Origin: Balamuthia mandrillaris
Taxonomy: Eukaryota
Length of the DNA: 64,000 nucleotides
Reading direction: 5' to 3'
Assembly: GCA_031835245.2 (NCBI GenBank)
Contig: JAVKOQ020000008.1
Span: forward strand, 372,001 to 436,000
In this document: piece by piece, positions 1-64,000 of the stretch
How positions within the stretch are numbered: the stretch's first letter is position 1
Layout of the letters: every line of letters begins with the position of its first letter
Notes under the pieces: model-generated
What the model saw: the letters and a program-made list of their open reading frames with translations, nothing else
Told to the model about the DNA's origin: nothing
The model's database searches: none
Translations under genes and position numbers: made by a program

Positions 1-1935
1 CAGAAGCGACGTTGAAGAGCGGCAATGACAACAAAGACGGGAAAGAGAAGCATCCAAGGAGATGCCGCCGAAGGCCCGTTGGGCGATATTGAAGAGGCTG
101 AGGAGGACAAAGAGGTCATGAACCAAAACGGCCATAGAGTGGCAAGGGAGCTTCGCGCCCAGGAGAGGGCTAAGCTCAAAGGATGATGTCGGTTGGAGAC
201 AATCTCTCTCTTGAACGAGGTGAAGCGATTGGAACCTCCTGATGAAGACCTTGCGAATGAGGCAGAGGAAGAAGATGAAGAGGAAGAAAGAAAAGAGGAA
301 GGTTCGGAAGAAAGAACGGTAGTGGCGGAGAGATCTTTGGAGGAGGGATGGATGTAAGAGGTGAGAGGGATGATGAGAGCAGTCATATCATCTATCTTGG
401 GTTCTCTTCCTCCCATTGCGGATTCCTCTTCCCTGCATCGTGCTTCCTCCACTAATAGTTGTGCTACTGTTGTTGCTTCCTCTTTTCAAAGAAATGCGAT
501 GAGCGACTACCAGCAGGAGAAGAGGAGAGAATAAAGGGCGGAGAGTAACCTGTCTTTAGCTTCTCATGGATAAAAGAAATGACCGCTTGATTGCCTTCAG
601 GAAAGGCGTTGTAGACGCCATCACTCAGCAAAACCAAAAACTCGTCTTCGTCAGGCCGTATGTATTCTTTGCATACATGTACAAACCGCTTGTCAAAAGC
701 ATCTGACCCAAAGTTGGTGTCTTGTTTGTGGTAATGTCGGTTACAAGCAGCACAGAAAAGTGATGAAAGCAGAAAGAGAGCCAAAACAGACAGCAGGAGC
801 GGAAAAGACAAGCTTACCAGGGCAAGAATCAACTGAGAGTTGAACAGCCTTGCTGCACCGACAAAGCAATGCCCTCGAGTCTCCACAGTTGACTACAGTT
901 AGAGTGGCATTGTCTTCGCGGTTCCTAGCGGCCGCCACCTCTTTCTTTCCAGCAGCAAAAGCAAAGGAAGAACTGCAAGATGGCCTTTCGATAAAAGCAA
1001 TCACCGCTGTAGAGCCGCTTCCAATCATGCATTGAGGTCGTAAGTCCTGGTGTACTTCCTCGCATTGTTGCCTCAAAAAGGCTTTCTCTTCTTGCTCCTT
1101 CATTCCTTCTTCCTCTTCTCCTTCTTGTTCATGTTCCCGTTCTCTCTCCCGTCGGGACCCAAGTGTACATCTTCTTCCAAGTTGCCTCTTACCTTTCCGT
1201 TCTATTCCATTCATCTCTCTTCTCGGACGCTGTTGTGCTTCTTCCTCCTCCTCTTCAGCAAGAAAAAGAGAAGAAGAGGAGGATAGGAAGGATAAGGCAC
1301 GATGGTGGCGCAAGCGTTCAAAGGCACGAGGTAGGTGCTTGCTCAGGTAGCTAGACACATCTCTAGGATCCAGTTGAGTCCGAATGTCATAGCTCAGCCT
1401 GAATAGCAATAGAGTTTAAGCAAGGAATTGAAAAAGAAGAAGAAGAAGAAGAAGAAGAAGAAGAAGAAGAAGAAGAAGAAGAACAAGAAAAAGAAGAAGA
1501 ACAAGAAGCACAAGAACAATAACAAGAAGCGAATCAGAAGAGTAGCAACTACAACACGAATAATCACAACAAACAACAAACAACTAACAACAAGGTGAAC
1601 GAGAAGAAGAAGCAGCAAGAGGTGAGGAGGTGGTACTCGACCCCATTGCAGCAGCAACAGAAGGCCATTCATCCTCACTGACGCCAATGATGGAGAGCAA
1701 AAGCTCCTTGGTCTTGCCATTGCCTAGCCAGCCAAAGTTAGTTTCCAGCTTTTTCATCAAAAAAAAAAAAAAAGAAACAAAACACAAAGCAAAGCAAACC
1801 ATCATACACTCCAAAGATGCCCTCCTCGACGTTCATGCTGTAGGCATCCTCGTTGACCTTCCTGCCCGAGCTGTCCCTGCCCGCCAGGGAATAGCAGCCC
1901 GCTTCTGCCCCTCCGTGATGCTTCCTCTCCTCCAT
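1..1935 (-). CDS. PP2C/PPM-family protein phosphatase, multi-exon, 3' end runs off the window
   Basis: Spliced motifs GR..NEDAY, GIFGVYDG, GSTAVIAFI, VVNCGDSRALLC, FLVLLSDGVY and IDDMTALII. The reading frame stays open to position 1 with a hydrophobic tail. Confidence 0.8.
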
Positions 1936-2311
1936 GATCACAAAGCCTTTGCCTCCTCTATTGGTGGGGCACCTTCCTTCCTCGTTTCACCTATTTTTTT
2001 TGTTTTTTGTTTTGTTTTTGTTTTTTTTTTTTGCAAAGAAAATTCGAATAAGTTAAAAAAAAAGAACGATACCTCACATCGGATTCGAACTGGCGGCATC
2101 CCACAATCGACCTCCAAATGACCTGCAATTCTGCAGCATTTGATAACCCTGTCTTTTTTGTTTTTTTTGTTTTTGAATTTTTTTATTTATTCATTTTTTT
2201 ATTTATTTATTTATTTATTTGCGTTTGTTTTGTTTTGCTTTGCTCTGCTGCAAACAAAACCAAACCAAACAAATAAAGAAGAAGATAGGGTTTAATGAAA
2301 GAAAGGAAATA

Positions 2312-4783
<2,472 letters not shown>

Positions 4784-5331
4784 TATGGCTCTCTCTTTTT
4801 CTTTCTGGTTTTTATTTTTTTTTTACAAGAATTATTCTAGATTTTTTTCCAGGAAAAACAATTAACAAAAAAAAAGGGGATGGTCAATTTGAGGAGCACT
4901 TGAGCAATTAGCGAAAAGGCATCGACAAACGCACGCGGCCCGGTTTTGTCTTATGGAGTGTGGCGCGCAAACCCCGTGGCAAAACTAGGACGTGAACGTT
5001 CGCCATCAAGGATACCTTGGCGTAACTGTCATTTTCGTTTCTTCCGTTCGTAAGAGGGGGGAGAAAGCGGAGACCATTCGCTCTTGTCATCCTTGTTATA
5101 ACTTTTTTTGGAGCCCTCCTGAGGAAAAGCCTGCTTCTTTGGCTTTGTCACCCACCACCGGTGTACGTCTCCTCTTGTTGTTTTTTTTTTTGTTTTTTTG
5201 TTTTTTTGTTTTTTTGTTTTTTTTTTTTTGCACCCCAGAGTCTGATCTGACCATCAAATTATCTTTTGAATAAAAAGCAAAGGAACAAAAAAAAAATAGA
5301 ACATAAAAAAGCACTTCATCTCAACAAAGGA

Positions 5332-5645
5332 ATGGCAGTCTTGGCTGACATTGCGGACCTCATGGGCGGCAAAGCAGAGCAGGTGCTCTACCTCGCCCTG
5401 CTGCTCCTGGCCTACCCGCTCTCCCTCGTCCACCGCTTCCTCATCCCCTCCGCCACCGGCCGCCACGTCTTTGGGCTGGCGTGCGGCCTGCTCTTCGCCT
5501 GGACGGCCTTCCAGTACGACATTGTCCACTTCTTTGCCACCGCCACGGGCGTCTACTGCCTCTGTCGGTTCGTGCCGGGCAAGACGGCTCCCATTCTTGC
5601 CCTCCTGTTTGCTCTCTTTTACCTTTCTGCCGGGTATGTTCTCTC

Positions 5646-5678
<33 letters not shown>

Positions 5679-6296
5679 GCTCTCTCTCTGTCTCTCTCTC
5701 GCTCTCTCTCGCTCTCTCGCTCTTCTCTCTCTTAACCCGTTTTCTTCTGTTGATGGCTTAACCACATCTCATCTCATCTCATCTCATCTCTTCCAATAAC
5801 AAAAAAAAGACATCTTTGGCGTATGTATGAGGCTCACACGGACCGTCACTGGAGCTCTCCACAGATGTTGATCACCATCAAGATCACCAGCTTTGCTTGG
5901 TCTTATTATGATGGACAACGTCCTGCTGAGGTTCGCGTCCCGCAATGCTTCCTTCCTTTTCTCCTTTGCCCTTTTGTTTTTTCTCTTCTTCCTTCTTCTG
6001 CCACCCTCTTTCCGTTTCTTCATTTTTGTTTACTGATGTTTTTCTTCTTTTTCAATAACATCGAAACAGAGTTTGAGCGAAAGTCAAAAGGCTCGTGCCA
6101 TCCAAAAGTTGCCCTCTCTGCTCGAATACTTCAGCTACATCTTTTTCTTTGCCGGCTTCTTGACGGGACCTTGCCCCGAGTTCAAAGAATACAAAGACTT
6201 TGTTGACCGTTCTCTTTTCAAAGCTGAGGTTACTTCCTTCTTTCTTCTTGTTTGTCGTTCATTTTTCGTTATCTGAATTGTGGGCTGCTCTCTCTC

Positions 6297-6344
<48 letters not shown>

Positions 6345-7849
6345 AACAGGGAGGTAAGATCCCGGAAGGCTCCTATTTCGCCGCCACTCGACAACTCATG
6401 ATGGGCTTGTTGTGCCTTCCTTTGCACTTTGTCTACCAATACGTGCATGAAGGCTATACCGTCACAGATGAGTTCTATCAACACAACTTCTTCTGGAAGT
6501 GCGTCTCTTTCGTTCAACACCTCTTTTCCTTTCTCTTTCTCTTTCTCTTTCTCTTTCTCTTTCTCTTTCTCTTTCTCTTTCTTTTCTCTTTCTCTTTCTC
6601 TTTCTCTTTCTCTTTCTCTTTCTCTTTCTCTTTCTCTTTCTCTTTCTCTTTCTCTTTCTCTTTCTCTTTCTCTTTTTTCTCTCTTTCTCTCATGCCTTAC
6701 TGAACGTTAAACTCGCTTTCAAAAGGTATGGTTATATGATTGTATCGGCAGAAATTGGCTTCTACAAGTACTATGTTGTGTTCTTCCTTGGTGAGGGAGC
6801 ATGCATCTTATCTGGGCTTGGTTACAACGGAAGAGACAAGCAAGGCAGAGTACAATGGTTGGATCATTCCTCTTTGTCATGTATCTTTTCCTTGTTAATC
6901 GTTTGCCATTACTTTCTGGCGTTGCCTTTACTTTAGGGACCGCGTACTTATGTTGAAGTTCTTCCCGTTCAAGTTGGCACAGGATCCCAGCACCCTTGCC
7001 GCCAACTGGAACATTCCTTCTGCAAACTGGCTCAAAAGATGTAAATTCTCTCTCTCTCTCTCTCTCTCTCTTCTGCTAATGATTCTTTTTCAAAGACGTC
7101 TATGTAAGATTGTTGCCCCAGAGGCCCGCCAAAGGTGATACTTCCTCTGAACCCGTCGAAGAGAAGCAAAAGAGCAGCCAAATGCAAAAGATGCTCCCTA
7201 TGTTTGCCACATTCTTCGTTAGCGCATTTTGGCATGTGCGTATTTCATCCTTCACGAAGCTTCTTGCTCCGTTTCTGAACCTGTTATCTTTTTGCTCCTT
7301 TACAACAGGGATTCTATCCTGGATACTATATGTTCTTCCTCTCTTTGGCATGCTTCGCTGCGCTTGGTGGATGTAAGTCTCCTTTTTGTGCTTTTCTTTC
7401 TCTTTCGTTGTTTCTCTCTCCATACTACTCTTCGTCTGTTCGCTTGTTTTTACGCCACACTAATGGACTGCTTCTAATCCAAAGTGAATCGGCTGTACAT
7501 CCGGCCTTTCTTCTTGGAGGAGGATGGCAAGACGCCCAAGTATCCCATCAAGTACCTCTACGACTTTATGTGCTGGTTCCTTACCTTTATCGGTCTGGAC
7601 TACCACATCATCGTCTTCCGCACGCTCACCTTCAGCAACGGCATGAAGGCCTGGGGCAGCGTCTACTTCTTCCCTCACATCCTTGGCCTCCTCTGCGCTC
7701 TCTACTACATCATAATCGGACCACCACGACGAAGGTCCCGCAAACCCCTCCAACAACAACGTCCTTCCACCTCCACCTCCACCGGCAAGGAAGAACGAGC
7801 CAAAAGCACGCTGGTCACGCCGACGACGCTGATGGCCAAAGAGGAGTAA
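5332..7849 (+). CDS. MBOAT-family lysophospholipid acyltransferase, multi-exon
   Basis: QMLITIKITSFAWSYYDG, PSLLEYFSYIFFFAGFLTGP, EGACILSGLGYNG, WNIPSANWLK and TFFVSAFWH-G(FYPGYY) carrying the catalytic His. Confidence 0.9.
6530..6680 (+). repeat. (TTTCTC)n intronic microsatellite
   Basis: Visible in an MBOAT intron. Confidence 0.9.
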
Positions 7850-8427
7850 AGAATAAATGAATGAATCAGCTAACCAATGAGAAAACAGAAATCTATGAAG
7901 ATTAGATACATGTCGTCATGAACGATACTCTGAGGGTTCATTTGATAGGTGTTTATTTTCGATTTTCTCTGAATCCCCTCCGCGAAGCTTGTACGCCTCA
8001 CAGGAAAAGGCGGAGAGCTTTTTTTTGTTTTGTTTTTGAAAGGGAAGACAAACAGCGAAACAAGTCAGTGAGCGAGTCTTTTTTTTTTTTTTTGAAAAAA
8101 AATAAAAAAATATTTGGGGACTTTGAAGAAGTCGAAAACAAAGTAGCGCCCAAGCAAGCAGAAAAGAAGAAGGGAGAACGCAAGACGGGAAGGAAACATA
8201 CACACATCAAACAAAAAAACACAACGAAACACACACACACAAAAGAAGTAGAAGCCAGTTGTGATATGTGCGGTTTGTGGTGAAGCGCTTGCAGCGGAAA
8301 AAAAAAAAGAACAAAAAGGTAACCTAGTCTTTTTGTGTGTGTCAACGCCTATTTTTTTTTTCCACTCCTCTTGAAGAGGCTAAACCTTTTTTTTTTTCGA
8401 TTGCAAAAAAGAATAGAGAGAAAAAAA

Positions 8428-11400
8428 ATGCCAGCACGCAAAGGAACAAAAGTTCAAACGCCAGCCAGTGAGGAAGTTCGCTTTAAGGAAGCTGCCGAAT
8501 TGAAAGAGGCTTTGAGGTTTGTATTTCTCTCTCACTCTCGCGGAAACGCTCGAAAGGTAGAGAAGCGATAGGGATTGACTCCATTTCTTCCGTTTTCGTT
8601 TTTTTTTTTTGCGTGAATAACAAAGGCAATCGAGAGAAGAGACCTCTGCCATGACTTCACTGTCTGAGAAACCAACCAGCAAAGCCTGGACCGGGGGCAA
8701 CACTGTGGCCAGACTGGAGGCCGCGCAGTATGGCCTGGACGAGGAGGACCTCATGTTGGATTCTTTCCTCCAGTCCAAAGGCCTCGTCCGCAAACATACG
8801 CCCAAAGACGGAGCTTGCTTGGTACCTCATCCTCTTCCTACCTCTACTGCTGCTTTCTCGCCGTTGTTTGAAGCTCCTCTCACCCATGTTGTATTGCTAC
8901 AGTTCCGAGCCGTGGCGGAACATATTTATCACACTCAGTCGATGCACGCGAAAGTGCGCAAGCAGTGCGTCGAATTTCTGGAAGGTCACCATAAGGATTT
9001 TGTGGACTTTGTGTGCACCAGCAACATGCCGTACAAACAATATCTCGCACACATGAGACAGGTACGCCTTCCTGTCCGCTCTATTTTTCTTTTTCTTTCT
9101 CTTCTCTTCTCTTCATCGTTCTCTTCTCTTCATCGTTCTCTTCATCGTTCTCTTCATCGTTCTCTTCTCTTCATCGTTCTCTTCTCTTCATCGTTCTCTT
9201 CTCTTCTCTTCTCTTCATCGTTCTCTTCATCGTTCTCTTCTCTTCTCTTCATCGTTCTCTTCTCTTCATCGTTCTCTTCTCTTCATCGTTCTCTTCTCTT
9301 CTCTTCATCGTTCTCTTCTCTTCTCTTCGTCGTTCTCTTCTCTTCTCTTTTCTTCATCGTTCTCTTCATCGTTCTCTTCATCGTTCTCTTCTCTTCTCTT
9401 CATCGTTCTCTTCTCTTCTCTTCGTCGTTCTCTTCTCTTCTCTTCGTCGTTCTCTTCTCTTCTCTTCTCTTCTCTTCTCTTCTCTTCTCTTCTCTTCTCT
9501 TCTCTTCTCTTCTCTTCTCTTCTCTTCTCTTCTCTTCTCTTCTCTTCTCTTCTCTTCGTCGTTCTCTTCATCGTTCTCTTCTCTTCTCTTCTCTTCTCTT
9601 CTCTTCTCTTCTCTTCTCTTCTCTTCTCTTCTCTTCTCTTCTCTTCTCTTCTCTTCTCTTCTCTTCTCTTCTCTTCTCTTCTCTTCTCTTCTCTTCTCTT
9701 CTCTTCTCTTCTCTTCTCTTCTCTTCATCGTTCTCTTCTCTTCTCTTCATCGTTCTCTTCTCTTCTCTTCATCGTTCTCTTCTCTTCTCTTCATCGTTCT
9801 CTTCTCTTCTTCTCTTCTCTTCTCTTCTCTTCATCGTTCTCTTCTCTTCTTCTCTTCTCTTCTTTTTTCTTTTCTTTTCTTCTTTTTTCTTTTCTTTTCT
9901 TCTCTTCTTTCTTTCTTTCTTTCTTTCTTCTTTCTTCTTTTATTTTATTTTTATTTTGCTTTGATGCTGACACTCCTCTGCGATGAACAGCCAAACACGT
10001 GGGGCGGCGAAATAGAGCTCAAGGCCCTTGCACGAGCTTTCGACTGTGCCTTTCACATCTACCAACAATCCCAGGAAAAGCCAGTGGTCATTCAGGGAGA
10101 TGATGGCGAACAAAGAACGCCAAAGATGCTCTATTCCTTGAGCTTCTCACACAACAACCACTACGACGTGGTATATACCAAAGAGGAATTGGAGAGATTG
10201 ACTTTTTGTCAGGGTTTGGTCTACGAAATGGTTGACAAGGCATTGGGAGGAAGCGATGAGGGCAGCACATCCGCTCAGGGGCAAACAACTTTCAAGAACA
10301 TAGAGCTGGAGTCCTGGAAACATGAGATGAAGAGAAGAGAAGAAGAAGATCTGATGTACGCAGCGGTTATTGAGCGAGAGAACAACGGTTATACGAATAA
10401 TTCACAGGAAGACGATGAAGGAGAGTTTATAACGGTAGGGCGAAAGAAGAGAGGAAACGCAGCAGCCAAGTCCTCGTATTGGGGCAAAACGGGAGGCAAG
10501 GAGAGCAACGGAGTGGGCAGGGGTTATAGCGACGTCAGCCAACAAAGAGGGCCAAAGCTCAACAAAAGCTTCAACGGAAACAAACCGCGGGCACAGGGAA
10601 AGCAACATCACTTTGGCAATGGACACTATAAAGAAAGACCCGTTCGACCGGACGACAAAGAGAGCTTTCCGGTGCTTAAAGGCAGCGGATTGCGACTTCA
10701 GAGCTTTGAAGGTAAATCAACGGCACAACGGAAGGAAAAGGCAATCCAAAACGGGGAAGCGACCAATACGGAACAGAAGAACTCACCAGAAACGGCGCAA
10801 CAACAAACAACGACACAAGAAACCACCCCTGCTGCGACTACTCCTGGCACTACCTGGGGTGCTAAGAACTGGAGCTCCATCTTTTCTCAGACAGAACCCC
10901 CGGTGAAGCCTGAACCTGTCGCAAACAATCATGTTCCGGAGCAGAGCAACGAAGAGCCTGCCAAACAACACAGAAAGGGTTCTATGGAACGAGACCCCGC
11001 CACGAACAAACGAAACAAGGCCAGACCAGAGCGTAAAACCTCAGACAAAGGGAAGGCTAAGCTCTTTACTCAAAACGGGACATCCGACGCCACCGCCATT
11101 ACCAAAATGGACGAGCAATCACAACCAGAAAATAAAGCTGAGTCGTCACCCGCTCCTCTCGTTCCTCCGCCTGGTGCTAAGGGAATGTGGGCCACACCAA
11201 AGAACTGGTCCCAAACTTTTCTGGAACCTGTCTCTACACCAGCACCAATGACAACTTCATCTCAACAGCCTCACGACAGCCAACAAAACATCGACACTTC
11301 TTCTGCCGCTGAAAAGGCTACAACAGAGGCAAGTCCAATTGCAAGCAATGATTCCCAGGAACAACAACCTTCATCACCCTCTTCGTCACAAGAAAATACA

Positions 11401-13110
11401 GGAGATGCAAAGGCTGGAGTTCCTCAAAAATCAGAGAATCAGAACGAAGAGGGGCATGACTTAACAGATACTCGCGCAACTAACACTACTGAACATAAAG
11501 AGAGCAACAAAACCATCCCCATCGACGAAGAGGCAATTTCCTCTTCAACGAATCTAGGTTTGCATACCGAACACACTGAACAAGCATCCAACAATGAAAC
11601 CGAAAAGCCAACTTCGAAACCAACAGCATCCCCTATGACTGAAGAGACATCTGTCGCTACCGCTGCTGTTACTTCAAGCGGCGAGCAGCTTGTTGAATTG
11701 CAACAACCCAATGCAGCCGCACAGACGTTGGAAGATGAGCTTTACGACATACATCAACTGAACCACGCCATCAGCAACGCCATCACCATGAAGAAGCACG
11801 CAGCTGCTCTCTTCTCCCTCTCTTCTATCGCTTTTGGATCATTTACCGCAACAAATGATCCAACTACTTCCTCCGCTCAGAAACAACAAGCCTCCTCATC
11901 TTCTCAAGACTCATCTACCGTCGCGACCACAACTTCCACCACAGCCTCCGCCTCGCTCGTCGATGTAGATATCTCCAAAGCAACAGCGGAGAGCGAGGGT
12001 GCTATTCACTTCCAGTTTGGCACCTTCTCTCCCCGAGAGAAGCAATCCGCTGAAGAAATCTCCGCCCCAGAGGAAATCAAGTCGGAAAACAAACAACAAG
12101 GACCCACCAAACGAGAATCTCCTTCCACCTCTTCTTCTGCTTCACCCCAAAACGAAGCTACAACTACTGCCGATGAAAAGCAGCCACACAACACTCATAA
12201 ACCGCCCCGCGGCAACAACAAGTCTCACCAACACAACCGCACCAGCCCATCCTACCAACAACGCAACAAACACAACCGCCAAACGAACAATAGCAATTCT
12301 GAATCGTTGACCAGCGACACTGCTGCGCTTCCAACTCATCACCAATCCAGCTATGCCCCACCCCTTCATCATCCCCACGCCTATACTCCCCATTACCAAC
12401 ACCCTCACCCATACGTCCACCACCAACAGGCCTATCACTATCCTCATCAACAACAAGCCTACTATGCGCCTGCCGCCTATGTGCCTGCGCCCCATGCTGC
12501 CTACTATCCTTCTCACCCTCATTATAACCCCCACCATCCTCAATACCACCCTGCCGCTGTGCCTTATGCCTCTCACCACCTTCATCACCAAGGCATGGCC
12601 CCTTCTTCTCCTCAGGAAGGAGGAGCACAACCTTATTGGACTCCTTCCTCCACGGCATATGATGGCGCTGCTACCTACGAAACTTACGATGCTGCTCCCG
12701 CTGGTGTGATGTATCACGATGGTTCCTATGAGGGTGGCGTTGCTTATGAGGGAGGAGGCTATGAAGCTTATGCTCTCGCTCCCCATCCTGGCGCCATGGC
12801 GTATGCACCTCATCCTCACCATCCTCATCAGATGTATGGTGCTTATCATCCTGCTGGTGCGTATGATTACTCTGCCTATGAACAACCGGTGTACGCGGAC
12901 GGACCTACGGGCAGTTCTGAGCAAGCGGTTGTCTATCCTCACAGTCATCATCACTATTCGCCAAGCCAGCCTGATGCCTACACTCCTCCTTCCTCTTATT
13001 CCTCCACATCTTCTGTTCCTTATTCATCCTCCGCTTCTTCTGCATCTTCCTCATCATCTTCTTCGTCCTCTTCTTCTGCGTCTTCTTCCTCTTCCACTTC
13101 TTCTTCTTAG
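8428..13110 (+). CDS. OTU-domain deubiquitinase (OTUD4/OTUD5-like) with long disordered, Y/H/P-rich C-terminus
   Basis: Cys box KDGACL/FRAVA, WGGEIELKAL and His box HNNHYDVVY. Introns near 8518-8625, 8822-8902 and 9062-9990. Confidence 0.85.
9090..9900 (+). repeat. Intronic compound pentanucleotide satellite (CTCTT)n interspersed with CATCGTT/CGTCGTT variants
   Basis: Directly visible tandem repeat inside the OTU gene intron. Confidence 0.95.
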
Positions 13111-13448
13111 AGCTAAAATAAAATTGCTCCCCTATTTAACCGAGCATCGACCCAAGATTTTTGTTTTTATTTCGCCTTTTATGCACCAATGCCATCAGGC
13201 TATCCTTGGCTAAAGCAAGGGGATCGCCACGATAGCAGAGTCTTTCTTTTGCGTTGCTGGTTTCGCACCAGCACACACTTCCAACAGCTTCGAAGAAAGG
13301 GATGAAACGGCTGAGCAACAAAGAAGAAGTTATTTTTTTTGAGGGCTCAATTCTCTTGAGTCTCTGCCAACTCTCAACGGAGGGCAAAAATGAAGAGCAA
13401 AAACCGATTTTACTTACAAATAAGAACAAAACAACCGCCAAATGGGAT

Positions 13449-15375
13449 TTACGTTCGGAGCCTTTTTTCAGGTGGTGTGATGTCTCTGAGGCCAAAGGAG
13501 GGCGGCGGGAAACTCTTTCCACCACCACTATTGTTGCTGCCCATGGCAGATGATGCGGGTGGTGAACCAGAGGATGAGCCTTGGTGGTGTTGTTGTTGGC
13601 TGAAGGAAGATGAAGACGAAGAGGGATAATTGTTGTTGGGTTGAGAATAAGAGTGATTGTTGTTGGAATAGCCACCAGAACCAGAGGCAGTACTAATACC
13701 AGGAGGAGCCGTGGAACTGATGGGTTGGGATTGTTGTTGGGAGAGAGGAGTGGCGGTGGCCTCATAGCCTCTCTTCCCTCGAGAGTAAGGAGGTACGGGA
13801 GTGGCTTGCGAGTCAGCGGAGAGGCTTTCTAGCAAATGTGCATCGGTTGCTGTATGATGTGAACAGAGGGTTAAGAAAAGCATAGAGAGAGAAGCAGAGA
13901 AGAAGAGAAACGTACAGTCTTGAGACAGCGGTGGGAGGCCTTGTTGTTGCGAGTAATAAGGGTTTGTAGAGTTATTCATCTGACTTGGTGCGGTTCTAAT
14001 AGTGGGCGAAAAGTGAGGAGCAGAGTTGATGCCTCCTTGTTGTGGTTGTTGTACATCGACGGTTGTTTTCAAAGGAAGAGACTGTGAGACAGAACCCACA
14101 GACGAGTTGGAAGGCTGTTGCTGTTGCTGTTGCTGTTGCTGTGTGAAGGAGGGGCCTTGGGAATACGAGCCATGTTGTTGTTGCGGTTGAGGGCTAGTGA
14201 ATGAATAAGGCTTGTTATTGATACCAGTTGATGACGACGTCGAGGAAGAAGGTGAAGACTGGCCATAACCAGTTTGGGATGGTTGATAGGGAGACGTGAT
14301 ATTTTGTAGTTGTGGAGGTTGTGGATAGGCCGTAGGAGGAGCAAAGCCCTTCGCAGCAGACAGGTCATGAGGATTGTGAGCTGCCGAGGGAGCTGCTGGT
14401 GGCTGCATCTGGGAAAGAGCCGTTGTGGAGTAGCCGTTGATGCTGTTGGACACATATGGATTCACCGGACTCTCCTCCAAGAAACCCGCTTCGCCCTAAC
14501 CCACACAAGAAGAAAACAAAAGAGTACACAAAGAATAAGAGCTAAGCGGAAAAGAACATAAGCAAGAAACAAGAACCTTTTTGGAGGATTTCAACTTGGT
14601 CAAATGTTGTTTGTCGTAGAGACAGTTGCCGAGAGCATTGCCGTACAACCTGAGGGCACGCTTCCGGGCGTCCGACACGGCCTCCTTCTTGGCATGCTCG
14701 ATAGCGCTGCCTTTCTTCGGGTGTTCGGACATGCCGTAGCCCACGTCCTCGTGGTAGGTCCCATCCTTGAGGCAAACCTTCACGATGGCCGTCACTCCAA
14801 CAGAGTACCTTCCTTGTCGTGTCTCTTCAATCTTTGTTGAACGTTTTTTTTTTGTTAGGCAACAACAGATGAAAGGAAGCAGAAGAAGAAGAACAAGAAG
14901 AAGAAGAAGAAGAAGAAGAAGGAAGAAGAAGAACAAGAACAGAAGAAGAAGAAACAAGAAGAAGAGGAAAAGAACGAAAAAAAAAACAGCAGAAGTGGGT
15001 ACATAATCAGGCACAATGTCAACTACTGAGCAGCTCCACCCGTTGAATCCGAAAATCTGATTGGCAATCTCGATCGCTTTCCAACTTTCCACGTAGGTAT
15101 AATGTGCTGCCCAAGGGGTTTTTTTTAAAATGAGCAAAAAACATAAAAAGAAAGAAGAAAGTGCTTACATCCCGCAGCGCCAGGGCGAGTGGCCAGATGT
15201 TCCTTGCCCAGCTTCTTTTGCAAGAGCTCGCGCACGATCTGCCTCTCGCCGGGGCTGAACTCCTGGTGCCCAAACAGCCTGGGTTGGTTCGTGGAAGCAG
15301 AAGAAGAGGAAGAGGAGCCCTCCGACTTGTCTCTTGGTTACCTCCCCCACCGCCACCTTCTACATTTTTCTCCAT
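13449..15375 (-). CDS. RAD52: Rad52/Rad22 DNA single-strand annealing protein with Q/S/P-rich tail, multi-exon
   Basis: YVESWKAIEIANQIFGFNGWS, VGVTAIVKVCLKDGTYHEDVGYG and AKKEAVSDARKRALRLYGNALGNCLYDK. Confidence 0.92.
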
Positions 15376-16294
15376 TTACTACAGCTGCGACTGGTAGGTC
15401 TTCTTCGTTTTTTTTTTGCTGTGTTTTCTTTTGCGTTGGTTCTAAATTTTTTCCTGGCAGAGATTTTCATGTTTAATTATGCGAACGGAAATTTTTTGTT
15501 CCTGGAAATTATTTAAAAATGTTTGAGGAGCCTTCCATGTTAACTCGCGGGGCGAAACAAAAGGAGGAGAGTGAGCCGCTACGAAGTAGAGGCGTGAGCG
15601 CTTTTGCCGAGGTTCCTCTGTACTAGCCGCCATGGAAGCGTGGAGTGTTACAGTTCAACCTCGGTGACGTTCCGTTCATTGTCAGCAGGAACGTTATTTA
15701 GAATAGTTTTTACCCCATGCAAAAACAACAGACGTTCCCTCTGCTGTACACCGCTAGCTACGGTATTCCTAGGAATGCGACAGGAAACACTATTTTTTGC
15801 GGTGACGGGAACAACACGGAAGAGAGAGAGATTCACAAAAGCGCGCCTTCCTCGCGCGACATCAAAAATGCTTGCACCGGGAGTCGAACGGCTTCCGCTG
15901 ACGAAATTTCATCGATCCAACCATTGTATTTTCTTCTTTCGGCCGCTGGACTTGCCACCAGTTTTCTTCGAGATCCACAATCAAAAAACCGAAAATGCCA
16001 TCTTTAAAGTTGTAAAGCCTCTGGTTTGATTTTGAACTTCACCAGGCTTCCCTTCTCTTTCTCTTGGTTTTTTTGTTTATCTGTTTTGAAACCAAAGAAA
16101 CAAGAGAAGTGGCACCAACTTCCTTGTTAACCAAGTTCAACAACTTACCACAACCAAAAAAAAAAAAAAAAAAAGTGAAAAGAAATAGGTACCTCCTCAT
16201 CAACGCTTCTTTTCTATCCTGTTATATGTTTTCATTTTTGCTCACAACAAAAAAACTACCCACCACCGAACGAAACAAAAAAGAATTCACTGAC

Positions 16295-18994
16295 ATGCAT
16301 AAAATGCAATGCGCAACGAAAGTGCCTGCCCTGCGCAGAGAGGCTCTCTCCGCTTTGACCACCCGCAACAAGGCCCTGCTTCCGTCCACAACTTCCTCCT
16401 CCCTCTTCTCCTCCTGCTGTGGACGATCCTTGTTCACCTACAGCTCTTCTTCCTGCTCCTCCTCTGCCTCTCATAAGGTCTCTCCTCTCCTTCTCGCTGC
16501 CAGAAGGGAGCTTCAGTCTTCTTCCGTCTTTTCCTCCAGAAGAGGTTATGCTGTCTTCAATCCGAACCATGGCAAAAAGTCGAATGCCTTCAGCCATAAG
16601 ACTGCCTGGCTGGTGGGAGCGGTCGTGACTGGAGGATATCTGCTCTATATGATGGAACGCCTGGAGAGGGACGTGGACAAGACCGACGCCAAGCTGGCCG
16701 GGGCCAAGGAGCCGGCCAGAGAGAAGGCCAGAGAGGCCGGCGTACGGGAGGACCACGACATGACCGCCCTTACCAAGAAAGGTTACGACAAGCTGAGAGA
16801 AGGAACCAGTACCGCTATCAAGAAGACCACCGGCATCGAGGTCGGCGAGCAAAAGGACCACAGAAGCAAGGAGGAGAAGAGGGAGGACGCTCGCATGCAG
16901 GACGCTGTGCAGAGAAGCAGAGAGGAGGCCAAGAATAACCATCCGGAGCTGTACAAGCGAGCGAAGAGGGAGGGACGCGAGGCGTATGGTGAGTACGAGG
17001 AGCATTACGAGAAGGTGCCCACCTTGAGGGAGGAGGCAGCTGAAACGCTGCAACAAGCCAAAGAGAAGACGAAAGAAGTGGCAGAAAAAACAAAAGAGAC
17101 GTATCGAGAGGGCAAAGAGATGGCCCGTGAAGTCTCCGACAAGGCCAAACAAACCTACCAAAAGAGCAAAGATACGGTTGGACAGATGGCAGAAACGGCG
17201 GAAGAAACGTACGAACGAGGCAAGAAGAAAACCGAGGAGGCTTGGCAACAGGGAAAGCAGGTGGCTGGAGAGGTCGCGAAGAAAGTGGAGGAGACCTACG
17301 AAAAAGGAAAGGAGAAAGGAAAGGAGTTGGGAGAGAGAGCCAAAGAACAGTATCAGAGAGGGAAGGAGAAAGCAGCTGAGATGGCGGAAGAGGCGGAGGA
17401 AACTTACGAAGAAGGTAAAGAGAAGGCTAAACAAGTTGGAAGATCCGTTCAGGACAAGTACCAACGAGGCAAAGAGAAGATGGGAGAAATGGCAGAAGAA
17501 GCCGAAGAGTCCTATGAAAAAGGCAAAAAGAAAGCCAAGGAAACAGTCAGAACTGCTCAAGACAAATATCAACAAGGAAAAGCGAAGATTGGAGAGATGG
17601 CAGAAGGAACAGAAGAAATTTATGAAGAAGGTAAAGAGAAAGCGAAAGAGGCAGCCAAAACGGCTTCAGTCAAGTACCAACGAGGCAAAGAGCAGATGGA
17701 AGGAACTTACGAAGCAGGCAAAGAGAAAGCCAAGGAAGCAACCAGAAGTGCTCAAGGCAAGTACCAACGAGACAAGGAGCAGATGGAAGAAACATACGAT
17801 GAAGGAAAGCAAAAAGGAGAAGAATTAGGAGAACGAGCCAAACAACAGCTTCAACGCGGCAAAGAGAAAGCAGAAGAGTTGTATCAACGAGGCAAGGAAA
17901 AAACTGGAGAAACCTACGAAGAAGGAAAGAAGGCAGAAGAAGGATACCAAGGAGGAAGGCAAAAAGGCGAGGAATTGGGAGAGAGAGCGAAACAACAACT
18001 TCAACGAGGCAAAGAAAAAATGGGCGAGGTGATTGAGGCCGGTAAAGAGAAGGCAAAACAAGTGAAGGAGAAGACCCTAGAAGCGTTTGAGAGCGGTAAA
18101 GAAAGAGCAAAGGGAGCTGCTGAAGAATTGCATAAACAACAAAGAAGAGGACGCGATGAAGTAGAACAAAAAGGAATGTTGCAGAAAGCCAAAGACACAG
18201 CGGTAGACACTTACGAGCAAGGCAAAGAGAAAGCCAAAGAATTGGGGCAAGAAGCCAAAGAAGCGATGAAGCCGCGTCCTGAACAATCACCAAAACGTCA
18301 CGTGGAAGAAGAAGCTAAACCAAAGCAGGACCAACAACAACCTGGTCTGCTACAGAACATCGCGATGGTGGGACACGAGTTGGTGGACAAAGTGGCTCAT
18401 AAAGCTGGTGAAATTGTAGGAGGAACACGAAAAGAGAATGACGAAGAGCGACAGAAAGCCATCGAGAAAGAAGCGGAACAAATTCGACGAAGAAATAGAG
18501 GAGAAAAAGAAGATAAGGGAAGAAGAGGCGGAGAAGCAGAAAAAGGAATGATGCAGAAAGCCTCTGATAAAGCCCACGAACTGGACGAAGCCACAAAAGA
18601 AGCTCTAGATCAAATGTCCGACGAAGAGAAAAAGCAGAGAAAACGATCCTCGTCTTCTCTCCCTCCTCCAAAACAACCTACTGAACCAACAAAAGAGCGA
18701 AAGGAGGAGAAGGAAGGAGATCTCGCTCCTTGGATGAAACCAGACACAAGACATCGCAACCTGGACAAACGCTACCAAGCTATCAAAGACTCTGCGGAGG
18801 AAGTCAAACGTAAACCCTTTGAGAGAAGAGATGCTGCCTATCGCGCTCGCAAAGAAGGCTCTTTGAGGCACTACAACGATGCTCAGTCCACTTACACAAT
18901 GCAAGAGACGCCTCATATCGACGGCAAGAGCCTCGAGCAGACCAGAGAGGCAGCAAAAGGCACCACTCGCGGCGTTCGTCAAACCAGCAGGTGA
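16295..18994 (+). CDS. LEA-like/apolipoprotein-like amphipathic helical repeat protein with predicted mitochondrial presequence and one TM segment, intronless
   Basis: R/S/L-rich acid-poor N-terminus ending RRGYA, hydrophobic WLVGAVVTGGYLLYM, then many YxxGKEKA repeats spaced 11 or 18 aa apart. Start may instead be 16304. Confidence 0.75.
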   Translation: MHKMQCATKVPALRREALSALTTRNKALLPSTTSSSLFSSCCGRSLFTYSSSSCSSSASHKVSPLLLAARRELQSSSVFSSRRGYAVFNPNHGKKSNAFSHKTAWLVGAVVTGGYLLYMMERLERDVDKTDAKLAGAKEPAREKAREAGVREDHDMTALTKKGYDKLREGTSTAIKKTTGIEVGEQKDHRSKEEKREDARMQDAVQRSREEAKNNHPELYKRAKREGREAYGEYEEHYEKVPTLREEAAETLQQAKEKTKEVAEKTKETYREGKEMAREVSDKAKQTYQKSKDTVGQMAETAEETYERGKKKTEEAWQQGKQVAGEVAKKVEETYEKGKEKGKELGERAKEQYQRGKEKAAEMAEEAEETYEEGKEKAKQVGRSVQDKYQRGKEKMGEMAEEAEESYEKGKKKAKETVRTAQDKYQQGKAKIGEMAEGTEEIYEEGKEKAKEAAKTASVKYQRGKEQMEGTYEAGKEKAKEATRSAQGKYQRDKEQMEETYDEGKQKGEELGERAKQQLQRGKEKAEELYQRGKEKTGETYEEGKKAEEGYQGGRQKGEELGERAKQQLQRGKEKMGEVIEAGKEKAKQVKEKTLEAFESGKERAKGAAEELHKQQRRGRDEVEQKGMLQKAKDTAVDTYEQGKEKAKELGQEAKEAMKPRPEQSPKRHVEEEAKPKQDQQQPGLLQNIAMVGHELVDKVAHKAGEIVGGTRKENDEERQKAIEKEAEQIRRRNRGEKEDKGRRGGEAEKGMMQKASDKAHELDEATKEALDQMSDEEKKQRKRSSSSLPPPKQPTEPTKERKEEKEGDLAPWMKPDTRHRNLDKRYQAIKDSAEEVKRKPFERRDAAYRARKEGSLRHYNDAQSTYTMQETPHIDGKSLEQTREAAKGTTRGVRQTSR

Positions 18995-19209
18995 ACGCGA
19001 CGGAGGAAGGATGATGATAATCCTCCCTTCTCTCTATTGTATAGCTCTTCATACCTTCAAAAGAAAAAGATGGTTTTTCTTATTTGTTTACTTTCAAGAA
19101 AAAGGACAAACGATTGAATGGGTTGTGTCCTTTTATGGAGTGGCGTTGGTGTGTCTCTTCGTGTGGGTGATGGGAATGTCGTCTTCACCAGCCGAGGCAC
19201 CAGGGAGGA

Positions 19210-22200
19210 ATGGGCTGTCGGAAGGGGAGGTTATGGCGATGGTGGTTGGTCTGGGCCGTCTTATGCTGTCTAACGGTGCACGGCCAGTTCTTCTTTCCAA
19301 CAACCGACATCGCGGTTTGCAGAAGAGGAGAGTGCGTGACATCGTTCCTTCCCTGTCCCTCAGCAACATGCTCCGCTGACTTGAACTTTAAAAAAGCTGC
19401 GATGTGAAGATATTGGTGAAAGCTTACCTTACCAATGAAGGGCACAACTGGGAGCTAGAATACACGCTGGATGATGGTAAACCTTTCTTTCTTTCTGCTC
19501 TGCAAGCCGCTAACAACTGGCGACAAAGACGTAAGTTTCAAGGATCAGTATGACCGCACATGGAAAGCAGCAGAACCTATCCAGCTCCGTCTTCGTCGCA
19601 CCCTGTCACGAATAGGTCCTCCTTTCGTTTCTGTTTCATTCTAACTCTTTCTGTTGCTTCCGCTGAAACAGGCTTTGTCTCACTCTAACAGAATACGGAA
19701 TGACCTACGAAGGAGCCTACAAGAACGCGTACGAAGTTCGAACGGGACGGACTTCCTCCGAGCGTTGTCTCGCCGATCGCGTGTGCTGTCCCAACGACGC
19801 CTCCTTCTTCCCTCTCATCGGCTCCGAGAGCTACTTGGCTCAAAACCAAACTCTCTATCACGCCTTCTCCGTCGGAAGAGGCAGCTGGGTCTATGCCGTC
19901 GAGGTCACCGCCACGCAGGGAACCGCCTTTGAGAGCTTGCGTCTAAGCAACCTCAACCCCTCCGACTCGATGCCCAGTTTAACCGCTCAAGTCTCCAGCA
20001 GTTCGTTGGTGCTCTCCTCGTTTGCTGACTTCAGTCCCTTTCGCTTGGTTTCATCGGAGGAGGAGAGCAAGGAGAAGGCCTTCGTGGTGCCGCTGCACCG
20101 GTTCGGCACCGACGTGAACAGGATCGGCATAACCAAACAGAGTTGGATGAACCACAAGCGATGCGAGGCTTCTCCTGAAACCTCGCTTACCGCAGTCGAT
20201 GGAGGTTCCAGGTTTGCTTTTTCATCTTTTATGGGAAGCGCTTCAGCCTTCTAACCTGCTTTTGTTATGTCGTCGAAGATATGATCAGTTTTCAAAGTTT
20301 CGAGGAGACACGGTGAATACTCTGGCTGAAGGGTGTCTGCTTATACCAGAGCTCTCGTTCACTGATCCCAGCAAACCTTCGCAGCTTAAACAGGTTTTTT
20401 GCGTTCGCTTCCGCTTCCTGTTTGCAATGCTTCTCACGCTGTCTCTAAAAAGTCGTTTGACTGCGAAAACGTTGGCTCGCTAAGGGTTCTGATGGAACTC
20501 TCCACAAGCTCCTTTCGACTGAGAGCTTTGTTTGGCCGTCCTTTCATAACCGTTCGTGCTCTTCGCTCTCTTCTCGCTGTGTTATCGTCTTGTTCTTTTC
20601 TGACTTGAACAAAAAGGCATCGGGCGTGTTTCCAATCCAAGATGGCGATACCCAAGCATTGTTATGTAAGCTCAATCGTTCGTCTGTCTGGTTGTTCTTT
20701 CGTTTCTGTCTCTTCTGATGACTATGGTTTCCTTCTTCTTCGCGGATGCAGACATTGATTGCAGCAACCAGGGAGATAGCACAGGCGTTTTTGAGTTTCA
20801 GCCGGTGCGATGCTGCATAGAGCTGGCTAGTCGCTTGCAAATGGATTGTGAGGTTGACATTCTTTTTTTGTTTTCTTCTTCTTCCTCTCCTGTTTCATTC
20901 TGTGCACAGGAAAAGCTAAAAGAGTGAATGTAGAGTGTTTCATTTGCGCGTGCCCTCTCGAGAACTATCGACAAAGACGAAACCGCACGAGTGATATTCA
21001 CGATCCATAACGAGGTCCTTCTTCCATTACAGGTTTTGTCTTTTCTCGTTCACTTGTCTTCTCATTCGTATTCGTATTCGTATTTGCCTTCGTCTTCTTC
21101 TTTCATTCGTACAACAAACAGGAAGCATTCAACACGAAAGGTTTCTGCCAGTTCGACATCGTGCAGCATGGTCTCACCGAGCTCACTCATCAAGTAAACT
21201 TTAGCACTCAGGTCATCCCCATTGCTCCGCCTCCCGGCTCTATTCCTATCTCAGGTTTCTTCCTCCTTCATTCATTCCTCCTTCATCCTTCTGGCTGGTT
21301 TCCAACTGCGTTCGTATCTCCTAAAAAACCAAACAACAAAAAGATGATGAGAGTTGTGCTCCACCAAAAAGAGTGGTACAAATGGGAGGGCAAAAGTACT
21401 GTCAACCTGCATGCACACCCGACCAGAACTTTCATGAGCCAACGCAAGCATGCCTCCCAGTGGATTGCGTCCTGAAATACCTCGGCACTCGCAACTGGTA
21501 TGACGCCAACCAAGGTCGTTGCGTTCCTGCTGCCATTTGTGAGGATGATCAAGTATGTCGTGTTCTAGCTTTCCCCACGAAGCATGTGTTAACTTTCTGG
21601 GAAAAAGGTGTTTGATGAGTTGAGCAATGAATGTGACAAGAACTTACCGCCCGACTTTGAAAGTGGAAGCACCTCTTCAGCACATAGTAATGATGATAAC
21701 GGTGGCATCAGTCCTGTTCCTCCAACAAAGGTTTCTATTAATGTTCTTCTTCTCACTCTTCTTCCTTTCTTCTTTCTCTTCTTCTAGTTCTAGTTCTTGT
21801 TCTTCAGCTTTCCCGCATTGCTCTCTTCGGTAGTTGATTTTCGTATTATTGCTTTTGTTTGTTTGTAGGTGGTAGATTGTGGTCCAAATGGCCGTTTGAT
21901 GGCCAATAACCTGAGTTGTGAGTGCAATAAAGGGTGGAGCAACGAACCGAATCAAGACATCTTTACGTACGTGTGGTGCACGCGCCATGGCAAAGACCTC
22001 GCTGGTTTCCAAGACCCATCGGAAGATCCTCAGCCGAACACCACGGTTTCCTTCTTTCCTTGCCTCCTTTCTCACATCATCCCTCTTCCTTTGACTTCAT
22101 GCTTACATCTTTCTTGCCTTCTCTTCTCATTGCTCTCCCTCTTCCTCTTGCTTTTACAGATAATCGGAGTGTTCATCGGAGTTGTGGTAGGTTGCTGTTT

Positions 22201-22711
22201 GCTCTGCGGAGTTGGGTGCGGTCTGTTGTGGAAACGAAAGCAGTTAAGAGCAAGAAAGAAAAAGAGGAAAGCATTAGCAGCAATAGAACAGAGGGAACAA
22301 GACCTTCTCTCCAGAGTGGCAGCCATGTTGCCTGCTGGATGGAACGTTGTTGATATTAGAGCGTCCGATATCACTTTAAAGAAAGATGCAGGCAAAGGAG
22401 ATGATAGCACCATTAAAAAGCAGAAAGAAGACGATGAATTGGAAAGTGGAGAAAGAGAAAAGAGTGTGGAGGAAGCATGCGTCGTTGATTCGACGATAGA
22501 GAACAAGGAGGAGAAGAAAAAGAAAGAAAAGGGGAAAGAGAGAATAATGATAAATACGCCTTCTCCGGGAGTAACATCTTTACCACTCACTCGAGGAAGA
22601 AGAGCACCAAGTAATGGTTTGTTGAGACTTGTTGTTGGCTATGAAGAAGAAGAAGAAGAAGAAGAAAATGAGGAGAAAGCTGAAGATGGAAATGGTGGGA
22701 AAGATTCGTGA
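19210..22711 (+). CDS. HAP2/GCS1 (fusexin)-like type I membrane protein with extra Cys-rich/EGF-like stalk (gene A), about 13 exons
   Basis: Manual splicing gives a signal peptide, then CRRGDCDVKILV, PIQLRLRRTLSRIEYGMTY, VCCP, LYHAFSVG, FVVPLHRFGTDVNRIGITKQSW..RC, LMELSTSSF, CSNQGDSTGVF, FCQFDIVQ..VNFST, Cys-rich repeats, a Cys-rich TM and a polybasic tail. These are colinear with remembered HAP2 sequence. Confidence 0.75.
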
Positions 22712-22828
22712 GTTGATTCAGAAAACAATTGTACATAGAACAAAAAAAAGTTAAACACAAAAACTCGTCAATTAAAAAAATAAATAAAAGAATGAGGGAG
22801 AGAGAGGATTGCTTTTCTGCTGTTGTTT

Positions 22829-25800
22829 CTACATGTTCATGAACCGAAGAGAGCGATTCTCTCTTTGCCGATGTTTTGTGTTGGAGAAAGGCATTGTCCC
22901 ACCTCCACACAAACACCGCTGAAGGCAGTAGAGAAAACCTGTCGCTAAAGAAAGAATCGTCACCCATTTGATCACTCTTCTTTGCGTACTTGTTCTCTTT
23001 GCATCCAAACGCCTGGGGTTGTGAAAAACAAAAAGAAAAAGCACAATTATAAAAATTAGTAGCAAAGAAAAGTAAAACAAGAGAGCAGCAGCAGAAGAAG
23101 AACAAGAAGAAGAAGAGCAAGAGCAAGAGCAAGAGCAAGAGCAAGAGCAAGAGCAAGAGCAAGAGCAAGAGCAAGAGCAAGGCAGAGCAAGGCAAGAGCA
23201 AGAGCAAGGCAAGAGCAAGGCAAGAGCAAGGCAAGGCAAGAGCAAGAGCAAGAGCAAGAGCAAGAGCAAGAGCAAGAGCAAGAGCAAGAAGAAAAGCGTA
23301 CATGGCTTGGTATTCATCCCAGTAAAGAACAGCATTCGCCTGTCCTTCTGGCAGTTCAAAAGCGGAAGGATGTGGGAAGAGCGAATTGTACAAGTCACGA
23401 ATGTAACGCAGCACTCTCCTGCTTGAAGGCTTTGTGTGATCAATGTCATCATTGACGCAAACAAACTTTCTGGGATGTTCCCGAATGCCGTCCAACATGC
23501 GTTGAGCGCTGGTGGCGTTGCCTGAGAGCATGACAAAGGCGACGTCGTCCGTGCCCTGAACCTCGTACTTGTTCTTGGAGCGAGAGACTTGGTGGTTGTA
23601 GAGCTGGTTCATTACCTCTTCGCAAGAGAGCAGTTCTTCTTTGTTGATGCGAATGGGATCTATTTCTTCTTCGATATATTCTTCTTCCTCTTGTTTCTCT
23701 GTTTGCTTATCCTCGTTTTCGTTTTGTTGTTGTTCTTGTTGCTCCTGATTTGGCAATTCCACGGCCTGAGCAACGCCTTCATTTTGTGTATTCGCTTCTT
23801 CTCGTTCTCGTTCTTGTTGTCCTTCTTGTTGCTCTTGTTCGTGTTCTTCCTCTTCTCGGGTTAATTCGGGAGGATGGATTTGGTCTTCCTTGTCTTCTTG
23901 TTGTTGCTGTTGTTCTTCTTGTTGTGCTTGTTCTTGAGGAAGGGCGCAAAGATTGAGGGGATCCTTCAACTTTGCCTTAAAGTCATTCCACGTGCTTTCG
24001 CTCAACGGGGAGCCATAAAGTCGCGTGGCCAGAGTGCGGAGCTCGTTATAGTCCAAATCACCAGAGCCATCGCCATCGAACCTCTGCCAAACGTCTTCAA
24101 ACTCAAAGCCTGCTTTCTCGTGTATGAGAAAGTAGAAGTAGGAGAAGGCATATTGCATGTCTTTTGGACTGCGAAAACGATGAGAGGAAGTCTCTGCGAA
24201 ATGTTCTGGCCAACGGGCTTGCAGTCTCTCCATCACTTGGATGTCTATCATATGAGGCATGTGTGCGATAACATTTCTGGCTGAGGGACCAAACTCTTGG
24301 TCGAGCAAAGAGTTGACGAAGCGAAGAGAATCTCCAAATGTGTCCAACAGTTGTCGTCGTTGCTTGTTATTATTGTTGTTTGCGTTTTGTTCTTCTGGTT
24401 GTTGTTTTTCTTCTTCTTTACCCCATTCAGAACGTTCCCAAGGAAAAAGAGAAGGCGGAGGTTGATTCTTCAGCTTCTTCTCTAATTCTGCCCAGTAGCT
24501 TTGTGATTGATGAGGAGATTCTGGAGGAAACGAAGAAATCAAATCGGATTCACGAGAAAGAGGCACCGGCTCTTTGGCCAATAGCCGACGCAAGTTTCTT
24601 GCGCGTTCCAAAGCTGCTTTTAAGGCTTGCTCTTCTTCGCTGAGTTTTCTGTCGACTATGTGTTCTTCTACTACGTTCTGTGTTGCTCTTTCTTCATTAT
24701 TCACTGTTTGTTGTTGCTCCGCATCGTTATCGTCCATCTCTTGTTCTTCGTGTTGTTCTTCTGTCGGTGTTGTTGCTTCCGCGGCATCTGTCGTGTGGTC
24801 TTGTTGTATTGTTGATGGAGGTAATAAGCCAGCTCGCAACACGATGTTGTATTCTGTTTCCACGTCGTTTTCAGACGTTTTAATAGAGATGGCTACATCC
24901 TGTCGTGTTACATTGCTAAAAAAAAGTCAGTAATACAAAATAGGGAAGAGTCTTTTCTTTTTTGAGAAAGAGAGAACGGAGGAGAGTGCGTGAGAGCGAG
25001 AGATGAGCTAACCGATGAAACGTGAGAGTCATGAGTTTATGCTTTTGTGAGATGGTGGCAGAACGAATCAAATCAGAATCCTCATGAGAGCCATCCACGA
25101 TGCGTGCCTCATGTACAAGTCCACTGAGTCCAACGTATGCTGCCAAGACATCACCAGGTATTTCTACGACAGCTCCGCTCTATATTTTTAAAACCAGAAA
25201 TGATGCATTCGTAAGAAAAAATATAGGAGGAACGAAAGAAATAGAATATAACCTCTGTGACGTTGGCACCATATACGTTGGAAATAACGGTTTCGACGCC
25301 ACAATCTCCTGCATCCATACCACAGTCTTTGTTCTTGCAAGGCTCATCGCAGTACTTATCTCCTATCCAACTTTTTTTGTCGTAGGTTTTGTTACTAAGC
25401 TAGAGAGTAGAGTAGAGTAGAAAGAAAATCTTTGAGAACAAACCTGTCAGGACATCCCCAGCTACAGTACTGGTTGGCCTCTGAATTCTTTGACCCTGTC
25501 ATATGTTATAAATGAGAGAGCAGAGAGCAGAGAGAGGATTAACTTACAGGGAAAAGACCATCCACCGCCCACACCTTGATTAGGAGCAACTCCAACACAA
25601 TCTCCTCCATCCCAACTGCAGGCACTGACATTGCAAGCCACATCACAATATCCATCTTTAATCCAACCAGCAGGACATCCAGGAGCACAGTCAGGAACAG
25701 GCCATGCCAAAAAGACCTTTTGTCCTTTGCCCTGTGTGTAAAAGTCGTCCGGCCATATGGGAGAAGAAAAGAGTGTGTCATCGTTGAGATAGAGAAACTT

Positions 25801-26103
25801 ATTGGAGAGACCGGGAATACGATGAAGGTGTGCCTCTATTGCGGGAGAGGAGAAGGTAGGGAGGTGGCTCTTGTTGAGGAAGATCATGTCGTGGGTGATG
25901 AGGCGGATGCGAGGATGGGAGAGGTCCAGCCAGTAGGGAATCTGGCCGTTGGTTACCACGTAGATGTTGCGCACCCACGGTGCATTGAATTCCAAGGAAC
26001 GAAGGGAGTAACGCAAGTCTTCGTTGTCTGTGTTGCGTTCGGTTTTTTTTTTTTTTGTGTGTGTGTGTGTGTTATTGTCTCTTAGATTTTTTTCTGTTTT
26101 CTC

Positions 26104-26178
<75 letters not shown>

Positions 26179-26940
26179 CGACAAAACAAACCTATGAAAC
26201 GGCTGAGAGAGTCGCTGTCACGATAACAATTTTGGGAGGCAGCATCAGCTGTGGAAGAGGCAGGTGAAGTTGTTGCAGCATCGTTGTTGTTGTCGTTGTG
26301 GTTGTTGCGTTTGTCGGCACTAGTCTCTGCGTTCTCTTCATCCTTTGGAGTGCACAAGTCTTACCGAGCAAGAGTAAGTATAAAAAGAGACTAACAGAAG
26401 AGAGAGAGAGAGAGAGAGAGAGAGATGAGAGAGAGAGCTTACAGCTATTATCGCCTAGCATGCTCTTCGTCCGCGCGATCGCTGGTTCACCGCAGAAACA
26501 GAAGAAGAAAAGAAAAAAAGCAACATTTCAAACAGAGCAATGAGACGCAAGCAACAAAAGAAGAAGGAGAAGAAGAAGATGATGGAACACAAGCAAAAAG
26601 GAGCAAGAGAAGCGGGATCAAGTAAGGAGAACGCGAACGAAGAAGAAAAAGCATACGAACCTTCAAGCAGACGCGGGTCGCTGCCATTCACCCACGTGTA
26701 CACCACATCGATCTCCGGAGCGCAGAGATTGTCCTCAAAGGAGCGACCCACGATGTTGTTCCCCCAATCCCGGAAGAAGAGCGAGGAGGGGGAGGAGTAG
26801 GCAGCGTTGTCCAGCAGGTGGTCCACGATGGAGAAGGTGGTGTTGAGGAGGAAGAGCATGCCCACCACGCAAGCGGCCATGCCCCACCGCGTGGACAGGA
26901 ACGTCAGGAACTTGCGCTGCACCAGCTTGCGCAGCGTCAT
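22829..26940 (-). CDS. GNPTAB: GlcNAc-1-phosphotransferase alpha/beta precursor (Stealth family, GNPTAB-like), multi-exon
   Basis: N-terminal [15 protein letters not shown] (Stealth CR1), [32 protein letters not shown] (CR2), LNR repeats, [15 protein letters not shown] (CR3), an EF-hand, [10 protein letters not shown] (CR4) and a C-terminal TM. Confidence 0.92.
23100..23290 (+). repeat. (GAGCAA)n / (GGCAA)n intronic microsatellite
   Basis: Tandem repeat visible in the last GNPTAB intron. Confidence 0.9.
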
Positions 26941-27442
26941 TTCTCTCGCCCCTCTAGAGTTCTCTCTTCCCTCGCCTCCGCAAAGAGAGAATCTTTCTTT
27001 CACGATTTCTTCTTTCTTTTTGTGTCGAAAATGTGCGAAGCACCCCTCGTGAATAACCACGTCGTCATGGTTTTATTTAATGTCGATGTTCCATGTCGTC
27101 ATGTTAATCGGGTGTTTCGTGTCGACGTCAATACTGCATCGTGTCGTCATTTGTATACGCATTCCGATCTCTGTAAAGATTTCGGGAATGATGGGACCAA
27201 TCGGCACACGCCACATCATCTGTAAATATTAAAAACCCCTCGACTCATTGTCGACAAATAACAATTTACCGTTTCGCTTTTCTTTTTCGTCGCTCTGCCC
27301 TCTAATTTTTTTTTCCTCTTCTCTTCGACACCAACAACAACCTAAACACACAGACACACACCCGTTGGGCGGCCTGTTTTCACCGTTGGGCGACGATCAC
27401 ACACACCACACACACACTAAATAATTTTTTTTTTAAAAAAAC

Positions 27443-28993
27443 ATGGCCTCGTACCAAGGACACGCGACCAGCTCTGCCAAGGTGCAGCAGGTGAAGAAGG
27501 GAGAGATCACTCACTCCTACAGCGAGGAGGAGAAGGAGGCCTTCACCGAGTACATCAACATGGCCCTCGGCAAGGACGCTGACCTGCGCCGCATCCTGCC
27601 CCTGAACGCCCAGGACGAGTCCCTCTTTGCCGGCGTGCACGACGGCCTGCTCCTCTGCAAGCTCATCAACGACGCCATCCCCGACACCATTGACGAGCGC
27701 GTCCTCAACAAGGGCGACATCAACACCTACAAGAAGCACGAGAACCAGACCGTGGCCATCAACTCTGCCAAGGCTATTGGCTGCAACGTCGTCAACATTG
27801 GCGCTCAGGACTTGATCGACGGCATCCCCCACTTGGTGCTGGGCCTCATTTGGCAGATTGTCAAGATTGGGCTCTTCTCCAGGATCAACTTGGTCAACCA
27901 CCCCGAGCTCTACCGCCTCCTCGAGGAGGGCGAGACCATTGAGGACCTCTTGAAGCTCCCCATTGAGGAGATCCTGCTCCGCTGGGTGAACTACCACCTC
28001 AAGAACGCCGGCTGGCCCAAGAGGGTGAACAACTTTAGCGGCGACATCAAGGACGGCACCGCCTACACCGTCCTCCTCGCCCAGATCGCCCCCAAGCACT
28101 GCAACAGGGACCCCCTGAACGCCTCCAGCGACCTCAAGCGCGCCGAGCTGGTGTTGGACAATGCCGACAAGCTTGGCTGCAGGAAGTTTGTGGCCCCCAG
28201 GGACATTGTGCGCGGCAACAAGAAGCTCAACTTGGCCTTTGTGGCCAACCTCTTCAACACCTGGCCCGCCCTGGAGCCCGTGGAGGACGTGGAGATCATC
28301 GAGGAGACCCGCGAGGAGAAGCAGTTCCGTAACTGGATGAACAGCTTGGGTGTGGAGCCCTTCGTGAACAACCTCTACCTCGACCTCCGAGACGGCTTGG
28401 TCCTCATCCAGCTCTTCAAGCAGGTGGAGCCCGGCATTGTGGACGACAGCAAGGTCAACTGGAACCCCACCACCACCTGGAAGAAGCTCGAGAACGACAA
28501 CTACGCCGTGGAGTTGGGCAAGCAGCTCAAGTTCTCCCTGGTCGGCATTCAAGGCAAGGACATCTTGGACGGCAACAAGACCCTCACCCTGGCTGTCGTC
28601 TGGCAGCTCATGAGGCACCACGTACTCTCCATCCTCAAGCGCCTCGGCGGCGGCCAGGCCATTGGAGACAGTGACATTATCCGCTGGGCCAACGATAAGG
28701 TCAGGTCCGCCGGCAAGTCCTCCTCCATGGCCTCCTTCAAGGATAACTCGCTCCGAGACAGCAAGTTTTTGATCGACTTGGTGGATGCCGTTCGCCCTGG
28801 TGCTGCCGACTACTCCCTGGTCTCTGACTCTAGGGACGACAAGGACCTGTTGTTGAACGCCAAGTACGCTGTGAGCTTGGCCAGAAAGATTGGCTGCTGC
28901 GTGTTTGCCCTGCCCGAGGACATTGTGGAGGTGAAGAACAAGATGATCATGACCTTTGTGGCCACCGTCATGGCTGTTGACTTGGGTCACTAA
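27443..28993 (+). CDS. Fimbrin/plastin actin-bundling protein (four CH domains), intronless
   Basis: HSYSEEEKEAF, DGLLLCKLIN..PDTIDER, AKAIGCNVVNIGAQDL, LNLAFVANLFN, ETREEKQFRNWMNSLG and LPEDIVEV. Strong C/G third-position codon bias. Confidence 0.97.
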   Translation: MASYQGHATSSAKVQQVKKGEITHSYSEEEKEAFTEYINMALGKDADLRRILPLNAQDESLFAGVHDGLLLCKLINDAIPDTIDERVLNKGDINTYKKHENQTVAINSAKAIGCNVVNIGAQDLIDGIPHLVLGLIWQIVKIGLFSRINLVNHPELYRLLEEGETIEDLLKLPIEEILLRWVNYHLKNAGWPKRVNNFSGDIKDGTAYTVLLAQIAPKHCNRDPLNASSDLKRAELVLDNADKLGCRKFVAPRDIVRGNKKLNLAFVANLFNTWPALEPVEDVEIIEETREEKQFRNWMNSLGVEPFVNNLYLDLRDGLVLIQLFKQVEPGIVDDSKVNWNPTTTWKKLENDNYAVELGKQLKFSLVGIQGKDILDGNKTLTLAVVWQLMRHHVLSILKRLGGGQAIGDSDIIRWANDKVRSAGKSSSMASFKDNSLRDSKFLIDLVDAVRPGAADYSLVSDSRDDKDLLLNAKYAVSLARKIGCCVFALPEDIVEVKNKMIMTFVATVMAVDLGH

Positions 28994-29239
28994 ATCCGTT
29001 CTCCCCTTTCTTCTGTGGATGGTAGCCAACTTGGAAACTTGTGTACAGTCTGTGTGTCAAAAAAAAAATAGAGAATAAACGATCCAAAAAGTTAAACAGA
29101 AATAATACGAGAATAAAGGAGAAGGAAGCGACCAACGAACGAAGAGAAGAGGAGAGAACAATGCTAGCTTCGTCAGCTCAAACAGGAAGTAGATTTGTTT
29201 CTGTACAAAAGAGATATCAGCGGGAAGGAGTCAACATGC

Positions 29240-31445
29240 TCAGAGGAACACAATCTCGTCGTCTTCGTCGTCGGAAAAGAACTTTTCAGCGTGGTAGACT
29301 TTGGTCCTTTCTTTCTTCAGGTAATGAGGTGTCTCGTCTGCGATTTCGTACATCGTCATCAGCTCTTTGTTCATCTGGCAGAAACAGCAGAGAAGGATGT
29401 TAACAACCACAAAAGAAGACTGGCGAGAAGAAGAAGAGGAGGAGAGAAGAGCGAGAAAGAAGAATGAACCTGTCTGCTGCGTTGGCAAAAGTCATCAAAG
29501 GACTCTTGCGTAGGACAGAAGAAGGCAAGCGCAAGAGAAGGATCGATGTCGCGGATAGCAAGTCGATGAGGAATGGCGCAGTGGTAGCTTGCGAGGAACT
29601 CTACCAATTGTTCTTCTTTTGCATCCTCTCCCGCGTTTTCTTTCTTTTCCTTTCCCTTTTCACACTGAGCAGCAGCGGGCGAAGAAGGAGAAGAGGAGGT
29701 AGGAAAGAGGAGAGGATCAGTGGGTTGAATGGTGTGGGGATCAAAGTAAAACAAGTCATTATCTGTTGAATAGAAGAATAGATCAGTATTGGGGAAGTAA
29801 GAAGACGAGAAAAAGAAAGAAGAAGACAGAGAAATAAGTGATAAGAAAGAAGGCGAACCTTGATAGCCCACAAAATAGAGAGAAGAACGAGGTTTGCCTC
29901 CAACGATGCCTAGGCTTTGAGGAAAATGGAATGTATGTTTCAAAGCAGGTATGTATACCTGGTTAAGGCTGTCCAGACCCAATCGTAACGGAATGATGAG
30001 CAAAAGAGGCCGCCATTGCTTCTCCTCTTGCTCCTCTTGTTCTTCTTCCTTGTTGCCTTCATTGCAAGTGCTTTGGAGGCATCGTTCCATGATTTGATCT
30101 TTGTACAGGCAACCGTCTGTCGAAACGTAAACAGCTAAATTGGTGGGGTTATTTTCTTGGACAACTTCTCTGTTGGTGTTTAAAAAAATAGCGTTTGTTA
30201 ACACAAGGGAGAAGAAAGGAAAAGGAGTGAGCACAGAAGAAGAGAAAATAGAAGTACTCTAAAACTTGAGCGATGGTGGATGGGCCAAACCACTCGCCAA
30301 CGTTCTTCCCAAACTTAAGTCCATTTTGTGCGATATTATGAATAGAAAATGGGCAGAGAGGATGGTCTCCAAACAATCGCAATATCTTATGAACATATGT
30401 TAACGTTTATGCAAAACAAATGTCGAAAGAAAGAAAGAAACAAGCAGTAAAAGGTCTACCTGTGCATAGTGCTGTGGTGGTGGTTCCAATGGATCCAATC
30501 GCCACTCTTAGAATAAAATGTTCATTTAGACGAAGAAGAAAGATGAAGAAGAACAAGAAGAAGAGGAAGAAATGGAAAAGAACTAGCAGCAAATAGAAAA
30601 TACATGGAAAGCAGGAATCAGACCTCTTCCAAGAAGTTGAGAGCTAAGTGCTTGCCCAAGAAGCATCTGCCCGCTACGAAGAGTGCATCCCCAACCAACA
30701 TCTGAAGTAAAGGGAGAGGGCTCGATGCGGTGAAAGTCTTTGCGGTAAGTAAACCACAGCCTAGAGAAAAAGTCTTTCAGAAAGGCAGGAAAGGGAACGG
30801 TTGGCCGTATTCCCTCTTCCTTGTCTTTCTCTCCCTCTTTTTGTTCGTTGCCGCCTCTACGAGGACGCGGCGGTGTTATGACTTGGTCATCGTCCTTCTT
30901 GTAGCATCGACCGAGCATCCATACAGGAGAGTCGGAGAAAGCAGGAAGTTGTTTGTATCCTTTGTGGAACAAGAAGAGGAAGAAATAAGAGAGGAGGAGA
31001 AGGAGGATAAGAAGGACGAGAGAAAGAAGCGAAGAGCCTGGTAAACGAAAATGAGAAGAGAAGAGAAGAGAAGAGAACGATGAAGAGAAGAGAACGATGA
31101 AGAGAAGAGAAGAGAAGAGAAGAGAAGAGAAGAGAAGAGAAGAGAAGAGAAGAGAAGAGAAGAGAAGAGAAGAGAAGAGAAGAGAAGAGAAGAGAAGAGA
31201 AGAGAAGAGAAGAGAAGAGAAGAGAAGAGAAGAGAACGATGAAGAGAAGAGAAGAGAAGAGAACGATGAAGAGAAGAGAATGATGAAGAGAACGATGAAG
31301 AGAACGATGAAGAGAACGACGAAGAGAAGAGAAGAACGGTGAAGAGAAGACGAGAGAGCAAGAGAGAGAGAGAGAGAGAGAAGAGAGAAGACGAATCACA
31401 GAACAACGTACCTGACTCGTGGAGAAGGTTATAGTAAAAGTCCAT
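29240..31445 (-). CDS. ATG4: ATG4 cysteine protease (peptidase C54), multi-exon
   Basis: [81 protein letters not shown] and an acidic C-terminus. Start assigned to MDFYYN, the only in-frame ATG. Confidence 0.9.
31050..31390 (+). repeat. Intronic compound satellite (AAGAG)n with AACGATG variants, the reverse complement of the 9.1-9.9 kb repeat
   Basis: Directly visible. Lies in the first ATG4 intron. Confidence 0.95.
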
Positions 31446-32198
31446 TTTAGCGACGGTACAAAGCCAAAAGTAGCGAGTGTAAAAAAGGGCCTTTTGAGGA
31501 AGTCCAGAGGAAGAAGTTCTTCTGTGAGACCCTTTCTTTGTGGACGTCGATGCTGCAGTCGAGCTTCTCTTTCTGGCCGAGGCTAGCCTGCTTCCGCTCG
31601 AGGCCGCTCTTCTCAAAGCAAACAGGGAGGGGAGAGGATCCGACGAGGAGACAGCAGCAGGCGGGGAGGGAGAAGAGGAGGAAGGAGTGGCAGCAGTAGG
31701 TGGTTTGATAGGTCTCGCAACAGAAGGAGCACAAGGTGCACGCTTACGAGAGGCCGAACAAGAGGGAGAGAAGAGGGAGGAGAGCAGATGGTTCCCCTTC
31801 TCACCACCCGTCTGCTTCGTGGGGTTGTTGCAGTTAAGGTTGTTGCTTTTTGGTGGTAGTCTTCCAGCAGGCAAAGAAGGACGTTTTCGGTGGTAGTTGG
31901 TCTGCGCGCGCTTTGTCCTGTTGTTGACGGGAGGCGTGGTCCCCTCCAGCTTTGCCCTCTTCTCTGTTTTTTTTTTGTCTTTTTTTCTTCTTCGATCATA
32001 AGGGTCACGGATGACGTAAGTTATGCTGTTAATGGAAACTGATGAGGTCAATAAATATCTAGATCTTTAAAATCAAAGGCCCAATCAGAAATCAAAATAT
32101 TAATGAATGAATTCACCATAAAAAGGAATTGTCCACAAAAAATGAAATCAAGCGTTACAATGAAGCGACGTTCAGTTTAGCATGCAAAGAGCAACGGG

Positions 32199-32353
32199 AT
32201 GATGAAGGGCGCGCTTGCAAGTACCACGTGGCGGTTACTGCTGGTGGTAGTACTAGCTTGCCATGATAGGTTGAAAGTGATGGGAGGACTTGACTCCGTT
32301 CGATGGACTCCACCAGATTGCTCTGAAGGGTTACGGTCCTTCCCTTGCTCGCT

Positions 32354-32395
<42 letters not shown>

Positions 32396-33610
32396 CTCTC
32401 TCTCTTCACTTGCAGCGCTTCTGTTCTTGTAACAAGACCTTAATGATAAAGAGTTGGGAATTGTCGATCGGATCTTCAAGTCAGCATTCATTTGGATAAA
32501 ACGGAGCTCTCCTACCAACGAACATGGGAATACTTTGTTACTTCTTCGTCAGATCCGAGACCCATCTTTCTCCAGAAGCCTTTTACTCTGAAAACGGAGG
32601 TTTCCACTACTGCAGCAGGTATCTAGCCCCTCAACAACAACAACATCACAAACAAAAAAAAAAAAAAATGCATCAAAAAGCATTGGTTCTTATAGTGGAA
32701 CTTACATATTTTGTTTATATTGTTTCGTTCATTTAAGTGCTTCAGTTGATGCACACAGAAATTATCTACAACACTTTTGAAGACTTTGTACCAGATCCAT
32801 TCTGTCCCTATATGCCCAAGGTTCCATTCTATATATTCTTTTATTATTTCAATCTCAGAAGCAAAAAAAAAAAAAAACTCGCTTACTTCCTTCTTTCACA
32901 CTAATAGAGAGGTCGTTGTACAGAAACCACACGAGAAGCTCAACGAAAACTTGTTCTCTGCTGTCAAGGATACGCCAGAAGAGGAGTTGGTCAACATTGC
33001 TTGAAGAGCAACCTATCCGAAGCGTATGATGTTTATGCGGTGCAACAGGTGAGGTTGCCTCTTCGTGTGACTGTCTCTGTCGGAGAATCCGATGAGGACA
33101 TGAAAGAGCTTCTTGTCATGACAGATACGAACCGAGAATATCGAACAAGCAAAGCAGACGTAAGTATCTTTTGTATAAGCATGAGAGAATATAAAGTGAA
33201 GAAACGAAGGACAAAGGAAATCAGAGGCCAACTGACGCTTGCTATAATGGTATGTAGGGATTGCTTCAAATGTACTCGGACGATGATGACGCTTATGGAT
33301 TGTTAAAACTGCCTCCGTTGGTCGTCCTAATGGTGCGCTCTCACCCATCGTCCGCCACAAAATCAGACTGGAGGTACATTCCTTTATTTTTCTACCGTGG
33401 TTGTGTTTCATATGGTTCTTGTTATTTGTCCTGCAGTTGTTAAAGCTCTCCTTATTATTATTAGGAATTGGTTTTATGTGTACAAAGCTAGCATTCCCAA
33501 GCAATTAGGGATGACAGAAGAGCAGTGGCGTTTGGTTGCTTCCTGTGATTCCACTCGCAACGCGCATACTCAGACCAACCCCGTTCGGCCAGAGTAACTC
33601 TCTCTGCTCT

Positions 33611-33646
<36 letters not shown>

Positions 33647-33948
33647 TCTCTCTCCCTCCTCCCTCGTGAGTGCAACCTTCTTTTGGTTAATGCTTTGCCG
33701 TGGCACAAGAGATCAGTTTCTATTGCTGCGAGAAAACAGGTTGGATAAACTTCTCTCTCTGTCAATGAGAGATATGGCTCTTTATGATCACCCGTCCCAG
33801 CGGTTGTAGCCACCCCCTTCCGTTTGCTTCGTCTTTCATTCTCATACCAAACTGCAGGTTGGACATGGCCATCCCGCGAAGTCCTGAGCCTCTTCAACTG
33901 GACCTGATCATCCGCCACATTCCTGTACACTTCAACGCCTCCCGCTGA
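32199..33948 (+). CDS. Secreted HAP2/GCS1 (fusexin)-like protein, domains I-II only (gene B), 8 exons, 353 aa
   Basis: Exons 32199-32329, 32452-32618, 32738-32820, 32908-33159, 33258-33373, 33465-33593, 33710-33802 and 33858-33948 join in frame (1062 nt). Product includes a signal peptide, CSEGVGNCRSDLQV, KPFTLKTEVSTTAAVLQL, FC..RC..LCCQG..QHCLK..YDVYAV..LRVTVSVG, NWFYVY..KQLGMTEEQW..SC and DQF. Confidence 0.7.
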
Positions 33949-34133
33949 TGAAAGCACCGCTTCGTGTCGTCATGTAAAGCATCCATGTCGTCCTTATGTC
34001 TACAAAAAATGTAATGTCGTCACAAATATTTTCCCGCCAAAAATAAATAAATAAAACAATCTGAAAAAATAAATAAATAAATTAAAATAATATAAAGAAA
34101 AGAGAAGAAAAGAAAAAACGGAAACGAAGGAGG

Positions 34134-35723
34134 ATGATGCATAACATGTTTTCGTATGCTGCTGCTGCTGCCGCTGCTGTGACTGACAAGGACCAAAGCC
34201 CTCTGCCCTTGGCCTGCGAGTCCGAATGGCGCGTGGAGCTCGGCCTGGAGGACTCCCCTCCGCTGCCCTCTCCTCCGCATACCACTGCTTTCATCACTCC
34301 GCTTCCTTTGAGGAAGAAAAAGCTGGTCCAGTCCTACTCCTCCGCTTCGTCTTCTTCCTTGCGAAACAGGGATGAGGATGACTCTTTCGGTTTGTTGAAT
34401 GATAGTGGCTCGTATGAAAAGAACGACGACGACGCCTTTGCCACTCCACCTTATCCCTCGCCAACTATTACCACCGCTTTTCTCCGTCGCGAAGACCTTC
34501 AACTCTTTTCTTCTTCTTCTTCTTCTTCTTCTTCTATCACTCCTTATCATTCTTCTTCCTTTACTTCCGCTAACAACACAAACAACAGTAACTTCAGCCT
34601 GGCTCTTCTTGCATCGGCCTCAACAACTTCGGCAACTGCCATGGACACTCCTCCATTGCCTTCACCTCCCAAGACAACCCCTTTTCTGTTGGACAGAAGA
34701 GCAGAAAGGCTAAGAGAAGGAGAAGGGAAGAGAGGACTCGTGCTTCGCTATGATGACGATGACGACTCTCCCTTTCGTCCCAATAACAACAACAATCCCA
34801 ACATCCATAACGGTTGCCAAAGGGACGATAAAGAGAAAGACGCATTGGCCACACCCCCGCTGCCTTCACCTCCTCACACCACCATCTTCCTTCGAGCAGC
34901 AAAAACCTCCGACTCGTCATCTTCTTCCTTTGCTGCTTCTCCATTTCAGCAACAACAACAACCAAAGTTTCACGAGCAAAACAATAACCAAACAACAACT
35001 GCAAACGAATGGTTGTCACCATTCGTTGCTGCTGCTTCTTCTTCAGCTTTGTTGCCGCCGATGACACCGACGACAACGACGACGTCGACGCCTCCATTGC
35101 CGTCTCCTCCCAACACAACTCCCTTTCTTCGTCCTGTCTCTTTCTTACCTTTCCTTCTCTCTTCTGCTTCTTCCTCCACCAAGACGAAGAAGAAACGTCC
35201 CGCCAAAGCAGACGAAGAAAATGACAACCATGAGGAAGGAGACGAGGACCAAGACGAAGAAGGAGAAGGAGAAGATGACGACCCATTTACAAATGCGTTC
35301 AAAGCGTTGCGGTTGGATGAAGCTATGGCGGCAGGAGAAGAAGATGAGACAACAATGATGAACATGATGAGCCCTTGTCGTCTGCTCGGTTTGGACGACA
35401 TTCCTTCCCCAGAACCTCCTGAACTCACCACCACGCAACTGCTTCGTCCCCCCACTGCTTCTTTCTCGTCTGCTTTCAACAACAGCAACCACAGCACCGA
35501 AGAGAAGAAAGAACAAGCAAAAGCTGACAAAGAGAACGTCGCTCCGTTCTACGCTAGACAACATGCTGCTTTGTCTTCTTCGTCGATAACAACACCAACC
35601 CCACAAAAAGCTGCATCGTCGTATCCTTGTTCCTCTTCTTTGCTGTCGCCTTACTCTTCTCCTCTTCCTTCATCCTCTGCACCTCCTTTGTCCCACCATC
35701 AATCAGCAACAAAGAAACTCTGA
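34134..35723 (+). CDS. Intronless disordered protein with five (S/T)PPxPSP-x-x-TT-x-F repeats and a KEN box
   Basis: 529-aa ORF with recurring motif and DKENVAP. No recognised folded domain. Confidence 0.7.
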   Translation: MMHNMFSYAAAAAAAVTDKDQSPLPLACESEWRVELGLEDSPPLPSPPHTTAFITPLPLRKKKLVQSYSSASSSSLRNRDEDDSFGLLNDSGSYEKNDDDAFATPPYPSPTITTAFLRREDLQLFSSSSSSSSSITPYHSSSFTSANNTNNSNFSLALLASASTTSATAMDTPPLPSPPKTTPFLLDRRAERLREGEGKRGLVLRYDDDDDSPFRPNNNNNPNIHNGCQRDDKEKDALATPPLPSPPHTTIFLRAAKTSDSSSSSFAASPFQQQQQPKFHEQNNNQTTTANEWLSPFVAAASSSALLPPMTPTTTTTSTPPLPSPPNTTPFLRPVSFLPFLLSSASSSTKTKKKRPAKADEENDNHEEGDEDQDEEGEGEDDDPFTNAFKALRLDEAMAAGEEDETTMMNMMSPCRLLGLDDIPSPEPPELTTTQLLRPPTASFSSAFNNSNHSTEEKKEQAKADKENVAPFYARQHAALSSSSITTPTPQKAASSYPCSSSLLSPYSSPLPSSSAPPLSHHQSATKKL

Positions 35724-35751
35724 TAAAGAAGATGTTATTATGTACTGTATT

Positions 35752-36777
35752 CTACGCATCAAAGACAGCCAACCACTCTGCCTTGTTGGCAACAAACTTG
35801 CTGGACCTGTCCTCTTCGATCTTCTCTCTTGGAGTTTCGCCTTGGTTGTCCTTGCAACTGAGGTCGGCCCCCAGCTCCTTCAACACCTTTAACGCCTCCA
35901 AATGTTCGAATTGAAGAGCGATGTGAGCCGCAGTATCTCCACCGTAGACCCGGTCCTCGTTGGAGGTCCGCAAGTTCAGGTCCGCGCCCACCGCCTTCAG
36001 AGCCCTCAGAACGTGCAAGTGGTTGTTCATCACCGCCATGTGAACGGGCGCGTAGCCGCCTGTCCCCGTGATGTGAGCGTTCGGGTCGAATCCTGCCTCC
36101 TCTACCAAGAGACGGATGAGCTTCTCGGAGGCACCCCTGCTCGCGGCAAAGTGCAGCGCTGACTGTCCTTGGAGGTCGGTGCGCTTCACGTCCAGCGTGC
36201 CATCGCCCTTGGGACCGCGTTCTGAGATCAGCTTGGTGGCTTCCTCCTCATCGACTTCGTCCAGGAGGTTCATCCCGCAAGCAATGAGCAACGAGTCGGC
36301 CCGTTCTCTCTCCTCCATCTGGGCGGTAAGCAGCGCCAGCGCGTCTTCCGCTTGCTGCTTCTTCTGGGCCGAGTCATCCGTTCGGCGGAGCTCCAGGATG
36401 AGCTCTCCTGAGATCTTGGGATGCTTGCCGGAGAGCGAGAACGCGGACTCGGTCCTGTCGGTCGGGATGTCTCCCACGCGAACCTTCACGCAGCCGAGCT
36501 CGTCGTCCTTCCCGATGAGGTCTTTGTCAAACACCTCAAAGATGAGGATGTCGTCCTCATGGAGGTCTTTGGAGTCGTGCCAGCCGTCAGGCAGCGCAGC
36601 TCCTTTCGCCCAACGGGGAGAAAGGGTCTTTTTGATGGTTGGAGTTTTGCGCAGCTTGAGCGGTTTGCCTTGTTTCTGTTGGAGGAAGACCACCACGTAG
36701 GGATCGCTTTTGCCGTTGGTGTCGGCAGCGCGAAGGTTGTTGGCCCCCACGACACGCACGTCCACTGTAATCGTCAT
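35752..36777 (-). CDS. C2 domain + ankyrin repeat protein, intronless
   Basis: VVGANNLRAADTNGKSDPYV..KTLSPRW..EVFDKDLIGKDDELG. Ankyrin motifs GQSALHFAA, GYAPVHMAV and GDTAAHIA. Confidence 0.9.
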   Translation of the reverse strand: MTITVDVRVVGANNLRAADTNGKSDPYVVVFLQQKQGKPLKLRKTPTIKKTLSPRWAKGAALPDGWHDSKDLHEDDILIFEVFDKDLIGKDDELGCVKVRVGDIPTDRTESAFSLSGKHPKISGELILELRRTDDSAQKKQQAEDALALLTAQMEERERADSLLIACGMNLLDEVDEEEATKLISERGPKGDGTLDVKRTDLQGQSALHFAASRGASEKLIRLLVEEAGFDPNAHITGTGGYAPVHMAVMNNHLHVLRALKAVGADLNLRTSNEDRVYGGDTAAHIALQFEHLEALKVLKELGADLSCKDNQGETPREKIEEDRSSKFVANKAEWLAVFDA

Positions 36778-37319
36778 CTTCGTGGTCCTGTTTGGTGTTG
36801 CTTTGGGTGTTTCAACAAATGAAGAGTGCTCTCTTGTAGGATAAGCTATAAATGTAACGCAATAGATCAGGCAACCGAATTACAGCCAATCGAGAAGCGA
36901 GGAGGGTAACACACGCTGCAACATGTGTCTCGCCTAAACCCTGGAGTGTCCGCAGGGTATGACCAGGACACTCCTCAACACTCAACCGTTGCAAGGGGGG
37001 CAGTTTGTTTTGGCCTGAAAGCGAAGCAAACGTGAAGGTTCTCTGTGATGATCTCTTCACTTATTTCCGCAACGTTGGAACCATCGATGAGGCATAAGAA
37101 ACGCTGAATAAAGAAGACAGATGTGGACGATGAAAATTATGTTATGTATGCTGTATTATGAAGGTGTTGTGTGTCTTTTTTTTTTTTTACATCCGTTCTC
37201 TCTCTCTCTCTCTCCTTTGTGAAGTTAGTAGTTTCTCGTAGACGCTCTGCATCAAGCTGCTTTTCTTCTCCCGTTAAGTTCTTATTGTTCTTCATTTCTG
37301 TAAGGAAAGAAGGAATGAG

Positions 37320-50577: not shown

Positions 50578-53500
50578 ATGTCCTTCAAGGTGTCCAAAAG
50601 GCGCTCCAGCGTAAACGCTCTACAAGGCGCCGATATCATTGAGATCACCGGTACGCAATTGCTTTCTCTTGCGTTTTCAACAAAAGTACTGAATCGTTTC
50701 TTTTTGTTGAAAAAAACATAGTAATCTCGGCGACAGGTTTGACGGCAAAGAATAACGCCACGTCCGATCCTTACTGCAAGTGCGTGCTCGGCAAGGAGAA
50801 ATGGAAGACCAAGGTCGTCAAGAAAAACCTCTATCCCGTTTGGAACGACTGCCGCACCATGTTCGACTTTCTCTTCTTCGCTTTCCTTGTGTTCTCTTGT
50901 TCTTGTTCTTCTTCTTGTTCTTGTTCTTGTTCTTCTTCTTCTTCTTGTTCTTGTTCTTCTTGTTCTTGTTCTTCTTCTTGTTCTTCTTCTTCTTCTTCTT
51001 CTTCTTCTTCTTCTTCTTCTTCTTCCTCCATTCTTTTTTTTTTGTTAATCTCACAGCACAACGAACAAACAACAGCATAATGGCAGGAGCACAAAAGCAG
51101 ACGCTGAAACTTTCTATATGGCATAAAGAAACTCTGTGGAAAGACGTTCGTCCTTCGCTCTTTGCTCTTTCTTCTTCGCTCGAGGCATTATGTAATGCTT
51201 GTTTCTTTATTTTCTTCTTTTTTTCTCTCTCTCTCTCTCTCTTGTTGTTTTAAAAGGCCTTTATGGGAGAATGTGAAGTTTCTTTGAGCACTTACGCTAA
51301 ACCCGGTCAAACCACTGATACATGGTTCAACCTGAATCCAAGAAACCGTTCAAAGAAAGACAACGTTTCCGGCAAGATTAGGGTTTCCATAATGATGCAG
51401 GTGGGTTTCTGTTAACTCTTCTTTCTCTTCTGTTCTTTTTCCGTCTCCTATTCCCTCTCCTTTCTCTATCTCACAGTTCATAACATAGGGAGACAATAAG
51501 ACCGATTCGTCTTCTTCTTCCTCGCCTTCACCTGCTTTAAACTGTTCTCCTTCTTCTTCTTCCTCCAAAACTGGAAAATCTCAAGAAGCACCATCTGCGT
51601 CACCAACTCCACAACAACGGCAACCACAAGTTGTTCCTTCCGTAAGCGTTACTGTGGCTAGTGATGACAGCAAAGAAGATAAAGGCAAGGAGAAAACCAA
51701 AGAGTCAACCAATGAAGAAGAGGAGGAGGAAGAGGAAAAGGTGAAGGAGAAAGCGAGCAATAAAGCCAATGAAGAACGAACAACCAGTCAAAGCACGCTT
51801 GCCCGCATGATTCAAGAGATTCAAAAAGTCTACAATAATCCTGCCTCTTGTGTAAAAAGTACTCTCTCTCTCCCCTCTTTCCTCTTATGTAAGTATTCTT
51901 ATTGCAGCTATTTCTTTTTAAATATCTAAGAGCTGAAATGGGATGAGAAGGGCAACGTTTTGGCGTTTCTATTGGTAACGGATGACTCTAGGATGGTATC
52001 TCTCTCTGTCTTTGTAGGAGAGGAATATCCTATTCAGCGACCTGTGTTAATGATGGAGGGCACCGTTGGCGCCATCGACGAAAGCAAAGTTGAGGTTAAA
52101 AAGCTTCCTCTTCTACTCTCTCCTCGTCTAATATCCATTGCAATGTTTAATAACTGTATTTTCTTCGCTGGTTTTAGAATTTGATACAAAAGACCAATGA
52201 ATATGCCTCCAAACGGGCCAACACTTTGGCTGATATCATGTCTTTTCTTTCAACACGTATGTTTCCTCCCTGCTGCTCTGCTTTGCACTCTTCTGCTCTG
52301 TATTGCTCTCCTCTATTCATCTCTCCGCTGCTTAAATTTCTCTCTCTGTCCCTCTCTCCCTCCCTCCCTCCCTCTCTCGTTCTTTCTCTTCTTGAGTTCT
52401 TAACTGACATGAACAATAAAAACCATTCAACAGACTTTGATAGAATGTTGAACAAAGGAAAGATGAAACAAGCACTTAAAACAGGACAATCTGTCAATCT
52501 GAAGGCTACGCTCAATGCTAGTCTTGCCATCTCGCAGGCACTCGGTGAGTCATGGAGAGTTACCAGCATGAATGGGGTATGTTTGTCTCTTGTCTTTGTT
52601 TGTTTGTTTTTTTGTCTCCTTAATCCTTTCATTTCTCAACTTCTCGTTTAAAGGATGACGAAGACTGTGATTATTACTCCGATGAAGACTACTTTGACGA
52701 GGAAGTTTACGACTGGGACGATATTCCTCCGGTTAGTTTCTCGCTTTCTTTCTTGTTCTTCGTGTTCTTTTCTGAAGCTTTGTTCTCTCTTTCATATAGG
52801 AAGAAACGTTGATAGAGAAACACGTCAAACAAGTGCAAATCGTTTTTGGTAGAGACTCCTGTACCTTATGGCGAGAGCTAAACACCGTTCGTCTGTTCCT
52901 TGATGCTCATTTCCTGGACGCGGAAGCGTGTGAGGCCATGGGCGTTGACATTGAAGAACCCATCACCATTGCCCTCCAATTCGGACCTGGTTACCTCGAA
53001 AATGATAAAGTATAGCATCTCTTTCTCTTCTCTCTTTGTTTATTATCTTTCTCGTTTATCTTTTGCTTTACTCTCGCTCTCTATCATTCCTCTGTTTCTT
53101 TCTCTCTTTTTATTACCTTCTCTCTTGTATTGCTTTTCTCACAAAAACGTTCTACTGTTCAATAGATTCCAGGTGTAGAAGTGAAGCAATCCCAAAACAA
53201 ACGCTTTGGTTTGGAGTTTCAGCTTACGGAAATAGCGAGAGCATTCCTGAAGAATAACTGGCCCTCTCGCCGTATGGGTTTGTCTTTACAAGCTGCCTCT
53301 GATACTGTTGAACGTTCAAGAGTACTTTCTCCTTTTCCTTGAAGGCTTTCTTCTTCCTCTGCCTGCTCCTCCCTTCTTATTATCTCTGTTTATTAGATGG
53401 TAGCTCGCACACAAAACATAAAAGAGTTGTTGCAACAAGGATTTGACCAGCTGGCAGCAGCAACAGCTCTCGAGATGGCGTCCAACCAACTGGATGTAGC

Positions 53501-54119
53501 CACTAACTTGCTTGCTGTTGAGGGAGGCTCTGTGGATTCCACCCAGATCATTGATAGCGAAGGTAAACAAGCGAGAGAGAGAGAGAGAGAGGGAGGGAGG
53601 GAGGGAGGGAGGGAGAGAGGTCAATCACAACCTAAACATGAATTTCTGCCAAACACATGTAACACCAAACAGAGGCCAAACACAACTTCATTGCATGGAT
53701 GATGACCTACATGCTTAGTCGCCTGCGCAACTGCACGAGCTACTGCATAGTTTGCGACACGGAATTGTTCGGAGGAGGCATAAAGCCAGTCGTGTGCGAT
53801 CAGGAAAGCTGTGTTTGGAGGTACGAGGAACTCGGGCTTGGAGCCAAGATCACGAATGATGTCTCTTTGGATGCGAACGTGGTGGATATGCTCATTTCGA
53901 TGTGCGTTGCTGCTTCCTATAGCAATCGTAGCGACCTTATATTTGCTCCTTTTCCTCGAGGTATCATTGCTTTGTGTTGTTCTTGTTTCCTTTTCCTACT
54001 AATTCCTTTCCACTTTGTCATTGAAACAGACTTCATCAACGCATCTGGAGGAAAGGATTTACCTCGTTTGGTAGGCATCATCAAACAAACCACACGTTAA
54101 GAATCTTTCTTTGGCTTAC

Positions 54120-54158
<39 letters not shown>

Positions 54159-55139
54159 TTAGAAACGTGTTCTTGGATTGATGCCTCCAGTTTCAGAGAT
54201 TGCACAGTACACCGAGGAAGAGCGAGCTCTTCGTAAGTACCTTGAGGACATTGATTCCGATCTCTATCGATTGTTGCGGTGGATCCTTACTACCAATCGA
54301 GCTTACATCAAAACTTTAGACGCTGAAAAGGTTTTTTTATTTTTTATTTGTTTCATCATGTCGCTCTCTCTTTCTCTCTTCCTTCGCCGATCTTGTTCTT
54401 TGGTTTCATGCATGACAATTTTATTATTAATATAATTTTTAAAAAAAAACAGCACATCACACAAATGAACACACCACATCAATACGTTTTGTTGAGCAGC
54501 CCACCTGAGAAACGGGCCAAGTTTGTCAACTACAGGCGCCAATACGGCAGTTTCTTTGCCTTTCACGGAAGCTCTTTGGAGAATTGGCATGCCATCATGC
54601 GAACCGGTCTTAAGAATCTTAGTACGTTTCTTTTATTCAGTTCTCTCTCCTTCTGTCTCTTCCTCTGCTGTTTAACCAACAACAAAACAAAAAGGCAACA
54701 CAAAACTGATGACAACAGGAGCAGTTTATGGAGCAGGCATTTATCTCTCTCCGCATGCCAACACATCTAAGGACTACTCCAGGGCAGGCAAGGGATGGGA
54801 CAAAAGCGTCTTTGGGGATGGCAACATCAATTGTATTGCCATTTGTGAAGGTTTGTTATAGATTATTTTTGAAATTCTTTATTGTTTTTGCTTATTGAAA
54901 GCCACAAACAAACAAACAAACAAACCAAACAAACAGTTATCAACCATCCCTGCTTGAAAGGCCAGCCGAATCCACATTACGTCGTTCCTGACGAAGACCT
55001 GGTGATCACCCGCTTCTTTTGTATCTATACCAACACCACGATTCCAGCCAAAGTGGACCTCGGCAGCCTCCGAGACTATCTCTACTCGCTGCAAGGCTAT
55101 GTTCCACAACAGGATGGCAAAGGCTCTTCTTCCGGCTAA
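50578..55139 (+). CDS. C2 domain + PARP6/8-like mono-ADP-ribosyltransferase, many exons
   Basis: N-terminal C2 (SDPYCK..KTKVVKKNLYPVWN), UBA-like segment, YCIVCD..KPVVCD..C, FAFHGSSLENWHAIMRTGL, GAVYGAGIYLS, CIAICE and YVVPDEDLVITRF. Confidence 0.85.
50890..51030 (+). repeat. (TTC/TTG)n intronic microsatellite
   Basis: Visible in an intron of the C2-PARP gene. Confidence 0.9.
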
Positions 55140-55811
55140 CAAACAAACTAAAAAGGAAGTAAAACATGTTGTTGCCTTATTTCTACAACGCCGTTCAAAC
55201 GGCTGGTGTGTGAAGCTTACCAGGCACGCGAGGCATGATGGGCGAGAAACAAAGTATCTAGAATCGGCAAAGGGGAGAATTTTAAAATTAAGAAAATTCT
55301 CCGAATTGCCCGACCATCTGAAATTACCTTAAATAAGACCACACACGTCACCCTCCTTTCCTCTATTAAAGGCGCCAGTTACTCCTGAAACTTTTAAGGT
55401 AGGTAGCTGACGTAAGTCAAGCCTTAAATTTCACCGCTTTGTTTTTTTTTTTTTGATTGTTTGCGTGTCGTGCCTCACAGTGCGACAAAGTTCTTCTCTT
55501 CATTTTTTCCATTTTTTCCAAACCAAAAAAAAAAACAAACAAACTTTGCGCTTCCCGTTGCCTTTCCGCAACAACAACACCCTAAAGGCACAAGGGACGG
55601 AGAAAAAAAAGTAGTGAGAGGCAAAAAAAAAAAATAGATTGGATTTGTTTTTTTTTTTGTGGAGAGGTACCACCACACCACACCCCCTTTATTTTATTTT
55701 TTTTTCTACTTCTTCTTCTTCAGCTCTTTACGATTGGAAAGCACCGCTAACACGTTCTCTTTTTTTTTTTTGTTGTTTCAGTATTTTTTTTTTTCTGTTT
55801 GGTAAACAACT

Positions 55812-57916
55812 ATGAAGATCATTGACAAGATCAACGCTGCCATTGAAGACGGCCATCCGTTCTTCTCCTTTGAGTACTTTCCTCCAAAGACTGAAGATGG
55901 TTCGCTGCTCATCACTCACCGACATCGTTTCTTCCTTTTTCTTTCTTTCTTTGATCTCTCCATTTTCTTTCTTTCGACCGTTCTGCTACTTTTTATTTCT
56001 TTTGTGCCTTCCCATTCGATTAACTCGAAAACAAACAAACAAACCAAAAATACAGGCGTGGACAATCTGTACGATCGGTTGGACAGGATGGCCATCGTGG
56101 ATCCTCTATGGATCGACGTTACCTGGGGCGCTGGCGGCAGCACCGCACAAAAGACGCTGGAGATCTGCAAAACCGCCCAGCAGCTCCTGGGCTTGGAGAC
56201 CATGATGCACTTGACCTGCACCAACATGCCGAGGGAGAGCATTGATGAGGCGTTGCGGGAAGCCAAAGCTGCTGGCATACAAAACATTCTCGCTTTGAGA
56301 GGAGGTATGGCTGTAACTCCTGTCTTCTGTGCTTTGCTTGCTTTTTCTTCTCTTCCTTCCTTCCTTCTCGCTCTCTTTTTTTAATATTTTCTAACGAACT
56401 TTTGTTACCGTTGCGACTTGCAGATCCGCCCAGGGGAGAGGAATGGAAGAAGAGTACGGAACATACCATCCATTACCACTTTTTGTCGTTGCGTCATTTT
56501 TTTTTGTTCACCCATCGCTAACCTTCCCTTTCTCTTGTTGTTGATAATTACAGTTGAAGGAGGTTTTGGCCACGCTGTAGATTTGGTGCGTTACATTCGC
56601 CAGCAGTATGGAGACTATTTTGGAATCTGTGTTGCTGGTAATTACTGCTTCTGTGCACTTTTGCTCTTCTCTCTCTCTCTCTCTCTCTCTGCTTGTTGTG
56701 CATGGCTTTTGACGCTTCTTTTCATTGTAGGTTATCCCGAGACACACATTGACGCTGAGAGCAGACAAAAGGACATGCAGTACCTCAAAGAGAAAGTCGA
56801 TGCCGGAGCTGACATGATCATTACACAACTCTTTTACGATACCGAGCTCTTCCTTCAGTATGTGAAGGACTGCCGTGATCTCGGTTCGTTCTTCCTCTCG
56901 CTCTCTCGCTCTCTTTCTCCTTTTTCTTATGACGTTTCAATTCAGGTATCACATGTCCCATCATTCCTGGTATGATGCCAATCCAAACATACGGCGGCTT
57001 CAAGCGCATGACCACCCTTTGCAAGACTTTTGTCCCCGAACACATCACCAATGCCCTCGAGCCCATCCAGAGCGATGACTCCGCCGTGAAGAGCTACGGC
57101 GTGAAGCTCTGCATCGAGATGTGCAAACGCCTGTTGGAGGCCGGCATCCCTGGCCTTCACTTTTACACACTCAACTTGGAGAAGTCCGTCACCCGTATCT
57201 TGCGTGGCCTAGAGCTCATCGGTGGTGATGCTCCTGCCTCCCGTCGTTATCTCCCTTGGCGCTGCGTAAGTCTCTCCTTCTGTCTTTTCTCTTTTCTCTT
57301 TTTCTTTTCATTCTTTTATTCTGACCTTAAAATTTACAAATGAAAGTCTGCACATTTGGAGAGAAAAGAACAGGAGGAGGTGCGTCCGATATTCTGGAGC
57401 AACCGCCCACGCAGCTACATGAAGCGCACGGCTAGCTGGGACGACTTCCCCAACGGTCGCTGGGGTGACGCCCGCAGCCCCGCCTTTGGCGAGTTCACCG
57501 ACTACCACCTGACCCCTTCCGAGACGACCACCACCAACCCCAAGGCTGCCGCCAGGAAGAAGATGTGGGGAGAGGAGCTCAGGACAATGCAGGACGTCTG
57601 GAAGGTCTTTGTCAACTACTGCAAGGGGGAGATCAACCAGCTGCCCTGGAACGACATCCCCATGGCTAGCGAGTCCAAGGACATCCAGGCCCAGCTGGTC
57701 AAGCTCAACGAGCACGGCTTCCTGACCATCAACAGTCAGCCGAGGGTGAACGGAGCGGACTCTGCGGACAGCGTGTTTGGATGGGGAGGCCCCGGAGGGT
57801 ATGTCTATCAGAAGGCCTACGTGGAGTTCTTTACCTCGCCGGAGAACTTGGAGCTGTTCTTGAAGGAGGCGTCCAAGCATCCTTCCCTTTCCTACCACTG
57901 CGTCAACATGAAGGTA

Positions 57917-57968
<52 letters not shown>

Positions 57969-58357
57969 CTTTTCTTCTTCTTCTTTTCTTCTTCTTTTCT
58001 TTCTCTTTTTCACTCAAAAATAAAATAATAATTACAAAGGGCGAGTCCATTTGCCACAGCGGGAGGAACGACAAGGACAAGAGCTACACGGTGGCGGTGA
58101 CCTGGGGCGTCTTCCCCGGCAAGGAGATCATCCAGCCCACGGTAGTCGACACGAACACCTTCCTGGTGTGGAAGGACGAGGCCTTTGCCCTGTGGGACTC
58201 GCAATGGGCCAGCCTCTACGAGCCCGGCTCCCCCTCGCAGCAGCTCATCGCCAGCCTGCGGGACACGCACTACCTGGTCCACATTGTCGACAACAACTTT
58301 GTCTCTGGCGATATTTTCAAGATATTTGATTCGATTATCGCCAAACAAAGTTCCTAG
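55812..58357 (+). CDS. MTHFR: Methylenetetrahydrofolate reductase (eukaryotic type with regulatory domain), multi-exon
   Basis: [73 protein letters not shown] and [16 protein letters not shown]. Confidence 0.97.
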
Positions 58358-58442
58358 TCGATAATTTTCCAAAAACAAAAAAAAAACGATAAAATTGTTG
58401 TGTGTGTTATTTATTTTTATTTATTTTATTTATTTTTTTTTG

Positions 58443-58670
58443 TTATGCTGTGTTGATGAGAAGAGGCTCTTTCTCTCCTTTGCTTTCTTGATCTTTTGTG
58501 TGGGTGGTGCTTTGGTGGTGGTGGTGGGCATCGTGGGGGAAGAGGCATCGTCCCAAAGGAAGAATTCCGAAATAAACCAGGTGGCAAGCGGCCATGGCAT
58601 CCACCACTACCGCGCCCAACTTTATCAGTTCCATCACATGCGTGGCATCGCCCTATAAAACTTGGCATTA

Positions 58671-58731
<61 letters not shown>

Positions 58732-59542
58732 AAACAAAGAGAGAGAACGAGAGAAGGGTGCCTACCCGAAAGCCATGCTCTTCCAGAAAAAACAATTCCA
58801 AAAAAGTGAAAACCCCCAACGGAATGCCGCTCCACAAAAGGTCGCACAACAGCAACAATTCGAACACTTCCAAAAGCCACTTGGCGCTCTCCCTGACCTC
58901 TCCATGGCGTATCACCTCCCATCCTGTTCTTAGTAGGGCGTACAGCCGCAAGAATACCACCATCACTTTCCAAACGATGGCTATCACGAGAATGCCTGCT
59001 CCTCCAGCAGCTCCGCCGAAGGAGGTGAAGCTCTCAAAGAATGGCTTTTGGCCTGCACGTTTGAGGAGGCGGTTCAGAGTTGGACGCCCAACGAACAGGA
59101 ACAGGAGAAAAGGGAAGGTTCCGATCATGGTTAACAGCAGACGTATGTAAAATAAGTTGTGTTCTGTATCGTCCTCTTCATGGCTTTCTCCCAGCAGAGT
59201 TGTTGCGGTGTATGTGTAGTTGCTGTTCTGTTTGTCAAAGTAGAGAATAAGTCCTTTGACCAGAAGCTGAGTGTCGGCCACGAGGTCAGACAATCCGCAA
59301 ACATGGATGAAGAGCAGCAACAGGAGCCACACACTCGGCAGAAAGTGTTCCACAGAGTGAATGACCAGAGCGAAAGGGATAAAGAGGCTGAGCACCAGCA
59401 GCAGAGTGAAACCTTCCAACAGAAACGGGGAGAAGCAGAAAACACAGCAAAAAAGAAGAATGTGAGAAACGCAATCCAAAGCAGTGATGTGCGACAGCTT
59501 CAGCCGAGAGAGCAGCGGCAGTATCTCCTCGTTTAGGGCCAT
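58443..59542 (-). CDS. Uncharacterised multi-pass membrane protein, probably 2 exons
   Basis: ORF 58634-59575 has several hydrophobic segments. A (CT)n intron near 58650-58765 would join it to the 58443-58637 ORF. Confidence 0.55.
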
Positions 59543-59674
59543 TATGTTTATTCTTGTTGGTGGAACAGGACCCAAAGCCTTCCTCCGCTAACTTGTAAAA
59601 GTCCCTTCTCATTAATTGGCAAATTGTTTATTAAGGCGCAGACCACCAATCAACCTGTATTTCTGAGACGAACT

Positions 59675-62600
59675 TCAGTTCGCTTGCTTCTTGTTTGCTC
59701 GTTTGCTCTTCTTGGCCTGGTTCTTTTTCATGTGAAGGCCTGCTGTGGCCATCTTCACGTCCGGTATCATCTGCAACACGATTTCCGTGTCGTTGACGCA
59801 CTTCAAGAGATTCTTCTCGTGCTCCGTTGCTTCCGACATGTGCAAGAAAAAGTGCATTGCCGCTTTGCTCGCTGCAAATAATTCTCGTTAAGTAGAGAGG
59901 GAGAGAGAGGGGAGAGGGAGGGAGAGAGAGAGAGATTTTTACCTTTGCCCTTCTTAGCAGAACCTGGCAAGAGTTTCACTTTATACTTGTAGTTCTGAAG
60001 AACGGGATAAGGAGCACAGACCGGAATGGCAAAGTGAAGGACGTCATCGGGAAGAGGATTGCCAGTGAACGAACTCAAATCGGTCAACAGCTCCTTTTCT
60101 TCCTCTTCTAAAGTTTTGATGTTTTCCTCTTCCATCAACAAACGTACCTCCTCGTCTTCTTTCTCTTTCTCTTCTCTCTTTTCCTTCCTCGTTTTTCGTT
60201 TGTTGGCGTTGGCTGCATCATCGGCAACAACAGCCTCCTCCTGCTGTTCTCCTTCCTTTGTGTGTTCTTGTTTCTTCTGAATTTCTTCGTGAAGATGTTG
60301 TTGTTGCAAAAGTTCAAACTTTTGGTTGAGTTGGCGTTGACGTTCCTTTCGTTGCTGCTGCTTCATTCGTTGATGCTCCAATGCTTGTTGCCTCTTCTCT
60401 AGTTTTTCTCTTTCTTCTCGTTGTTTCTCTGGATTGCCAGCTGACTAATATTTTCATAAACGAGATGCACCAAAGGTCAAAAAAAAAACACAAATAAAGT
60501 AAAAAGAGAGCAAGAAAAAAAGGTTTAGCGTACGGCTAACAACTCGAGAGCAATTCTGCGTTCTTCCTCGTCCTGATCCGCATATTTGCGTTGGATCCTC
60601 TTTTGTTTGCCTTTCTTGCCACGAGGAGCTTGACGCGCTTTATCCTCTCCTTTGTGTTGTTGCTGCTGTTGCTGTTGTTGATTCAGAAAGAAAAAAGTCA
60701 ACAAAAGAAGGAAAATGAAGAAAGAGGATAAACCTTTTTTGCTTTGTTGCTTTGTTGTTGAGGCTTCGTCAAGTCTATTTGATCAGGATTTAATCCTCTC
60801 TTCTTGAGCTTCTTCAAACGTCTCTTTTCAGCGGCGTTGAGTCTTGCTTTGTTAGTACTATTTGCTTGTTTCGTCTCTTGTTCGTCTTCTTCGTCTTCGT
60901 CGACGTCTTCTTCTTTGTGTTGTTGTTTAGCTTCTTGCGTTTGTGGAGTATCCATCATCAACTTCACTCTGTAAGCACTAGGAGTTGGCTCTCCTTCCTC
61001 TTCGTCAGACTCTCCTTCTGAAGAATGTTCACCTTCTTCCCCCTGTTCGTTCTTGTCTTCCTTCTCTTCTATTTCATCGCTGTCTTTATCTTCATTCTCT
61101 TTAGCTTCCTTTTCTTCTTCTCTCTTTGAAGCATTAGCGGAAGGCTTTTCCGTTCCAGCTTTCTTTTCCTCACGTGTTTCTTGTTGTTCATTTGCTTCTT
61201 CGTCATCTTCATCTTGTTCTTCTTCAACGCTTTCCTCCTGTGCAGTTTCCTCATCTTCGTTGCCTTTGTCTTGTCCTCTAATTCTACGTTCATTCACATG
61301 ATTGGGAATGGAGGACTCATCTAACTTGAAAAGAAAGCCCAAGCCCATCACCAACGGCGCTGGAGGCAAATAGTTCTTCTTGCCACGTATCATGAAACTT
61401 CCTGTCACCAGGTATTCTCCGGAAGGTGCCGTTTTCGATACCTGCATATGAGATGAACAATTTTAAGAAAAAAGATTAAAAACAGAAGAGAGGGTAAGAA
61501 CGAACCTGATGGTGGTGCACCCAGTAGGCACTGGTAACTACTTTGGCCTTCCACGCCGCGCTCCTGCACACTGTCATTTGTCCGGCTTGCGCCAATGTCA
61601 GAGGAGGTATCGCTGTAGCCGAAATGATATTAGACACAAGAGAGAGAAAAAACATTGAGAAGGCGATTGCACGTTTATCGGAGTCGTTGTTGCGAACAAC
61701 ACAGCTGCTGGCGCCATGAATGTCGGCGTGCACGTACGCATCTCCTTTGCGCAGATATCTCTTCACAATCAGCTATACCAAGAGGCAACTCTTTCAGCAA
61801 CGGCGATAAATAATGAAAAAACGCAAACGAGAATATTACCTCATTTTGTTGGGCATCTCTGCCGCTGATGATGAGATAATTCTCGGAGGAGATAAACCAA
61901 TAAAACTTTTCAAACCAATAGGTCTTTCGTATCTTTTGGATGCTGGCCTTTATCTTGACTTCATTGAGAGAGGCACGAGCTTTCTTCTCAGCAGCTTTCA
62001 TCGCGTGTTCGGCAGCATCAATTGTCTTTTGGTGTTTTTGCTCCGACTTTTTCTTGGCTGAGTAATAAGCCTGCGCGTTGGCGTAAGCTGATAGAGAGAT
62101 ATCTACATCAACCTACAACGCATTCATTCGTCAGAAGGATATAATACAGAGAACAAGAAAAGACATCGGAGAGTGAGAAAAAGAGAAAGAGAGAACGGAG
62201 CGCCAGGCATAGAGGAGGGAACAGAGACAAACAATAGAGAGAACGGAAAGTACCTTGTTGCTAGCAGAAGCAACATCCTCATCGAGCCTGTGCGACAGCA
62301 ACAATGTGACCTGATTCGTTTCCAGCTTGAGTCGATGCACAATGTTGGCGATGGGATCTCCATTCTTTCGTGCCTCTTTGATGATCCCCCACAGTTCGTT
62401 CCAATCGACTCCCCGAGAGAGCTCCGTACGCATAATCATGATGGCTGCTTCTACGTCTTCTAAGTTCTCCTCGATTAGCCGAGCTTTGTCCACGTTCTCC
62501 AGTTGAGCCTTCTTCAACGATTGGATACGGCGCGTCTGATCTTCTTTCACTTTATCCAGCTTCTTAATAACGACACCTTCCTGAGCAACGCGTTGCTCCT

Positions 62601-64000
62601 CTATTCGTTGCGCCTCTATTTGAGAGAAAAAGGTGTCGACAGCACGGTCGAAGGAGTCGTATTCCAGAAAAGGTTGTCCTTCAAACTGCTTGTAAAGAAA
62701 AGGAACAAAGACGGAGAATGCTTGTTGTTCTTGTTGCGGTGCAGTTTCTCCTTGTTCTTTGTTTTCTGTTTCTGTTTCTGTTTCTTTATCCTTTTCTTTC
62801 GCTTGCTCTTCCCGCTCCTCATCTTTGGTTTGTTTGTTGCCTTTCTTTTTCTGAGCTCTGCTCTGAGCTCCTTTCTTGTTGGCTGCTTGACCCTTAGGTG
62901 TTTTCAAGATAATATAACCCTGTGGAGTACCAAGAAAAACAAGCATAAGAAAAAGAAGAGAGCAAGAGGAGGTTTAGGTTTATAACTAATGAGAACCTTT
63001 AGTGGTTGGTCGTACAAGGAGGTCGCGTCAGCAATAGCACAGAGCAATGGTTCGCTGAAAGCAGGATCTGTAACCAATAACATAGTTGAGTTGACAGCAA
63101 AACAATATCTTGAAAGCAAATGGGTGAGTACTAACCCCATTCAGAAATCTTGAGGCCGGGTTTCAGCCCAGCTGTCAATATCAAATGCTCCACCAACGTA
63201 GGCCCAAAGTCTGTGGTTCATCAGTGAAAAAAAAGATGGGTGTTATCAGAGAGAACGAGGGATAGAAGCGCAGAATGAGAAGCGAGCAGCATAGAACATG
63301 AGAAACCGAGAAGAGAAGAGAGAAATAAAGACGAGGAAAGAGAAGCTGAGAACAAGAGAAAGAGCAGGCAGAAGAAGTGAGGAAAGAGAAGAGAGAACGA
63401 GAAGAGACGAGAACATACCAAGTTTGCTGTTCAGCAAATGCCTCAACTCCATCTTGCTCCTCTTCTCCTCCTCCACGCTGGCCAACATCTGCTCCAACTT
63501 CTCCTGCCCCACCGGCGCCAACACATGAGCCAGATGCACCGGATACTTATGCCCAGGCGCAATGTTGTACGACGTCTCTCCTTCTCCTCCACCGTCTCCT
63601 CCTCCAGCAGCGCCAGCTTCAAACTTGTAAGGACGAAGCAAGGCCAGGATGACATAGTCCTTGTCGGTGAGGATGATGTTGCCCTGGGAGTAGAGCTCGA
63701 GGATCAGGTGGTGCTCGGCGGGGCCGCTGCCCACCGTAAAGTCGATGACACGATCCACTCCCAACTGCTTCACCTCTTCGATGCGTTTGGTTCGAATGTG
63801 TTTTCTCAACTGCACTTAAAAAAATAATGAATGAATGAATGAATGAATGAATGAATGAAACGAAAAAGAAGAAGAGAAGGGGGGAAGAAAAAGAGAAAAA
63901 AAAAACAACCCTGAGCGCAAAGACGGAAGGGACGTTGTGGTGCTCGCGTTGGAACTGGGTGGTGTGCACGCGGATGGCGGACTCGACCAGGAGAAAGGCC
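59675..64000 (-). CDS. NEMF: NEMF/Rqc2 ribosome quality-control factor, 5' end outside the window
   Basis: [98 protein letters not shown] and [18 protein letters not shown]. Confidence 0.96.

What the first reader, a model, noticed from the sequence alone, without database searches (positions are those of the whole stretch)
19210..33948. Candidate two-component fusexin system: a membrane-anchored and a secreted HAP2/GCS1-like paralog about 10 kb apart
Seen: two plus-strand genes, fragmented by short introns and therefore missed by the ORF track, splice into proteins that align with each other (e.g. FVVP..RIGITKQSW..RC / WFYV..QLGMTEEQW..SC; DQFSKFR / DQFLLLR). They share three intron positions with matching phase: phase 2 between the first two Cys, phase 1 before the EYGMTY/VLQLMH strand, and phase 2 before DQF. 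Established: HAP2/GCS1 is the class-II gamete fusogen with domains I-II-III, a TM segment and disulfide-stabilised fusion loops at the domain II tip. Inference: both genes follow the HAP2 motif order but look complementary. Gene A has domain III, TM and a basic tail but an eroded fusion-loop region. Gene B keeps the loop cysteines and HCLK (cf. HCLRF) but has no domain III or anchor. They could form heterotrimers, act as fusogen plus soluble activator or inhibitor, or form a ligand/receptor pair for cell-cell recognition or cryptic sex in an amoeba.
Basis: partly seen in the sequence, partly recalled or inferred. Interest (0 to 1): 0.93.

Follow-up and report, generated by a model that had tools for sequence, protein, structure and literature searches.

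The report
Anchored and anchorless HAP2-like amoeba paralogs
Two neighbouring genes of the amoeba Balamuthia encode distant relatives of the sperm-egg fusion protein HAP2: one is a complete membrane-anchored member of a widespread short-tipped branch that likely fuses cells, and the other is a shortened, likely secreted copy with unusually different alleles that would regulate that fusion, although no interaction between them has been shown.

Summary
Both spliced genes are real and both are HAP2 homologs; that they work together is untested. The window is Balamuthia mandrillaris.

Gene A (14 exons, 821 aa) has the class II fusogen fold. HAP2 structures are its best matches. It carries domains I-II-III, a Cys-rich/EGF-like stalk, one TM segment and a basic tail.

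A's short tip is not erosion. It is the design of a pan-eukaryotic family (141 hits, including Anaeramoeba, Naegleria and Pharyngomonas) that mostly falls below Pfam's HAP2 cut-off. This scan noted similar short-tip proteins on other DNA.

Gene B (8 exons, 353 aa) matches that family's profile (46.7 bits; shuffles at most 2.3) over domains I-II only and stops at the domain III linker. It has a signal peptide and no anchor. B keeps the HCL cysteine, but its cd loop is as short as A's, so the proposed complementarity fails.

One intron is shared exactly and two nearly. Three housekeeping genes lie between A and B.

New observation: B's two haplotype copies differ at 13% of residues, against 2.7% for A and 0.6% for fimbrin.

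Best reading: A is a divergent fusogen and B a soluble regulator or recognition factor.

The parts
19210..22711 (+). Gene A, short-tip HAP2-like fusexin, 821 aa. Exons: 19210-19331, 19397-19476, 19529-19615, 19692-20211, 20279-20393, 20453-20551, 20617-20665, 20752-20852, 20934-21032, 21122-21254, 21344-21552, 21608-21730, 21869-22045, 22160-22711
   Evidence: no stops, 13 GT-AG introns; NCBI QOT17_001816; introns 1 and 12 crossed by RNA reads
19210..19284 (+). A: likely signal peptide (aa 1-25); absent from the NCBI model, which starts upstream
   Evidence: hydrophobic core; family members begin the same way
19288..20533 (+). A: fusexin domains I and II (aa ~27-335), with the short tip C122-x5-C128C129, cd segment holding FFPLI, sequon N148, DQF motif
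   Evidence: AlphaFold2 model; 268 residues at 2.9 A rmsd to Chlamydomonas HAP2 6DBS; alignment
20534..21214 (+). A: Ig-like domain III (aa ~336-455)
   Evidence: Z 10.9, rmsd 2.3 A over 96 residues to P. berghei HAP2 domain 3, 7LR4
21344..21634 (+). A: family-conserved Cys-rich module (aa ~470-547), fold unassigned
   Evidence: conserved Cys and Tyr in 19 aligned sequences; modelled at pLDDT mostly 87-95; no convincing PDB sequence match
21869..22045 (+). A: EGF-like module (aa 580-638)
   Evidence: Pfam EGF_Teneurin E 0.049, below cut-off; recurs weakly in many family members
22160..22711 (+). A: Cys-containing TM helix (aa ~639-661), basic stretch, long disordered charged tail
   Evidence: hydropathy; model helix 633-690 and pLDDT below 50 after 695 in P0001 numbering
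32199..33948 (+). Gene B, domain I-II-only HAP2-like protein, 353 aa. Exons: 32199-32329, 32452-32618, 32738-32820, 32908-33159, 33258-33373, 33465-33593, 33710-33802, 33858-33948
   Evidence: equals NCBI QOT17_001820; family profile 46.7 bits over aa 40-309; hhalign 96.6%
32199..32285 (+). B: likely signal peptide (aa 1 to ~29); the only hydrophobic segment of the protein
   Evidence: peak 3.57 at aa 13; at most 0.87 in any later 19-residue window
32738..33159 (+). B: domain II tip exons, with strand-b Glu114, C122, C131, C145, C146, R151-R152, H157-C158-L159 and sequon N162
22830..26940 (-). Intervening gene: Stealth-family/GNPTAB-like phosphotransferase (ends approximate)
   Evidence: Pfam Stealth CR2, CR3, CR4, LNR, EF-hand
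27443..28993 (+). Intervening gene: fimbrin/plastin, intronless
   Evidence: four CH domains; second-haplotype copy named Plastin-3
29240..31960 (-). Intervening gene: ATG4-like cysteine peptidase (ends approximate)
   Evidence: Pfam Peptidase_C54 E 1.8e-44

Best explanation
Gene A encodes a membrane-anchored protein with a predicted HAP2 (class II fusogen) fold, from a short-tipped HAP2 branch found in several eukaryotic lineages, and likely drives cell-cell fusion; gene B encodes a homolog that ends after domains I-II, has no anchor, is likely secreted, and would act on A as a soluble regulator or partner-recognition factor rather than as a fusogen. Steps: (1) shown: both genes, their homology, A's architecture, B's truncation at the I-III linker and the 13% difference between B's two copies. 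(2) Predicted: A's fold. (3) Inferred from fusexin mechanism: A trimerises through domains I-II and folds domain III back; with a minimal and poorly conserved cd loop it probably works from both membranes, as EFF-1 does, or needs a partner. (4) Inferred: B has the trimer-forming domains but nothing to fold back and no anchor, so it cannot pull membranes together; joining or capping A trimers would hold fusion in check or gate it by allele. (5) Inferred: B arose as a partial duplicate of an A-like gene.
For: Fold of A: model with mean pLDDT 77, 396 of 817 residues at 90 or more. Foldseek ranks 1-8 are HAP2 chains (best E 9e-20), then Fsx1. In a Foldseek-independent search of 48,161 chains, ranks 1-4 are HAP2 (Z 17.4, 15.1, 14.7, 11.4). 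The family profile hits Arabidopsis and T. cruzi HAP2 at E 5.5e-8 and 3.6e-6. Family: 141 hits at E<=1e-3, 69 at <=1e-10; named members come from Anaeramoeba, Naegleria and Pharyngomonas (4 of 10 looked up had a species or protein name from NCBI/UniRef or EukProt). Homology of B: 46.7 and 56.1 bits (two copies) on a profile built without A or B, against at most 2.3 in 500 shuffles. All 6 family cysteines in that span, the sequon and DQF fall in register. B looks maintained: both copies are open, keep all 9 Cys and end at the same place; 0 of 78 differences in aa 30-107; 35 of 46 changes have BLOSUM62 >= 0. Allelic excess: aa 108-353 of B differ at 39 of 246 positions against 7 of 257 in domains I-II of A (Fisher p 2.4e-7). 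An independent-looking contig set (X1) shows 21 of 231 nucleotide differences at B's 3' end, introns included, against 99 of 2542 in 8 other pieces (p 0.001). Precedent (passages read): soluble monomeric EFF-1 inhibits and soluble trimers stimulate fusion (PMC8784728); both paralogs are needed in Dictyostelium (PMC4910948) and Leishmania (PMC10630298).
Against: No member of the short-tip family has been shown to fuse anything. The family lacks the cd fusion loops, the conserved Arg and several tip cysteines that PMC6089408 shows matter in HAP2, so A may be non-fusogenic. Three housekeeping genes separate A and B. No B ortholog was found outside Balamuthia: a B profile scores at most 11.2 bits on 143 family proteins, and one search found only the two copies. 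Trees do not place B as A's sister; A+B is neither recovered nor rejected (p-AU 0.69 and 0.30). B is about 18% identical to the family at best, so trimer surfaces may not be compatible. High allele divergence is also expected from relaxed selection or a locally old haplotype block, and the baseline is only two other genes and eight short contig pieces.
Confidence: 0.4

Rival explanations
1. B is a functional secreted paralog with a role of its own (adhesion, matrix or cyst-wall component, signalling). It lies near A only because it arose by local duplication; there is no two-component system.
For: Three unrelated genes in between; B's branch is 2.5 to 4 times the median length; B has lost the family's last disulfide pair and gained or kept another; A's relatives are found without any detected B-like partner.
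Against: Linkage has survived although A and B are no longer alignable pairwise, which suggests an old pair; the truncation falls right at the domain I-III linker, keeping the whole trimer core.
Confidence: 0.3
2. The short-tip family, A included, is a non-fusogenic offshoot of HAP2: a surface adhesion, receptor or chaperone protein that works beside a canonical HAP2 encoded elsewhere.
For: No conserved hydrophobic cd loop: several members have none to one hydrophobic residue there. 0 of 32 have the HCL or CNKIG cysteine, and 21 of 32 carry a glycosylation sequon just after the tip. A conserved Cys-rich/EGF stalk lengthens the distance between domain III and the membrane. Acanthamoeba, the closest sequenced relative, has a HAP2 detected by standard profiles (PMC6263441, passages).
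Against: All three fusexin domains, the TM segment and the Cys/basic tail are kept across distant lineages; EFF-1 fuses without a hydrophobic loop and Fsx1 with a reduced tip and an extra domain (PMC8784728, PMC9259645); A itself has FFPLI in the cd loop.
Confidence: 0.25
3. B (with A) marks a mating-type or self/non-self locus: B's alleles are old, balanced specificities, comparable to the HAP2-like MatD and MatT genes in the Dictyostelium mating-type locus.
For: 13% allele divergence concentrated in domain II and after, with an invariant domain I start; the neighbouring intron is also about 13% diverged in X1 (7 listed differences in 55 nt); the assembly carries both forms in the same gene order; PMC4910948 states that MatD and MatT have weak HAP2-motif homology.
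Against: Only two alleles seen; both haplotypes carry the same gene set, unlike the idiomorphic Dictyostelium locus; changes are mostly conservative; no mating is documented for Balamuthia in the papers searched; no mating-type regulator was recognised nearby.
Confidence: 0.15
4. B is a truncated duplicate under relaxed selection, on its way to becoming a pseudogene.
For: Loss of domain III, stalk and anchor; long branch; many amino-acid differences between copies.
Against: Two open alleles with seven intact GT-AG introns in this one, all cysteines kept, 78 identical residues in a row, only 3 conservative changes at 29 family-conserved columns; far too diverged from A to be a recent accident.
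Confidence: 0.07

Closest known systems
HAP2/GCS1 gamete fusogen (Pfam PF10699; PDB 5OW3, 5MF1/6DBS/6E18, 7S0K, 5OW4)
   Same: Predicted domain I-II-III fold and order, strand-b Glu, signal peptide, single TM with Cys and basic tail (A). B keeps domains I-II and the HCL cysteine.
   Different: Below Pfam cut-off (A 13.9 of 27.4 bits, B no hit). cd loop cut to 15-18 residues; 3 (A) or 5 (B) cysteines where HAP2 has seven invariant ones; no CNKIG cysteine. A adds a Cys-rich/EGF stalk; B lacks domain III and anchor.
Two-paralog HAP2 systems: Dictyostelium HgrA/HgrB, Leishmania HAP2-1/HAP2-2, Plasmodium HAP2/HAP2p
   Same: Two HAP2-related genes in one protist; in these cases both matter for mating.
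   Different: There both paralogs are membrane-anchored and at least one is a recognisable HAP2. HgrB is about 1,700 aa and dictyostelid-specific. Whether any of them belongs to the short-tip family could not be tested, as their sequences were not in hand.
Dictyostelium MatD/MatT
   Same: Weakly HAP2-like genes that differ between mating types in an amoebozoan (PMC4910948, discussion).
   Different: They sit in an idiomorphic mating-type locus; here both haplotypes carry A and B in the same order. No sequence comparison was possible.
Archaeal Fusexin1 (7P4L) and nematode EFF-1 (4OJC)
   Same: Fusexin fold (Z 10.6 and 9.3); reduced or non-hydrophobic tip; Fsx1 also has an extra Cys-bonded domain after domain III.
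   Different: Lower structural scores than HAP2; likeness of A's stalk to Fsx1 domain IV was not shown.
Anchorless bacterial HAP2 homologs
   Same: Secreted-type HAP2 relatives without TM; score 29-39 bits on the short-tip profile.
   Different: They keep the long cd loop, the CNK-type and HCLR cysteines and domain III; B lacks domain III.

Membership tests
Fusexin superfamily (gene A) | Class II fold with domains I, II, III | tested here: met
   (predicted model); profile-to-PDB hits without a model
Fusexin superfamily (gene A) | C-terminal membrane anchor | tested here: met
   one TM segment, aa ~639-661
Fusexin superfamily (gene A) | Trimer formation and membrane fusion activity | not testable with these tools
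Fusexin superfamily (gene B) | Homology over domains I and II | tested here: met
   B-led alignment hits 5OW3, 5OW4, 7S0K, though most rows of it are family members
Fusexin superfamily (gene B) | Fold confirmed by a structure model | tested here: inconclusive
   single-sequence model, pLDDT 36; its fold search is uninformative
Fusexin superfamily (gene B) | Domain III and membrane anchor | tested here: not met
   stop at aa 353 in both copies; no domain III, stalk or EGF exon outside gene A among 1778 six-frame pieces; no hydrophobic segment
Canonical HAP2/GCS1 | Pfam PF10699 above cut-off | tested here: not met
   A 13.9 bits vs 27.4, B no hit; 1 of 47 family hits passes
Canonical HAP2/GCS1 | Seven invariant cysteines in the b-c-d tip region (PMC6089408) | tested here: not met
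   A has 3, B has 5
Canonical HAP2/GCS1 | Glu (strand b) - Arg (cd loop) salt bridge | tested here: inconclusive
   Glu present in both; no Arg in A's cd segment; B has R151/R152 as candidates; geometry not examined
Canonical HAP2/GCS1 | Extended hydrophobic fusion loops in the cd connection | tested here: not met
   18 (A) and 15 (B) residues vs 42 in bacterial HAP2 homologs; A has one hydrophobic patch, B only one Tyr and one Val
Canonical HAP2/GCS1 | Cys of the CNKIG motif in the ij loop | tested here: not met
   Val in A, Pro in B, Cys in 0 of 32 family members and 3 of 3 bacterial homologs
Canonical HAP2/GCS1 | Gamete-stage expression and need for mating | not testable with these tools
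   RNA depth under 4x, stage unknown
Short-tip HAP2-like family (unnamed) | C-x-CC tip, sequon after the tip, DQF, domain III, Cys-rich module, EGF-like module, TM (gene A) | tested here: met
   581.8 bits on a profile built without A
Short-tip HAP2-like family (unnamed) | Same features in gene B | tested here: inconclusive
   tip, sequon and DQF met; last disulfide pair, domain III, stalk and TM absent; HCL Cys present unlike 32 of 32 members; trees cannot place B inside or outside (p-AU 0.30 and 0.38)
Two-paralog fusogen system (HgrA/HgrB type) | Both genes needed for the same fusion event | not testable with these tools
   needs genetics
Dictyostelium-type mating-type locus | Different gene content between mating types | tested here: not met
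   both contigs carry A, plastin and B in the same order with the same locus-tag spacing; only two haplotypes seen
Fsx1 domain IV / CBM14-like | Stalk module has the domain IV fold | tested here: inconclusive
   whole-model searches cover only aa 19-451; module profile finds no such PDB sequence; one member has a weak CBM_14 hit, E 0.0067

The most novel reading that the evidence does not exclude
Eukaryotes carry a second, ancient fusexin lineage (short tip, Cys-rich stalk) that standard HAP2 searches miss and that fuses cells in amoeboid and flagellate protists, including those reported to lack HAP2. In Balamuthia a secreted domain I-II-only paralog with balanced alleles enters or caps its trimers and so decides which partners may fuse: a fusogen gated by a truncated copy of itself acting as a mating-type determinant.
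Probability: 0.12. Interest if true: 0.93.

Novelty: new variant of a known kind. Interest (0 to 1): 0.66.

Why it matters
The proteins behind cell fusion in many amoebae are unknown, and HAP2 is reported missing from fusing amoebae such as Cochliopodium and Arcella (10.64898/2026.07.05.736552, passages). A widespread HAP2 branch that only 1 of 47 tested members reveals to Pfam gives a concrete candidate, and means that 'HAP2 absent' calls need re-checking. A natural fusexin made of domains I-II only was not found in the papers searched; it would be a ready-made test of how domain III fold-back and trimer make-up control fusion. B's deeply diverged alleles offer a marker for cryptic sex or self-recognition in a lethal human pathogen with no described sexual cycle. 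Even if A and B are independent, the family and the truncated form stand.

Tried and rejected
No whole genome was held, so a canonical HAP2 or further paralogs elsewhere in Balamuthia could not be sought.

A first set of exon coordinates had off-by-one errors and was corrected.

Pairwise A-B alignment was not significant. Single-sequence searches of PDB sequences gave only chance hits. The ESM Atlas gave no usable hit for A and sub-threshold Notch-ligand clusters for B. The single-sequence model of B had pLDDT 36 and its fold search was meaningless.

Word-based protein searches found only the two Balamuthia copies of each gene. Metagenome scans for A and B found no relatives among 92 and 371 pattern matches.

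Sequencing runs: no RNA holder listed. In three raw RNA runs 15, 32 and 1 reads lay on the gene A stretch. None lay on B's exons beyond traces at an A-rich intron, but neighbouring genes reached only about 2.6x, so this says nothing on B's expression or on co-expression.

Allele baselines for seven other ORF starts failed because the exact sequences are not in the collection. PF10699 was found in 0 of 401 planctomycete genomes searched and in 2 of 401 of another class, 1 above cut-off.

Trees were quick searches only; B is a long branch and unplaced (17 and 21 of 38 rows were kept in the smaller trees, long or redundant rows dropped). Complex prediction of A with B was not available; nothing was folded.

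The idea that A's stalk is Fsx1 domain IV was not supported or excluded. Rejected: A's tip as decay; B as supplier of a full fusion loop; a hidden domain III exon after B.

Literature searches showed no paper on HAP2 in Balamuthia, on this family, or on a domain III-less eukaryotic HAP2. The library lacks most subscription papers. Supplements of bioRxiv 10.1101/2025.02.25.640156 (encystment expression tables) are closed and may bear on expression.

Full report
SOURCE AND GENE MODELS. The window is eukaryotic and matches Balamuthia mandrillaris proteins at 100%. Reading the three frames and joining exons by coordinate gave gene A, 19210-22711, 14 exons, 821 aa, and gene B, 32199-33948, 8 exons, 353 aa. 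All 20 introns are GT-AG and there are no internal stops. B is identical to NCBI's QOT17_001820. A differs from QOT17_001816 at the N-terminus, where NCBI's model has no signal peptide, and at intron 7; the model given here scores 20 bits higher on the family profile. RNA reads of run X4 cross introns 1 and 12 of A, 3 reads each; the other 11 introns of A and all 7 of B have no read support at this low depth. Between A and B lie a Stealth/GNPTAB-like gene, fimbrin and an ATG4-like gene. A second contig carries copies of A, plastin and B in the same order. The genome is described as diploid-like with nearly all core genes duplicated (10.1101/2025.02.25.640156, passages), so I read that contig as the other haplotype.

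GENE A. Alone, A gives only a weak Pfam hint (HAP2-GCS1 best hit, E 0.02, 13.9 bits against a cut-off of 27.4). A search of 1.84 billion representatives returned 141 relatives, many full length at 24-35% identity. Of 143 proteins examined, 53 match from domain I, and 43 of these run on through the stalk region. Named members come from Anaeramoeba (Metamonada), Naegleria and Pharyngomonas (Heterolobosea); five of ten looked up had no name. Only 1 of 47 members passes Pfam's HAP2 cut-off. Their profile nevertheless finds Arabidopsis and T. cruzi HAP2 in the PDB (E 5.5e-8 and 3.6e-6). An AlphaFold2 model from a 68-row alignment is confident over the ectodomain. Its best structural matches are HAP2 chains, then Fsx1 and viral class II proteins. 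Domains I-II superpose on Chlamydomonas HAP2 at 2.9 A over 268 residues and domain III on Plasmodium HAP2 domain 3 at 2.3 A over 96; whole-chain rmsd values are high because domain III sits differently. After domain III come a conserved Cys-rich module, an EGF-like module, one Cys-containing TM helix, a basic stretch and a disordered tail.

THE TIP IS A FAMILY DESIGN. HAP2 has seven invariant cysteines, a Glu-Arg salt bridge and variable fusion loops at the domain II tip (PMC6089408, passages). In 32 aligned family members the tip is C-x-CC followed by a cd segment of median 13 residues; none has the HCL or CNKIG cysteine, and 21 carry a glycosylation sequon just after the tip. Three bacterial HAP2 homologs fetched as a reference have a 42-residue cd segment and both cysteines. 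A, with 18 residues including FFPLI, is a typical member.

GENE B. B does not align with A by itself (253 of 1000 shuffles score as high). Against a profile of 45 family members built without A or B, it scores 46.7 bits over aa 40-309, and its second copy 56.1; 500 shuffles reach at most 2.3. Profile-profile comparison gives 96.6% probability. Six family cysteines, the strand-b Glu, the sequon and DQF are in register. B has two extra cysteines, C122 and the HCL cysteine C158. These could form the bond that Fsx1 shares with HAP2 (PMC9259645, passages; the pairing is my inference). B's bc segment is longer than in any of the 32 members (31 against a maximum of 30, median 17), but its cd segment is only 15 residues and mostly polar or basic. 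B stops at the position of the domain I-III linker in both copies. No domain III, stalk or EGF exon exists in the window outside A, and B has no hydrophobic segment after its signal peptide. One intron is shared exactly with A and two lie within 1-3 codons in the same phase. This supports common descent but does not date it. Trees leave B as an unplaced long branch; neither 'sister to A' nor 'outside the family' is rejected. No B ortholog was seen in other species, but the searches had little power for it.

ALLELIC DIVERGENCE. The two copies differ at 3 of 509 residues in fimbrin, 19 of 695 in A (2 of them from the intron 7 annotation difference) and 46 of 352 in B. Within B there are 0 of 78 differences in aa 30-107 and 39 of 246 in aa 108-353. 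Contigs of run X1 carry second-haplotype residues at both genes and differ from the window at 21 of 231 bases at B's 3' end, against 99 of 2542 in eight other pieces. The excess includes silent and intron sites, which points to an old haplotype block rather than only relaxed protein constraint. The baseline is small, and X1 may not be independent of the assembly. Changes are mostly conservative and spare all cysteines, so B is not decaying.

HOW IT LIKELY WORKS. Fusexins trimerise through domains I-II and fuse membranes when domain III folds back towards the anchored end (PMC8784728, parts 1-2 of 5 read). A has all these parts. With a minimal tip it would more likely act from both membranes, like EFF-1, or with a partner; this is inference, and a non-fusogenic role remains open (25%). 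B has the trimer core but no domain III or anchor, so it cannot be a fusogen alone. Soluble EFF-1 fragments can inhibit or stimulate fusion (same paper), and class II fusogens are usually held in check by a partner (10.64898/2026.10.13.757955, passages; PMC13601591, abstract). The simplest joint model is that B binds or co-assembles with A and gates it, perhaps by allele. I put this at 0.4, against 0.3 for independent roles.

COMPARISON WITH WHAT IS KNOWN. Pairs of HAP2 paralogs are known in Dictyostelium (PMC4910948, parts 1-3 of 4 and a supplement search), Leishmania and Plasmodium (PMC10630298, passages), but there both are anchored. Dictyostelium MatD and MatT are weakly HAP2-like genes in the mating-type locus (PMC4910948). 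HAP2 is reported in Acanthamoeba (PMC6263441, passages) and missing in Cochliopodium and Arcella (10.64898/2026.07.05.736552, passages). PMC8569187 and PMC12047770 (passages) added nothing. Ten literature searches showed no description of this family or of a domain III-less eukaryotic HAP2; closed-access papers were not covered. Neither protein passes the tests for canonical HAP2. A is a fusexin of an unnamed HAP2 branch, and B is a truncated relative.

VERDICT. Observation largely right, complementarity wrong, system unproven. New variant of a known kind; interest 0.66, resting on the hidden family, the domain I-II-only paralog and its diverged alleles.

Noticed in passing
window 32199-33948 vs P0004: B's two copies are identical over aa 30-107 but differ at 25% in the signal region and 16% after aa 108; the sharp border may be a gene-conversion tract or strong constraint on domain I.
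   Followed up: partly
window 19177-19290: NCBI's model of gene A uses an upstream ATG and an extra intron and loses the signal peptide; the second-haplotype model (P0002) also lacks the first exons and one domain III exon, probably annotation errors.
   Followed up: partly
window 21317-21407 and 21599-21648: A contig of run X1 skips 89 bases across the intron 10/exon 11 border and 48 bases across the intron 11/exon 12 border of gene A, with non-GT-AG ends; it could be a deletion allele damaging the Cys-rich stalk, or an assembly artefact.
   Followed up: no
P0007: A 929-aa protein fragment carries the family's Cys-rich module followed by several EGF repeats, so the stalk can expand.
   Followed up: no
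L081, L083, L084 (G747:C51:752-5332): Three tandem HAP2 homologs in a bacterial genome, Pfam E 1e-58 to 4e-67, open frames of 540-563 aa; used here only as a reference.
   Followed up: partly
window 3205-4491 (-): RecQ-like helicase whose helicase core is 40-50% identical to bacterial proteins; origin not examined.
   Followed up: no
window 16226-18994 (+): Long intronless, highly charged ORF with a mitochondrial-targeting-like N-terminus and LEA/YtxH-like repeats, directly upstream of gene A.
   Followed up: no
window 9964-13110 (+): OTU-like cysteine protease domain (E 0.00055, below cut-off) at the start of a long ORF.
   Followed up: no
window 35752-36777 (-), 41837-43057 (+), 46017-46988 (-), 57344-58357 (+): C2-ankyrin protein, HID1/dymeclin-like, cyclic-nucleotide phosphodiesterase and MTHFR fragments; ordinary genes.
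   Followed up: no
window 23110-23290 and 31050-31390: Long purine-rich simple repeats inside introns of the Stealth-like and ATG4-like genes.
   Followed up: no

What the first reader, a model, noticed from the sequence alone, without database searches (positions are those of the whole stretch)
19210..22711. Gene A: divergent HAP2-like membrane protein with degenerate fusion loop and an added Cys-rich/EGF-like stalk
Seen: spliced sequence reads ...AYEVRTGRTSSERCLADRVCCPNDASFFPLIGSESYLAQNQTLYHAFSVG... Where HAP2 has a longer Cys-rich region and TAHCLRF..WFHVF, this protein has SESYLAQ..LYHAF, so the Cys and the conserved Arg that pins the fusion loops appear lost. A hydrophobic FFPLIG sits where a membrane-inserting loop would be. 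After the domain III-like part (NQGDSTGVF...FCQFDI...VNFST) come extra modules (CQPAC..CLPVDCVLKYLGTRNWYD..CVPAAIC; DCGPNG..CECNKGW..WC) not typical of canonical HAP2. These are followed by a Cys-rich TM (possible palmitoylation) and KRKQLRARKKKRK, a HAP2-like polybasic tail. Inference: an atypical fusogen or an adhesion/receptor derivative.
Basis: partly seen in the sequence, partly recalled or inferred. Interest (0 to 1): 0.85.

Follow-up and report, generated by a model that had tools for sequence, protein, structure and literature searches.

The report
Ancient HAP2 cousin lacking fusion loop
This intact amoeba gene belongs to a widespread, apparently undescribed protist family predicted to fold like the sperm-egg fusion protein HAP2 but missing HAP2's membrane-piercing tip and carrying a long cysteine-rich stalk, so it likely helps cells dock or partners HAP2 rather than fusing membranes by itself.

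Summary
Confirmed: a 14-exon, 821-codon gene under purifying selection (15 of 17 exonic variants synonymous), matching an unannotated Balamuthia mandrillaris protein. HAP2 homology is solid: profile-profile probability 99.5% over 409 columns; the AlphaFold model's best matches are HAP2 structures. It is not a one-off: 141 relatives at 50% clustering, with named members in dictyostelids, Heterolobosea, a jakobid and Anaeramoeba, form a group apart from canonical HAP2 and coexist with it in Dictyostelium and Naegleria. The family lacks HAP2's arginine-bearing cd segment and four of seven tip cysteines, and shares a ~185-residue Cys-rich plus EGF-like stalk. Some relatives keep only domain III plus stalk, or the stalk alone. 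Best reading: docking or HAP2-partner protein (0.45); bilateral EFF-1-like fusogen (0.30). Function untested; canonical HAP2 in this genome unchecked. The scan earlier noted loop-less HAP2s in octopus-like DNA, but not this family.

The parts
19210..22711 (+). Gene A, 14 exons: 19210-19331, 19397-19476, 19529-19615, 19692-20211, 20279-20393, 20453-20551, 20617-20665, 20752-20852, 20934-21032, 21122-21254, 21344-21552, 21608-21730, 21869-22045, 22160-22711; 821 aa type I membrane protein
   Evidence: Open reading after splicing; NCBI model P0001 shares 12 of 13 introns' worth of sequence; RNA joints for introns 1 and 12; 15 of 17 exonic variants synonymous
19210..19284 (+). Predicted signal peptide (residues 1-25)
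   Evidence: Hydrophobic N-terminal stretch; relatives start the same way; cleavage site inferred
19285..20622 (+). Fusexin domains I and II (residues about 26-343)
   Evidence: VIA-align to Chlamydomonas HAP2 6dbs_A Z 15.3, rmsd 3.0 over 272 residues; hhalign 99.5%
19733..19852 (+). Shortened domain II tip: strand-b Glu (E111), C122-x5-C128-C129, 10-residue cd loop (19790-19819, includes FFPLI), conserved N-x-T sequon on strand d (N148)
   Evidence: Model strands flank the loop; conservation Glu 31/46, Cys 50/52, 49/54, 52/54, Asn 37/58
20623..21214 (+). Domain III, Ig-like (residues about 344-455)
   Evidence: VIA-align to Plasmodium berghei HAP2 domain 3 Z 11.1, rmsd 2.5 over 105, tied with generic Ig folds; hhalign
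21355..21634 (+). Cys-rich domain, 8 cysteines, four beta-hairpins and one short helix in the model
   Evidence: Family-wide motif; model pLDDT above 90; no fold match above Z 2.9
21878..21979 (+). EGF-like domain with 4 cysteines
   Evidence: Pfam EGF_Teneurin E 0.004, below cut-off; weak EGF/CCP-like structural matches Z 2.0-2.6
22160..22270 (+). Single transmembrane helix with four cysteines, then polybasic stretch
   Evidence: Hydropathy; helix in model; Cys-rich end in 26 of 34 and basic cluster in 24 of 34 relatives
22271..22711 (+). Low-complexity cytoplasmic tail, not conserved
   Evidence: pLDDT under 50; unaligned across relatives
32199..33946 (+). Second fusexin-like gene 10 kb downstream (domains I-II only, no domain III or anchor in my hand-built 9-exon model); related, possibly not part of the same system
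   Evidence: Found in an unbiased six-frame scan (E 6e-4 and 0.12 for two exons); model scores 40.7 bits with the family profile, hhalign 92.5%

Best explanation
Gene A encodes a cell-surface protein predicted to keep the HAP2 rod (domains I-III) but lacking HAP2's membrane-inserting tip, and it likely acts in cell-cell mating contacts as a docking protein or partner of canonical HAP2 rather than as a stand-alone fusogen. Shown: intact gene, fusexin homology, family-wide deletion of most of the bc and cd segments, a conserved Cys-rich plus EGF-like stalk, coexistence with canonical HAP2 in Dictyostelium and Naegleria. Inferred: the polar, shortened tip cannot anchor in an opposing bilayer; the conserved stalk (and domain III) is the binding surface for a ligand on the same or the partner cell; the domain I-II rod serves as a spacer or as a subunit that pairs with HAP2 and holds or presents it, as accompanying proteins do for viral class II fusogens; the family arose by an early duplication of HAP2, before Amoebozoa, Discoba and Metamonada split.
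For: Tip: C-to-CC spacing median 5 vs 28.5 residues and CC-to-strand-d median 19 vs 43; only 6 of 45 scored loops have 3 or more hydrophobic residues, while 14 of 14 scored canonical rows keep the Arg and three more cysteines. The Arg salt bridge and hydrophobic tip are required in Arabidopsis (PMC6089408 passages). HAP2's stem docks on the bc loop (PMC6327110 passages), which is deleted here, and the stalk is median 187 vs 53 residues. Among 141 hits, 4 proteins run signal-like N-terminus, domain III, stalk, TM (domain III match hhalign 98.3%) and 7 run signal-like N-terminus, stalk, TM, so the stalk survives where the fusion rod is lost. Canonical HAP2 is kept alongside: Dictyostelium hgrA/hgrB are other genes than DDB_G0290351; Naegleria canonical OG0000563 in 14 of 14 genomes, family member OG0004187 in 13 of 14. 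Low RNA depth against a neighbour's 10-60 fits a stage-limited gene. HAP2 needs a chaperone/adhesion partner with a Cys-rich, weakly EGF-like region in Chlamydomonas (PMC13601591 passages).
Against: No experiment ties any member to mating. The Dictyostelium member gives only low peptide counts in membranes and is not gamete-enriched (type III: 1.7 in fusion-competent vs 4.8 in incompetent cells; type I only in the congenic set), though HgrA behaves similarly. EFF-1 fuses cells with an acidic tip and Fsx1 fuses with a short loop and an extra Cys-containing domain, so neither feature excludes fusion. All three fusexin domains are conserved across deep lineages, which a mere spacer need not be. 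The truncated relatives come from automated gene calls on unnamed contigs and may be fragments. No canonical HAP2 was found for this organism (genome not held; word-limited search).
Confidence: 0.45

Rival explanations
1. It is a second, bilateral fusogen that works like EFF-1 or Fsx1: needed on both membranes, it would zip into trimers in trans without a hydrophobic loop, with the rigid stalk replacing HAP2's flexible stem; it could drive amoeboid cell fusion where canonical HAP2 is missing.
For: Complete domain I-II-III fold closest to HAP2, then Fsx1 and viral class II proteins; conserved strand-b Glu, ij-region Cys (80/81) and DQ motif (67/82); EFF-1 has an acidic tip and acts bilaterally (PMC8784728 passages); Fsx1's domain IV is needed for fusion (PMC9259645 passages); fusing amoebae without detectable HAP2 are reported (bioRxiv 10.64898/2026.07.05.736552 passages); 54 of 56 relatives with domains I-II and a TM keep the stalk.
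Against: Stalk over three times the canonical stem length with a flexible linker; stem-docking bc loop deleted; stalk-only and domain III-stalk relatives; canonical HAP2 retained in the two lineages checked.
Confidence: 0.3
2. It is a HAP2-derived surface receptor or adhesin with no role in sex (feeding, encystment, kin recognition).
For: Dictyostelium peptides are not enriched in fusion-competent cells; EGF-like and TNFR-like stalk is receptor-like (weak); stalk occurs without the fusexin rod; long acidic/basic tail.
Against: Very low RNA depth in the runs laid (growth conditions unknown); known HAP2 paralogs in Dictyostelium and Leishmania act in mating; single-copy retention in Naegleria is unlike expanding surface-antigen families.
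Confidence: 0.15
3. It is a conventional one-sided fusogen whose miniature FFPLI loop inserts into the target membrane.
For: FFPLI lies between the modelled c and d strands; HAP2 fusion loops vary widely; Fsx1 has a short loop.
Against: 39 of 45 scored relatives have fewer than 3 hydrophobic loop residues, many only a 1-3 residue polar turn; Arg anchor absent.
Confidence: 0.07
4. The family is an artefact of long-branch grouping of independently decayed HAP2 copies, or gene A is a decaying relic.
For: Long terminal branches and compositional bias flagged; only the quick tree finished; canonical sample lacks named amoebozoan or heterolobosean HAP2.
Against: Shared derived stalk motif, extra domain II Cys pair (59/73 each), domain III CC and sequon; 15 of 17 exonic variants synonymous; dictyostelid, Anaeramoeba and Naegleria+Willaertia members each group (100, 96, 96 SH-aLRT).
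Confidence: 0.03

Closest known systems
Canonical HAP2/GCS1 gamete fusogen (Pfam PF10699; PDB 5ow3, 5ow4, 5mf1, 6dbs, 6e18, 7s0k)
   Same: Signal peptide, domains I-III with the same fold, strand-b Glu, first bc Cys and CC, DQ-type motif after the ij loop, single TM with nearby cysteines.
   Different: bc and cd segments about 45-50 residues shorter; Arg, four of seven tip cysteines and usually the ij-loop Cys absent (8 of 73 have one); new Cys pair in domain II and CC in domain III; 187- vs 53-residue stalk; below Pfam cut-off.
Dictyostelium HgrA/HgrB and Leishmania HAP2-1/HAP2-2 paralog pairs (PMC4910948, PMC10630298)
   Same: HAP2-related paralogs coexisting in one genome, some needed on both partners.
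   Different: The Dictyostelium family member DDB_G0290351 is neither hgrA nor hgrB; HgrB is reported as dictyostelid-limited whereas this family spans several supergroups.
Archaeal Fsx1 (PDB 7p4l; PMC9259645)
   Same: Fusexin with a short cd loop and an added Cys-containing domain between domain III and the membrane; Foldseek E 2e-14.
   Different: Fsx1 has an uncharged functional loop, a six-helix bundle and three TMs; the stalk model did not list Fsx1 domain IV among matches (inconclusive).
C. elegans EFF-1/AFF-1
   Same: Fusexin without a hydrophobic tip.
   Different: Not among the 50 listed structural matches; sequence and structure here are closer to HAP2.
Chlamydomonas MAR1 (PMC13601591; PDB 9QS0)
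   Same: Cys-rich extracellular region built of two-stranded sheets, weakly EGF-like, in a protein that chaperones HAP2 and mediates adhesion: a functional analogy for the stalk.
   Different: MAR1 has no fusexin domains, is reported only in green algae, and did not appear in sequence or fold searches with the stalk; homology not shown.

Membership tests
Fusexin (class II fusion protein) superfamily | Domains I, II, III with class II topology | tested here: met
   Model pLDDT mostly above 85 over the ectodomain; Foldseek top ten all HAP2 or Fsx1, E 1.6e-19 to 3e-14; VIA Z 18.1 (7s0k, rmsd 10.1, 372 aligned) and 15.3 (6dbs, rmsd 3.0, 272)
Fusexin (class II fusion protein) superfamily | Type I membrane topology: signal peptide, C-terminal anchor | tested here: met
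   Hydropathy and gene model; intron-1 RNA joint
Fusexin (class II fusion protein) superfamily | Post-fusion homotrimer of hairpins | not tested
Fusexin (class II fusion protein) superfamily | Drives membrane merger | not testable with these tools
   Needs a cell-fusion assay
Canonical HAP2/GCS1 | Pfam PF10699 above curated cut-off | tested here: not met
   13.9 bits vs 27.4; 5 of 39 aligned relatives match at E 0.1 or better, best 1.8e-11
Canonical HAP2/GCS1 | Detectable sequence homology over domains I-III | tested here: met
   hhalign 99.51%, E 8.7e-23, 409 columns; profile vs 5ow3 E 3.2e-12
Canonical HAP2/GCS1 | Seven invariant cysteines in the b-c-d region (PMC6089408) | tested here: not met
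   Three in gene A and in most relatives
Canonical HAP2/GCS1 | Invariant Glu-Arg salt bridge | tested here: not met
   Glu kept (31 of 46); the Arg-bearing segment is deleted
Canonical HAP2/GCS1 | [quoted passage not shown] | tested here: inconclusive
   Gene A has four hydrophobic residues in a 10-residue loop, but only 6 of 45 relatives have 3 or more; surface exposure not measured
Canonical HAP2/GCS1 | Groups with canonical HAP2 in a tree | tested here: not met
   42 family rows vs 18 canonical rows split at SH-aLRT 100 in the quick tree; long-branch caveats
Canonical HAP2/GCS1 | Gamete-restricted expression and requirement for fusion | not testable with these tools
   Low RNA depth, conditions unknown; Dictyostelium member not enriched in fusion-competent cells
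Dictyostelid HgrB | Orthology to DDB_G0281923 | tested here: not met
   The D. discoideum relative is DDB_G0290351
Archaeal Fsx1 | Der p 23-like domain IV, six-helix bundle, three TMs | tested here: inconclusive
   Single TM; stalk model lists no Fsx1 match

The most novel reading that the evidence does not exclude
Early eukaryotes had two fusexins: HAP2 and this loop-less, stalked sister family, which is either the long-sought conserved accompanying/docking partner of HAP2 or a second, bilateral fusogen behind amoeboid cell fusion; its membrane-proximal module (domain III plus stalk) lives on alone in lineages that dropped the fusion rod, and the anchorless domain I-II gene 10 kb away may show the other half of such a split.
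Probability: 0.35. Interest if true: 0.92.

Novelty: new variant of a known kind. Interest (0 to 1): 0.74.

Why it matters
HAP2 is treated as the one ancestral eukaryotic gamete fusogen, and its conserved partners are largely unknown outside algae and plants. A sister family spread over Amoebozoa, Discoba and Metamonada, invisible to the Pfam model used in sex-gene surveys, changes the inventory of early eukaryotic fusion machinery and offers a candidate for fusing amoebae reported to lack HAP2. It is directly testable: Dictyostelium discoideum has an unannotated member (DDB_G0290351), a mating assay and existing hgrA/hgrB mutants.

Tried and rejected
No whole genome is held for this window, so canonical HAP2 in this organism is unchecked; a word-limited search with a canonical alignment gave 17 canonical HAP2s, none from this organism, which is weak; the 64-kb window holds none. 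A trimer prediction could not be run (tool unavailable). Word-based homolog searches gave only the two Balamuthia proteins. Single-sequence PDB search gave only TM-segment noise. ESM Atlas gave no usable hit for P0001 (its model had pLDDT 0.34) or P0004. Stalk fold: no Foldseek match at E 0.001 or better, best VIA Z 2.9 against fibrillin and TNF-receptor-type domains; MAR1 and Fsx1 domain IV not listed, inconclusive. Viral origin: P0146 has no relative in viral contigs; four short hits to the second gene's exon (23 residues, E 6e-4 among candidates) judged chance, not followed; best viral structural match E 8e-13 is weaker than HAP2. The careful tree did not finish in three runs; the quick tree is reported; it used 42 of 142 family proteins (those with near-complete ectodomains) and 18 of 20 canonical rows. 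Three stalk-bearing proteins (P0088, P0108, P0127) could not be shown to have domain III (hhalign 2.9%). No RNA holder was listed by the index; run X2 gave two 151-base pieces, no evidence. Literature: ten full-text searches found no description of this family; member identifiers gave 0 papers in main text and were absent from the supplements searched of PMC9259645 and PMC6263441 (one file cut when stored). The supplement of PMC5580921 could not be searched, bioRxiv supplements are closed, and a 2019 review of Dictyostelium sex (DOI recalled) is not held; any of these might name the Dictyostelium gene. UniRef's automatic name for one member (P0145) already says HAP2 domain-containing.
Full report
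Observation. The window is eukaryotic DNA with short introns. Fourteen exons from 19210 to 22711 splice to 821 codons without a stop: signal peptide, about 430 residues of beta-rich ectodomain, two Cys-rich modules, one TM helix with four cysteines, a basic stretch and a low-complexity tail. Exon 4 matches two unannotated Balamuthia mandrillaris proteins, P0001 (100%) and P0002 (97%; allele or second copy, undetermined). RNA reads of the same species label cover the gene thinly (depth about 0-4 against 10-60 for the upstream neighbour) and join introns 1 and 12 with 3 reads each; 11 introns lack listed joints. Of 26 listed differences within the gene, 9 are intronic and 15 of the 17 exonic ones are synonymous. 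The gene is real and constrained.

Homology. Pfam HAP2-GCS1 scores below cut-off and single-sequence PDB search finds nothing. A phmmer search of 1.84 billion representatives gave 141 relatives at E 0.001 or better. Their profile hits three HAP2 structures. To get a canonical comparison set I scanned metagenomes for a HAP2 motif (96 loci; HAP2-like ORFs picked) and retrieved 17 PF10699 proteins; this set is partly selected on the HCLRF motif. Family versus canonical profile: 99.5%, E 8.7e-23, 409 columns over domains I-III. The AlphaFold2 model (115 sequences, mean pLDDT 76, pTM 0.54) matches HAP2 first, then Fsx1, then viral class II proteins.

A family, not a singleton. Of 30 relatives looked up, 10 carry an organism name: Dictyostelium discoideum (DDB_G0290351), D. 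purpureum, Tieghemostelium, Heterostelium, Naegleria fowleri, Willaertia, Pharyngomonas, Andalucia and two Anaeramoeba species; an Acanthamoeba gene ACA1_048430 is named as best hit in two annotations but I did not see its sequence. Placing these in Amoebozoa, Discoba and Metamonada is my own knowledge. Of the 141, 83 match domains I-II, and 54 of the 56 with domains I-II and a TM also carry the Cys-rich or EGF-like module. In the quick tree (60 rows, 420 columns) the 42 family rows and 18 canonical rows are split at SH-aLRT 100; dictyostelids, Anaeramoeba and Naegleria+Willaertia each group, the backbone is unresolved and long branches are flagged. Paralogy is shown independently: Dictyostelium hgrA and hgrB are different genes (PMC4910948 passages), and Naegleria has canonical HAP2 in 14 of 14 genomes and the family member as a separate, uncharacterized orthogroup in 13 of 14 (PMC9928731 supplements). 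An origin near the last eukaryotic common ancestor is an inference; transfer among amoebae is not excluded.

The domain II tip. HAP2 is defined here by seven cysteines and a Glu-Arg salt bridge, and the Arabidopsis R163A mutant does not fuse, though the Tetrahymena equivalent still mates (PMC6089408 passages). In the family the first cysteine and CC are 5 residues apart (median; canonical 28.5) and CC to strand d is 19 (canonical 43), scored on 45 of 115 and 14 of 20 rows. The deleted piece holds the Arg and three cysteines. The Glu is kept in 31 of 46. Gene A's FFPLI lies in the modelled loop with a confidence dip, but only 6 of 45 loops have three or more hydrophobic residues and many are 1-3 polar residues. 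A conserved N-x-S/T replaces the HCLRF segment (27 of 45).

The stalk. Domain III to TM spans a median 187 residues with 12 cysteines (34 rows, chosen for having the EGF match) against 53 and 4 in 15 canonical rows. Folded alone it gives a confident hairpin ladder, a flexible linker and an EGF-like unit with no strong structural match and no aligned counterpart in the canonical profile. HAP2's stem docks on the bc loop of a neighbour (PMC6327110 passages), which this family lacks. Four hits read signal-like peptide, domain III, stalk, TM (domain III hhalign 98.3%) and seven read signal-like peptide, stalk, TM; their organisms were not determined and they may be gene-call fragments, but if real the stalk works without the fusion rod.

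Mechanism. I commit to a non-piercing docking or HAP2-partner role (0.45). Viral class II fusogens and Chlamydomonas HAP2 depend on accompanying proteins (PMC13601591 passages), and HAP2 paralogs act in mating in Dictyostelium and Leishmania. The main rival is a bilateral fusogen (0.30): EFF-1 fuses with an acidic tip and Fsx1 with a short loop and an extra domain. Against a sexual role, the Dictyostelium protein appears at low counts in membrane proteomes without enrichment in fusion-competent cells and with inconsistent mating-type pattern, though HgrA is equally scarce. No step of the mechanism is shown experimentally.

Surroundings. Neighbours are a RAD52 gene, a long repetitive ORF and a convergent Stealth/LNR gene; nothing marks a mating locus. 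A six-frame scan found a second fusexin-like gene 10 kb downstream; my hand-built model has a signal-like start, domains I-II with CC, RR and HCL, and stops without domain III or anchor (40.7 bits to the family profile, 4.5 to the canonical). Its splice sites were chosen by me and are unverified.

Novelty. Ten paper searches and the supplements I could open showed no description of this family (see Tried and rejected); subscription papers are not covered, and one member has an automatic HAP2-domain name. Papers were seen as passages (PMC8777248, PMC6089408, PMC9259645, PMC8784728, PMC6327110, PMC13601591, PMC10630298, PMC6263441, PMC9928731, PMC6369745, two bioRxiv preprints), PMC4910948 as passages, section 3.1 and supplement rows; none was read whole. 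The scan's index holds no look-alike by sequence but has loop-less HAP2s in octopus-like DNA, unchecked by me. Verdict: real, a new variant of the fusexin kind, not a canonical HAP2; interest 0.74.

Noticed in passing
window 32199-33946 (+): Second fusexin-like gene: signal-like start, domains I-II with CC, RR and HCL, no domain III or TM in a hand-built 302-aa model; closer to gene A's family profile than to canonical HAP2.
   Followed up: partly
window 21104-21672 (-): A contig from run X1 is spliced on the opposite strand (CT..AC, 21318-21406) over exons 10-12 of gene A: an antisense transcript, possibly read-through from the convergent neighbour.
   Followed up: no
P0101, P0102, P0117, P0119 (also P0073, P0132, P0137): Proteins with domain III plus stalk but no domains I-II, four with signal-like start and TM. 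They read like animal proteins to me, which is unverified; organisms not determined.
   Followed up: partly
P0003, P0036, P0041, P0064, P0080, P0092, P0116, P0140: Stalk-only membrane proteins; P0003 repeats the Cys-rich plus EGF unit five times.
   Followed up: partly
P0039, P0044, P0065, P0122: A subgroup shares a conserved cytoplasmic C-terminal domain absent from gene A.
   Followed up: no
window 14499-15164 (-), 16016-18991 (+), about 23300-27000 (-): Flanking genes: RAD52 (Pfam E 7e-41), a long highly expressed repetitive ORF, and a Stealth CR2 plus LNR gene.
   Followed up: partly
PMC9928731 Table S5: In several Naegleria assemblies the family member and canonical HAP2 have gene numbers about 100 apart, suggesting the same scaffold.
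   Followed up: no
P0001 vs window 19210-19331 and 20666-20677: The public gene model lacks the signal peptide and has a 4-residue insertion in domain III; P0002 also skips exon 9.
   Followed up: yes
L013:629-3337, L015:1646-3967, L066:1154-3082: Intron-free canonical HAP2 reading frames in metagenome contigs.
   Followed up: partly

What the first reader, a model, noticed from the sequence alone, without database searches (positions are those of the whole stretch)
32199..33948. Gene B: soluble 'headpiece-only' fusexin (domains I-II) hidden in 8 small exons
Seen: all seven predicted introns are GT-AG and the exons total 1062 nt (353 aa plus stop) with no internal stop. The protein has an N-terminal signal-like segment and no later hydrophobic anchor. 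It ends (LQLDLIIRHIPVHFNASR*) at the point equivalent to the HAP2 domain I-III linker (LMIELRADDIEYVFQRS), i.e. a clean domain-boundary truncation rather than random decay. The next gene begins about 190 bp later, leaving no room for domain III or TM exons. Established: fusexins need domain III fold-back and a TM anchor to fuse membranes. Inference: this cannot be a stand-alone fusogen, so it may be a secreted regulator, decoy, lipid-binding protein or membrane-attacking factor.
Basis: partly seen in the sequence, partly recalled or inferred. Interest (0 to 1): 0.85.

Follow-up and report, generated by a model that had tools for sequence, protein, structure and literature searches.

The report
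Ancient anchorless cousin of gamete fusogen
This amoeba gene encodes a relative of the sperm-egg fusion protein HAP2, with short relatives in distantly related protists, that lacks HAP2's third domain, membrane anchor and long membrane-inserting loops, so it likely cannot fuse cells and is likely a secreted partner that controls a membrane-bound fusion protein.

Summary
The gene is real. The 8-exon, 353-aa model equals a public annotation, and a profile of relatives, built without this species, prefers it to 83 of 84 alternative splicings. It is fusexin-derived: family-versus-HAP2 profile match 97%; a model folded without HAP2 sequences (pLDDT 80) hits HAP2 first and ends at the last domain-I strand. 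An unfiltered search found 22 relatives, none longer than 392 aa, including Acanthamoeba, Willaertia, Entosiphon and Anaeramoeba; 16 of 21 aligned relatives end at the same strand. The family keeps candidate salt-bridge Glu/Arg and tip cysteines but shortens the fusion-loop segment to about 11 residues (HAP2: 28-43), which argues against a membrane-attacking role. A divergent membrane-anchored fusexin lies 9.5 kb upstream. Best reading (inferred, about 0.4): a secreted accessory subunit or regulator of such a fusexin. Expression here, secretion, binding and function are untested. Ten literature searches listed no description.

The parts
32199..32329 (+). Exon 1: start codon, signal-peptide-like segment (about aa 1-28), first domain-I cysteine C41
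   Evidence: helix 9-25 in the model
32452..32618 (+). Exon 2 (aa 44-99): domain I strands
   Evidence: leave-out family profile 15.0 bits
32738..32820 (+). Exon 3 (aa 100-127): long strand into domain II, with N111, E114 and C122
   Evidence: 16.4 bits
32779..32781 (+). E114 codon, candidate equivalent of Chlamydomonas HAP2 E126 (inferred from alignment)
   Evidence: Glu in 19 of 20 rows with a residue; aligned to the HAP2 Glu
32908..33159 (+). Exon 4 (aa 128-211): domain II tip (C131, C145, C146, R152, C158) and following strands
   Evidence: best of 1778 window ORFs against a HAP2 profile, E 0.004; 65.0 bits with the leave-out family profile
32965..32997 (+). 11-residue loop between the CC pair and the HC cysteine, where HAP2 carries its two fusion loops; holds R152 (32980-32982), candidate equivalent of R185
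   Evidence: 11 aa with 2 bulky hydrophobic residues vs 28-43 aa with 6-11 in 13 HAP2; Arg in 19 of 21 rows
33258..33373 (+). Exon 5 (aa 212-249)
33465..33593 (+). Exon 6 (aa 250-292): region matching the HAP2 ij-loop segment, with W271 and C277
   Evidence: C277 in 19 of 19 rows; 29.1 bits; aligned
33710..33802 (+). Exon 7 (aa 293-323), starting with the family DQF motif; may end at 33805
   Evidence: Q295 in 18 of 18 rows; donor alternatives
33858..33948 (+). Exon 8: last domain-I strand (336-348 in the model), N350 sequon and stop codon
34042..34081 (+). Cluster of six AATAAA motifs before the next gene
19210..22711 (+). Gene A: divergent membrane-anchored fusexin-like gene (domain I-II match, then a Cys-rich region, an EGF-like module, a transmembrane segment and a tail); candidate partner, not shown to interact
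   Evidence: P0003; Pfam HAP2-GCS1 E 0.02, below cut-off; family profile 96.4%, E 1.4e-9; leave-out profile E 1.9e-9

Best explanation
This gene encodes a 353-residue protein predicted to fold as the domain I-II rod of HAP2, with no domain III, no membrane anchor and no long fusion loops, and it likely acts as a secreted, non-fusogenic partner that binds a membrane-anchored fusexin and controls when that protein fires. Shown: gene model, membership of a family of short proteins found in several protist lineages, homology to HAP2 domains I-II, loss of the fusion-loop segment, absence of a later hydrophobic segment, and a membrane-anchored fusexin-like gene 9.5 kb away. Established: class II fusogens assemble through a domain I-II core onto which domain III folds back, and viral ones fold with an accompanying protein. 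Inferred: the protein enters the secretory pathway; it pairs with gene A or a canonical HAP2 through its domain I-II surfaces, either holding the pre-fusion monomer or entering the core as a subunit that supplies no fusion loop and no hairpin; this happens during sexual or other cell fusion.
For: Fold and homology. Family: 22 hits of 137-392 aa in a search with no length filter; 16 of 21 aligned relatives end 4-14 residues past the same column of the last strand; ten near-full-length members share only 16-28% identity yet C131, C145, C146 (21 of 21), C158 (23 of 23), C277 (19 of 19), E114 (19 of 20) and R152 (19 of 21) are kept, so the rod and its tip are under long-term selection. Secretory signs: hydrophobic N-terminus in full-length members, none above 1.5 later; two N-glycosylation sequons kept in both copies despite substitutions inside them. 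Tip scaffold kept while the membrane-inserting loops are lost points to a protein-binding role. Precedent: domain I-II constructs form core trimers that bind domain III (PMC3086016 passages; HAP2 lacking D3, PMC9279424 passages); two HAP2-related proteins are both required and do not complement each other in Dictyostelium (PMC4910948 passages). Gene A scores higher on the family profile (48.9 bits) than any of 13 canonical HAP2 (up to 35.8).
Against: Nothing ties the protein to fusion or sex except ancestry. Linkage with gene A is seen in one species only; the second contig with the same tag spacing is a duplicate of the same block, not independent, and three unrelated genes lie between. The conserved Gln of the HAP2 ij-loop network and two of three ij-region cysteines are not kept, so the tip has been remodelled. 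Structural matches have large rmsd (5.3-6.4 A by VIA, 7.5-9.9 A by Foldseek). The bc loop keeps 2-3 hydrophobic residues in most members, and that loop is a putative third fusion loop in one HAP2, so lipid binding is not excluded. In the quick tree gene A lies outside the family on a long branch.
Confidence: 0.4

Rival explanations
1. It is a secreted recognition factor or ligand: the fusexin rod has been reused to bind a receptor on another cell, for example in mating-type or self/non-self recognition, without touching a fusogen.
For: Secreted-type anatomy. The two copies differ at 13% of residues against about 4% for gene A in the same duplicated block, unevenly: 0 of 78 changes in aa 30-107, 31 of 165 in aa 189-353. 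Dictyostelium mating-locus genes matD and matT are reported as weakly HAP2-like (PMC4910948 passage).
Against: The substitutions are conservative (mean BLOSUM62 0.48 vs -0.46 expected for unselected changes, P about 1e-4). Whether the two contigs are alleles or paralogous blocks is unknown, and divergence of the neighbouring genes was not measured.
Confidence: 0.18
2. It has left fusion altogether and serves another extracellular or secretory-pathway role, such as a surface-coat, cyst-wall or luminal scaffold protein.
For: All three fusion-specific parts (fusion loops, domain III, anchor) are gone; the family forms its own group apart from HAP2 (SH-aLRT 98, quick tree) and is old enough to have changed role.
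Against: The candidate Glu-Arg pair that organises the HAP2 tip is kept, and a second fusexin-like gene is close by.
Confidence: 0.18
3. It is a soluble membrane-binding or membrane-bending protein that inserts through its bc loop.
For: Viral domain I-II trimers insert into and tubulate liposomes (PMC3086016 passage). Trypanosome HAP2 uses three short loops (PMC6089408 passages). The bc loop has 2-3 bulky hydrophobic residues in most family members.
Against: The cd segment is 10-12 residues in 18 of 21 rows and has 2 bulky hydrophobic residues here, against 28-43 and 6-11 in 13 HAP2; aromatic residues in that segment are needed for liposome binding by Chlamydomonas HAP2 (PMC5332557 passages). 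The bc loop of this protein holds only Tyr and Met beside two basic residues.
Confidence: 0.12
4. It is one half of a split fusogen: a separate gene supplies a membrane-anchored domain III that clamps this domain I-II core in trans.
For: The end falls exactly at the domain boundary and domain I-II cores bind free domain III in vitro.
Against: Without long fusion loops the core could not grip the target membrane in the known way. No domain III match was seen in 1778 window ORFs, a weak negative because gene A's own third domain was also missed.
Confidence: 0.1
5. It is a decayed duplicate or a mis-predicted gene whose real product continues into domain III and an anchor.
For: No RNA confirms the junctions or the 3' end; introns 1, 6 and 7 have exon-like GC (0.48-0.52).
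Against: Independent relatives end at the same strand, two of them from Trinity-named transcript assemblies; the leave-out profile picks these junctions; both copies are open with conservative changes.
Confidence: 0.02

Closest known systems
HAP2/GCS1 gamete fusogen (Pfam PF10699; PDB 5MF1, 5OW3, 6DBS, 7S0K)
   Same: Colinear domain I-II homology (97.2%, E 3.3e-11); top structural matches (Z 12.8-13.5); CC and HC cysteines, candidate Glu-Arg pair, signal-like N-terminus.
   Different: No domain III, stem, transmembrane segment or tail; fusion-loop segment 11 instead of 28-43 residues; the two cysteines flanking loop 1 and two of three ij-region cysteines are absent; 14-19% identity; no Pfam hit.
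Dictyostelium HgrB, MatD and MatT (divergent HAP2-related proteins of Amoebozoa)
   Same: Divergent HAP2 relatives in amoebae that act with, or beside, a canonical HAP2 (PMC4910948 passages).
   Different: HgrB is described with a C-terminal transmembrane region and as limited to dictyostelids; this family has no anchor and has members outside Amoebozoa. Their sequences were not compared here.
Engineered domain I-II fragments of class II fusogens (Semliki Forest virus E1 DI/II, dengue E, Cyanidioschyzon HAP2 lacking D3)
   Same: Same domain content; those fragments trimerise and the viral ones bind domain III in trans.
   Different: They are laboratory constructs that keep their fusion loops; this is a natural gene family without the long loops.
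Accompanying proteins of class II fusogens (alphavirus E2, bunyavirus Gn, Chlamydomonas MAR1)
   Same: Proposed role: fold with, hold or time a fusogen (PMC8706100 passages).
   Different: Those are membrane-anchored and do not have the fusogen's own domain I-II fold; here the role is only inferred.
EFF-1/AFF-1 and archaeal Fsx1
   Same: Same superfamily fold (Z 9.1 and 8.2).
   Different: More distant than HAP2; both are anchored fusogens with domain III.

Membership tests
Fusexin (class II fusion protein) fold | Elongated beta-rich domain I with domain II formed by two insertions | tested here: met
   Model from 23 family sequences without HAP2 rows, pLDDT 80.1, pTM 0.66; Foldseek ranks 1-8 are HAP2 chains, E 3.1e-11 to 2.5e-9; VIA Z 13.5, rmsd 5.5, 276 aligned to 5MF1. 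A predicted model, not a solved structure.
Fusexin (class II fusion protein) fold | Ig-like domain III | tested here: not met
   Chain ends at the last domain-I strand; no relative extends more than 14 residues past that column.
HAP2/GCS1 fusogen | Sequence homology to the HAP2 ectodomain | tested here: met
   hhalign 97.2%, E 3.3e-11, 256 columns; global profile score Z 5.6-6.9 vs 300 shuffles, 0 of 300 block permutations, 81 real decoys all lower.
HAP2/GCS1 fusogen | Pfam PF10699 above the gathering score | tested here: not met
   No hit for P0001 or P0002; 3 of 22 relatives hit below cut-off, E 4e-4 to 0.011.
HAP2/GCS1 fusogen | Invariant Glu-Arg salt bridge at the domain II tip (E126-R185 in Chlamydomonas) | tested here: inconclusive
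   E114 and R152 sit at matching places and are conserved, but the contact could not be measured because model coordinates are not returned.
HAP2/GCS1 fusogen | Hydrophobic fusion loops between strands c and d | tested here: not met
   11 residues, 2 bulky hydrophobic, vs 28-43 and 6-11 in 13 HAP2; 39 residues in Chlamydomonas (PMC6170185 passage).
HAP2/GCS1 fusogen | Full set of domain II disulfides and the ij-loop Gln | tested here: not met
   Eight mature cysteines; cysteines flanking loop 1 and two ij-region cysteines are missing in alignments. Which ij cysteine C277 matches differs between the two alignments.
HAP2/GCS1 fusogen | C-terminal transmembrane anchor | tested here: not met
   Maximum 19-residue hydropathy after residue 60 is 0.87 here and at most 1.5 in all 27 family proteins examined.
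HAP2/GCS1 fusogen | Trimer formation | tested here: inconclusive
   The one complex job gave no verdict.
HAP2/GCS1 fusogen | Gamete expression and membrane-fusion activity | not testable with these tools
   Needs stage-specific RNA and fusion assays.
Secreted protein | Cleaved signal peptide | tested here: inconclusive
   Hydropathy and a short hydrophobic core after basic residues fit a cleaved peptide; no signal-peptide predictor was available, and an uncleaved N-terminal anchor is not excluded for members with longer cores (one is auto-named 'Transmembrane protein').

The most novel reading that the evidence does not exclude
Early eukaryotes carried, beside HAP2, a second fusexin gene whose product is a soluble domain I-II rod without fusion loops; it is the built-from-the-same-fold partner of a membrane fusexin (a two-component gamete fusion machine or its off-switch), and together with divergent anchored fusexins such as gene A it escapes Pfam and may explain cell fusion in protists reported to lack HAP2.
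Probability: 0.3. Interest if true: 0.92.

Novelty: new variant of a known kind. Interest (0 to 1): 0.78.

Why it matters
The cellular fusexins described in the papers I consulted are anchored three-domain fusogens; domain I-II fragments appear there only as laboratory constructs. A natural family of such fragments, with members named from Amoebozoa, Discoba and Metamonada (placement recalled), implies an early duplication of the gamete fusogen and a conserved job other than fusing. It gives a concrete candidate for the open question of what partners hold or trigger HAP2 (PMC8706100 passage). Because neither this gene nor gene A passes the Pfam cut-off, surveys that report HAP2 as undetected in fusing amoebae (bioRxiv 10.64898/2026.07.05.736552 passage) could be missing divergent fusexins; the family profile makes that directly testable.

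Tried and rejected
Single-sequence and two-sequence searches failed: Pfam, NCBIfam, PHROGs, PDB sequences (also 101 with the 23-row profile), the word-indexed protein search (only the two copies among 22 and 7995 candidates) and the ESM Atlas (best 0.80, Notch-ligand and C2 clusters, below its 0.9 bar; no usable feature hit for gene A). AlphaFold2 on two sequences gave pLDDT 30 and was discarded. Direct comparison with gene A was marginal (hhalign 1.7%; Z -0.3 to 2.8) until family profiles existed. My first hand-made exon model (338 aa) was wrong at three junctions. An alignment placing R140 at the HAP2 Arg was rejected: R140 is Arg in 2 of 19 rows, R152 in 19 of 21. Expression: no RNA holder was listed; three raw RNA runs (3-5% of each read) and one contig set gave no read on exons 2-6, but no control stretch showed the organism in those runs, so this is no test. 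The homotrimer job gave no verdict, score 0.00, alignment not used, fold uncertain; it is evidence neither way. No HAP2 relatives were confirmed in viral or prokaryote contigs (15 and 40 pattern matches); the family itself could not be scanned there. dN/dS could not be computed because the second copy's DNA and the genome are not held. No earlier findings of this scan were returned. The tree is the quick version, without bootstrap, with seven long branches, and both groups were collected by similarity to their seeds, so their separation is partly by construction.

Full report
Observation. The eight exons listed under parts sum to 1062 nt and translate exactly to a public 353-aa protein, P0001, which the source names a hypothetical protein of Balamuthia mandrillaris. 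GT-AG ends with an open frame prove nothing here, since about 4.5 million such 7-intron chains of this length exist between the same start and stop (introns of 60-200 nt). The real support is comparative. A profile built from 21 relatives, leaving out both copies from this species, scores the model at 201.2 bits, above 83 of 84 in-frame single-intron alternatives; the exception shifts the intron-7 donor by three bases to 33806 and adds the Leu seen in the second copy. Retaining any intron closes the frame. Six AATAAA motifs and the next gene's ATGs follow within 200 bp of the stop. No RNA evidence was obtained.

A second copy. P0002 is also 353 aa, 87% identical and ends at the same column. 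Its 46 substitutions are conservative (mean BLOSUM62 0.48 against -0.46 for unselected single-base changes, P about 1e-4), all nine cysteines are kept, and both N-glycosylation sequons survive substitutions inside them. Locus tags show that this copy and a copy of gene A lie the same distance apart on another contig, so it is a duplicated block or second haplotype rather than an independent paralogue.

Is it a fusexin? Standard libraries gave nothing. I therefore fetched real HAP2 genes from metagenomes with a recalled short motif (119 loci; frames); 15 of 15 long ORFs submitted passed Pfam PF10699. A profile of 14 of them scored the two copies at 12.3 and 13.2 bits, reached by 0 of 1000 shuffles each and by 0 of 194 real decoy ORFs. 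In a blind scan of 1778 window ORFs the two best hits were exon 4 of this gene (E 0.004) and the main exon of gene A (E 0.047). A global domain I-II profile of 13 HAP2 gave Z 5.6 and 6.9 against 300 shuffles, and 0 of 300 permutations of 25-residue blocks reached the score, so the order of the motifs matters.

The family. An HMMER search of 1.84 billion representatives with no length filter returned the query and 22 relatives (E 1.7e-13 to 5.6e-5), of 137-392 aa. From recall these four belong to Discoba, Metamonada, Discoba and Amoebozoa. Two hits have Trinity-style names, so relatives are transcribed. I aligned 21 of the 22 with the two copies, leaving out P0006, whose second half looks mis-called. 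Of these 21, 16 reach the last strand and stop 4-14 residues past the column of L341; three stop earlier and two appear to reach it only through a slid tail. Seven (P0008, P0009, P0011, P0015, P0016, P0025, P0026) start with Met, have a hydrophobic N-terminus and reach that end. None of 27 proteins examined has a 19-residue window above 1.5 after residue 60. Ten near-full-length members share 16-28% identity. The truncation is therefore a family trait, old and kept.

Structure. The family profile matches the HAP2 profile at 97.2% (E 3.3e-11, 256 columns, query residues 43-303). AlphaFold2 on the family alignment, with no HAP2 row, gave pLDDT 80.1 and pTM 0.66. Foldseek ranks 1-8 are HAP2 chains (E 3.1e-11 to 2.5e-9, TM by query 0.46-0.53, rmsd 7.5-9.9), followed by viral class II proteins (bunyavirus-type glycoproteins lead the viral library). 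Against 48,161 representatives VIA-align gave Z 13.5 (rmsd 5.5, 276 aligned) for Chlamydomonas, 13.4 for Cyanidioschyzon and 12.8 for Arabidopsis HAP2, then 9.2 for the trypanosome fragment, 9.1 for EFF-1 and 8.2 for Fsx1. A quick tree separates the family (SH-aLRT 98) from HAP2 (99), puts this gene beside the Acanthamoeba protein (84) and gene A between the groups on a long branch; see the caveats under Tried and rejected.

What the tip keeps and loses. In HAP2 a Glu-Arg salt bridge and disulfides organise the domain II tip, and hydrophobic loops between strands c and d insert into the target membrane (passages of PMC5332557, PMC6089408 and PMC6170185). The family keeps E114 (19 of 20 rows with a residue), R152 (19 of 21), C131, C145, C146 (21 of 21), C158 (23 of 23) and C277 (19 of 19). 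But from the CC pair to the HC cysteine there are 11 residues here and 10-12 in 18 of 21 rows (range 7-21), against 28-43 in 13 HAP2; bulky hydrophobic residues number 2 here against 6-11. The two cysteines that flank HAP2 loop 1 are gone with it, as are two of three ij-region cysteines and the ij-loop Gln. Against this reading, the bc loop keeps 2-3 hydrophobic residues in most rows, and that loop is a putative third fusion loop in Cyanidioschyzon HAP2 (PMC9279424 passage).

The neighbour. Gene A (about 19210-22711; P0003) has a domain I-II match, further extracellular regions, a transmembrane segment and a basic tail. It hits PF10699 only at E 0.02 but matches the family profile at 96.4% and at E 1.9e-9 with the leave-out profile. 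Its cd segment has a hydrophobic patch (Phe-Phe-Pro-Leu-Ile) but neither the Arg nor the HC cysteine, so its own activity is unproven. Three unrelated genes lie between the two.

Mechanism. A protein with no domain III, anchor or long fusion loops cannot drive the hairpin reaction (established). Domain I-II fragments of viral fusogens and of HAP2 still form core trimers, and the viral ones bind domain III in trans (passages); viral fusogens fold with an accompanying protein and a counterpart for HAP2 is an open question (passages); Dictyostelium needs two non-redundant HAP2-related proteins (passages). I infer a secreted partner that binds an anchored fusexin and sets its timing (0.4). Rivals are a recognition ligand (0.18), a role unrelated to fusion (0.18), a membrane-binding protein (0.12), a split fusogen (0.1) and an artefact (0.02).

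Literature. Ten searches of the held library listed no paper whose title or shown abstract start describes a soluble domain I-II-only HAP2 family; five accession numbers of family members gave 0 papers. I read only keyword passages of 13 papers, no full text and no supplements; supplementary sequence sets of the HAP2 surveys could hold members unremarked, and most subscription journals are not covered.

Verdict. It is not a member of the HAP2 fusogen family by its defining features but an undescribed, widely spread, anchorless and loop-less subfamily. Function remains inferred. Interest 0.78; new variant of a known kind.

Noticed in passing
window 19210-22711 (+): Gene A: divergent anchored fusexin-like gene. 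The public model (P0003) starts at 19171 in another frame and has no signal peptide; an ATG at 19210 gives a typical signal peptide running into the annotated sequence. After the fusexin part it has Cys-rich repeats and an EGF-like module (Pfam E 0.049) before the transmembrane segment.
   Followed up: partly
window 32199-33948 versus P0002: The two copies are identical over aa 30-107 (0 of 78 differences) but differ at 31 of 165 in aa 189-353; gene A's copies are 96% identical. Gene conversion, haplotype mosaic or selection could explain it.
   Followed up: partly
window 33803-33806: Two GT donors three bases apart; the second gives 354 aa and matches the other copy.
   Followed up: yes
window 34134-35723 (+): Open frame of about 530 aa, low complexity, with repeated Pro-Leu-Pro-Ser-Pro-Pro motifs and no Pfam hit.
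   Followed up: no
window 22590-27072 (-), 27437-28993 (+), 29374-31395 (-), 35752-36780 (-): Neighbours: Stealth-family protein with LNR and EF-hand, four-CH-domain fimbrin/plastin-like protein, peptidase C54 (ATG4-like) with a long GAAGA-type repeat near 31060-31400, and a C2-ankyrin protein.
   Followed up: partly
window 16016-18994 (+) and 8995-13110 (+): Long ORFs just upstream of gene A: 992 aa with a weak YtxH match (charged repeats) and 1371 aa with a weak OTU match.
   Followed up: no
window 49378-50330 (+), 50550-55140 (+), 55813-58357 (+): By eye, from recalled motifs and untested: a secreted CAP/SCP-like protein, a C2-domain protein with a C-terminal PARP-like domain, and methylenetetrahydrofolate reductase.
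   Followed up: no
L012:629-3337 and 47 other loci: 48 of 124 fetched loci hold HAP2 sequence by a local profile, many intronless and near full length, from environmental metagenomes.
   Followed up: partly
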